Part shown: piece by piece, positions 1 to 32,000 of the stretch
How positions within the stretch are numbered: the stretch's first letter is position 1
How the letters are laid out: the number at the start of each line of letters is the position of its first letter
Assembly (NCBI GenBank): GCA_963677105.1
Contig: OY781871.1
Location: 30,001 to 62,000, forward strand
DNA from: Candidatus Saccharimonadota bacterium
GTDB lineage: Bacteria; Patescibacteriota; Gracilibacteria; UBA4473
DNA: 32,000 nt
Reading direction: 5' to 3'
Made by a program: the position numbers and the translations under genes
The notes under the pieces: generated by a model
What the model saw: the letters and a program-made list of their open reading frames with translations, nothing else
What the model was told of the DNA's origin: nothing
The model's database searches: none

Positions 1-416
1 CAATGCAAACACTTTCATTGGAAGTATCAACAAAAAACGTAATGTCCGTTCGAATTCCAGTATTTTCTCTAAAAACGAAAAAACAAGGAATTGGATATGG
101 ATTCTTTCAAACTCGTGCAGAACTCGATATTGCTATTCAAAAATTTTCACATGTATTTGAAACATTAATTCAACTTGCTGAAATTGAAAAATCAGCGGAG
201 AATCTTTCTGTTGAGATCGAGCAAACACGTCGTCGTGTAAATGCTCTGGAATATCGACTAATTCCCGACCTCGAGGATACATTAAAATTCATTCGAATGA
301 AATTGGGGGAAGCGGAACGTTCTGTGATTGTTCAAACTATGGCAATTAAAGCTATGATTGAACGAAACGAAGCGCGTCAGCGTCGAGAAAAACTAGAAAA
401 TCTAGCAAATAAATAA
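1..416 (+). CDS. ntpD: V/A-type ATP synthase subunit D, C-terminal part (5' end cut by window edge; in frame with ATG at 3)
   Basis: Translation carries the characteristic C-terminal helix of V/A-ATPase D subunits (EIEQTRRRVNALEYRLIPDLEDTLKFIRMKLGEAERS). TAA at 414-416. At 137 aa it is shorter than a typical D subunit, so the start probably lies upstream of the window. Confidence 0.8.
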   Translation, partial: MQTLSLEVSTKNVMSVRIPVFSLKTKKQGIGYGFFQTRAELDIAIQKFSHVFETLIQLAEIEKSAENLSVEIEQTRRRVNALEYRLIPDLEDTLKFIRMKLGEAERSVIVQTMAIKAMIERNEARQRREKLENLANK

Positions 417-424
417 CTACTATA

Positions 425-1582
425 ATGAAAAAAATCATTTTCGGCTTCGGAATTCTTTTTATGATTACGGGTGTTGAAGCTGCAATTCCTAGTGTTGTAG
501 ATTTTCCTTTTGAAAAAGAAATACAACTCCCCTCTCTTTCTTCTCGAAAAGAAGTTCAAGTACAATTAGATAAAGAAGTTTTACAAGCGGTAAATAAACG
601 ATTCGGAAATTTTTCAATATTTGATAAACAAAATACTCCAATTGAATACAGCGTGTTTTTTCAAGATTTTCATCGGATAAAAAATATTGATGTTCTTCAA
701 ACTTCTTCAATGAAGGGAGAATTTCCTAAAGAAACAATCGCTGATAATGATGTATTAACTACTTTTACATTTGATGAAAGAACTGATGGTAGAAATGATT
801 CATGGGTCTTACTTGATCTTGGAAAAGAAACGCCGCTTACTCGATTAGAAGTATTCTTTTCTGATCGAGCAAATGTTCGTTCAATTGCTGTTGAAGGAGG
901 TTCCACACAAGAAGAATTAAAAACACTTATTGCGAAACGCCCCATGCAACAACGTATCGAATTAAACACTGAACCAATTCGGTATATAAAAATTTCTTTT
1001 TGGGGAGTTCAAGTAAAAATAGATGATATTCGTGTTACAGCTGGACAAAGTGGTGCTGTGTACTTCTCTACTCTTCCTGGCAAAAAACTTCGTATGTTGT
1101 ACGGAGGAAATGAAGTTGATCGCATTACATATACAGAACGTATTTCTAGCGAAAAAAACTCATTACTAATGGCTTATACTGGAAAACAAAAATTTAATTC
1201 TCAATTCCCTTCTGACACAGATGGAGATCGTGTAGAAATCCAAGAAGACAATTGTCCATTTATTTCAAATTCATCTCAAAAAGATAATGATGGTGATCGT
1301 ATTGGAAATGAATGTGATAACGCACCAGACGTAATGAATTCTCGTCAAGAAGATATCGACAGAGATGGTGTTGGAGATATAATCGACAACTGTAAACTTG
1401 TTGCAAATCCATTTCAATTAGATCGAGATAATGATGGATGGGGAGATGAATGTGATAATGCTCACGCAAACGAATCTGGAATGCCTTCAAGTAGCTATAT
1501 TATTAAACTTGTAAGCGCTATTGTAGCATTTTTACTCCTTCTTACTGGATTGCGAATCACATACGTTAAAGCAAAGAAATAA
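425..1582 (+). CDS. Secreted/anchored surface protein: discoidin-like (galactose-binding-like) beta-sandwich + thrombospondin type-3 Ca-binding repeats + C-terminal TM anchor
   Basis: Signal-peptide-like N-terminus (MKKIIFGFGILFMITGVEA). Central region has discoidin-like strings (SWVLLDLGKETPLTRLEVFF, IRYIKISFWG). Four DxDxDGxxDxxDNC-type repeats. C-terminal hydrophobic helix (IIKLVSAIVAFLLLLTGL) followed by the basic tail VKAKK. Confidence 0.7.
   Translation: MKKIIFGFGILFMITGVEAAIPSVVDFPFEKEIQLPSLSSRKEVQVQLDKEVLQAVNKRFGNFSIFDKQNTPIEYSVFFQDFHRIKNIDVLQTSSMKGEFPKETIADNDVLTTFTFDERTDGRNDSWVLLDLGKETPLTRLEVFFSDRANVRSIAVEGGSTQEELKTLIAKRPMQQRIELNTEPIRYIKISFWGVQVKIDDIRVTAGQSGAVYFSTLPGKKLRMLYGGNEVDRITYTERISSEKNSLLMAYTGKQKFNSQFPSDTDGDRVEIQEDNCPFISNSSQKDNDGDRIGNECDNAPDVMNSRQEDIDRDGVGDIIDNCKLVANPFQLDRDNDGWGDECDNAHANESGMPSSSYIIKLVSAIVAFLLLLTGLRITYVKAKK
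1214..1459 (+). repeat. Thrombospondin type-3-like calcium-binding repeats (protein-level tandem repeats inside CDS 425..1582)
   Basis: DTDGDRVEIQEDNC / DNDGDRIGNECDN / DIDRDGVGDIIDNC / DRDNDGWGDECDN, with Asp-rich loops and regularly spaced Cys. Confidence 0.75.
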
Positions 1583-1613
1583 ACAACTTGCTTCTATTGG
1601 CAAGTAATAAAGA

Positions 1614-1642
1614 TTGAATATCACGCCTGTTTAAGGTATAAT
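1614..1642 (+). promoter_or_regulatory. Sigma70-type promoter candidate for clpP
   Basis: TTGAAT (1614-1619), 17 nt spacer, TATAAT (1637-1642), about 31 nt upstream of the clpP ATG. Confidence 0.5.
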
Positions 1643-1673
1643 TCCGTAAGTTTTTTATAAAATACAAACAAAA

Positions 1674-2267
1674 ATGAGTTACCTCGTTCCAACAGTTATC
1701 GAAAAGTCATCGGAAGGTGAACGCGCATTTGATATTTATTCTCGTTTACTCAAAGATCGTATTATCTTTATTGGAACACAAATTGATGACACAATTGCGA
1801 ATCTCGTAATTGCTCAATTGTTATTTCTTGAATCAGAAGATCCGAATAAAGATATTACCATTTACGTAAACTCTCCAGGTGGATCTGTCTCAGCAGGATT
1901 AGCAATCATCGACACTATGAATTTTGTAAAACCAGATGTTTCAACTATGTGTACTGGAATGGCAGCTTCTATGGGAGCAATGATTCTTATGAGTGGAGCA
2001 AAAGGAAAACGGTTTATCCTTCCCCACTCTGAAGTTATGATTCACCAACCATTAGGTGGTGCGCAAGGACAAGCTTCTGATATTGCAATTCATGCAGAAC
2101 ACATTATTCAGACGAAAGAAATTCTCTACAAAATAATTCAAAAATGTACCGGACAAAGTTACGAAAAAGTCGTAAAAGATTGTGATAGAGATAATTATAT
2201 TTTAGCAGAAGATGCTGTAAAATACGGAGAATTCGGACTTGTAGATAAGATTGTTGAGAAACGATAG
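1674..2267 (+). CDS. clpP: ATP-dependent Clp protease proteolytic subunit
   Basis: Full-length ClpP-like sequence with catalytic Ser context GMAASMG, His context MIHQP and Asp context DRD. The N-terminus [20 protein letters not shown] is typical of ClpP. Confidence 0.95.
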
Positions 2268-2365
2268 TACTATCAAATTACAAATAACAAAAATAAAAGC
2301 ACAAATAAACTTGTGAAATACAGATCTTCCTACTAGTGTTTAAAATATCTTGAACTAATAAATCC

Positions 2366-2920
2366 ATGAAAAAAAGCATATTTATCTCATTTATCCTGGG
2401 AATGATAGTAACTGTTTCTCTTTTAATGATACTTAAAATAGACTTTTCTGATAATTACCAGTATTTCAATGAAGAAATAGAAACATTAAATAAGCAAATA
2501 TATATTTTAGAAAATACGCCCATTGCCCTTCCCGCAAACACGTATCCAGCAGGACTTTATAATTTAAAATACACAGAGGACGAAGACATTTTTAATGTGT
2601 ACGGAAAACGTGCTTATGAAACACTTGAAAATAGTCAGGAACTTCTGGATTCAATTTTAAAGATTTATCCTAAATTCACGAAGGAAAGTGTTCAAACTGC
2701 TCTTCCTTCAAAAATTGTCGAAATAGAAAAGGATAACAGGAAATTCTTGATACTTAATGGATGTACTCCTCACGATTGTGGAGGAAGTAAAAACATCATA
2801 GCATTTAACCTCGCAAATAATATTTCTTATTTATTAAGAGAAAATCATCAAGGCGAAATACAGTTGTATGGAAAACCAGATGCTTTAGTTATTAAGATGT
2901 TGCTAAAGGAATACAACTAA
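2366..2920 (+). CDS. Membrane-anchored Ivy-family (inhibitor of vertebrate lysozyme)-like protein
   Basis: N-terminal hydrophobic anchor or signal (IFISFILGMIVTVSLLMIL). The motif LILNGCTPHDCGGSKNIIAF (Cys133-Cys138, nt 2762-2779) closely parallels the Ivy active loop of E. coli Ivy, as I recall it (SACKPHDCGSQRIAV). Confidence 0.5.
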   Translation: MKKSIFISFILGMIVTVSLLMILKIDFSDNYQYFNEEIETLNKQIYILENTPIALPANTYPAGLYNLKYTEDEDIFNVYGKRAYETLENSQELLDSILKIYPKFTKESVQTALPSKIVEIEKDNRKFLILNGCTPHDCGGSKNIIAFNLANNISYLLRENHQGEIQLYGKPDALVIKMLLKEYN

Positions 2921-2963
2921 AAATAAAAAGATTTTTTCTTTGTTTTATGGTTTAATATTGCTG

Positions 2964-3404
2964 ATGAAAATTTATATTGGATCGGATCACGGCGGATGGG
3001 AATTAAAACAAAAAGTCTTAACATATTTACAGGAACAATTTCCTAATTTTGAAACAATAGATCTCGGTTGTAACTCAAATGAGAGTTGTGATTATCCACA
3101 ATTTGGTGCGGCGGTTGCAACAGAAGTCGTAAAAGATGTAAGTTCAAGAGGAATCGTAATTTGTGGTTCTGGCGTAGGAATTGGAATTGCAGCAAATAAA
3201 GTAAGAAATGCACGTTGTGTAACAGCAAATAGTGTCGAACTTGCAACGCTTGGTCGCCAACATAATGGAGCTCAAATTCTTTCTATGGGAGCAAGAACTC
3301 AGTTTATAAATCCATGGAAAGACATTGTAAAAGCTTTTCTTACCACAGAAATGGATATGGCTGAACGTCATGAAAAAAGAAGAGCACAACTTGGAGCGCT
3401 CTAA
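2964..3404 (+). CDS. rpiB: Ribose-5-phosphate isomerase B (RpiB/LacAB family)
   Basis: MKIYIGSDHGG..., CGSGVGIGIAANK and the C-terminal ERHxxR motif. I prefer the ATG at 2964 to the TTG at 2940 used by the ORF track, because the family N-terminus starts at MKIYIGSDH. Confidence 0.9.
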   Translation: MKIYIGSDHGGWELKQKVLTYLQEQFPNFETIDLGCNSNESCDYPQFGAAVATEVVKDVSSRGIVICGSGVGIGIAANKVRNARCVTANSVELATLGRQHNGAQILSMGARTQFINPWKDIVKAFLTTEMDMAERHEKRRAQLGAL

Positions 3405-3509
3405 AATACGCAACTTTCAAAATATTTTTTAGTTTTTCTGAAGTTTTAATTTCGCTTGCAACAAGTTAAATTCCGCGTAAACTACTGCTGTTTTCTCCCA
3501 CTACAACGC

Positions 3510-5021
3510 ATGTGCGGAATTATTGGTATCGTGAAGCCTAAGGACAACGTAGTTCTTGATTTGTACGACGGCTTATTAATGTTACAGCATCGAGGTCAAG
3601 ATTCCTCAGGAATGGTGACCTTTAATGGTAAAAACTTTCGTGATCAACGAGGGTTCGGACTTGTAAAAGACGCTTTTAATCAAAAAAGAATCTTAAAACT
3701 TGTTGGACGTTTTGGATTAGGACATTGTCGTTATACGACTTGCGGAAATTCAGATGCGTTAGATGAAGCTCAACCATTTTTCGTAAATGCTCCTCTTGGA
3801 ATTTTCTTAATTCATAACGGAAATTTAACAAACACAGCAGAATTGCAAAAAAAAGTTCAAGAAAAATATCGTCGACATTTACGAACTGGATCTGATACTG
3901 AAGTTATGTTAAATGTTTTTGCAGACAAAATTCATCAAGAAATGAAAAATGATCCCGATGTAGATAATAAAAAAGCTCTTTTTAATGCTACAACGGCACT
4001 CATGAAAGATATAACAGGAGCATATTCTGTTCTCACTATTATTGATGGAGCTGGAATGTTCGCTTTCCGAGATCCATATGGAATTCGACCACTTGTTCTA
4101 GGAAAGAAAGAAACAACAAAAGGAGTTGAATGGATATTCGCTTCCGAAGATGTAGCTATTAAAACATTAGGATTTGAAGTTATTCGTGATGTTAAGCCAG
4201 GAGAAGCTATTCTTATTGATTATGAAGGAGAAATGCATTCGAAACAGTGTGTTCCTGGAAAACTTTATCCATGTATTTTTGAGTACGTGTATTTGGCTCG
4301 TCCAGATACAATGATTAACAAAATATCAGTATATAAAACACGTTTACGTTTAGGATCATATTTGGCTAAACAAATAAAACCTCGTTTAAAAGAGCTCGAT
4401 ATTGATTCTATCATTCCAGTTCCTGATTCTGGACGTCCACTCGCATTACAAATATCTCAGGACTTGGGAATAAAATATCGTGAAGGATTGGTGAAAAATA
4501 GATATATTGGTCGGACGTTTATCATGCCTGGACAAGAAGAACGACAAAAATCAATTCGTCAAAAACTTAATCCTATTGAATTAGAATTTAGACGTAGAAA
4601 CATATTACTTGTTGATGACTCTATTGTTCGAGGAAATACTATAAAAAGAATTATTGAAATGTGCCGAAATGCTGGTGCAAAAAAAATATATGTAGCGTCT
4701 GGAGCGCCACCAGTTATAAATCCTGATGTATACGGAGTTGATATTCCTACACGGGCAGAACTCGTTGCAAACAATATTTCGAATGAAGAAGTGCGAAAAG
4801 TAATTGGTGCAGACGCATTATTTTATCAAACAGTCCCTGACCTTATTGAAGCAGCACGTATAGGAAATCCTGAAGTTGATGGATTTCATACTGGAGTATT
4901 TGACGGTAACTACCCCACTCCAGAAGTAAATGAAGAATTATTAAAACAAGTAGAATTTTCTGGTCGTGGCGCACAACAAAACAATAAAATATCTTTCCCT
5001 CAAATTTCATCTTTAATGTAA
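3510..5021 (+). CDS. purF: Amidophosphoribosyltransferase (glutamine PRPP amidotransferase)
   Basis: Met-Cys N-terminus of an Ntn amidotransferase (MCGIIGIV) at the ATG at 3510. PRPP-binding loop NILLVDDSIVRGNT. The ORF-track start at 3456 is a TTG extension. Confidence 0.93.
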   Translation: MCGIIGIVKPKDNVVLDLYDGLLMLQHRGQDSSGMVTFNGKNFRDQRGFGLVKDAFNQKRILKLVGRFGLGHCRYTTCGNSDALDEAQPFFVNAPLGIFLIHNGNLTNTAELQKKVQEKYRRHLRTGSDTEVMLNVFADKIHQEMKNDPDVDNKKALFNATTALMKDITGAYSVLTIIDGAGMFAFRDPYGIRPLVLGKKETTKGVEWIFASEDVAIKTLGFEVIRDVKPGEAILIDYEGEMHSKQCVPGKLYPCIFEYVYLARPDTMINKISVYKTRLRLGSYLAKQIKPRLKELDIDSIIPVPDSGRPLALQISQDLGIKYREGLVKNRYIGRTFIMPGQEERQKSIRQKLNPIELEFRRRNILLVDDSIVRGNTIKRIIEMCRNAGAKKIYVASGAPPVINPDVYGVDIPTRAELVANNISNEEVRKVIGADALFYQTVPDLIEAARIGNPEVDGFHTGVFDGNYPTPEVNEELLKQVEFSGRGAQQNNKISFPQISSLM

Positions 5022-5908
5022 TGACTCCTTTAGATTTTTTGTCCCCGATTACTCGACGCCCCTTACAATGGTTTTGTGTATTTTTCAGTACTATTGTCAT
5101 CTTAATTGGTTTAAGTTTTCTACTTCCACCTGTACAAAAACATACTATTTTCTTTACGGTAAAACCGGTTGCTGCTGCAGAAAAAAGTTTTTTAAACGAT
5201 GGAGTTGAATCAGCTGAAAAAATAGCTGAAATGATTGCTGGATGGGCAAAATCACCAGGTTTTCAACAAACTATAATTAAGATTTCTGGTGAAAAGGTAT
5301 CTGGATTGAAACGAAAAATGGCGGCACGAAAACAGAATCGTTTGAATGTATTTTGGACATTAAAACTTTCTGGAAAAGATATTTTGAAAGCTGAAAAACT
5401 CATTTCAGCAATTCAAGAAAATTTAACTAAAAAATTCGAAGAGATTAATAAAGACTCAGTTATTCCGATAAAAATAACAACTCCTCATGTGGCAACTGAA
5501 CCATTAAAAATTCCTTTTTCTTGGATTATTTTGTTTTCAATTATTATGGGATTTGGAATGGCAACTATTATTGCTTATTTTCGCGAATCACTTTCTGGAC
5601 GAATTTCTTTTGTAGAACAAATAACTAATATTTTTCCTGAATCTGCGATTCTTCGTGTAAATACAAAAGTAGGAAAACACGATCTTCGGCAAATCAATGA
5701 TTTCACTGAAACGTTTGAATCTCCTCGCCTGGTGAGTACCTTTCCCGTTGCTGGGAAATATTTTGAAATTGCTGCAATTAAGACTTGTACCTCAGAAGAA
5801 AGTACTCCCATTTTATTAGTAAATCTTGGAGAAACGCGTCTTCGAGAATTACAAAACTTAAAGGCGATTTTTGGTGACGGACTTGGTATTATTGTTTTTG
5901 AAAAATGA
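5021..5908 (+). CDS. Two-TM membrane protein with polysaccharide co-polymerase (Wzz/PCP)-like topology and a short cytoplasmic tail domain
   Basis: TM1 (WFCVFFSTIVILIGLSFLL) is followed by PPVQKHTIFFTVKPV. An outside segment of about 125 aa follows, then TM2 (FSWIILFSIIMGFGMATIIAYF) followed by RESLSGRI, as in PCP proteins. The start overlaps the purF stop by 1 nt (TAATG), and the stop overlaps the purM start (ATGA). Confidence 0.4.
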   Translation: MTPLDFLSPITRRPLQWFCVFFSTIVILIGLSFLLPPVQKHTIFFTVKPVAAAEKSFLNDGVESAEKIAEMIAGWAKSPGFQQTIIKISGEKVSGLKRKMAARKQNRLNVFWTLKLSGKDILKAEKLISAIQENLTKKFEEINKDSVIPIKITTPHVATEPLKIPFSWIILFSIIMGFGMATIIAYFRESLSGRISFVEQITNIFPESAILRVNTKVGKHDLRQINDFTETFESPRLVSTFPVAGKYFEIAAIKTCTSEESTPILLVNLGETRLRELQNLKAIFGDGLGIIVFEK

Positions 5909-6990
5909 AGAACGAAAAACTTACATATGCAGCGGCTGGAGTAAATATTTCTGCTGGAGAAAAAGCAAGTAAGGCGGCATACACAAATGCAAAAACAACT
6001 TTTTCTTCTCGAAAAGGAATGATTGGTGAACCACTTCAATTAGATGGTGGATTTGCAGGAGCACTAGATTTTGGAGATTTTTTATTGATTCAAAATGATG
6101 ACGGAACTGGAACAAAATCTGAAATAGCTGAACGTTGTAAAAAATATGACACACTCGGAGAAGACTTACTTGCAATGGTTGCCGATGACGCAATTTGTGT
6201 AGGAGCCGAATGTATTTCTATAACAAATACGTTTGATGTTCCTTTTGTTAATGCCGAAGCCATTAATGGACTTACTGCAAGCTTAGCAAAGGCTTGTTGT
6301 GAGCAAAAAATAGTTATTCCTGGTGGAGAAATCGCAGAAGTTCCGGGTGCTTGTACGCGAATGGTTTGGAATGCTACTGCCGTAGGAATTGTGAAAAAAA
6401 ATAAATTTTTGACGGGAAAAAATATACAAGCAGGACAAGCTATAATTGGACTTTCTGGAAGAGTCCTACGATCAAATGGAATTTCTCTTGCTCGAAAAAT
6501 TTGCGAAAAAAACTTTGGAGAAAATTGGCATAATGTTGAATGGAAAGACGGAGTGTCTTGGGGAGAAATTCTTTTAACTCCTAGTAAAATATTTCATCGA
6601 TCTGTATTAAATGCCGTTTTAGGAGGATTCAATGAGAAACAAAAATTCAATATATCTGGAATAGTTCATATTACTGGAGGAGGAATTCCAGGAAATCTTC
6701 CACGAATTCTTCCAGATGGAATTGGGGCAAAGTTCAATAACCTTCATGTACCACATGAAGCACTTTCTGAATTAAAGAAATTAGGAAATGTGGATGACAC
6801 AGAAGCGTATAAAACTTGGAATTCCGGAACAGCAATGATGATTATCTGCGAACAAGAAGATGTTGTAAAAATTTGTAATGCACTAAACTTAGAAGACAAA
6901 GAATTGCAAGCAAAAAAAGTTGGCGATCTAACAGACTCAGGTAAAATTGAATTGCTTTCGAAATATTCGGAAGTTACCCTCACTTTTTAA
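5905..6990 (+). CDS. purM: Phosphoribosylformylglycinamidine cyclo-ligase (AIR synthetase)
   Basis: N-terminus LTYAAAGVNISAGEKA, DGTGTK motif, and length and order of motifs typical of PurM. Confidence 0.9.
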   Translation: MKNEKLTYAAAGVNISAGEKASKAAYTNAKTTFSSRKGMIGEPLQLDGGFAGALDFGDFLLIQNDDGTGTKSEIAERCKKYDTLGEDLLAMVADDAICVGAECISITNTFDVPFVNAEAINGLTASLAKACCEQKIVIPGGEIAEVPGACTRMVWNATAVGIVKKNKFLTGKNIQAGQAIIGLSGRVLRSNGISLARKICEKNFGENWHNVEWKDGVSWGEILLTPSKIFHRSVLNAVLGGFNEKQKFNISGIVHITGGGIPGNLPRILPDGIGAKFNNLHVPHEALSELKKLGNVDDTEAYKTWNSGTAMMIICEQEDVVKICNALNLEDKELQAKKVGDLTDSGKIELLSKYSEVTLTF

Positions 6991-7000
6991 CCATTTGGAA

Positions 7001-7327
7001 ATGATTTTTCAGTTTCAGGCCGGTGACGTTACCCTTTTTGACGAAGATAAAGCGTATTTTGAAAAACGTTTTGAACCACTAAAAAAATATATGGGAAACG
7101 TAACAGAAAAAGAAAGTACGAATACTATCACCGCAACGATTAAGTTAAGAAAGACAAAACACACGTCTGGAGATCGATTTGAGGCAACAGGAAGCATTAC
7201 TTGTAAAAACCTAGGAACACTTCGTGCTGAAGTTGATGCTGATAATATAAAAAAATTAGCTGATCTCCTACATGATAACCTTAAAACTCAAATACGACGT
7301 TCTCGAGAAAAATCAATAGAGCGATAA
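7001..7327 (+). CDS. hpf: Ribosome hibernation/ribosome-associated inhibitor protein, short form (HPF/RaiA family)
   Basis: The pattern MIFQFQAGDVTLFDEDKAYFEKRFEPLKKY...ATIKL...FEATGSI...GTLRAE..ADNIKKLADLLHDNLKTQIRRSREK matches the beta-alpha-beta-beta-beta-alpha HPF pattern. ATG at 7001; the upstream ORF-track extension overlaps purM. Confidence 0.7.
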   Translation: MIFQFQAGDVTLFDEDKAYFEKRFEPLKKYMGNVTEKESTNTITATIKLRKTKHTSGDRFEATGSITCKNLGTLRAEVDADNIKKLADLLHDNLKTQIRRSREKSIER

Positions 7328-7349
7328 ATATATTTAACAATAAAAAGAT

Positions 7350-7375
7350 GGCCGGGATTTCTCCCGGCCTTTTTT
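7350..7375. terminator. Rho-independent terminator between convergent genes
   Basis: GGCCGGGA (7350-7357), loop TTTC, TCCCGGCC (7362-7369), then a T run. An 8-bp GC stem stands out in this AT-rich DNA, and an A-rich stretch lies on the 5' side. Confidence 0.8.
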
Positions 7376-7395
7376 ATATGTGTGTGTATTTGTCA

Positions 7396-7908
7396 TTAAT
7401 AAGTTTCTCGTCGTGAAATCAGAGCATAACCAAAGATTAAAATCAATGCTAATAAAGCAAAGATTACCGATCCTGGTCCTGAATCAACTAATTCACAATG
7501 AAATGGAACAACTAAATTTTGTTCATTGAATATGACTTCTAACGTCCCCCCTCCTTCACACGTTTCATTTGCTCGTACGAAAAATGAGAATACTTGTCCA
7601 TCACAGGTAAGACAAAATTCTTCAGGAAAAGTAATAATTGATTCATTTAATATTCCTCCACCAGAATTCACCATTGTTGTATTCGAAAGAAGATTTTCTA
7701 AATTTATTGCTGTTGCCATTGATTCATCTACAAGTTCTTCTCCTTTGATCTCTACTTCATAACGCAACACATCTCCAGCGCGAACACCAACTCGTGTTGC
7801 ATCTGCATTATCTTGTGAAACATTCACTACATTAAAATTAACCTCAGCCAATACAGGAAATGAAAATAAGAGGGTAAATAAGCCGAAAGCAAGAACAATT
7901 TTTTTCAT
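7396..7908 (-). CDS. Small secreted surface protein with C-terminal TM anchor (DUF11/CARDB-like beta domain?)
   Basis: Signal peptide MKKIVLAFGLFTLLFSFPVLA. The segment VGVRAGDVLRYEVEIKGE resembles Ig-like 'conserved repeat' domains. C-terminus is SGPGSVIFALLALILIFGYALISRRETY (motif, TM helix, basic tail). I prefer the ATG at 7908; the ORF-track start at 7917 is TTG. Confidence 0.55.
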   Translation of the reverse strand: MKKIVLAFGLFTLLFSFPVLAEVNFNVVNVSQDNADATRVGVRAGDVLRYEVEIKGEELVDESMATAINLENLLSNTTMVNSGGGILNESIITFPEEFCLTCDGQVFSFFVRANETCEGGGTLEVIFNEQNLVVPFHCELVDSGPGSVIFALLALILIFGYALISRRETY

Positions 7909-7991
7909 CGCGAACAAAAAATCTGTTCTCAGTTTCCTTGTGAATCAATTATTCGTCAATCATTTCTTCTTGTCATGAGAGTCGAAATATT

Positions 7992-8657
7992 TCAGAATAA
8001 GAATTCTTCAAGTTTCAATACAACATCTCGAACTGTTGAGAGCGTTTCGATAGGTAATTTTTCTTGTTTTTCATAAAATATTTCTGGCGGACTTCTTCGT
8101 AAAAATTCACATACTTGGCGCGCTTTATTTGAAAGATTAATGGAATCGTTTTCAATGGATTCGCTAGAAAATAATTTAGACTCAGGCTGGAAAAAACAGT
8201 TTTGTCGTATGGAATCAAATCGAGGACAATCTCCTGTGTTTTGTAATAATCTCATTCGAAATGCAACATCTGCCCAAGAAGCATTTTGTAAATCTATTCC
8301 GGCAAACCAAGAAATAATTTCTGTAAAAAATATATCATCTGGACGTTCTTCTGGCAGTATTTTTAACAACTGTGAAATCCAATTCCATCCAATCTGGTTC
8401 GCCTCTAAAGAAGATTCCAATCCGGAAAATAATGTAGTAGTTTCAATTGTTTTTAATGATTTTGATGACCTCCCTTGAAAGATTTGAATCTCTAACAATC
8501 GGAAAAAATCTACTTCTGCTCGTTTTTTTGATCGAGCAAACTTTTTTGAAAAGACGGAAACTCTCCCCCATTTTGAAGTAAAAAATTCTAATACAGCATC
8601 ATCATTCGCTAATAAAGTTCTTCGTAATAAAATTGCTAATGTTTTCTGTTCACCCAT
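7992..8657 (-). CDS. recO: DNA repair protein RecO
   Basis: N-terminal OB-fold-like pattern (AILLRRTLLANDDAVLEFFTSKWGRVSVFSKKFARSKKR...FRLLEIQ). Length is about 220 aa. ATG at 8657. Confidence 0.65.
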   Translation of the reverse strand: MGEQKTLAILLRRTLLANDDAVLEFFTSKWGRVSVFSKKFARSKKRAEVDFFRLLEIQIFQGRSSKSLKTIETTTLFSGLESSLEANQIGWNWISQLLKILPEERPDDIFFTEIISWFAGIDLQNASWADVAFRMRLLQNTGDCPRFDSIRQNCFFQPESKLFSSESIENDSINLSNKARQVCEFLRRSPPEIFYEKQEKLPIETLSTVRDVVLKLEEFLF

Positions 8658-8659
8658 TT

Positions 8660-9502
8660 TTACTGAAGTCTTCCACGAAGATATCTACGTATTGACCAAA
8701 ATGCACCAATTCCTCCAACGGTAGCTGAAATTAATAATTCAAATGCAAATACATTATTCCACAAATGAAGGAAAATTTGACTAATCGGGAGAACTGGAAT
8801 TTGTTTTAAAATTATAACAAAAAGAATTATAGCACATAATGCCGATAATAAACCGAGTAATATTCCTTCTATGACAAATGGTCCAATAATAAATGATGGA
8901 TCAGCTCCGACTAATCGTGCTACAAATACTTCATCCCTTCGTGAAAAAATAGCAATCTGAAAGGTATTCATTACTAATAAAATTCCACCAAACAGAAAAA
9001 GTAGCACTAAAACTTTTGAAGTTATTTCTACATTTTTTCGTAATTTCAAAAGATTTCCCACTATCGTCACAAATTCTCTTTCAGCTTTTCCGTCCCAATC
9101 TCCAATCACCTCTATATATCGAGGATTTTTAAATATTTCTAATACATCATTTACTTGTTGAATGTCATGAAATTTTACGTGCACACGAGTGGGAACACGA
9201 AATTCTGAAAATTCTTCTGCTGGTAAAATCTCTGTTTCTATATCAAAAGATTTCAATGAATTTTTTAGTGCATCAAATTCAAAAGCATCAAAGGGTTCAC
9301 GTAATGGAATAGTAAAATCTGCTCGAGACTCAAGAGATTTAATAGAATAATCTGCAAAAAACTGCGTTGCAAAAACAAAATTTAATAACACTAAAATCAA
9401 TGTTCCTAATCCTACGGTTGTAAGCGATAAAAATTTATGTCGCCACAATTGAACACTTCCTTCTCGGAAACTTCGACGCCACCAAATAAGAATTTTTTTC
9501 AT
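8660..9502 (-). CDS. ftsX: Cell division permease-like protein FtsX
   Basis: N-terminus REGSVQLWRHKFLSLTTVGLGTLILVLL, a large external loop, then three C-terminal TM helices (FtsX/ABC3 permease topology). No ftsE is adjacent. Confidence 0.75.
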   Translation of the reverse strand: MKKILIWWRRSFREGSVQLWRHKFLSLTTVGLGTLILVLLNFVFATQFFADYSIKSLESRADFTIPLREPFDAFEFDALKNSLKSFDIETEILPAEEFSEFRVPTRVHVKFHDIQQVNDVLEIFKNPRYIEVIGDWDGKAEREFVTIVGNLLKLRKNVEITSKVLVLLFLFGGILLVMNTFQIAIFSRRDEVFVARLVGADPSFIIGPFVIEGILLGLLSALCAIILFVIILKQIPVLPISQIFLHLWNNVFAFELLISATVGGIGAFWSIRRYLRGRLQ

Positions 9503-9903
9503 TTTTCTTTAGTGTAACGAAAATGTGACGATTTGAAAAACTCAGGAAAATATTTTTCTGCTCTGAAAATCTCAAGATCTGGGAATTCTTTTTTTATAAG
9601 ACGTTCATCGGCTCTTTGATCAAATCCCAAAAGTAAAATATTAGGAGATTCCTCATGCAATGTTTGAATAAAATCTCCGTCTTCTCTCCCCAATCGTATT
9701 TTTGTATGTGGTAACATTTCTTCTTGTAAACGAACAAGTCTATCTTCTTCAGAGTAAAAAGGGTCACGTCCACGAATTCGTCGAACGGTTATATCTGTTG
9801 CAACGACAACTGTCATTTCTGTTGCCTTCTTTGTCGCATTCCATAACAACCATTGGTGACCAATGTGTAATGGATCAAATGTTCCCGCAACAAATATTTT
9901 CAC
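9499..9903 (-). CDS. Cytidylyltransferase-family nucleotidyltransferase (HxGH motif)
   Basis: MKIFVAGTFDPLHIGHQWLL carries the (T/H)xGH nucleotidyltransferase signature at the N-terminus. GTG start at 9903. The stop overlaps the ftsX ATG (ATGA). The substrate cannot be told from sequence alone. Confidence 0.6.
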   Translation of the reverse strand: MKIFVAGTFDPLHIGHQWLLWNATKKATEMTVVVATDITVRRIRGRDPFYSEEDRLVRLQEEMLPHTKIRLGREDGDFIQTLHEESPNILLLGFDQRADERLIKKEFPDLEIFRAEKYFPEFFKSSHFRYTKEK

Positions 9904-10000
9904 GAAAATATTGTACTCAATTTTAGTAAAAAATCATTTTATAAGTCCTTAAGGTAATTGAAACTTTATTTCTATAAGAATTTCTGGCACACTTTCCTCA

Positions 10001-10906
10001 ATGAATTTCTCTATTGAAAAAAATGTTCATCTTTCCGATATTACCTACTTTGGTATCGGTGGGAAAATAGACGAACTTATTCGAATTTCAGATATAACAA
10101 TGCTTCCTGAGATTTGGGCAGAAACTATTGCGCTCAAACTCCCCTATTTCATTCTCGGAAGTGGTTCAAATCTCGTTTGTTCTGACGCTGGGTTTCGAGG
10201 ACGAATATTTATTATTGATGCAAAAGAAAGCAACTGGCGTGAAAACATTGTTTCTGTTGATATGGGAAAAAATCTACAGGAATTTATACTGGAAACTGCA
10301 GAACATGGCTTTGCTGATTTTATAAACTTGTCCGGTATCCCTGGAACACTCGGTGGAGCAATTCGTGGAAATGCGGGAGCTTTTGGTAGTGAAATAAGTG
10401 AGCGACTTGAATCTGTTCAGTTTTGTGATGAAAATGGAATAATTCAAACGATTCCTGCCAATAAATGTGAATTTGAATACCGAGAAAGCATTTTTAAGAA
10501 AAACCCACAATGGTGCATTCTTCAAGCGACATTTTTACTTCAAGAAAAAACAAAAAAAGACACTGCAATTACTGTAGCAAAAAAACTCATTCAAGAACGA
10601 TGGAGTAAATATCCTTCTGGAAAATGTGGTGGAAGTTTTTTTAAAAACCCAACAAATGTTCCCGAAGATGTGAAACCATTCGCCGGTTGGTTATTAGAAA
10701 ATTCTGGTGCAAAAGGTGACGCTATCGGTGGGGCTAAAATTTCAGAAAAACACGCTAATTTTCTTATGAACGCAAAAAACGCAACACAACAAGACGTAAT
10801 CGCTCTTGCAAAAAAATGGAAAAAAATTGTGTTAGAAAAATATAATGTCACTCTCGAACCAGAAGTAGTTCTTGTCAGTAAATACGGAAAAAAAATTGAA
10901 ATTTAA
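10001..10906 (+). CDS. murB: UDP-N-acetylenolpyruvoylglucosamine reductase
   Basis: FAD-binding N-terminal motifs (TYFGIGGK, LGSGSNLV), GIPGTLGGAIRGNAGAFG and the C-terminal GGAKISEKHANFL. Confidence 0.9.
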   Translation: MNFSIEKNVHLSDITYFGIGGKIDELIRISDITMLPEIWAETIALKLPYFILGSGSNLVCSDAGFRGRIFIIDAKESNWRENIVSVDMGKNLQEFILETAEHGFADFINLSGIPGTLGGAIRGNAGAFGSEISERLESVQFCDENGIIQTIPANKCEFEYRESIFKKNPQWCILQATFLLQEKTKKDTAITVAKKLIQERWSKYPSGKCGGSFFKNPTNVPEDVKPFAGWLLENSGAKGDAIGGAKISEKHANFLMNAKNATQQDVIALAKKWKKIVLEKYNVTLEPEVVLVSKYGKKIEI

Positions 10907-10935
10907 AAAACATTTTTTATAATGAATCGCAGAAA

Positions 10936-11412
10936 ATGATTTTTATTGAAGAGCCTATTCCTGACGACGCTGGTGAAATATTTTTTATCCAACGACAAAC
11001 ATGGCATGAATCATACATTGATTATCTTTCTCATGAAGATATTGAAAAACGTTTTTGTGATTCACCGAAAAGAATTCAGAAAATTCGAGAAAAAATAAAC
11101 GACAAAAATCACACAAAATATTTCATCGCTCGAGATGAAGAAAAAATAATCGGATTTATTTCATTATCAAACACACCAAGAAACGAAATTCACTCTTTGT
11201 ACGTGATTCAAGGATACCAAGGACAAGGAATCGGAAAAAAGCTTCTTCTCAAAGGAATAGATTGGTTTTATGACAAACCAGTTTTCGTCCATGTAAATAA
11301 AAAAAATGAACTGGCACGAAAATTTTATGAAAAATTCCAATTTCAATTTACAAAAAATGTTTCTCAAGATGAGTCTAAAGGATTTGAATTAATTGAACTC
11401 TGTAAAAACTAA
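10936..11412 (+). CDS. GNAT-family N-acetyltransferase
   Basis: Acetyl-CoA binding motif VIQGYQGQGIGKKLL and ARKFYEKFQF. Confidence 0.8.
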   Translation: MIFIEEPIPDDAGEIFFIQRQTWHESYIDYLSHEDIEKRFCDSPKRIQKIREKINDKNHTKYFIARDEEKIIGFISLSNTPRNEIHSLYVIQGYQGQGIGKKLLLKGIDWFYDKPVFVHVNKKNELARKFYEKFQFQFTKNVSQDESKGFELIELCKN

Positions 11413-11413
11413 T

Positions 11414-12262
11414 TTATAAAACAATTCGTGGTTGAAGCTTCCCTTTCATAATTTCCCCAAGTCCAATCGTTTTTCCTCCGACGAGAACGAGTGATTTTTC
11501 TCCTTCCAATCCAGACCATGGAAACGCTCTTCCTGCAATAAAATCTTGTACTCTCCCCGTTGGAATTTCTGTTTGTAGAAAGTTTGTCAAAATACATTTC
11601 GGATCAATCGGTTCGACACACATTCCTACCGGAAGAGCATCTTCAACGGAAATAGATTCAATCGCTGTTCTTCTCAATTCCGAGCAAATTCCTCCACCAA
11701 CCAATATTTTCCCCAGATCTCGAGCAAATGATCGTACGTAAAATCCTGCAGCAACTTCCATTTCAACTGTTAATTCTGGATATGAATAGTTGCAGATTTT
11801 TATAGAAAAAACTTCTGCTGACCGAGACTTCATTTCAACCTTTTCCCCTTTTCGTGCGAGATCACAACATTTCTTTCCATTTATTTTTAATGCCGAAAAT
11901 TGTGGCGGGACTTGTTCAATTTTTCCAATAAAATTTTTTTCAATAATTTTTTCAATTTCTTCCTTTGTTGGTTTCTCACCAGAAAAAGATATTTCTGTAA
12001 CTTCTGATTCAGGATCAAGTGTTGGAGAAGATTTTCCAAGCAATATTTTTGTTGTATATGATTTTTTCGCTTTTTCTAAAAAAGGAATCATCCGCGTACA
12101 CTTCCCTACTGCGACAATCAAAAGTCCAGTTGCAAAAGGATCAAGTGTTCCCGTATGTCCCACTTTTCTCGTGTTAAATTGTTTTCTCAAGCGAGCACAA
12201 ACATCAAAACTCGTCCATCCTGCCTCTTTATCTACGAGATAAAATCCATCAAAATTCATCAT
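11414..12262 (-). CDS. truB: tRNA pseudouridine(55) synthase
   Basis: GFYLVDKEAGWTSFDV..., catalytic Asp motif VGHTGTLDPFATGLL, PPQFSALKINGKK. I place the start at the ATG ATG at 12262/12259. The 106-codon extension in the ORF track runs through the rpsF promoter and start. Confidence 0.9.
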   Translation of the reverse strand: MMNFDGFYLVDKEAGWTSFDVCARLRKQFNTRKVGHTGTLDPFATGLLIVAVGKCTRMIPFLEKAKKSYTTKILLGKSSPTLDPESEVTEISFSGEKPTKEEIEKIIEKNFIGKIEQVPPQFSALKINGKKCCDLARKGEKVEMKSRSAEVFSIKICNYSYPELTVEMEVAAGFYVRSFARDLGKILVGGGICSELRRTAIESISVEDALPVGMCVEPIDPKCILTNFLQTEIPTGRVQDFIAGRAFPWSGLEGEKSLVLVGGKTIGLGEIMKGKLQPRIVL

Positions 12263-12267
12263 TGGAG

Positions 12268-12295
12268 ATTGTGCCAGAATTTTTATTTTATTCAA
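12268..12295 (-). promoter_or_regulatory. Promoter candidate for truB (possibly giving a leaderless or near-leaderless mRNA)
   Basis: Minus strand reads TTGAAT (12295-12290), 16 nt spacer, CACAAT (12273-12268), then only 5 nt (CTCCA) before ATGATG. Confidence 0.3.
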
Positions 12296-12339
12296 GAGAC
12301 GGAAAAATTTATTTTTTTTCAAAAGAAGTGTTTTCGTCC

Positions 12340-12367
12340 TTGACAACAATGCTTCTCTCCCTACAAT
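12340..12367 (+). promoter_or_regulatory. Sigma70-type promoter candidate for rpsF-rpsR
   Basis: TTGACA (12340-12345), 16 nt spacer, TACAAT (12362-12367). This leaves a 5' UTR of about 50 nt before the ATG at 12426. Confidence 0.5.
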
Positions 12368-12425
12368 CCAACTGCTTTGCTCCTTTTGGGGCCGGAAAAC
12401 TTTATTTCTTAACCGTCCAAAAAGC

Positions 12426-12929
12426 ATGAAAAAATACGAATTGATGGCGATAATCGTCAACAATGTGGATGAGAAAGTAGCACAAGATGTTGCAAAATCT
12501 TCGATTCTCAAACGCATCACCGAATTTGGTGGAAAAATTACATTTGAAGATTTTTGGGGCGAACGAGGGTTCGCGTACAAAATTAATGGTGAAAAATGGG
12601 GATACTATTTTGTGTGCCAATTTGAAATTGAAGGAAAGAATATTGCGAAACTAGAACGAGAGTTAAATATCGATACAAAAATTGTTCGTTTCTTAATTAC
12701 AACTGTTGATAGTGACATTGCTCCTGAAAAATATGAAGATATTCAAGCACGAGCAAAAGCTGCTACTACAAAACCTGAAGAATCAACTCCTGTAGAAGAA
12801 AAAGAAAGTACATCAAAGAAAGAAAAGACGGAAAAAGAAGTGGAGGAAGTACAGAAAGATACTCCTAAAAAAGACGCGGTTGATAAAAAACTTGACCAAA
12901 TCATGAATGCTGCATCTGCAGAACTATAA
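12426..12929 (+). CDS. rpsF: 30S ribosomal protein S6 with a long Lys/Glu-rich C-terminal extension
   Basis: MKKYELMAIIVNN...ITEFGGKI...EDFWGERGFAYKINGEKWGYYFVCQFE is a canonical S6 core. About 70 extra residues follow (PEESTPVEEKESTSKKEKTEKEVEEVQKD...). Confidence 0.9.
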   Translation: MKKYELMAIIVNNVDEKVAQDVAKSSILKRITEFGGKITFEDFWGERGFAYKINGEKWGYYFVCQFEIEGKNIAKLERELNIDTKIVRFLITTVDSDIAPEKYEDIQARAKAATTKPEESTPVEEKESTSKKEKTEKEVEEVQKDTPKKDAVDKKLDQIMNAASAEL

Positions 12930-12947
12930 ACATTAACTCTCTTTAAA

Positions 12948-13175
12948 ATGACTACTATTAAACGAAAAAAATTCATTTGTACATTCTGTCGAGGAAAAGT
13001 GAAAAATATTGACTATAAAGACGCTCAATTACTTTCACAATTCATCACATATTATCGATCAATTCAAAATAGATTTCACACTGGAATTTGCTTGAAACAT
13101 CAGAAAGAACTTGCCGTTGCAATCAAACGTGCACGAATTATGGGATTACTTCCATTTGTTCGTCACGAAAAGTAA
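12948..13175 (+). CDS. rpsR: 30S ribosomal protein S18
   Basis: CTFCRGKVKNIDYKDAQLLSQFI...GICLKHQKELAVAIKRARIMGLLPF. Confidence 0.92.
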   Translation: MTTIKRKKFICTFCRGKVKNIDYKDAQLLSQFITYYRSIQNRFHTGICLKHQKELAVAIKRARIMGLLPFVRHEK

Positions 13176-13198
13176 TATATTATACAAGTTTAGAAAAA

Positions 13199-13233
13199 AC
13201 ATAATGAATCATCAGAGTCATTGTGTTTTTTTA
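13199..13233 (+). terminator. Rho-independent terminator after rpsR
   Basis: ACATAATGA (13199-13207) pairs with TCATTGTGT (13218-13226) as 9 bp including one G-U. Loop is 10 nt, followed by TTTTTTT. Confidence 0.6.
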
Positions 13234-13242
13234 TTCTTAAAA

Positions 13243-13271
13243 TTGATTTTTTGCTAGAATTGAGGTAATAT
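13243..13271 (+). promoter_or_regulatory. Sigma70-type promoter candidate for the four-gene pilus-like operon
   Basis: TTGATT (13243-13248), 17 nt spacer, TAATAT (13266-13271), 27 nt upstream of the ATG at 13299. Confidence 0.45.
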
Positions 13272-13298
13272 ACACAGAAAATTCAAACAAATTAAAAA

Positions 13299-14297
13299 AT
13301 GGAATTACCTCCTACTCCTGTTGCATCAGCAGAACCTACTAACGAAAGTGTTCCACCAGCTCCAGCACCTGCTCAAACTAATACCGCTGTTCCAGAAACT
13401 CCTACAGCTCCTGAAGCAGTTCCCGATACGCCACCAGCTTCTGTAAGAACAGGATCTATATTACCTAGATCAAAGCTAACAAAAGAAGACAAGCAAAAAC
13501 TCATTGAAACACAAAAAGAGACACGAGCACGACTTCTGTTGTTAAAAAAGATAGCTACAACTTTTTTAATTGTTTCTCTCGGGTGGTTTTTTTGGCTTCA
13601 AATGAATCTTAGTGAAAACAATTCTGTACTTTCCCTTTTCGGAATAACAGAAAATCTTGGACAAAAAATATCAAATATCAAAAAAAATAAAAAGAAATTT
13701 ACATTAGAAAACGTTACTATTGAAAATAATATTAAAAATTTGCAAAAACAGTTAGAAAGCAAGAATTATACTCGATACTCTAAAGAAATCCGAGATATAC
13801 GGGAAAAACAGCTCCAATGGTATGATGAAATTGATGCTGATGGAAATATTATATTTGGACTTACTGATGCTGTTCCACGTATGCAAGAATTCTTCAATGA
13901 TCGAAATTATAAAGATGAAAACAACATTTTATCTGGAAAACATGGTGATATTCAAATTAAGAACTTACAAGTTTCTCGCGATGGAATAAATTTTTCCGTT
14001 GATGGTTCTCAAATATTGGGAAAAGTATTTTTTCTAAATATTGAATTTGTTGAGATGGTTAACTCTTTCCCTTTCTTGAAAAATGGAAAATTAAATCAAT
14101 TCTCACGTCAAAAAAATAAAGACGATGATGATTCTATGAATTTCAGTGTTAAATTAGAATTACAAGGTCCAGATGAAGTTGATCCTGCTGATAAGCGATT
14201 TCACGAATATTTGGATTGGCTCAATGCTAAATCTGATACCAATATAACAGAAGAAATCGACTCAAAAACTTCTTCTACTCCTGAAATAAACGAATAA
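13299..14297 (+). CDS. Bitopic membrane protein, PilN-like candidate with Pro-rich cytoplasmic N-terminal extension
   Basis: A 50-aa Pro/Thr/Ala-rich N-terminus, then SILPRSKL (reminiscent of the PilN INLLP motif), basic stretch, single TM (IATTFLIVSLGWFFWL), coiled-coil-like segment and an external domain of about 180 aa. First gene of a tightly packed operon ending in pilB/pilC-like genes. Confidence 0.35.
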   Translation: MELPPTPVASAEPTNESVPPAPAPAQTNTAVPETPTAPEAVPDTPPASVRTGSILPRSKLTKEDKQKLIETQKETRARLLLLKKIATTFLIVSLGWFFWLQMNLSENNSVLSLFGITENLGQKISNIKKNKKKFTLENVTIENNIKNLQKQLESKNYTRYSKEIRDIREKQLQWYDEIDADGNIIFGLTDAVPRMQEFFNDRNYKDENNILSGKHGDIQIKNLQVSRDGINFSVDGSQILGKVFFLNIEFVEMVNSFPFLKNGKLNQFSRQKNKDDDDSMNFSVKLELQGPDEVDPADKRFHEYLDWLNAKSDTNITEEIDSKTSSTPEINE

Positions 14298-14299
14298 TT

Positions 14300-14929
14300 A
14301 TGACTTCTAATAAAACTGGCCTCAAAGCATTTCTCCCTACAATAATAGTAATTCTAATTGTTGTAGCATTTAATGTAGCAAAAGTAATCCCCGACACTGT
14401 TCGTTGGATAAATACAAGAAAAGAAGTACAAACTTTGACACAAAAATTAGAAATCATAAAAAAAGAAGTTGAAAAAAATAAAGAAGATGCAGATTCAGCT
14501 CAAGTGCAATTTGATGCGGAATCAAAAAATTATATTCTTGAAGAATCACAATTATTTCCAGAAAAATTCGACCCATACTATGTATCAAAAACACTTGAAT
14601 TATTTTCTATTCAATATTCACTTCTTACTGCAACATCAAGATTGAGAATTGAACGACTTTCTTTTTCAGGTGGAGGAGGGAAAACTGCTGTAATGCTTGA
14701 TATGTCTTGTACAGAAGACACATTAAAAGAAATAATAAAGTATTTTCAATCAGGAGATCTTCCTGAAGCAATGGTTACAAATACAAATCTTGATGCAAAC
14801 GATGTTGAATATTTGCAATCACATAAATTACCAATAGCACATATCGATTCGATTCGTGTTTCAGAAGCAAATGATTCAGAAATATACAAAAAAATATCAC
14901 TCAAAATATCTTTTTTCACGCAAAATTAA
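14300..14929 (+). CDS. Bitopic membrane protein, PilO-like candidate
   Basis: Short N-terminus, single TM (AFLPTIIVILIVVAFNVAKVI), coiled coil (TLTQKLEIIKKEVEKNKEDADSAQ), then an alpha/beta domain of about 120 aa. There is a 2-nt gap to the previous gene and a 3-nt gap to the ATPase gene. Confidence 0.35.
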   Translation: MTSNKTGLKAFLPTIIVILIVVAFNVAKVIPDTVRWINTRKEVQTLTQKLEIIKKEVEKNKEDADSAQVQFDAESKNYILEESQLFPEKFDPYYVSKTLELFSIQYSLLTATSRLRIERLSFSGGGGKTAVMLDMSCTEDTLKEIIKYFQSGDLPEAMVTNTNLDANDVEYLQSHKLPIAHIDSIRVSEANDSEIYKKISLKISFFTQN

Positions 14930-14932
14930 AAA

Positions 14933-16177
14933 ATGGCAGAATATAAGCTCGATACACAAGAACTACAAAACTGTATTGTTTCAGGAAATATTCCTGAACT
15001 TATCGAACGAAGTTTAAAAGTAGCACTGCAATCTGGCGCATCTGACGTCCATATCGAACCAGGGAAAAATATGGTACGAATTCGTATCCGTATTGATGGA
15101 ATATTACAAGTAATAGTTGAATATCCTCTCAATCTTCATTCTGGAGTTATTTCAAAATTGAAGATTATGTCAAACCTAAAAATAGATGAAACACGAGTTC
15201 CTCAAGATGGACGAATTAACACTTTTATTGGAGTAACAGAAGTAGATCTTCGTACATCAACTCTTCCTACGCCAAATGGAGAAAAAGTTGTAATGCGTAT
15301 TTTAGATAAATCAAAAAAGATTCCTACACTTGATCAACTCGGAATTGTTGGACACAATCGTGCGTTGTTCGAAGAAGCAATTTCTGAACCAAACGGAATT
15401 ATTCTTACTTCTGGACCGACAGGATCTGGAAAAACTACAACTATGTATGCAGCAATGCAGGTTTTAAATCAACCAGAAGTAAACATTATGACGTTTGAAG
15501 ATCCAATTGAGAATCAAATGGAAGGGTTAAATCAAAGTCAGGTTCGAGCTGATATTGGATATACGTTTGCAAATGGTCTTCGTACTGCTTTACGACAAGA
15601 TCCCGATATTATCATGGTAGGAGAGATTCGTGATAAAGAAACTATTGATATTGCTATTGAGGCATCTCTTACTGGACACTTAGTATTATCAACTATTCAC
15701 ACGAATTCTGCCATTGAGACGATTACGCGTATTTTGAACATGAAAGTGCCGGACTTCTTATTGACGGCTTCTATAAACTTGATTATGGCACAACGTCTTG
15801 CACGAAGACTTTGTGATAAATGTCGTGTCCCACAACCACTGAGTATGGATGCTCAAAAACAACTTCAAGAAGCATTCGAGTTTTTTGAACCATATGAAGG
15901 ATTTGATATGTCTATATTAAATGAACCAGTTTTTTATGGACCAAGTAAAGCTGGATGTGCTGAATGCCAAGGAAAAGGATATAAAGGCCGTGTTGGATTA
16001 TACGAAGTTCTTCCTTTTTCTGATGAATTAAAGAAAGCTATTCTTGAAGGAACTCCTTCATTTGAATTGAATAAAATGGCACAAAAACAAGGAATGATAA
16101 CTTTAGAACAAGACGGTTTAATAAAAGCAGCACAAGGACTTACTTCTCTTGAAGAAGTATATAAACTCGTTAAATAA
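14933..16177 (+). CDS. pilB: Type IV pilus / type II secretion / competence-pilus assembly ATPase (PilB/GspE/ComGA family), short form without N1 domain
   Basis: Walker A GPTGSGKTT, Asp box, Walker B DPDIIMVGEIRD, His box TGHLVLSTIHTN and the tetracysteine Zn motif CDKC...CAEC typical of extension ATPases. At 414 aa it lacks the long N-terminal domain. Confidence 0.88.
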   Translation: MAEYKLDTQELQNCIVSGNIPELIERSLKVALQSGASDVHIEPGKNMVRIRIRIDGILQVIVEYPLNLHSGVISKLKIMSNLKIDETRVPQDGRINTFIGVTEVDLRTSTLPTPNGEKVVMRILDKSKKIPTLDQLGIVGHNRALFEEAISEPNGIILTSGPTGSGKTTTMYAAMQVLNQPEVNIMTFEDPIENQMEGLNQSQVRADIGYTFANGLRTALRQDPDIIMVGEIRDKETIDIAIEASLTGHLVLSTIHTNSAIETITRILNMKVPDFLLTASINLIMAQRLARRLCDKCRVPQPLSMDAQKQLQEAFEFFEPYEGFDMSILNEPVFYGPSKAGCAECQGKGYKGRVGLYEVLPFSDELKKAILEGTPSFELNKMAQKQGMITLEQDGLIKAAQGLTSLEEVYKLVK

Positions 16178-16179
16178 AT

Positions 16180-17379
16180 ATGAAAATCCCATCTATACCT
16201 TCTGCTCCTGCTGCACCACTTGACAATGGTGACGGAATTTTATTGGATTTGAAACATGAAGAAGTTATTGAAAAAGATAGTATAAAACCTGGAATAAATT
16301 TTGATTTTCTTAATCAACTAAATACATGGATGATTATGAATTCACCTGTTCCACTAAAAGACAAACTTCTTTTCTTTGAGCTTTTAGTTTCAGTTCTTCA
16401 TGCAGGAATTCCCGTCGGAGAAGCGCTTCGATTACTGGAAAAACAAACAAAAAACGAACGAATGAAAATCGTTCTTGGAGAAATGGGAAAAAGCATTAAT
16501 ACAGGATCAAGTCTTGCCGAGTCATTACGTGAGCAATTAGGTGTTTTTGATGAAGCTACTTGTTCTATTGTACAAGCGGGTGAAACTTCAGGAAAATTAA
16601 ATGAAGTGATGAAAGAGTTGGTAGTTCAATATGAACGAATGGATAAAATTCGTAAAAAAGTAAAGGCTGTAATGATGACACCAATTGTCACTATTTCTGT
16701 CATGATTATTGCTGCTGTTGCAGTATTGCTATTTGTTATTCCACAATTAACAGAAATATTCGGTGATGCTGATTTACCACTTCCTACACAAATAATGATT
16801 GCTGCAAGTAATACTTTAATGAAACACTGGCCCATCATTTTTGCTGCTGCTGCTGGAGTAATGGGAGCATTTTCTTATTGGAAAAAAACAAAAACAGGAA
16901 ATCTTCAATGGACTATTATTCGTTTACATATTCCGGTTATTGGAGGATTTATGAAAAAAATGGTTCTCAGTAAAGTTATGCGTATTTTTTCTTTTCTAAT
17001 TGCTTCTGGTGTCCCAATAATTGAAGGATTACGAATTTCTTCTCGTGTAGCAGGAAATGTTGTATATGAAAAAAAATTATTACTTGCTGCAGACGATCTG
17101 ACTCGCGGTATAGAAATTTCCGAAAACTTTTCTGACGATGAAAGTTTATTTCCACAAATGTTAGTAAGCATGATTGCTATTGGAGAAAAAACAGCATCTC
17201 TGGGAAATGTATTAGGAAAAGTTGCTGACTTTTATGATGAAGACTTAGATCGAAGTGTTGGATCATTATCAAAGATGATGGAACCAATAATAATGGTAGT
17301 TATGGCAATCGGTGTTATTTTCCTTTTGATGGCAATTTTCCTTCCAATACTAGGAATGAACGATCATATTATAAGCTAA
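16180..17379 (+). CDS. pilC: Type IV pilus / T2SS platform protein (PilC/GspF/ComGB family)
   Basis: Two GspF-type repeats (FFELLVSVLHAGIPVGEALRLL... and VMRIFSFLIASGVPIIEGLRIS...) and three TM segments. Confidence 0.88.
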   Translation: MKIPSIPSAPAAPLDNGDGILLDLKHEEVIEKDSIKPGINFDFLNQLNTWMIMNSPVPLKDKLLFFELLVSVLHAGIPVGEALRLLEKQTKNERMKIVLGEMGKSINTGSSLAESLREQLGVFDEATCSIVQAGETSGKLNEVMKELVVQYERMDKIRKKVKAVMMTPIVTISVMIIAAVAVLLFVIPQLTEIFGDADLPLPTQIMIAASNTLMKHWPIIFAAAAGVMGAFSYWKKTKTGNLQWTIIRLHIPVIGGFMKKMVLSKVMRIFSFLIASGVPIIEGLRISSRVAGNVVYEKKLLLAADDLTRGIEISENFSDDESLFPQMLVSMIAIGEKTASLGNVLGKVADFYDEDLDRSVGSLSKMMEPIIMVVMAIGVIFLLMAIFLPILGMNDHIIS

Positions 17380-17481
17380 GAAGTTGAATTTTCTTCGATC
17401 GCAAGTAGACTTCTTTTTGTATAGAAGATTTTTTATCAACACTTAATTTCGTGAGATATTTTCTTCTCAATTTCATTGGAA

Positions 17482-18819
17482 ATGATAAAAAAAATAATTG
17501 TTATCGGAAATGGTGGACGAGAACACGCCATTTGTTTTGCTTTACATAAATCTCCACAGTCTGTTGAAATATGGAATATTGCAACAGCAGTGAATCCTGG
17601 AATTGAAGATTTGGGAGTACATATAAAAATTGTAAATACTCTTGATGATTTTGACACGTTAAAAAATCTTATTAAAGAAATTGATGCAACGCTCGTAATT
17701 CCTGGTCCGGAAGCAGTTCTTGTTGCTGGTATAACTGATCTTTGTAATACGCTTTCTATTCCGTGTTTTGGTCCTACAAAACAATGTTCTCAACTTGAAA
17801 GCTCAAAAAGCTGGACGCGGAATCTTTTACTAAAATATGGAATCAAAGATGCTTGTCCTGATTTTATTGTTTCTACAAAAGACCAAGATCCTTTACGAGA
17901 AAAATTTTTTACAAAATGGGATGGACAAGTGGTAATAAAAGCTGATGGTTTGCTTGGAGGAAAAGGTGTACTTGTTGCTGGAGATCATTTTGAAACTTTT
18001 GAAAAAGCTGATAAGTTTGCTCGTAAATCTATTGAAAAATTTGGTCGCGTAGTGCTAGAAGAAAAACTTATCGGTATTGAATTTAGTCTCCTTTCAGTAG
18101 TAGATGGAGAAAATATATTGGATTTTCGTGCCTGCCAAGATCACAAACGTGTCGGAGAAAATGATACAGGCGATCAAACGGGAGGAATGGGAGTTATCTC
18201 AGATGAAAAAGGAGTTCTCCCCTTTCTCACAGAAAAAGATATTGCACTTGCTCACGATATAACTGTACGAACTATGAAGGCTGTAAAAAAAGAAACTGGT
18301 GAGGATTTTAAAGGAATTATGTATGGTGGATTTATTGCAACAAAAACAGGTGTTCAGCTCATTGAATACAATGTTCGATTCGGAGATCCTGAAGCACTCA
18401 ATATTTTAGCAACACTTGAAACAGATTTTGTAGATATTTGTGAATCAGCTTGTGCAAGAAATTTAAAACAAATTCCTACTATTAATTTTTCTCCTGTTGC
18501 AACAGTACAGAAGTATTTGTGTTCTCCTGGATATCCAAGTGCGCCACAAAAAGGAATTGAAATAAATCTCCCGACAGAATGGAATCATAATCATGCAGAA
18601 TTATTTTTTGCCGGAGTAAAAAAGGAAAATGATAAACTTCTTTCAACCGGAGGACGTGTTCTGGGTGTAATTGGTTTTGGAGACAATCTTAATAATGCAA
18701 ATATGTACTGCGAAAAAATGATGGAAAAAATTGAAAGTGATTTATTTTATCGACCAGATATTGGAACTGAATCCCTTACTCATTCCCGAGTTGAAACCAT
18801 GTCCAATTTACGTTCATAA
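17482..18819 (+). CDS. purD: Phosphoribosylamine--glycine ligase
   Basis: IIVIGNGGREHAI N-terminus, ATP-grasp core (VVIKADGLLGGKGVLVA), YNVRFGDPE and GGRVLGV. I prefer the ATG at 17482 to the TTG at 17476. Confidence 0.9.
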   Translation: MIKKIIVIGNGGREHAICFALHKSPQSVEIWNIATAVNPGIEDLGVHIKIVNTLDDFDTLKNLIKEIDATLVIPGPEAVLVAGITDLCNTLSIPCFGPTKQCSQLESSKSWTRNLLLKYGIKDACPDFIVSTKDQDPLREKFFTKWDGQVVIKADGLLGGKGVLVAGDHFETFEKADKFARKSIEKFGRVVLEEKLIGIEFSLLSVVDGENILDFRACQDHKRVGENDTGDQTGGMGVISDEKGVLPFLTEKDIALAHDITVRTMKAVKKETGEDFKGIMYGGFIATKTGVQLIEYNVRFGDPEALNILATLETDFVDICESACARNLKQIPTINFSPVATVQKYLCSPGYPSAPQKGIEINLPTEWNHNHAELFFAGVKKENDKLLSTGGRVLGVIGFGDNLNNANMYCEKMMEKIESDLFYRPDIGTESLTHSRVETMSNLRS

Positions 18820-18841
18820 ATTTTCTGATACACTTTAGACA

Positions 18842-19948
18842 ATGAATTTCGACAAAAAATTATTTTTAGCGTTCAGTGGTCTTGCTATTTTTGGACTTAT
18901 AATGATGAGTTCAATGTCTGTTGTTTCAAGTTTTGAAGTCACAGGAACAAATGATTTTTATTTTTGGCGACACTTTTTCTTTCTTATAATTGGATCTATT
19001 GCTTTTCTTTTTGCACTTAAATTTCCTCTTCAATGGCTTCGAAAATGGGCTCTTCCCATCTTTATGGCTGGAATTGGAATCATTATTCTCACGCTTGCCG
19101 TTGGAGAAACATACGGAACAACTGCACGTCTTTGGCTTCGTGTCGCAGGATTTTCCTTTCAACCCGTTGAGGCAACTAAATTGGCCGTAATTGTATTTTT
19201 AGCAGCCGTTTTTTCAAATGGAAAAATTAATGCTGATTCTTGGCAAGGAGGATTCATCCCTTTTGTTGTAATATTAGGAATTCCCTCTTTACTCTTAGCC
19301 ATTCAGTCAGATTTTGGATCGTTATTAGTTCTTACAATTGCAGCAGGAACTATGTTTTTCATCGCTGGTGCAAATTGGAAACATTTTTTATCAGGAATTG
19401 CTGCACTTGCTTCATTTGCAACTATCCTTTCTCTTGCTATTCCTTATATTCACCGACGAATAGAAATATTCCTTCATCCAGAACTCGATCCTCTTGGTGC
19501 AGGATTCCAAGTAAAACAGGCATTAATTGCTATTGGTTCTGGTGGATTATTCGGACGCGGTTTTCAAAACTCTATTCAAAAATATAATTATCTTCCTGAA
19601 GTTCAGTCTGACACCATTTTTGCAGCTATTTCTGAAGAAATGGGATTTTTAAGAATCTTGATTTTATTAGGGTTTTACCTTTTTATCGCATGGCGTGGAT
19701 TTGCTATTGCGCAAAAGGCAACAGATGAATTTGAAAAAATATTCGCCGTTGGACTTACTACTTGGATTGTTGGACAAGCGTTTATTAACATCGGCGTGAA
19801 TCTCGCGCTAATTCCAAATACTGGAATTACGCTTCCTTTTATTTCTGCTGGAGGAAGTTCTCTTGTATTTACCCTTATTGCTGCGGCCTTTTTGTTACAA
19901 ATTTCATCGCACACTACTGAAGCTCGTTCACACCAATATGGACGATGA
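18842..19948 (+). CDS. ftsW: SEDS-family peptidoglycan polymerase (FtsW/RodA)
   Basis: Polytopic membrane protein with SEDS motifs (RLWLRVAGFSFQPVEATKL, QSDFGS, LPEVQSDTIFAAISEEMGF, GVNLALIPNTGITLPFISAGGSS). Sits immediately upstream of murG, overlapping it by ATGA. Confidence 0.85.
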   Translation: MNFDKKLFLAFSGLAIFGLIMMSSMSVVSSFEVTGTNDFYFWRHFFFLIIGSIAFLFALKFPLQWLRKWALPIFMAGIGIIILTLAVGETYGTTARLWLRVAGFSFQPVEATKLAVIVFLAAVFSNGKINADSWQGGFIPFVVILGIPSLLLAIQSDFGSLLVLTIAAGTMFFIAGANWKHFLSGIAALASFATILSLAIPYIHRRIEIFLHPELDPLGAGFQVKQALIAIGSGGLFGRGFQNSIQKYNYLPEVQSDTIFAAISEEMGFLRILILLGFYLFIAWRGFAIAQKATDEFEKIFAVGLTTWIVGQAFINIGVNLALIPNTGITLPFISAGGSSLVFTLIAAAFLLQISSHTTEARSHQYGR

Positions 19949-20958
19949 AAATTCTTTTAATCGGAGGCGGAACAGGTGGACATATTCTTCCTCTTGCACC
20001 ACTTGCACGAGAATTTAAAAAGAAAAATGTTTCTGTAGAAATTATTGTGGCAGATGCACCACTTGATCGAGCATTAACAGAGAAAAACTTTAAAGATATC
20101 TCCCTTCATTTTTTTCATACTGACAAAATTCGGCGCTATTTTAGTATAAAGAACTTCTTTGCCCCATTCACAATTCTTCATTCTATTCAACGTGCAAACA
20201 AGCTACTTAAAGAAATAAAGCCGAATGCTATATTCTTAAAAGGAGGATTTGTTGGATTTCCGTTCCTCATTGCTGCACGAATCAATCATCGAAATATCAC
20301 TTTATTTTCACATGAATCTGATATCTCTGCCGGAGCACTCACAAAGTTAGCAAAACGATGGTGTCATTACTCTTTCGAAAGTTTCGGCACTCCCCCACAT
20401 CCTTTATACTTCTCCCCTGAAAAAAATACTTTCTCAAAGACACAGTTTGATGAATCTAAAAAACCACGCCTTCTTGTACTTGGAGGCTCTCTAGGAGCGC
20501 AATGGATAAATGAACAAGTAGAAAAAGAATGTCATGACATTTGCAAGAAGTTCAATGTATTACTTATTTCGGGACAAAACAAAAAAATAAAATGTAATGA
20601 CAAGAATTGTACGCAAGTTGAACTCCTTCCGGCAGCAGAACTGGCAAATGAATTACATAACTCTGACATCGTAGTCTCTCGTGCAGGAGCGAATTCTCTC
20701 TTCGAAATTATCGCAGCAAAAAAGCCAAGCGTAATAATTCCTCTTCCTTCCGCAGCAAGAGATCATCAACGAGCAAACGCTCGATGGTTTGCAAAAAAAA
20801 GATTGTGTCATGTATTAGAACAAGGTTCAAGGGTAGATTTATTAGAAGCAATATTAAAGGCTAAAAATGACGATGTAATGACAAAGAAATTACAAAAATG
20901 TGGTATTGAAAATTCTGCAAAAAAAATAGCTGAAATCATATTAGATTCTTGCAAATAG
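19945..20958 (+). CDS. murG: UDP-N-acetylglucosamine--N-acetylmuramyl-(pentapeptide) pyrophosphoryl-undecaprenol GlcNAc transferase
   Basis: MKILLIGGGTGGHILP N-terminal G-loop, C-terminal SRAGANSLFEI and RDHQRANA. Confidence 0.88.
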   Translation: MKILLIGGGTGGHILPLAPLAREFKKKNVSVEIIVADAPLDRALTEKNFKDISLHFFHTDKIRRYFSIKNFFAPFTILHSIQRANKLLKEIKPNAIFLKGGFVGFPFLIAARINHRNITLFSHESDISAGALTKLAKRWCHYSFESFGTPPHPLYFSPEKNTFSKTQFDESKKPRLLVLGGSLGAQWINEQVEKECHDICKKFNVLLISGQNKKIKCNDKNCTQVELLPAAELANELHNSDIVVSRAGANSLFEIIAAKKPSVIIPLPSAARDHQRANARWFAKKRLCHVLEQGSRVDLLEAILKAKNDDVMTKKLQKCGIENSAKKIAEIILDSCK

Positions 20959-21010
20959 ATTTCTTCATTTGCAATTTGAACTTTGATCTTTCTCCCCTAT
21001 ACTCTTGACG

Positions 21011-22534
21011 ATGAATACTACTCTATTTTTGAAATATCGCCCGCAAACCTTTTCTGACATCGTTGGACAAGAAGCCGTCGTAAGAACGCTACAAAACGCG
21101 ATTAAAACGAATCGTCCAGCTCATGCATATCTTTTTGTTGGAAGTCGAGGAACGGGAAAAACTTCTACCGCACGAATTCTCGCAAAAGGACTTAATTGTT
21201 TGCAGTTGAATGATGGCTCTCCATGTGGAAAATGTGACATTTGCAAAAGCACTGCTGATGGATCGCTTATTGACGTGATTGAAATAGATGCAGCAAGTCA
21301 CACTGGAGTGGATAATATTCGAGATTTGCGAGAAAAAGCGAACTTCATGCCCAATATCGCAAAACGAAAAATATATATAATTGATGAGGTTCATATGTTA
21401 TCCAAAGGCGCTTTTAATGCATTATTAAAAACGCTAGAAGAACCACCAGCTCATGCTTTTTTTGTTCTTGCAACTACTGAATTTGATAAAGTTCCTGAAA
21501 CGATTGTTTCTCGATGCCAAACATTCACTTTCGGAAGATTTTCAATGGAACAGCTTGTCGATAGAATTGACCAAATTTGTAAGAAAGAAGGTTTCAGAAC
21601 AACTCCTGCAGCACTTCAACTTATTGCGAGAAAAGCTGAAGGAGGACTTCGTGACGCAATTGGTTTACTCGAACAACTTTCAGCAGAAACGGAAGGGAAT
21701 TTCGATGAAGAAGCGGTGAGAAACTCACTTGGGATTTCTTCTACCGAACAATTACAAGGTTTTTTCAATGCAATTGAAGCAAAAGATGCTGACTCTGCAT
21801 TCGTTGTGTTAAAAGATATAAATAAACGTGGTGGTGATTTTCGTTCATTTGGACACGATTTTTTAAATTTTTTACGAGAAAAAATGTATACCTCGTTGAA
21901 AGATAAATCCAAACTAGATCACCTGATTCAACAAATCGAAGCTATTGAAAATGCTATTACACGTTTTCGAACATCCCCTCTTGTGGAACTTCCTTTGGAA
22001 ATTGCTGTTTTAAAACTTTGTTCTGATTCAAAAGAAATGATTCCAGCCAAAAAAAATCTTTCTGAACCTGTAACATCAAAACCAAGTTCAAATACTCCAC
22101 AACAAGTCCCTTCTCCTCAAAAATCTTCTGATTTTATTTTCGATGATGAAAAAACTAGTAGTAAACCAAGCATTGAAAAAGAACCAACACAAACTGCAAC
22201 TCCACCAAAAACAATTCATTCGAATGAACTTTCTCCTTCACGAATTTCAAGTGAATTAGAAAAGATTGCTGACACAGAAGGATTCCCAACATTTGCAAAA
22301 AAATCATTACTTGCAACTCGTCCTGAAGTTGATGGAAAAAAAATCTGTTTTATTACCGAATCACAGTTTCATATAGACCAACTTGAACGGGCGAAAATAA
22401 CACTCAAATTACAACACGCGCTTTCTTCTCGATTAGGAATTGCAATTGAGGGCGTTTCTTTCCGATCTACTGTTCCTACGCAAGAAAAAGCTCCTGAAGA
22501 AAAAAACGCCACGGTGGATGATTTACAGTTTTAA
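21011..22534 (+). CDS. dnaX: DNA polymerase III subunit gamma/tau
   Basis: YRPQTFSDIVGQE, Walker A GSRGTGKTS, Zn module CLQLNDGSPCGKCDIC, DEVHMLS and SRC motif. The C-terminal half is low-complexity Ser/Pro/Lys. ATG at 21011; the track start at 21005 is TTG. Confidence 0.92.
   Translation: MNTTLFLKYRPQTFSDIVGQEAVVRTLQNAIKTNRPAHAYLFVGSRGTGKTSTARILAKGLNCLQLNDGSPCGKCDICKSTADGSLIDVIEIDAASHTGVDNIRDLREKANFMPNIAKRKIYIIDEVHMLSKGAFNALLKTLEEPPAHAFFVLATTEFDKVPETIVSRCQTFTFGRFSMEQLVDRIDQICKKEGFRTTPAALQLIARKAEGGLRDAIGLLEQLSAETEGNFDEEAVRNSLGISSTEQLQGFFNAIEAKDADSAFVVLKDINKRGGDFRSFGHDFLNFLREKMYTSLKDKSKLDHLIQQIEAIENAITRFRTSPLVELPLEIAVLKLCSDSKEMIPAKKNLSEPVTSKPSSNTPQQVPSPQKSSDFIFDDEKTSSKPSIEKEPTQTATPPKTIHSNELSPSRISSELEKIADTEGFPTFAKKSLLATRPEVDGKKICFITESQFHIDQLERAKITLKLQHALSSRLGIAIEGVSFRSTVPTQEKAPEEKNATVDDLQF
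22049..22073 (+). other. A8 run in dnaX with stops close by in both alternative frames (candidate tau/gamma recoding site)
   Basis: GCC AAA AAA AAT CTT TCT GAA, with the A run at 22049-22056. The -1 frame reads ..AAA TCT TTC TGA (stop 22063-22065). The +1 frame reads ATC TTT CTG AAC CTG TAA (stop 22071-22073). The run lies at codons 349-351, right after the clamp-loader core (..LEIAVLKLCS). Confidence 0.25.
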
Positions 22535-22585
22535 AAATAATATTTTTAATTCATCAATAATCACATTTTTTATTCATAAAAACTT

Positions 22586-22613
22586 TTGACAAAAACGCGG
22601 AATTAACCACAAT
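22586..22613 (+). promoter_or_regulatory. Promoter candidate for secE-nusG-rplK-rplA
   Basis: TTGACA (22586-22591), 16 nt spacer, CACAAT (22608-22613), 21 nt upstream of the secE ATG. Confidence 0.35.
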
Positions 22614-22634
22614 GTCCACGAATTATTTCCTGTA

Positions 22635-22811
22635 ATGAATAAATTTATCAGCGATCGTATTCAAGAGCTTCGTTCTGTAACTTGGCCAACAAAAAAACAA
22701 GCAACTACTGCTACCATTGCGGTTCTTACCATTATGTTAATTATTGGTTTCGGACTTTCTTTTGTAGATTACTCGCTCAATGAAGCGGTATTGTTTTTCT
22801 TAAATAAATAA
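22635..22811 (+). CDS. secE: Preprotein translocase subunit SecE (58 aa; absent from the supplied ORF track, whose shortest entry is 60 aa)
   Basis: My translation is MNKFISDRIQELRSVTWPTKKQATTATIAVLTIMLIIGFGLSFVDYSLNEAVLFFLNK*. It has the conserved E(L/V)RKV.WP(T/S) motif followed by one TM helix, and sits in the canonical position directly upstream of nusG. Confidence 0.85.
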   Translation: MNKFISDRIQELRSVTWPTKKQATTATIAVLTIMLIIGFGLSFVDYSLNEAVLFFLNK

Positions 22812-22817
22812 AAAAAC

Positions 22818-23366
22818 ATGTCTCGACAAGATCTCTCCGCTGGTCGCAATTGGTACGCAATTCATACTTATTCAGGATATGAAGATAATGTTAAACGTGC
22901 AATAGAACACCGTGTAGAATCTATGAACATGCAAGATTGTGTATTTGAAATATTAGTACCAAAAGAAAAAGTGGCAAGCATAAAAAACGGAAAACGAGTT
23001 ATCACTGAACGAAATTTATTTTCTGGATATGTACTTGTAGAAATGATTGTTACGGATGCATCATGGTTTATGGTGCGAAATACACCGAATGTTACTGGAT
23101 TCGTTGGGTCTGGGAATATTCCTGTTCCCGTGCTTCCTGAAGAATTTGGTCTCATTCAACGACGAATGGGAGAAGATTCTCCTACAACAGATATTAAACT
23201 AAATGAAGGAGATTTAGTTCAAATTAAAGAAGGTCCATTCGCTGACTACGACGGAACAATCTCCGAGGTAAATAAATCGAAAGGAAAAGTTACTGTTATG
23301 GTATCTATTTTTGATCGAGAAACTCCTGTTGAATTAGATTTTGAACAGGTATTTAAAAAATTGTAA
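22818..23366 (+). CDS. nusG: Transcription termination/antitermination factor NusG
   Basis: NGN domain WYAIHTYSGYEDNVKRAIE, and KOW motif GDLVQIKEGPFADYDGTISEV. Confidence 0.93.
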   Translation: MSRQDLSAGRNWYAIHTYSGYEDNVKRAIEHRVESMNMQDCVFEILVPKEKVASIKNGKRVITERNLFSGYVLVEMIVTDASWFMVRNTPNVTGFVGSGNIPVPVLPEEFGLIQRRMGEDSPTTDIKLNEGDLVQIKEGPFADYDGTISEVNKSKGKVTVMVSIFDRETPVELDFEQVFKKL

Positions 23367-23406
23367 ATTACGCACATAGCTTCACTATTTTAAAAACTTC
23401 AACACC

Positions 23407-23844
23407 ATGGCACCAAAACGACCATTCGTATCCAAATTTAAAATTCAATTACAAGCTGGCGCAGCGACACCAGCTCCTCCAGTTGGTCCAGTTCTTGGAC
23501 AATATGGAGTAAATATTCAACAATTTTGTGTTGGATATAATGATGGAACAGCTGATCTAAAAGGGTCAGGACTTGTTGTTCCCGTTATTTGTTACGTTTT
23601 TGAAGACAAATCATTTGAGCTTGAATTCAAAACTCCATTGACTTCAGCTTTGATTAAAAAAGAACTTGGAATCAAAAAGGGGTCTGGAAAACCAAATACT
23701 GAAAAAATTGGAAAAATTACTCGTGCACAACTTGAAAAAGTTGCTGAACAAAAAATGGCAGACTTAAATGCCAATGATATGGATGCAGCAGTTAATATTG
23801 TTGCAGGAACAGCAAAACGAATGGGACTTGATCCCGAAGTTTAA
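23407..23844 (+). CDS. rplK: 50S ribosomal protein L11
   Basis: KIQLQAGAATPAPPVGPVLGQYGVNIQQFC is the canonical L11 N-terminal domain. Confidence 0.95.
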   Translation: MAPKRPFVSKFKIQLQAGAATPAPPVGPVLGQYGVNIQQFCVGYNDGTADLKGSGLVVPVICYVFEDKSFELEFKTPLTSALIKKELGIKKGSGKPNTEKIGKITRAQLEKVAEQKMADLNANDMDAAVNIVAGTAKRMGLDPEV

Positions 23845-23859
23845 TTATCGCCCCTTTGT

Positions 23860-23883
23860 GGGAGCTTCGCAATTCGAAGCGCC
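23860..23883 (+). promoter_or_regulatory. Hairpin in the rplK-rplA spacer (candidate L1 autoregulatory site)
   Basis: GGGAG followed by or overlapping a 6-bp stem: GCTTCG (23864-23869), loop CAATT, CGAAGC (23875-23880), then GCC. It lies 23 nt upstream of the rplA ATG. Confidence 0.25.
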
Positions 23884-23905
23884 ATTACCACTAACCCTTT
23901 ATAAA

Positions 23906-24592
23906 ATGGCTACACAATCAAAAGCACTCCGTGCTGCATACGAAAAAATTGACACGGAAAAAACGTATTCAGTGAAAGATGCAATTAAAATGATGGTTGA
24001 ATCAAAAACTGTTAAATTTGATGCAACTGCAGAATTGCACATGAACTTGGGAACAGACCCAAAACACGCAGATCAACAAGTTCGTACTACTATTTCACTT
24101 CCTCACGGAACAGGAAAAACAGTTCGAATTGCTGTATTTTGCGAAGACGATCAAGTAAAAGCAGCAAAATCTGCTGGAGCAATTGAAGCAGGAGATGAAA
24201 ATCTTATTGAAAAAGTTGCAAAAGGATGGACTGATTTCGATGTTGCAGTAGCAACACCAGGAATGATGAAATCTATGGCAAAAGTTGCTCGTGTACTTGG
24301 TCCAAAAGGATTGATGCCAAATCCAAAAGCAGGAACTGTTTCTCCAAACATTGAACAAACAGTAAAAGAGCTTATTGGTGGACGTATTGAGTTCAAAAAT
24401 GATAAAGCGGCAATTATTCATACAATATTTGGAAAAGTATCATTCGGCGAAGAGAAACTTCTCGAAAACTTAAACGCAATGATCACAGCGATTAAAAACG
24501 TAAAACCTGCCGGAGCAAAAGGAACATATATCAAATCTGCTTCTATTAATTGTACTATGGGACCTGGAATTTCAATCGAAGTTTCTGATTAA
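23906..24592 (+). CDS. rplA: 50S ribosomal protein L1
   Basis: MATQSKALRAAYEKID...KFDATAELHMNLGTDPKHADQQVRTTISLPHGTGK. I place the start at the ATG at 23906; the ORF-track start at 23768 overlaps rplK out of frame. Confidence 0.93.
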   Translation: MATQSKALRAAYEKIDTEKTYSVKDAIKMMVESKTVKFDATAELHMNLGTDPKHADQQVRTTISLPHGTGKTVRIAVFCEDDQVKAAKSAGAIEAGDENLIEKVAKGWTDFDVAVATPGMMKSMAKVARVLGPKGLMPNPKAGTVSPNIEQTVKELIGGRIEFKNDKAAIIHTIFGKVSFGEEKLLENLNAMITAIKNVKPAGAKGTYIKSASINCTMGPGISIEVSD

Positions 24593-24616
24593 TTCGGTCT
24601 ATTGTCTTTAAAGCAT

Positions 24617-24646
24617 AAAATCCTCGTAAATACGAGGATTTTTTAT
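24617..24646 (+). terminator. Rho-independent terminator after rplA
   Basis: AATCCTCG(TA), short loop, (TA)CGAGGATT, followed by TTTTTT (24639-24644). Confidence 0.8.
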
Positions 24647-24719
24647 TTCACAAAGAATCAATTGACTTTCCGCTTTCTCCATGAAAAAATTCTCCTGTTA
24701 TTTCTTAAAATACAAAAAA

Positions 24720-25118
24720 ATGACAGACAAAAAGTTGGCATGGCTTCCTGAGCTCATTCGATTCGGTGGAGCAATAACAGGAATTGTTTTAACTGCAATT
24801 GGAGGTGTTATGCTTATTAACGCAACATTAAAATTATATGTATTTCAATTCCAAACAGAAGCATACCAAATAGTAACAGATGAAGAGTGTCGATACGATC
24901 ACAACCGATATGCTGATAAAGTGGAAGATGTAGAATTTACAAAACCATACAAAAGAACTGCTGAAGAAATAGAATTATGTAAAAAAGAACGATTAGAAGA
25001 AAACAAAATCCGATTTGAACGAAGAAAAAAAGAAAACATGGTAGACGGACTTGCTATGCTTCTTGTAGGAATTCCTTTCTGGATCATTTTCTGGAGAAGA
25101 AAAAAGTCGAAGAAATAA
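24720..25118 (+). CDS. Small two-TM membrane protein of unknown function
   Basis: TM1 is FGGAITGIVLTAIGGVMLI. The charged loop of about 70 aa contains two Cys. TM2 is LAMLLVGIPFWIIFW, followed by the tail RRKKSKK. The start is either the ATG at 24720 or the ATG at 24681. Confidence 0.5.
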   Translation: MTDKKLAWLPELIRFGGAITGIVLTAIGGVMLINATLKLYVFQFQTEAYQIVTDEECRYDHNRYADKVEDVEFTKPYKRTAEEIELCKKERLEENKIRFERRKKENMVDGLAMLLVGIPFWIIFWRRKKSKK

Positions 25119-25141
25119 ATCATTTCCATTGATATAAAAAA

Positions 25142-25167
25142 AGCGAGAATAATCTTCTCGCTTTTTT
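25142..25167. terminator. Bidirectional rho-independent terminator between convergent genes
   Basis: AGCGAGAA, loop TAATC, TTCTCGCT. It is flanked by an A run on the 5' side and a T run on the 3' side, so it reads as stem plus U-tract on both strands. It closes the minus-strand giant-TPR-trx unit. Confidence 0.8.
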
Positions 25168-25185
25168 ATTTACTGTATTTTATTC

Positions 25186-25494
25186 CTACGCTAACAATGA
25201 CAACAATTGTTCTTCTGTTTGCATTCCTACTGCTTCATTTGCAACTTCTCCATTTTTAAAAACTTTAAATGCTGGAATAGACATAACTCCATATTCTGAA
25301 GAAACTTCTGGAGCTTGATCGACATCTATTTTTACTACTTTCGCTCCATCTGGAAGCTTTTTTTCTAAGTTTTCAAGCACTGGCATCATTCCCTGACATG
25401 GTCCACACCAAGTAGCAAAAAAATCAACAAGAACTGGACCTGAAGCTTTTAAAACTTCTGTTTCGAAATCGGTTGCGGTAATTTGATGTACCAT
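25186..25494 (-). CDS. trxA: Thioredoxin
   Basis: 102 aa with the canonical active site WCGPC and cis-Pro context MSIPAF. Confidence 0.93.
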   Translation of the reverse strand: MVHQITATDFETEVLKASGPVLVDFFATWCGPCQGMMPVLENLEKKLPDGAKVVKIDVDQAPEVSSEYGVMSIPAFKVFKNGEVANEAVGMQTEEQLLSLLA

Positions 25495-25563
25495 TTGTAA
25501 ATTAATTGAAAAATAAGTAGATAGATTCTAAATACTCTTTTTTCTTTTGGCAAAACAATTTCC

Positions 25564-26160
25564 CTACGCTTCGGAATTATTACTTAAAATTTTCAAAAAA
25601 TTACGACATTCTCGTGCTTGATCTGAATTGGGCGCGAGTTCAATAACACGACGAAATGATTTTTGCGCTCGCTCATGTTGCTCTGAATTCATATAACAAA
25701 CTCCCAAGTCACATAAAATGTTTGGATCATTTGGAGAAAGGTTTTTTGATCGTTCCAATAAAGCTAATCCCTGAACAGATTTTCTATTTTGATTGTGATA
25801 TCCCCATCCTAAACAACGTAAAATCTCAGGATGATTTGGCGATTGATTATCCGCTACTTGCAGTTCTTTCACACTGGCTGTCCATTTTTGTTGCTGAGAA
25901 AAAAGAAATCCCAATAAGTAATGTGCATTCGCAGATTTTGGAGAAAGACGAATCGCTTCACGAAGCGCTTTTTCAGCCTTTTCAAAAGATTTCATAGAAA
26001 GAAAATTATCTCCCAATTCCTCATATGCTTCAAAACATTGCGGATAACTTAAAATTATCTTCTCAAGTAATTTAATCGCTGTATCAAAATCTCCCGCAAG
26101 TTTTGCGTCCTCTGATTGTGCAAGCATATCGATAACAAATTGATCATATTCCATCAACAC
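25564..26160 (-). CDS. Tetratricopeptide-repeat (TPR) protein, no signal peptide
   Basis: Repeated 34-aa A/Y/L patterns (e.g. AYEELGDNFLSMKSFEKAEKALREAIRLSPKSANAHYLLGFLF..., LRCLGWGYHNQNR..., LCDLGVCYMNSEQHERAQKSFRRVIELAPNS). GTG at 26160 or ATG at 26154. The start lies 9-15 nt downstream of the giant ORF stop. Confidence 0.8.
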   Translation of the reverse strand: MLMEYDQFVIDMLAQSEDAKLAGDFDTAIKLLEKIILSYPQCFEAYEELGDNFLSMKSFEKAEKALREAIRLSPKSANAHYLLGFLFSQQQKWTASVKELQVADNQSPNHPEILRCLGWGYHNQNRKSVQGLALLERSKNLSPNDPNILCDLGVCYMNSEQHERAQKSFRRVIELAPNSDQARECRNFLKILSNNSEA

Positions 26161-26169
26161 ATTATATCG

Positions 26170-29100
26170 TTAAAACGCTTTTTTTTCAAGCTTTGTATCG
26201 GGATTTTGCAAAACCTCTTTTGTTTCGTCAACTCTTTCTGTGATTTTAATCTTTCGTGGAACAGGATGTGAAAATTGTGCCAATAATATCTTATTTCGCC
26301 ATATTTCAAATACGACTGGAGCCGTGTCGTCCACTGACACTTGTGTCTGTAAATAAATGTCTGGAACGAGAGACTTAAATTGTCCCCAAGAATCTATTGT
26401 TCCTAAAACTTGTTGTTTCTCTTCGTCCCAAAGTTCTGATATTCCATCCACTCCTTTCCTCCATAAAATTGAATCTTTTTTAGCATCTGCAAGTTGAACT
26501 TCTGTTTTAGAAACTTTTGTGTCCAATAACTTTTCTTGTTTTGGTAAAACAAATGTTGATTGTTCCGGTGCAACAAATATAAGTTTTGCTGCTTCCTCCC
26601 CTGTATTTTCACGTAAGGAAATATTTAAACTTTTTTCATCAGTAGCAGTTTGTACTGTTTGTGTTAATTTTTCATCCAGTAAAACTGGCCTCCCTGTTTC
26701 TAACACTTCTGCACGAGATTTTTTTGTATATTTATCTCGTAACACAGCTCCACCTGTACGTGAAAGATTTTCTAAAACAAATGATCCATTCTCTTCAGAG
26801 GTAGCAGTTCTTGATAAAATTTCTTTCCGTCCGTCTCTCTCTCGAATAAACCAAACCTCTATTCCTTCTTCACCAGAAATAACATTTCCTGATACACGTA
26901 AATCACGGACACTCGCTTCACGAAGTTCTAACTCCGGCGCTTTTACGGTTATTGTAATTGATAAAACTGATTCATTTCCCGACACATCTGTCACATGTAA
27001 CACTACAGGAACAACTCCAACATGATGTTCCGCTGGAAGTAAAATCTTCAGTAATTCTTGTGGGGAATTTTCGTTCGATTGAGAATCAATCATTGTTTCT
27101 CCTCTTACTTCCCACCACACACGCTCAATTTCTTGATTATCTCGTGATCCTGATGCATCCAATTCTATTTTTTGTCCTAATAAAACAGATCGTTCTGTTC
27201 CTCGACGCAATTCTAAACGAGGCGCTTCTACATCATCTCCAGATTGTGGATCATGAAGAAGGTTTTTCGATCGAGTCCAACTTTTATTTTCTTTGTCAAA
27301 CGCTATTAATTGTCCGTAATAATTTCCACGAGAAAGTTGTTTAAACGATGAGATAAGATCTTTTCGAGAATTAAATTGGTGTAATTCATATTGTTCCCCT
27401 CCCCACAATGTGATATTTGTATCATCAAATAAATCTAATTCCACTTTATCATTTGTTCCTAATTCCAAACGCATGCCAGAAAAGAAATAATCTTTTTTCT
27501 TTGGAATAAGCCTCTTTTCGTTCGCAAATTCAAGGTATTGCACATCTCCACGAGACAAACAAACTTCTGCAAAATCAACAACTGTTTCTTCTCCTTTTCG
27601 GAGTTCAATTTCTCGCTCTTCCGCAACCTGCCCCTTTCTCGCCAATGTTTTTACTAATAAACGAGATTTTTCTGCTTTCCCAACAAAAATTGTTTCTTCT
27701 GCAAAAAATGGCAGTTGTGTGTCGCCATCATCGCATTGTGCAGCACTAAATTTTTCTATTGTTTTTAATGGAGAACCATACATTACCGGTGATCCTGTTA
27801 CAGATTTTATTTGTGCCCCTGCTGAACGAATTTCATATTTTGTCATAGGGGGACGAACTAAAAATCCGATTCGACGCCATATTTTTGATTTTCGTTTTGA
27901 AGCAGGTACTGCTGATTCAAAAATACGATCTGGACGTTCGGAAAGAATCCATTCAAAATATGCCGTATCATTTGTATCTGCTGGTAAAAAACGAAGCATT
28001 GAACCATCTGCAGAAACTGATGAAGTTACTGTTTCACTTGGAGTAAATCCATTGGCAAATCTTGAAAGATCCCATTCTAAAAGTTTTTGGGGAACTTCAA
28101 AATCATCATCTTCTTCCTCTGGTAGAACACGACGTTTTATAAATAATTGTGTATCAATCGCATACAACATTTCGTCGACTCCATCACTATCCAAATCTAC
28201 TCGAGATGAAGTAAAACGACGTCCTTGCAACGGGAAGTTCGTAACTGTATTTGTCTTATTTTCTGCTGAATCAAACCATAATATTCTCGGTTCAACTTGC
28301 ATTTCACCCTGTGGATCAGGCACGGAATCCATATTGTAATTCATTGGCACACTCTGTGGATAATCTTCAATTGAAAGTATTTTTGGCTCTGTGGAAACTT
28401 GCCAAGACCGCATATGTGCAGGAACTATTCCGCTTTCTAATGCAAATGTTTTAATCGGTTCCATATCAATTTCTAATTCTTCTTCAGAAAAAACATTTCC
28501 TTCTGGCAGTAATGCTATTGTTTTTGTTGCACTTGAATTTTGTGCTAACGACATTGGTTCCATTGGTAATGGAAAACACGCTGAATCTGTTATTATTCCT
28601 TTCGAAAGATTACTTAATTGTGTCGTAATACAATTAAACATTGCGGCAGAAGCTTCTAATAGTGCTACTAATGATGGTAATCCTTGTGCAAATTCCCATT
28701 GCAACTTAAATGATAACGGAGGTAATATTAATTTCGGTATTGGTGGTAATTTTGCTAAAAAATCTAATGGCAATAATAATGTTCTATTTGTTGCATTTAC
28801 AACAGACATTGCAACCATCCACTCTGGAACTGGAACAAGCCCCTGACAAATAAGCGACAATAATCCCAAAATGTATTTTGGTACTATCATGATAAGATTT
28901 GGAACTTTTAGAAAATCTGGAAAAACCGGAGGTTCAATAAGTGATGGTAATTGAGGTAAAACCATTGGAGGCATCACAAGCGCAACGTCTGGTAATATTG
29001 GTGCTTTGGGCAATACTGGCAAAACAGGAATCAATGCAATTATCGTTTCCAATAAATTTGTTAACGTATCTAAAGATGCTAGCACATCTGGGATTTCTGG

Positions 29101-32000
29101 GATTTCGGGGATATTTGCTAATAATGCTAATAACCCTTCTAATGAAATATTTCCGGCAAAAATTTCTGCCAATAATCCATTTAACATTCCTTCTAGGGAA
29201 GAAGCCGTATTCAATGAATCCCATAGAGCTTGTAATATCCCAGCAAAAATTCCTTCAAATTTTTCACTCAATTCTAACTCTGGTAACGGCGGAATAAGTC
29301 CACTCGCAGAAACTTCTACTTTATTAAATTCTAATTCCGGAACTTCTAATTTTAATCCAAGCTTCAAAGCAGATAAGTCCACTTCCACATCAGGAACTTG
29401 TGGCATTGGAATGATCGGGAATTTCACAAGAGACAAAAGAATATTCTTGAGCCATGCAATCATAGATCCTCTCGACATAGATCCTCCATTTGCACTAGTA
29501 GTTGCTTTTGAGAATTTTTTTAACATTTCAGGAATTTCTGTCCAAGCCTTAATAGTCTTTTTCGTTTCTTCAACAAATTCCTCCCATTTCTCTACTGCAC
29601 GCTCATTTCGATTAATCCATTCTACCCAGTACTCATTAATGACTTCCGTCATCTTTTTTATATCTTTGTATAAAGCTTTGAGTTTCTTTGGAATCTTTTT
29701 CAGTTTTTTAATTTCTTTCACATATGACTCCAATGCTTCAATGTTTTTTTCTACCGAAGTCACAAACTCTTCCCACTTCTTTTCAAGTGGTTCAATGGTT
29801 AATTCTTTAAATTTTTCTTTTAAATCATCTTTCAATCCCTTTAAGAGTTCTCTCATTTTCTCTTCTTGTTCTGCTGCAGCTTCATCTAATGCAGCTTGAC
29901 GTTCCGCCTTTGCTGCTTCTGCTTGAGCCTTTAATTCAGCTTTTTTAGATTCAGCTGCATTTTCTACATCTGTCGAATCTGAAGCATTTTCTCCTGGTGG
30001 AATTTTTGAATTCAAAATTGCGAGAATTACTTTCCCATCTCGAATTGCCAACACATCCATTTCGTTTGCCGTGTTTTTCAATGTGTCAACATCTCCCTGT
30101 AAATCGGCATAAAACTCCTGTTGTTTTTTCAATACATCATTAAATTTTTGAGTTAAAAAAGCTTTTGCTTCTTGGTTTTTTTGTTCAGTAATTCCTGTTT
30201 TTATTTCTTCAAGAGCAGCTAAGCTTCTCTTTAGTTCTTCCAAATTGTCCTCTCCAATTGCAATAACACCTGCTTGTTTTTCTATTTCAGGGTTTTCAGC
30301 ACTTTCCCTCATTCTAGCAGTGGCCTTTTCTACTTCAGAATTCCATTGATTTGGAGTTGGATCTGTTAATGAATCTACTCGTTCTATTTCATCTGTCATA
30401 TAAGACTGAAGCGATTCATATTTTAACTTTATCAATGTTCTTCCCAATGTTGCTGGCAACGATTTTATTCTTAATATTGTTCCCATTGAATTATTCAATG
30501 AAAGTCGGATAACTAATCCTATTGCTGTCGCAGTGTTTGTGTTAGCAGTACATTCCTCTGTTGATTTATTCCATGTTCCATTTTCCAAACAATTACATCC
30601 TAATTCCATCCATTTCATCTTCTCTTTATGCAACTTCTCTTTTGCGTCTTTTTTCCATTTTTTTAATTCTTCTTTGAGACGCTCAAATTGTCCATCCGGA
30701 AAATAAGGATAATTTATGGTTATCTTTTTTCTTTTTACATCAACAAATGGAGATTTATTTAGACACGATAATGTTGGTTCTCCCTCCTCACACGGGATCG
30801 ATTTAAATTTTGGAAATTTTATTTTGAATTTTGGAAATTTGAAATTCGTAAATTCTCTCCACTGATCTTGCACCCATTGACTCAATATATCTGCCGCTTT
30901 TATTTGACTATTCGTTGGTAAACTTTTTCCTTTAATAATAATTGGAAGTCCTGATTGAAATGTAATTCCACTTCCTGAAGGCGCAAAGAGTTGTTGTAAA
31001 AATTCTTGTGCTGGTGTTGCTTCATTTGCTGGTTCTAAATCAGTACATGAAGTTTGTGTATCTTCCGATGATGATCCTGATTCAGAATTTCCTCCAGCAG
31101 ATGCTCCTCCACTACCAGAAGAAAATTGTGGAATAATCACAAAACATTGAGGAGGAAATGGAATTCCTGTTGGAGACATTGAAGGATCAATAACTGGTCC
31201 TCCACAAATTGCTATTCCTACTTGTAATGACGTCGTTGGAATAATATATAATCGAAATAATGAAGTTGGCATTGGACCTGCTCCCACTGGAGGAAGTTGC
31301 GGAGCTACCCAAAAAATCGGAAATCCAATCGCTGGAACAGGAATTGGTATTGCATATGGTGGGATATAAATACTTTGTGGTCCTGGAGCAAGAAACGCCA
31401 CTGATGGAATTGCATCCAACCAAGATGCTACTTTTTTAGCACCTCCCAACATGTTTAAAAGTGCTTCACCCACGGATGGTATAGCAAACATTATTGGTAA
31501 TCCATCATCTGTTTGTTCTGTACCTAAACAATCCAAAACATCATCGGCCGTTGCTTCTGCATCAAAATCTGATGGCAACAAATCAGGAAATACCTTTTTT
31601 GTTTCACGACTACTCATTCTTAAATATGGAGATGTCGGAGCATCTTTTACTGCGTCTGAACTTCTAGCAGGAACCGTTCCATTATTTTCCCCTGAAATAA
31701 ATTGTATTGTTTCAGCTGTTCCATCTGAATGCCATGCAACGGCTACATCATCTCGTGCATCATTTTTTTCAAAATCACTTACAAAATATCGTATCGGAAG
31801 AACTTCTTCCGCTATAGAATCCCAGTTAAAAACAATATTCGCATGAGCCGGAATATTTCCAATCGTAATTTGTATCACTTTCGGCAAAACTTTTATTTCG
31901 GGCAAAGTTTCACAAGAATCACATACAAATGAAGTTTCATCAAACTGAAATCCTACCGATTTAGGAAGAACAAACTCTCCTTCAGAATACGCTTGCTGAT
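26170..32000 (-). CDS. Giant multidomain protein of unknown function, partial (N-terminus outside window; at least 1,942 codons in window)
   Basis: Single open minus-strand frame from TAA (26170-26172) to the window edge. The track start at 31905 is a TTG, and the 31 codons upstream (..QQAYSEGEFVLPKSVGFQFDETSFVCDSCET) contain no stop. Recognisable pieces are a PKD-like domain (26938-27228), a carboxypeptidase-regulatory-like beta domain (26761-26928), an FG-GAP-like Ca loop (28156-28203) and a K/E coiled coil (29506-30423). Confidence 0.85.
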   Translation of the reverse strand, partial: QQAYSEGEFVLPKSVGFQFDETSFVCDSCETLPEIKVLPKVIQITIGNIPAHANIVFNWDSIAEEVLPIRYFVSDFEKNDARDDVAVAWHSDGTAETIQFISGENNGTVPARSSDAVKDAPTSPYLRMSSRETKKVFPDLLPSDFDAEATADDVLDCLGTEQTDDGLPIMFAIPSVGEALLNMLGGAKKVASWLDAIPSVAFLAPGPQSIYIPPYAIPIPVPAIGFPIFWVAPQLPPVGAGPMPTSLFRLYIIPTTSLQVGIAICGGPVIDPSMSPTGIPFPPQCFVIIPQFSSGSGGASAGGNSESGSSSEDTQTSCTDLEPANEATPAQEFLQQLFAPSGSGITFQSGLPIIIKGKSLPTNSQIKAADILSQWVQDQWREFTNFKFPKFKIKFPKFKSIPCEEGEPTLSCLNKSPFVDVKRKKITINYPYFPDGQFERLKEELKKWKKDAKEKLHKEKMKWMELGCNCLENGTWNKSTEECTANTNTATAIGLVIRLSLNNSMGTILRIKSLPATLGRTLIKLKYESLQSYMTDEIERVDSLTDPTPNQWNSEVEKATARMRESAENPEIEKQAGVIAIGEDNLEELKRSLAALEEIKTGITEQKNQEAKAFLTQKFNDVLKKQQEFYADLQGDVDTLKNTANEMDVLAIRDGKVILAILNSKIPPGENASDSTDVENAAESKKAELKAQAEAAKAERQAALDEAAAEQEEKMRELLKGLKDDLKEKFKELTIEPLEKKWEEFVTSVEKNIEALESYVKEIKKLKKIPKKLKALYKDIKKMTEVINEYWVEWINRNERAVEKWEEFVEETKKTIKAWTEIPEMLKKFSKATTSANGGSMSRGSMIAWLKNILLSLVKFPIIPMPQVPDVEVDLSALKLGLKLEVPELEFNKVEVSASGLIPPLPELELSEKFEGIFAGILQALWDSLNTASSLEGMLNGLLAEIFAGNISLEGLLALLANIPEIPEIPDVLASLDTLTNLLETIIALIPVLPVLPKAPILPDVALVMPPMVLPQLPSLIEPPVFPDFLKVPNLIMIVPKYILGLLSLICQGLVPVPEWMVAMSVVNATNRTLLLPLDFLAKLPPIPKLILPPLSFKLQWEFAQGLPSLVALLEASAAMFNCITTQLSNLSKGIITDSACFPLPMEPMSLAQNSSATKTIALLPEGNVFSEEELEIDMEPIKTFALESGIVPAHMRSWQVSTEPKILSIEDYPQSVPMNYNMDSVPDPQGEMQVEPRILWFDSAENKTNTVTNFPLQGRRFTSSRVDLDSDGVDEMLYAIDTQLFIKRRVLPEEEDDDFEVPQKLLEWDLSRFANGFTPSETVTSSVSADGSMLRFLPADTNDTAYFEWILSERPDRIFESAVPASKRKSKIWRRIGFLVRPPMTKYEIRSAGAQIKSVTGSPVMYGSPLKTIEKFSAAQCDDGDTQLPFFAEETIFVGKAEKSRLLVKTLARKGQVAEEREIELRKGEETVVDFAEVCLSRGDVQYLEFANEKRLIPKKKDYFFSGMRLELGTNDKVELDLFDDTNITLWGGEQYELHQFNSRKDLISSFKQLSRGNYYGQLIAFDKENKSWTRSKNLLHDPQSGDDVEAPRLELRRGTERSVLLGQKIELDASGSRDNQEIERVWWEVRGETMIDSQSNENSPQELLKILLPAEHHVGVVPVVLHVTDVSGNESVLSITITVKAPELELREASVRDLRVSGNVISGEEGIEVWFIRERDGRKEILSRTATSEENGSFVLENLSRTGGAVLRDKYTKKSRAEVLETGRPVLLDEKLTQTVQTATDEKSLNISLRENTGEEAAKLIFVAPEQSTFVLPKQEKLLDTKVSKTEVQLADAKKDSILWRKGVDGISELWDEEKQQVLGTIDSWGQFKSLVPDIYLQTQVSVDDTAPVVFEIWRNKILLAQFSHPVPRKIKITERVDETKEVLQNPDTKLEKKAF
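30802..30843 (-). repeat. Short tandem coding repeat FKFPKFK-I-KFPKFK inside the giant ORF
   Basis: Minus strand reads TTC AAA TTT CCA AAA TTC AAA ATA AAA TTT CCA AAA TTT AAA. At DNA level the unit AAATTTCCAAAATT occurs twice. Confidence 0.9.

Follow-up and report, generated by a model that had tools for sequence, protein, structure and literature searches.

A giant gene of a Gracilibacteria-type CPR bacterium belongs to a large unnamed protein family and may encode part of a fast-evolving surface attachment fibre

INTRODUCTION

A single gene takes up 5.8 of the 32 kb of the window (18%, as the first-pass annotation had estimated), the window being the whole stretch of 32,000 nucleotides of contig OY781871.1 that was analysed, and it raises the question of what a protein of this length is and what it does for the cell that encodes it. 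To our knowledge, host recognition and attachment by ultrasmall CPR bacteria are little understood outside Saccharibacteria. Sizeable extracellular proteins similar in kind are already on record from these lineages. The "large extracellular proteins" that Peribacteria encode vary between strains and are thought to mediate attachment (PMC4736985). The membrane proteome of Vampirococcus contains giant proteins of up to 4,163 residues with DUF11, integrin and PKD domains, and a link between these and a fibrous surface has been drawn (PMC8080830). No bacterial phylum is more enriched in proteins of more than 5,000 residues than Peregrinibacteria, and none of these proteins has a COG assignment (PMC11573180).

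THE OPEN FRAME AND ITS MISSING HALF

On the minus strand, an uninterrupted run of 1,942 sense codons extends from position 31998 to 26170, closed by a TAA and open on the 5' side past the window edge. Two features define the frame:

26170..31998, minus strand: giant gene, C-terminal 1,942 codons and TAA stop at 26170-26172; 5' part outside the window; colinear, 45% identical, to residues 2017-3982 of the relative P0003
31903..31905, minus strand: TTG, the first start-type codon in the open reading frame list; an internal Leu codon, with homology to the relatives L005 and P0003 extending upstream

The frame is real and coding. Given the base composition of the window, stops are expected on the minus strand at 0.071 per codon, so that 1,942 open codons would arise with a probability of about 1e-62. 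That the frame is non-coding, an orphan or an assembly chimera, as had been considered earlier, is effectively refuted by this figure, by colinear homology over the full length to independent assemblies with conserved synteny, by a search for tandem DNA repeats across the frame that found none, and by an even GC content of 0.33-0.39.

The 31 codons upstream of the TTG at 31905 contain neither a stop nor a Met codon, and the suspicion that this TTG is not the true start proved correct: it must be internal, because homology to relatives persists up to the window edge. P0003 (3,982 residues), the nearest full-length relative, is colinear with the whole window protein at 45% identity over 1,992 columns with 5% gaps, and window residue 5 aligns with its residue 2017. 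On a Candidatus Gracilibacteria contig, L005 is 57% identical to window residues 1-513 and continues upstream for a further 1,958 residues to an N-terminus, MPRAIHRSFKNWMSFMLIFCVLSPSVSPVFA|AP, that reads as a Sec signal peptide. Because relatives carry about 1,960-2,010 extra upstream residues, the true start probably lies about 6 kb beyond the window. On alignment with these relatives, the window protein is the C-terminal half of a predicted secreted protein of about 3,900 residues, of which some 2,000 are missing.

A LARGE UNNAMED FAMILY

By homology, the window protein is one of many giant proteins that form a large unnamed family in Gracilibacteria/Peregrinibacteria-type CPR (Patescibacteria). 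The family was revealed by an exhaustive profile search, which returned 413 clusters at E <= 1e-3, of which 261 also reach E <= 1e-30; almost every one is 2.5-6 thousand residues long, and the family numbers at least 413 clusters at 50% identity. Word-indexed protein searching is weak on such a low-complexity query: the full protein yielded two distant matches and missed the 45% identical relative, an alignment of segment D yielded no matches, and an alignment of segments E and F yielded no more than two fragments, 60% identical and about 350 residues long. Related loci were recovered with narrower alignments (four genome loci and one metagenome locus). The expectation that the protein would fit no described family held in searches of Pfam, NCBIfam and PDB sequences, none of which gave a match to one.

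Full-length members share an N-terminal organisation. A hydrophobic N-terminal stretch is present in 107 of 123, and L005, P0003 and P0001 begin with a Sec signal peptide, have a conserved domain at the N-terminus and run for about 2,000-3,500 residues before the first shared segment. Named members include P0007 (MBT3349252.1, 4,693 residues), P0004 (MBA4336967.1, 5,011 residues) and HRY90744.1, which is titled [quoted passage not shown]. Pfam modules found in relatives are FG-GAP_3, with true FG-GAP matches in their N-terminal halves, DUF11, Invasin_D3/Big_1 and Ig-like Glyco_hydro2_C5, together with C-terminal TSP3_bac and SLH. A candidate reading of the N-terminal head domain as peptidase C25-like was rejected after negative Pfam and PDB profile searches.

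SEGMENTS OF THE WINDOW PROTEIN

A segment-by-segment jackhmmer run over 156 family proteins divides the window protein as follows:

31594..31998, minus strand: segment A, residues 1-135, conserved, with the CxxC pair C26/C29; 129 of 156 proteins by jackhmmer
30589..31593, minus strand: segment B, residues 136-470, a Pro-rich hydrophobic beta unit, a Gly/Ser disordered linker and a helix with QWVQDQWRE; 156 of 156 proteins
29767..30588, minus strand: Lys/Glu-rich helical, coiled-coil-like insert, residues 471-744; found only in the window protein and P0003
28354..29766, minus strand: segment D, residues 745-1215, the most widely conserved part; 156 of 156 proteins
27229..28353, minus strand: segment E, residues 1216-1590, a DxDxDG-type loop followed by an all-beta domain; 142 of 156 proteins
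26173..27228, minus strand: segment F, residues 1591-1942, a PKD-like domain followed by two or three beta-sandwich domains, from AF2 model 2

Segments A, B, D, E and F are colinear in 129-156 of the 156 proteins. The Pro-rich hydrophobic modules, Gly/Ser linker, FKFPKFK stretch and cysteine pairs listed in the first-pass annotation are all present in the translation; the "mosaic" that they were said to form is not idiosyncratic, as five of the six segments keep this order across the family and the 274-residue coiled coil is the one lineage-specific part. Sequence comparison makes this coil a lineage-specific insert, which the window protein and P0003 carry between B and D at 26% identity to each other. 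The family median for the gap between B and D is 24 residues, with inserts of 170-290 residues in a minority, and the long helices of the insert are predicted at low to moderate confidence in AF2 model 1.

At the N-terminal side, segment A overlaps a known module in one relative: in P0005 a Pfam DUF11 match (residues 1934-2021) overlaps the segment A equivalent (residues 1965-2068). Segment B has the invariant columns R249, Y251, C265 and C285 (alignment A4) and is modelled at pLDDT 50-79 (AF2 model 1) with no PDB match. Segment D combines Trp-bearing helices (W805, W819, R843), the motif FPIIPMPQVPDVEVDLS, LPxLP proline-rich stretches, an amphipathic helix and PVPEW...TNR; the profile region 557-1003 is the top-scoring one in most family matches. 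Residues of about 915-990 form Leu-rich amphipathic helices that are an insert of the window sub-family and not family-wide, and two Cys motifs of the family, CxGGC in B and CxxC in D, are absent from the window protein. The invariant Trp/Arg helices, the LPVIPMPxxPD motif, the LPxLP spacers and PVPEW...TNR that mark the B-D core have no Pfam or PDB relative, and neither sequence nor fold comparison of the core with the PDB returned one; the B-D model is of low confidence (pLDDT 56, pTM 0.36), with long helices and proline-rich stretches. A candidate transmembrane helix at residues 1032-1055 (Kyte-Doolittle about 1.8) was rejected, as its counterpart in relatives is amphipathic and rich in Lys.

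Segment E is the most conserved by identity, at 56% to P0003 and 43% to P0007. Its DxDxDG-type, FG-GAP-like loop, DLDSDGVDEMLYA (residues 1268-1280), shows conservation across the family (D53, D57 and K73 in alignment A6), is modelled at pLDDT below 60 and has no Pfam match, and its all-beta domain at residues of about 1345-1555 (nucleotides 27334-27966) reaches pLDDT 85-94 in AF2 model 2, likewise with no Pfam match. A FecR-like domain guessed in E from motifs found no Pfam support and was dropped.

The E+F model (mean pLDDT 72) ends in a string of Ig-like and PKD-like beta-sandwiches. The PKD-like domain that had been proposed for the C-terminal region is supported by fold at residues of about 1595-1690 (nucleotides 26929-27216), where Foldseek matches the ColG PKD domain (4aqo/4tn9) at TM 0.77 and rmsd 2.6 A, and weakly, below threshold, by sequence (PDB profile E 0.002-0.008; Pfam K319L-like_PKD E 0.006, 16.9 bits against a cutoff of 27). 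The carboxypeptidase-regulatory-like domain named beside it did not hold up, as the PF13620 profile gave no match at E <= 5 against the whole protein or the piece at residues 1690-1800. The model there is a generic beta-sandwich, a fold class that is compatible with such a domain, the assignment being unproven. Fold matches to E+F as a whole are the tandem Ig-like arrays of SiiE, C5a peptidase, GhpA, SbsB and RbmA, which are generic (TM about 0.1, 8-10% identity), and the viral fold library matched only generic FN3/Ig arrays.

The protein ends in VLQNPDTKLEKKAF and the stop. Past the F equivalent, the C-terminal part runs on for more than 200 residues in 104 of 129 members, and 20 of 129 stop at F as the window protein does; a TSP3/SLH extension is present in about 80% of members, and SLH occurs in P0002, P0005 and the P0019 cluster. 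In the window protein itself, Pfam gave no SLH domains, the C-terminus has no LPXTG/sortase anchor, the last 800 residues contain no hydrophobic stretch, and the whole sequence has no transmembrane helix.

GENE ORDER AND DIVERGENCE

Downstream of the giant gene lie two conserved neighbours:

25564..26160, minus strand: TPR-repeat protein gene, directly downstream of the giant gene; Pfam TPR families; likely ATG at 26154
25186..25494, minus strand: thioredoxin gene, the second conserved downstream neighbour; Pfam Thioredoxin E 1e-29; syntenic in the relatives' loci L004 and L009

The likely ATG of the TPR gene is 15 nt past the giant gene stop, its product has no signal peptide, and L004 and L009 have it in the same place, 68-72% identical. 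The search for homologues and their neighbourhoods that the first-pass annotation had suggested thus yielded, besides the family itself, a locus order, giant-TPR-Trx-L1-L11-NusG-DnaX, that the window has in common with L004 and L009; the P0003 locus follows it too (giant, TPR, thioredoxin, L1/L11/NusG). Between sub-families the conserved neighbours vary.

In syntenic relatives the giant protein is 32-45% identical, against 65-93% for the flanking housekeeping genes, and by this comparison its divergence far outpaces theirs. Gene size had been read as a sign of "strong selection", which these identities do not bear out. A fixed locus in several related genomes, combined with divergence several times faster than that of the neighbours, is what would be expected of a host-range determinant.

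A PUTATIVE ATTACHMENT FIBRE

In our view the protein is probably a fast-evolving attachment fibre or adhesin on the cell surface of an episymbiotic bacterium of the CPR, a functional reading to which we give a probability of roughly 0.6. A cell-surface role had been the best guess at the outset, and it gains from the Sec signal peptides of relatives, the beta-sandwich C-terminal third and the TSP3/SLH modules of other sub-families; the accompanying suggestion of a fusogen found no support, there being neither a transmembrane helix nor any match to membrane-active folds. Exported by the Sec route, the protein would be retained outside the single-membrane cell as a long fibre. In most sub-families the C-terminal TSP3 and SLH extension would tie the C-terminal end to the cell wall, and because of this tether the window-encoded part would be the cell-proximal stalk, in which helical rods combine with stiff proline-rich spacers and Ig-like beads. 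The other, N-terminal half, with its conserved head domain, Ig-like arrays and FG-GAP/DUF11 modules, would project outward and bind the host or partner cell, and the helical insert between B and D, which varies in length, may set the reach of the fibre. We infer the orientation, C-terminus proximal to the cell, by extrapolation from the SLH-bearing paralogues. As the window sub-family has no SLH extension, its anchoring must presumably use another contact; its retention on the cell with no SLH, LPXTG or transmembrane anchor is an assumption.

The protein could instead be an envelope scaffold or S-layer-type component that structures the cell's own surface (spacing, rigidity, cell-cell stacking) and does not bind a host. 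Many family members have SLH domains and names to match, SbsB is among the E+F fold matches, and the giant gene sits amid cell-envelope and housekeeping genes (MurG, FtsW, MurB); fibrous material has also been described between stacked Vampirococcus cells (PMC8080830). We nevertheless regard this as rather unlikely, since the window protein itself lacks SLH, the fold matches are those of generic Ig-like arrays at a TM of about 0.1, and fast divergence suits interaction with a host or phage better than a self-assembling lattice. Known S-layer proteins are, in addition, far smaller than the giant protein; they likewise evolve quickly. That the protein serves the type IV secretion or type IV pilus apparatus of Patescibacteria as an accessory adhesin might be suggested by L001, where the homologous giant gene is about 6-10 kb from a T4SS_pilin gene and a VirB4/TraG-like ATPase, by PilB-like and PilC-like genes in the window 9 kb off, and by a survey of Patescibacteria T4SS that reported no adhesin found for it (PMC12102498). 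Such closeness is weak evidence in genomes this small; the window contains no T4SS genes, none lies near the giant gene in L003, L004, L006 or L009, so that L001 alone has them close by, the window protein matches no PrgB-type T4SS adhesin domain, and the variation of neighbours between sub-families adds to what makes this reading very improbable.

The B-D core, as the most constrained and distinctive part, could be other than a passive stalk. That it is a new functional machine of Gracilibacteria/Peregrinibacteria-type CPR bacteria, engaging or breaching the host envelope in epibiotic feeding, for example, while the Ig-like arrays provide no more than reach, is a distinctly doubtful proposal; if true, the family would be this lineage's key host-interaction apparatus. 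A contact-dependent attack device, in which the helical, proline-rich and hydrophobic core engages or perturbs the host envelope in epibiotic feeding and the Ig-like arrays reach and hold in the manner of a grappling hook, we judge improbable. Epibiotic predators occur among the relatives in this lineage (PMC8080830), the core resembles no known adhesin stalk for all its strong conservation, and grappling-hook fragments of GhpA from the predatory Aureispira are among the fold matches. That similarity is generic, however, at a TM of 0.1, and the Leu-rich amphipathic helices in D that would lend themselves to such a role belong to the sub-family insert. Pfam, NCBIfam and PDB sequence searches gave no toxin, lipase, peptidase or pore-forming domain, the actinoporin matches to model 1 are non-significant (E about 1), and a transmembrane segment is lacking.

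RELATION TO KNOWN SYSTEMS

Homology to an established adhesin or toxin family (RTX, Rhs, MARTX, LapA-type) had been put forward, combined with a stop or frameshift just beyond the window, as a finding that would overturn the original reading, and none emerged: for RTX/MARTX/LapA-type features (GGxGxD HemolysinCabind repeats, T1SS signal) Pfam and NCBIfam gave no match over the whole protein at E <= 1, and for Rhs/YD-repeat toxin features they gave none either, the C-terminal region folding as beta-sandwiches. SiiE, LapA/RTX-type adhesins and GhpA of Aureispira are likewise very long, secreted and partly built of tandem beta-sandwiches, whereas RTX and BIg repeats and a T1SS signal are lacking in the window protein, whose matches to these proteins are generic. 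Those giant adhesins belong to diderms, while the source organism is a monoderm CPR bacterium and its B-D core has no counterpart there. The PKD domains of the clostridial collagenases ColG/ColH (4aqo, 4tn9, 4jrw) are similar over a single domain (TM 0.76-0.77, rmsd 2.6 A, 23-24% identity); this PKD-like bead accounts for about 95 of the 1,942 residues, and no collagenase catalytic module accompanies it.

Closer in lineage are the giants of Ca. Peribacter riflensis (PMC4736985) and Vampirococcus lugosii (PMC8080830), which come from the same broad lineage and are likened here by description only: they have a signal peptide, FG-GAP/integrin, DUF11 and PKD domains, a proposed role in attachment and strain-level variability. 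These two studies define no conserved A-F core. With its own unnamed family the window protein has the colinear A-B-D-E-F segments in common, and flanking genes as in L004 and L009; it differs from most members in its insert and in stopping right after F. The family to which the window gene belongs comprises hundreds of clusters of secreted proteins of 3,000-6,000 residues, with about 1,000 residues of conserved core that Pfam, NCBIfam and the PDB leave unannotated. Definition of the A-B-D-E-F core should allow "hypothetical" giants to be annotated and host-specific variation to be tracked, and should help to choose targets for structural work or for genetic studies of relatives that can be cultivated, Vampirococcus and Absconditicoccus among them.

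MINOR OBSERVATIONS AT THE LOCUS

One further feature lies at the end of the giant gene:

26161..26189, minus strand: promoter-like TTGAAA-17-TATAAT (11/12), over the giant gene's last codons and upstream of the TPR gene; from a consensus scan only, which is not evidence of function

The adjacent thioredoxin was considered as an extracellular disulfide partner and set aside, as it is a stand-alone thioredoxin of 102 residues that we take to be cytoplasmic. Genetic code 25 was also considered for the source organism and rejected, since TGA terminates 4 of the 31 genes.

Reading frame and extent of the giant gene

Translation of the minus strand from 31998 to 26170 yields 1,942 sense codons closed by a TAA, and the frame listed at 26170..31905 starts with a TTG, upstream of which all 31 codons are free of stops and methionine, exactly as the first-pass annotation had described coordinates and frame. 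Since the base composition of the window gives a stop frequency of 0.071 per codon on this strand, the chance of 1,942 consecutive open codons is about 1e-62. The GC content is even along the whole gene, a search for tandem DNA repeats in it found none, and for practical purposes the frame can be taken as no artefact.

P0003, the nearest full-length relative (3,982 aa), shares 45% identity with the window protein (1,992 alignment columns, 5% gaps); its residue 2017 aligns to window residue 5, and the two proteins have a common C-terminal end. On L005, a Candidatus Gracilibacteria contig whose product is 57% identical to window residues 1-513, the reading frame extends upstream by 1,958 more residues, and the protein begins with MPRAIHRSFKNWMSFMLIFCVLSPSVSPVFA-AP, which reads as a typical Sec signal peptide. 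Because of the P0003 alignment and the upstream frame on L005, the window gene is predicted to encode the C-terminal half of a ~3,900-residue protein, and the TTG at 31905 is an internal codon rather than a start, bearing out the earlier placement of the true start past 32000. A hydrophobic N-terminal stretch is present in 107 of 123 full-length family members.

A family of giant proteins with a conserved core

The earlier view that no described family could be assigned held up, as the whole window protein had no significant match in Pfam, NCBIfam or PDB sequences. A word-indexed protein search returned only two distant giants, P0001 (3,133 aa) and P0002 (2,616 aa), each colinear with several stretches of the window protein. 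An alignment, A1, was made from window residues 1-1200 and the corresponding parts of these two proteins, and its profile, scored exhaustively against 1.84 billion cluster representatives, matched 413 proteins at E <= 1e-3, 261 of them at E <= 1e-30. Nearly all have 2,500-6,000 residues, with the matched region beginning at around residue 2,000-4,000; judged by these sequence matches, the window protein is evidently not an orphan. The named related loci belong to Ca. Gracilibacteria, the 'Patescibacteria group' and Ca. Peribacteria, and names within the family include 'hypothetical protein [bacterium]' and 'uncharacterized repeat protein (TIGR01451 family)'.

Segments of the window protein and their matches when each was iterated against 156 retrieved family proteins
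A: residues 1-135; 129/156
B: residues 136-470; 156/156
CC (Lys/Glu-rich helical insert): residues 471-744; window protein and closest relative only
D: residues 745-1215; 156/156
E: residues 1216-1590; 142/156
F: residues 1591-1942; 144/156

The order of the segments is constant across the 156 proteins, and CC was found only in the window protein and its closest relative; the architecture is therefore conserved and not the mosaic proposed at first, with the family order A-B-D-E-F interrupted by one lineage-specific insert. Between B and D the family has a median spacing of 24 residues; a minority of members carries helical inserts of 170-290 residues at this site. The Lys/Glu coiled coil is a sub-family insert, placed at a hot spot.

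In full-length members a head domain of ~450 residues, strongly conserved, comes after the N-terminal hydrophobic stretch; its motifs are LVSILVE..., LYFxG, VGxVPLPVV, FPxTDFE and EIWHGVIR. It had no match in Pfam or PDB sequences; at most, it may resemble peptidase C25-type domains.

Regions encoding the N-terminal head domain on contigs of relatives
L005, 4069-5568
L004, 10001-11500
L001, 10001-11500
L006, 1007-2506

The N-terminal halves of relatives also contain Ig-like modules (Invasin_D3, Big_1, Glyco_hydro2_C5), FG-GAP and DUF11. On contig L003 the giant gene occupies two ORFs (1-2706 and 2830-10680), together colinear with P0001; this may reflect a genuine split of the gene, a frameshift or an error in sequencing.

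Structure of the core

The AlphaFold2 model of E and F, from a 14-sequence alignment (mean pLDDT 72), contains an all-beta domain modelled with confidence (pLDDT 85-94) at residues ~1345-1555, then a PKD-like domain at ~1595-1690 and further beta-sandwiches after it. Foldseek against the PDB aligned this model with tandem Ig-like arrays, all at TM ~0.1 (complement MG domains, C5a peptidase, SiiE, the GhpA grappling hook, SbsB and RbmA), and matched a single domain cleanly to the PKD domain of ColG (TM 0.77, rmsd 2.6 A, 23% identity). The alignment profile likewise matched ColG/ColH PKD domains in the PDB at E 0.002-0.008, and the Pfam PKD match was sub-threshold; the PKD-like domain of the first-pass annotation is thus supported by its fold and weakly by its sequence. 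The annotation's carboxypeptidase-regulatory-like label was unsupported by any profile.

The model of B-CC-D, for which 18 sequences were aligned, has low confidence (mean pLDDT 56, pTM 0.36). It suggests a small beta unit about the invariant R249/Y251/C265/C285 and a Gly/Ser linker that is disordered. In it, helices run for 70-90 residues each, the 'PDVEVDLS' motif would form a beta-hairpin, and the proline-rich LPxLP stretches lack structure. The model matched no PDB fold (best E 0.7), nor did its sequence profile match the PDB. Hydropathy gave no convincing transmembrane helix in the window protein; the sole candidate, aa 1032-1055, was rejected, being Lys-rich and amphipathic in relatives.

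A probable surface fibre or adhesin, and rival readings

The best-supported reading is that the giant protein is exported by Sec and forms a fibre or adhesin on the surface of an episymbiotic CPR cell, and orthologues provide direct evidence for its membership of the giant family and its extracellular destination. Because paralogues bear SLH domains, the C-terminal end would be cell-proximal. The helical and proline-rich core may form a stalk, and the N-terminal half could be the host-binding part. This picture agrees with published remarks on large, variable extracellular proteins of Peribacteria with a possible role in attachment (PMC4736985), on Vampirococcus, whose surface is fibrous and whose giant proteins, of up to 4,163 aa, have DUF11/integrin/PKD domains (PMC8080830), and on Peregrinibacteria, which among bacterial phyla have the most uncharacterised proteins >5,000 residues (PMC11573180).

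An envelope or S-layer scaffold is one rival. TSP3_bac and SLH follow segment F in many relatives, one cluster bears the name 'S-layer homology domain-containing protein [Candidatus Gracilibacteria bacterium]', and 104 of 129 members run >200 residues past F. Twenty end at F, as does the window protein, whose C-terminus as read from the sequence has no LPXTG or hydrophobic anchor. The protein might instead be a contact-dependent attack device using the B-D core, which is without known relative; that this core is an active machine engaging the host envelope we consider improbable. A third rival is an accessory adhesin of a T4SS or T4P; T4SS pilin and VirB4-like genes lie near the giant gene on one relative's contig only, L001.

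Giant secreted Ig-like/PKD-bearing proteins of this CPR lineage are a class already known, and homologues of the gene are already in public databases as hypothetical proteins. What is new is the conserved A-B-D-E-F core of ~1,650 residues, ~1,000 of which, in B, D and the greater part of E, are without relatives in sequence or structure. For the study of host attachment in these organisms the family offers a good target with clear limits.

Genomic context and divergence

The order downstream of the giant gene is shared with L004, the locus of P0003: giant, TPR (~195 aa), thioredoxin (~101 aa), DUF5671-like, then L1, L11, NusG and DnaX. L009, encoding P0007 (4,693 aa), is a third syntenic locus. 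Flanking genes of the window share 65-93% identity with their counterparts in L004/L009 (NusG 93/78%, L11 88/82%, TPR 72/68%, thioredoxin 68/66%), whereas the giant protein reaches just 45% and ~32-40%. Segment E is best conserved (56% to P0003, 43% to P0007) and the CC insert worst (26% to P0003, undetectable in P0007).

The TPR gene starts 15 nt past the giant gene's stop, and no signal peptide was found in its product. Just upstream of it lies a near-consensus sigma-70-like promoter match (26161-26189, minus strand, TTGAAA-17-TATAAT, 11/12), which overlaps the last codons of the giant gene. The thioredoxin and DUF5671-like genes are convergent, with a 13-bp hairpin terminator (25137-25167) between them; the small DUF5671-like protein (24681-25118, plus strand) has a weak DUF5671 match (E 1.8e-4, below cutoff) and is conserved in place in L004 and L009 (64-68% identity).

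Downstream of the giant gene, other sub-families have conserved genes of their own, three small ones in one (L001 19402-22483, L008 4215-7290; 292/362/373 aa) and five in another (L003 10687-14467, L006 16604-20389; 190/210/279/229/340 aa), with no Pfam matches in either set; these may be sub-family-specific partners of the giant protein. Around the P0001 gene, L001 also carries (regions 1-490, 25085-25459 and 28732-29402) a VirB4/TraG-like ATPase, a T4SS_pilin gene and a 1,854-aa alpha-2-macroglobulin-like protein, the last recalling the A2M-domain giants of Vampirococcus (PMC8080830).

The window has 35% GC and, since TGA terminates 4 of its 31 genes, uses the standard genetic code. It contains peptidoglycan-synthesis and division genes as well as those listed.

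Further features of the window
3-416, V-type ATPase subunit D
425-1582 (+), 385-aa protein with thrombospondin type 3 repeats and a discoidin (F5/8 type C) domain
3456-5021, PurF-like
5905-6990, PurM
13299-14297 and 14300-14929 (+), two ORFs without Pfam match
14933-16177 (+), PilB-like T2SSE ATPase
16180-17379 (+), PilC-like T2SSF
17476-18819, PurD

The purine genes fit the nucleotide-synthesis capacity, unusual for CPR, reported for Peribacteria (PMC4736985). The region 13299-17379, in which the two ORFs precede the PilB-like gene, looks like a type IV pilus/T2SS-like assembly cluster ~9 kb from the giant gene. The discoidin protein has a full-length homologue on the distant locus L001 (25448-26563, minus strand, E 9e-13), 6 kb from the giant gene, and may be a second surface protein recurring near the giant family.

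Follow-up and report, generated by a model that had tools for sequence, protein, structure and literature searches.

The proline-rich hydrophobic module encoded on the minus strand of the window (the whole 32,000-nucleotide stretch of DNA that was analyzed) is, as judged from its homologues, the middle portion of a conserved and previously undescribed domain of giant secreted surface proteins. The proline tracts of the module may, with a probability of roughly one half, be ordered polyproline-II (PPII) straps that belong to a composite hub (α/β/PPII) with a structural role in the giant surface protein. This reading draws on both the sequence alignments and the AlphaFold models.

Period-3 proline tracts

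The module (Table 1) contains 21% leucine and 12% proline, compared with 10.7% and 6.6% in the whole in-window protein. Prolines spaced three residues apart form 12 pairs, versus 4.1 ± 1.8 expected from 5,000 shuffles (z = 4.4; none of the shuffles reached 12), and no other Pro-Pro spacing is enriched in the module. I, L, V, M or F precedes 29 of the 36 module prolines. A preliminary description of this DNA had singled out the segment for its richness in leucine and proline and for the regular spacing of its prolines. These features hold, all six of the peptides quoted from the segment were found in their places, and the segment lies on the minus strand. A correction concerns the numbering, as residue 1 of the in-window frame is not the true start of the protein.

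The pattern extends to the family. Across the 69 members compared, PxxP is enriched 3.3-fold over expectation within the module and 1.5-fold elsewhere in the same proteins, and 71% of the prolines in the module are preceded by a hydrophobic residue, compared with 41% elsewhere. The arrangement hydrophobic-Pro-x-hydrophobic-Pro is found 8.8 times per sequence, and 76% of the x positions in it hold a polar or charged residue. Leu and Ile predominate at the hydrophobic position of the tracts, and D, K and E at x. In 57 of the 69 members the longest run of prolines at period 3 has a length of 5-8, versus 2-3 in most shuffles. For example, tract 3 has the conserved prolines P960, P963, P966 and P969 at a spacing of 3, and tract 4 has prolines 984, 987, (990), 993 and 996 at the same spacing. 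The hydrophobic moment is at its maximum at 120° in all four tracts; in tract 1 the family value is 1.13 at 120°, compared with 0.65 at 100° and 0.52 at 170°. A (hydrophobic-Pro-x)n sequence with polar x and a moment at 120° fits the pattern expected from an amphipathic PPII tract. The polyproline-II helix has three residues per turn, so each tract would form an amphipathic strap with a face of Leu/Ile side chains and proline rings and a polar stripe. The tracts are interleaved with amphipathic helices and short amphipathic strands.

Table 1. Features of the in-window part of the giant gene (coordinates in nucleotides of the window).
Feature	Residues	Coordinates	Strand	Basis
Giant gene, 3' part (1,942 codons)		26170..32000	-	Open frame from nt 31998 to stop at 26170
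Block N2, second proline-rich hydrophobic conserved block	151-262	31120..31455	-	22 prolines in 112 aa
Block N3	331-435	30601..30915	-	Conserved family-wide, upstream of module
Lineage-specific insertion	436-705	29791..30600	-	Most of long helical region; 30% identity to L002
Conserved helix/helices	706-806	29488..29790	-	Family conservation (query 705-800); adjoins module
Proline-rich hydrophobic module	815-1115	28561..29463	-	Composition, Pro spacing
Conserved block A	782-879	29269..29562	-	Aligned in >100 homologues
Proline tract 1 (LVKFPIIPMPQVPD)	826-839	29389..29430	-	Moment at 120°
Proline tract 2 (..GLIPPLPELEL)	865-879	29269..29313	-	Moment 1.01 at 120°
Variable insert	880-954	29044..29268	-	Gapped in most homologues
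DNA tandem repeat (9 nt) encoding IPEIPEIPD		29087..29112	-	TRF: period 9, 2.9 copies, 94% matches
Conserved block B	955-1110	28576..29043	-	Homologue alignment, low pN
Proline tract 3 (LIPVLPVLPKAPILP)	958-972	28990..29034	-	Moment 1.47 at 120°
Proline tract 4 (MPPMVLPQLPSLIEPPVFPDFL)	978-999	28909..28974	-	Moment 1.19 at 120°
PVPEW motif	1025-1029	28819..28833	-	E1028 in 68/69 sequences
TNR motif	1039-1041	28783..28791	-	T1039 in 66/69, R1041 in 57/69 sequences
Conserved hydrophilic C-terminal region	1161-1911	26173..28425	-	64% identity to L002

Organization of the module and its flanks

Block A runs in the order helix, R812, helix 815-825, the tract FPIIPMPQVPD, amphipathic beta-strands with D843 and S845, P856 and IPPLPELEL. 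Its invariant or nearly invariant residues are R812, P830, P835, P838, D843, S845, P856, P872 and P875. The strands (840-843 and 848-864) are folded in context by AlphaFold with a pLDDT of ~80. Block B begins with two (hydrophobic-Pro-x)n tracts, followed by an amphipathic helix (1000-1023), PVPEW, helix 1028-1039, TNR, LDF, two strands and helix 1077-1101. Its conserved prolines are P960, P963, P966, P969, P979, P984, P987, P992, P993, P996, P1025, P1027 and P1057, and L986, E1028, T1039, R1041 and D1048 are conserved in addition. Residues 955-1060 are 71-74% identical to orthologues and their pN of 0.222 is among the lowest in the protein.

The insert between the two blocks consists of four predicted helices (880-900, 905-916, 922-931 and 939-957) plus IPEIPEIPD, with a pLDDT of only ~50-65 over residues 891-950 in AlphaFold. 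It is 36% identical to the orthologue L002 and its pN of 0.465 is the highest among the module regions listed. IPEIPEIPD is encoded by atc ccc gaa atc cca gaa atc cca gat, and LALLA is likewise a duplicate of 9 nt; GMLNGLL...LLALLAN, the Leu-rich stretch, falls inside the insert. At the DNA level IPEIPEIPD is recognizable as a young tandem repeat which, with the Leu-rich helices, is a lineage-specific decoration. The motifs by which the segment was originally described are therefore of two kinds: IPVLPVLPKAPILPDV, MPPMVLPQLPSLIEPPVFPDF, LPPIPKLILPPLSF and IPPLPELEL belong to the conserved blocks, whereas IPEIPEIPD and the Leu-rich stretch belong to the poorly conserved insert.

Upstream of the module, N3 is modelled at a pLDDT of 80-90 with strands at 360-363 and 388-401, and would, from the models, be a packing partner of the module. 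The helices at 706-806 have a pLDDT of 82-90 over most of the stretch. Between them, residues 436-705 are swapped for ~25 residues in the homologues P0004 and P0005; in the window protein AlphaFold predicts helices 552-620 and 647-735 around a low-confidence loop (621-646). The placement of the module directly after a long coiled coil, as first described, is not shared by the family, since residues ~436-705 are an insertion. Further upstream, N2 is 71% identical to L002, has the lowest pN (0.179) and is conserved across the family. In this area residues 139-213 have no confident AlphaFold model and residues 160-213 include one charged residue.

Conservation and selection

Proline accounts for 23 of the 40 columns conserved at a level of at least 75%. 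The invariant columns of alignment A1 are P830, P835, P838, D843, S845, P856, P972, P979, P987, P996 and E1028, and the full-length alignments A4 and A5 agree with A1 on them. Over more than 100 proteins, blocks A and B can be aligned column for column even where identity is as low as 22-27%. Loss of the proline periodicity in homologues had been named beforehand as the mark of a drifting region; the periodicity was kept in the 69 aligned homologues. Block B is 71% identical to L002 with a dN/dS of ~0.19, the values for blocks A and B are ~0.2-0.26, and the coiled coil is 30% identical to L002 with a dN/dS of ~0.58; dS is saturated. The alignments and substitution rates indicate that blocks A and B are under purifying selection and that the domain is conserved and not drifting.

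Hydrophobicity does not follow this conservation. Across the family, block B has a mean Kyte-Doolittle (KD) value of 0.30 and 18% charged residues, versus 1.14 and only 10% in the window. As the window value is the highest of the 69, high hydrophobicity is not a conserved property, and the unusual hydrophobicity first reported for the segment cannot be taken as a general one. What sets the lineage of the window apart from the family is its long coiled coil and a block B of extreme hydrophobicity.

Structural models and proposed architecture

AlphaFold models were made for the module alone (27-sequence alignment) and for residues 1-1160 (the 32-sequence alignment A5). They are of moderate quality: their mean pLDDT is ~61, with a pTM of 0.22 for the module alone and 0.38 for residues 1-1160. 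The proline tracts have an overall pLDDT of ~42-58 (below ~60) in the module alone, compared with 69-84 when modelled with residues 1-1160. In tract 1 the values are ~50-70 alone and 74-81 in context, in tract 2 <50 and ~78-82, in tract 3 52-58 and 69-79, and in tract 4 52-71 and 77-83. DSSP classes the tracts as 'other' in these models; the PPII geometry and the packing of straps on helices are proposed from the sequence pattern, this DSSP class and pLDDT. The difference in alignment, rather than real contacts, could account for part of this rise. In natural homologues the linker from N3 to helix 706-806 has only ~25 residues, and this short linker together with the rise in context is consistent with a single composite domain. 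Of the hydrophobic PPII rod that had been suggested for this segment, the PPII pattern fits the sequence (by the runs and the moment described above), but the rod would not be free-standing, as the tracts need the upstream parts in AlphaFold.

In the proposed hub, the straps would lie over the hydrophobic faces of adjacent amphipathic helices and of a small sheet. The sheet would be built partly from N3 (residues ~331-435) and helices 706-806. The rigid hub would connect putative Ig-like and FG-GAP-like parts near the N-terminus with the conserved 750 residues at the C-terminus, and in the window lineage it would also join the inserted helical hairpin. Its role would be architectural: to hold or position a long cell-surface fibre for contact with other cells, with no spanning of a membrane. 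We infer this architectural role, from sequences and models, as the default reading. The invariant polar residues R812, D843, S845, E1028, T1039, R1041 and D1048 could instead mark a binding or catalytic site.

Searches for known folds, repeats and membrane helices

No known family was found for the module in Pfam, NCBIfam, PHROGs, or PDB sequences and profiles, nor by Foldseek against PDB. Neither the query nor the 27 module sequences matched a Pfam family, and the full-length homologues gave sub-threshold matches only. These searches bear out the earlier impression that no described domain has this signature, and they indicate that the domain is without a match to known families and is a new domain family inside a known protein class. 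A leucine-rich repeat was considered and rejected; there was no LRR match in Pfam, a PDB match to YopM had an E of 1.4, and internal repeats did not exceed those in shuffles. A tandem-repeat architecture was also rejected. The best self-diagonals scored 40 and 34, compared with 30 ± 3.4 (maximum 38) in shuffles, so the internal repeats that had been proposed for checking were no better than chance.

The segment had also been described as unlike ordinary transmembrane (TM) helices, and this was confirmed. The best 19-residue KD windows reach 1.62-1.80 and four of the five contain prolines; the proline-free window (911-929) is in the variable insert and includes two Glu. Helices of the homologues carry K, R or N at i/i+3-4 spacing on one face, and only three of 68 homologues have helices whose 19-residue KD value reaches at least 2.0. 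A canonical TM helix or anchor was thus rejected, and KD windows found no such helix conserved across the homologues.

A family of giant secreted proteins

The frame that encodes the module is open to nt 31998; the listed ORF starts at nt 31905, and there is no stop codon in the same frame from nt 31906 to 31998. Thus, the gene is truncated at the window edge. By comparison with orthologues, the complete protein probably has ~3,900-4,000 aa. L002 has 3,935 aa and is 58% identical to the window protein, and the orthologue P0001 has 3,982 aa and is 50% identical.

An exhaustive phmmer search with residues 780-1911 gave 154 matches. Of the 150 proteins listed, 108 match the module in one stretch or more at E < 1e-3; the module mostly appears in them as two blocks and once per protein. 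The homologues are secreted giants of 3,400-5,800 aa, with named relatives from Gracilibacteria and Peribacteria (CPR). More than 100 CPR giants have the conserved C-terminal half in common, and the two proline-rich hydrophobic blocks are its most conserved pieces. Residues 1161-1911 are the best-matching stretch for most phmmer matches and have no match in Pfam or PDB sequences.

The size and the signal peptide were established through the orthologues. For example, the N-terminus of L002 (MPRAIRKSFKNWMSFLLIFCVLSPSISSALA/AP) is a signal peptide with an AxA-type site, and the same combination, apparently cleavable, is present at the start of nearly all full-length homologues. Beyond it, these proteins have no consistent TM segment. 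Adhesion-type domains were detected at sub-threshold levels only (FG-GAP_3 at 26.2 bits versus a cutoff of 26.9; Big_1 and Invasin_D3 weakly). The window protein ends in ...NPDTKLEKKAF, with no LPXTG, hydrophobic tail or TM segment, and no recognizable cell anchor (LPXTG or C-terminal TM) was found in the protein.

Alternative explanations

The amphipathic helices, the proline tracts and residues 151-262 might instead embed interfacially as a membrane or lipid element, which is unlikely. The target could be the producer membrane, with retention after signal-peptide cleavage, or a host membrane in episymbiotic attachment. Host attachment has been proposed for related CPR giant surface proteins (PMC8080830; PMC4736985). 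With no recognizable anchor and with signal peptides that look cleavable, the hydrophobic blocks could themselves serve as an anchor, and both of the most conserved in-window regions are proline-rich and hydrophobic, residues 160-213 having a single charge and no AlphaFold model. However, no proline-free stretch of at least 19 residues reaches a KD of 1.8, and one face of the homologue helices has K, R or N residues. The strongly hydrophobic, charge-poor block B of the window agrees with such an element but is the extreme of 69 around a much lower family mean. In addition, x is charged or polar in most hydrophobic-Pro-x tracts, and the tracts become ordered in AlphaFold once soluble neighbors are present. 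The membrane-inserting role suggested in the preliminary description thus found no direct support. A more elaborate version, which is quite unlikely, is that the module and residues 151-262 define a new kind of extracellular fold with amphipathic (Leu/Ile-Pro-x)n PPII straps as core elements and not as linkers, and that this hub of a widespread CPR giant protein family grips or inserts into a membrane. This membrane would be the cell's own envelope, replacing a classical anchor, or that of the host in episymbiosis, and the window lineage would have been driven to the hydrophobic extreme.

It is likewise rather improbable that the module serves assembly or partner binding, in which exposed PPII tracts and helices would drive homo-oligomerization of the fibre or dock an envelope or host protein in a PxxP-type manner. 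Hydrophobic-Pro-x-hydrophobic-Pro is the generic PPII ligand core of SH3, WW and EVH1 ligands, and the module motif matches it. Segments that acquire their fold on binding typically show a low pTM and weak confidence, as the isolated module does, but the confidence of the tracts rises in a monomer model once intramolecular neighbors are added. The adjoining long helices could oligomerize, and contacts between proteins are often mediated by PPII segments (PMC3707005). Against this, the prolines are positionally invariant in distant homologues alongside the buried-type residues L986, I832 and W788, a pattern expected more of a fold than of linear motifs. No conserved partner gene was found at the compared loci; the synteny with TPR and thioredoxin genes is kept only in close orthologues and is missing at the P0005 locus, and the TPR protein lacks a signal peptide. 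That the module is a drifting, low-complexity proline-rich linker, a biased spacer without specific structure, is very improbable. The young 9-nt repeat, the LALLA duplicate, the length and sequence variability of residues 880-954 and the internal repeats no better than shuffles agree with drift, and it holds for residues 880-954 only. For blocks A and B it is refuted by the column-wise alignment, the invariant prolines and the low dN/dS.

Comparison with known systems

A close parallel is the stalk of streptococcal antigen I/II (SpaP/P1, SspB, BspC), whose Ala-rich A region is α-helical and pairs with a Pro-rich P region that forms a PPII helix (PMC6586375). Both are bacterial surface proteins with period-3 proline tracts beside long amphipathic helices, and here the tracts are PPII-compatible by PxxP frequency (3.3 times expectation), runs (5-8) and moment (120°). 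Packing of a PPII strand against a helix through its proline-bearing hydrophobic face would likely be the common principle, as the sequence pattern suggests for the window protein. Unlike antigen I/II, the window protein has no sequence relationship to it, no Pfam match for A/P repeats or for V or C domains, no A or P tandem repeats with a V domain between them, and no LPXTG. Instead of a single two-stranded stalk there are four short tracts (12-22 residues) amid strands and several helices.

The PP-fold of pancreatic polypeptide and NPY, a eukaryotic hormone fold of 36 residues, has a PxxPxxP PPII helix folded back onto an amphipathic α-helix. Compared by sequence pattern, tract 978-999 followed by helix 1000-1023, and helix 939-957 followed by tract 958-972, are locally similar to it; there is no homology (no Pfam match). 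Amphipathic PPII repeats are also known from maize γ-zein, (VHLPPP)8, and rigid Pro-rich spacers from TonB (EP/KP). The module shares with these the three-residue periodicity and the hydrophobic and polar faces, seen here as the 120° moment. However, those repeats are tandem, low-complexity and fast-evolving, whereas here the prolines are individually conserved and the sequence is non-repetitive.

CPR bacteria depend on cell-to-cell contact, for which their giant surface proteins, although annotated only as 'hypothetical', are prime candidates. Published examples include proteins of 1,219-3,861 aa in Ca. Peribacter riflensis and of up to 4,163 aa in Vampirococcus lugosii, and the available portions of these reports describe them only by known adhesion domains, with no mention of the module (PMC8080830; PMC4736985). 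By description, the window protein resembles them in the lineage group of its named relatives, in its size and signal peptide and in the sub-threshold FG-GAP and Ig-like signals. The module allows a new family to be defined by the signature LPVIPxPKxPD...DxS, (LPx)n-PPxIP, PVPEW and TNR, and it provides a delimited construct for studies of structure and lipid binding. A fold with period-3 prolines as its best-conserved residues would be an unusual case in which PPII segments serve as core elements of a structure. Should the architectural reading be correct, the module would count as a new domain of unknown function, useful but not out of the ordinary.

Genomic setting

The nearest loci in a single-protein locus scan were from Ca. 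Gracilibacteria bacterium M50B91 and an uncultured Ca. Peribacteria MAG. At 35% GC, the window carries type IV pilus genes of the PilB/PilC type, a DUF5671 match and mur/ftsW genes. The nearest loci, GC and gene content all correspond to a CPR genomic background. No tRNA or Rfam features were found in the window. An alternative genetic code was considered unnecessary, since all ORFs are intact under table 11 and TGA is the stop codon in four of the 29 ORFs.

Position and composition of the module

The proline-rich hydrophobic module (residues 815-1115) is encoded on the minus strand inside the large ORF 26170-31905 (residues are numbered from nt 31905); the plus-strand reading of nt 28561-29463 is riddled with stop codons. 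All six peptides quoted in the preliminary description were located within this segment where it had placed them. The giant ORF contains no stop in the 31 codons upstream to the window edge (31906-32000, minus), so the gene is truncated by the window. The TTG start listed at nt 31905 is an artefact of ORF listing and not the real start, and the first ~2,000 residues of the protein, signal peptide included, fall beyond the window edge.

Leucine and proline make up 21% and 12% of the module, versus 10.7% and 6.6% of the whole in-window protein. Proline pairs at a spacing of three number 12, versus 4.1 ± 1.8 in 5,000 shuffles (z = 4.4), with no enrichment at other Pro-Pro spacings in the module, and I, L, V, M or F precedes 29 of its 36 prolines. 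The proline-periodic hydrophobic segment first noticed in the sequence is real and non-random. No internal repeats above shuffle level were detected in the query protein.

Features of the giant gene and its surroundings. Identities are to the orthologous locus L002.
Feature	Residues	Nucleotides	Strand	Remark
Proline-rich block N2	151-262	31120-31455	minus	71% identity
Coiled-coil insertion	~436-705	29791-30600	minus	30% identity
Cysteine columns	802, 808, 1017	~29500-29502, 29482-29484, 28855-28857		
Block A	815-879			55% identity
Four proline tracts	826-839, 865-879, 958-972, 978-999		minus	period-3 prolines
Variable insert	880-954			36% identity
Block B core	955-1060			71% identity
C-terminal region	1161-1911	26173-28425	minus	64% identity
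TPR protein		25564-26160	minus	198 aa, without signal peptide; starts 10 nt after giant gene stop
Thioredoxin		25186-25494	minus	next after TPR gene
Ribosomal L11, L1, NusG, DnaX				
MurB, MurG, FtsW, PurD				
PilB/PilC-type T2SSE and T2SSF				
DUF5671 match				

A family of giant secreted proteins

An exhaustive phmmer search of residues 780-1911 against 1.84 billion representative proteins returned 154 proteins at E ≤ 1e-3, 37 of them at E ≤ 1e-30. The homologues are mostly 3,400-5,800 aa long, align with the query in their C-terminal parts and are labelled "hypothetical protein" at source, save one generic "uncharacterized repeat protein". A locus scan covering one genome per GTDB species recovered two orthologous loci, L001 in Ca. 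Gracilibacteria bacterium M50B91 (61% identity) and L002 in an uncultured Ca. Peribacteria MAG (58% identity). The gene is complete in L002 and encodes 3,935 aa, beginning with the signal peptide MPRAIRKSFKNWMSFLLIFCVLSPSISSALA|AP. Nearly all full-length members start with a signal peptide with an AxA-type site; beyond it they share no consistent TM-like segment, and their FG-GAP and Ig-like Pfam signals are all sub-threshold. By description, the family fits the "large extracellular proteins" noted in Peribacteria (PMC4736985) and the giant surface proteins of Vampirococcus (PMC8080830).

In many members, for example P0004, P0005, P0008, P0011, P0014, P0025 and P0028, an aromatic motif, A|(L/F)F(D/x)(F/x)F, directly follows the predicted signal-peptidase site (EA|LFRVFDIF, QA|FFDFFDD, EA|FFDFFN); it may act as a signal for sorting or assembly. 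The N-terminal ~750 aa, outside the window, form a conserved domain in the consensus of the full-length alignments A3 and A4, with the motifs RYAxDxQ, GxxPLPVVxK, PYxDF, ExWHGVI and FDxNH, for which no Pfam family was matched. Downstream are an LFAAGN...LGDP motif and DxNxD-type FG-GAP-like repeats. The C-terminal region carries the consensus DASxSxD...DGDxxND...LxVxDxxGN and TDxxGxF at residues ~1570-1720. These motifs resemble PKD-like and carboxypeptidase-regulatory-like beta-sandwich domains, as a lead only, since Pfam gave no match.

Conservation of the module in two blocks

A local phmmer search of the 150 retrieved homologues with residues 780-1130 matched the module in 108 of them (E below 1e-3 for one stretch or more). 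Most matches consist of two stretches, block A (query ~782-879; W..IP.IF..F..C..C...RG(S/T)..WL..LL....LPVIP.PK.PDI..D.S.I..G.....P.I.F.P....LP.LP) and block B (query ~934-1109; IP.LP.LP.LP ... LP.LP.LP.PP.IP..L.......I.K....L.CL...G..PVPEW.LK..IE.LTNR..L..DF). Most homologues have gaps in the insert between them (residues 880-954). In the module alignment A1 (27 sequences, identity down to 22%), the invariant columns are P830, P835, P838, D843, S845, P856, P972, P979, P987, P996 and E1028, and R812, I832, P875, P963, L986, P993, T1039, R1041, D1048 and P1057 are near-invariant; the full-length alignments have the same pattern. Among 69 members, 40 columns reach a conservation of 75% or more, and 23 of these are proline. 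Relative to L002, dN/dS (Nei-Gojobori) is ~0.19-0.20 in block B and N2, versus ~0.55-0.58 in the insert and coiled coil, ratios to be read as relative only because dS is saturated.

Block N2 is a second proline-rich block, almost uncharged (AFLAPGPQSIYIPPYAIPIPVPAIGFPIFWVAPQLPPVGAGPMP...). It shares with block B the highest conservation of any in-window part (N2 has the lowest pN) and is kept family-wide, with several cysteines; AlphaFold could not model residues 139-213, which span part of it. In addition, DNA tandem repeats with periods of 7 and 15 at 30802-30854 (minus; residues ~352-369) encode FKFPKFKIKFPKFK at the start of N3 (residues 331-435).

The motifs that first drew attention are present, but the most striking ones are recent, lineage-specific additions. 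A 9-nt tandem repeat (2.9 copies, 94% matches) underlies IPEIPEIPD, and the adjoining LALLA is a second 9-nt duplicate, both within the variable insert. Most of the long helical region upstream (residues ~436-705) is likewise a lineage-specific insertion: in P0004 and P0005 only ~25 residues join N3 to the conserved helices (query 706-800), and the weight placed on a preceding coiled coil in the preliminary description is not supported. In the AlphaFold model the insertion has long helices at 552-620 and 647-735 flanking a low-confidence loop (621-646), an arrangement that could be a helical hairpin excursion.

The cysteine columns 802, 808 and 1017 are each conserved in 62 of the 69 members, the first two as a CxxC-type pair before R812 and the third in helix 1000-1023. 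The window protein has T, G and S at these positions, and P0001 and L002 lack the cysteines as well. This joint loss suggests that the three work together, as a disulfide or metal site.

Proline periodicity as a family trait

Across the 69 members, PxxP occurs at 3.3 times expectation in the module, versus 1.5 times outside the module in the same proteins, and a hydrophobic residue precedes 71% of module prolines, versus 41% elsewhere. Hydrophobic-Pro-x-hydrophobic-Pro averages 8.8 per module sequence, and the longest period-3 proline run is 5-8 in 57 of 69 members, versus mostly 2-3 in shuffles. Leu fills the hydrophobic position of the hydrophobic-Pro-x units in 58% of cases and Ile in 20%; 76% of the x residues are polar or charged, most often D, K or E. 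The polyproline-II (PPII) helix has a period of three residues per turn. The mean hydrophobic moment of the tracts is highest at the matching angle, 120° (1.0-1.5, versus 0.4-0.85 at 100° and 0.4-0.6 at 170°), and thus the tracts carry the sequence signature of an amphipathic PPII helix, with a putative Leu/Ile-plus-Pro face and polar stripe. The earlier PPII-type idea holds to this extent. Between tracts 1 and 2, hydrophobic and charged residues alternate in the family, a pattern that suggests amphipathic strands. The module helices carry charges every 3-4 residues across the family and are therefore amphipathic, not TM-like.

Searches and structure prediction

Nothing significant was found in Pfam-A for the query, the 27 module sequences or the full-length homologues, in PHROGs or NCBIfam, among PDB sequences (phmmer and A1 profile) or, for the C-terminal region, in the PDB. 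The best PDB sequence matches were designed coiled coils on the last helix (E = 0.0014-0.03) and YopM (E = 1.4). Foldseek of the residues 1-1160 model gave no PDB match (best E = 6). The initial impression of no known domain agrees with all of these searches.

AlphaFold of the module alone (351 aa, 27-sequence alignment) gave nine helices and non-regular proline tracts (pLDDT 42-58), with mean pLDDT 61 and pTM 0.22. For residues 1-1160 (32-sequence alignment; mean pLDDT 60.5, pTM 0.38), the tracts rose to 69-84 (821-880: 74-84; 951-1000: 69-83), with predicted strands at 840-843, 848-864, 1064-1067 and 1071-1075. N3 (340-450; strands 360-363 and 388-401) reached 80-90 and helices 700-800 reached 82-90. 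This gain in context, and the natural juxtaposition of N3 and the helices in compact homologues, suggest a single composite domain, which would unite blocks A and B with N3 and helices 706-806.

Interpretation

The module is a conserved, single-copy, undescribed domain of giant secreted CPR proteins, without a conserved TM helix or known homologue, and its best-conserved residues are prolines in amphipathic period-3 tracts. We file it as a new domain family among proline/PPII-containing structural modules, occurring in giant surface proteins of CPR bacteria, a class already described. With a probability of about 0.5, the tracts would act as PPII straps packing against a small sheet as well as amphipathic helices, and would thereby build a rigid α/β/PPII hub that links the adhesive, variable N-terminal part to the conserved C-terminal region. 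The PP-fold uses the same PPII-on-helix packing principle. So does the antigen I/II stalk, which pairs an α-helical A region with a PPII P region (PMC6586375); the pairing in the module is one that we infer.

Interfacial membrane or lipid binding is an unlikely role, although the protein has no other anchor and block B of the window protein is the most hydrophobic of 69 (Kyte-Doolittle 1.14, versus a family mean of 0.30 ± 0.22; charged residues 10%, versus 18%). The low family mean and the polar x positions across the family argue against it, and the membrane insertion proposed in the preliminary description is unsupported. Oligomerisation or partner docking by the module is slightly less probable still. 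That the segment is a drifting linker is very improbable; this description applies to the insert 880-954 only.

Genomic neighbourhood

The window is a bacterial chromosome segment (35% GC) in which translation table 11 leaves all ORFs intact and no tRNA or Rfam features were found. The TPR and thioredoxin genes also follow the giant orthologue in L002, and an ORF of similar size follows in L001; the pair is absent at L003, the locus of the distant homologue P0005. The two products could serve the giant precursor in the cytoplasm, as chaperone and redox partner. At 13299-17379 (plus), two ORFs (332 and 209 aa) without a significant family match lie directly upstream of the PilB-like (T2SSE) and PilC-like (T2SSF) genes; the region, ~9 kb from the giant gene, probably represents a type IV pilus cluster.
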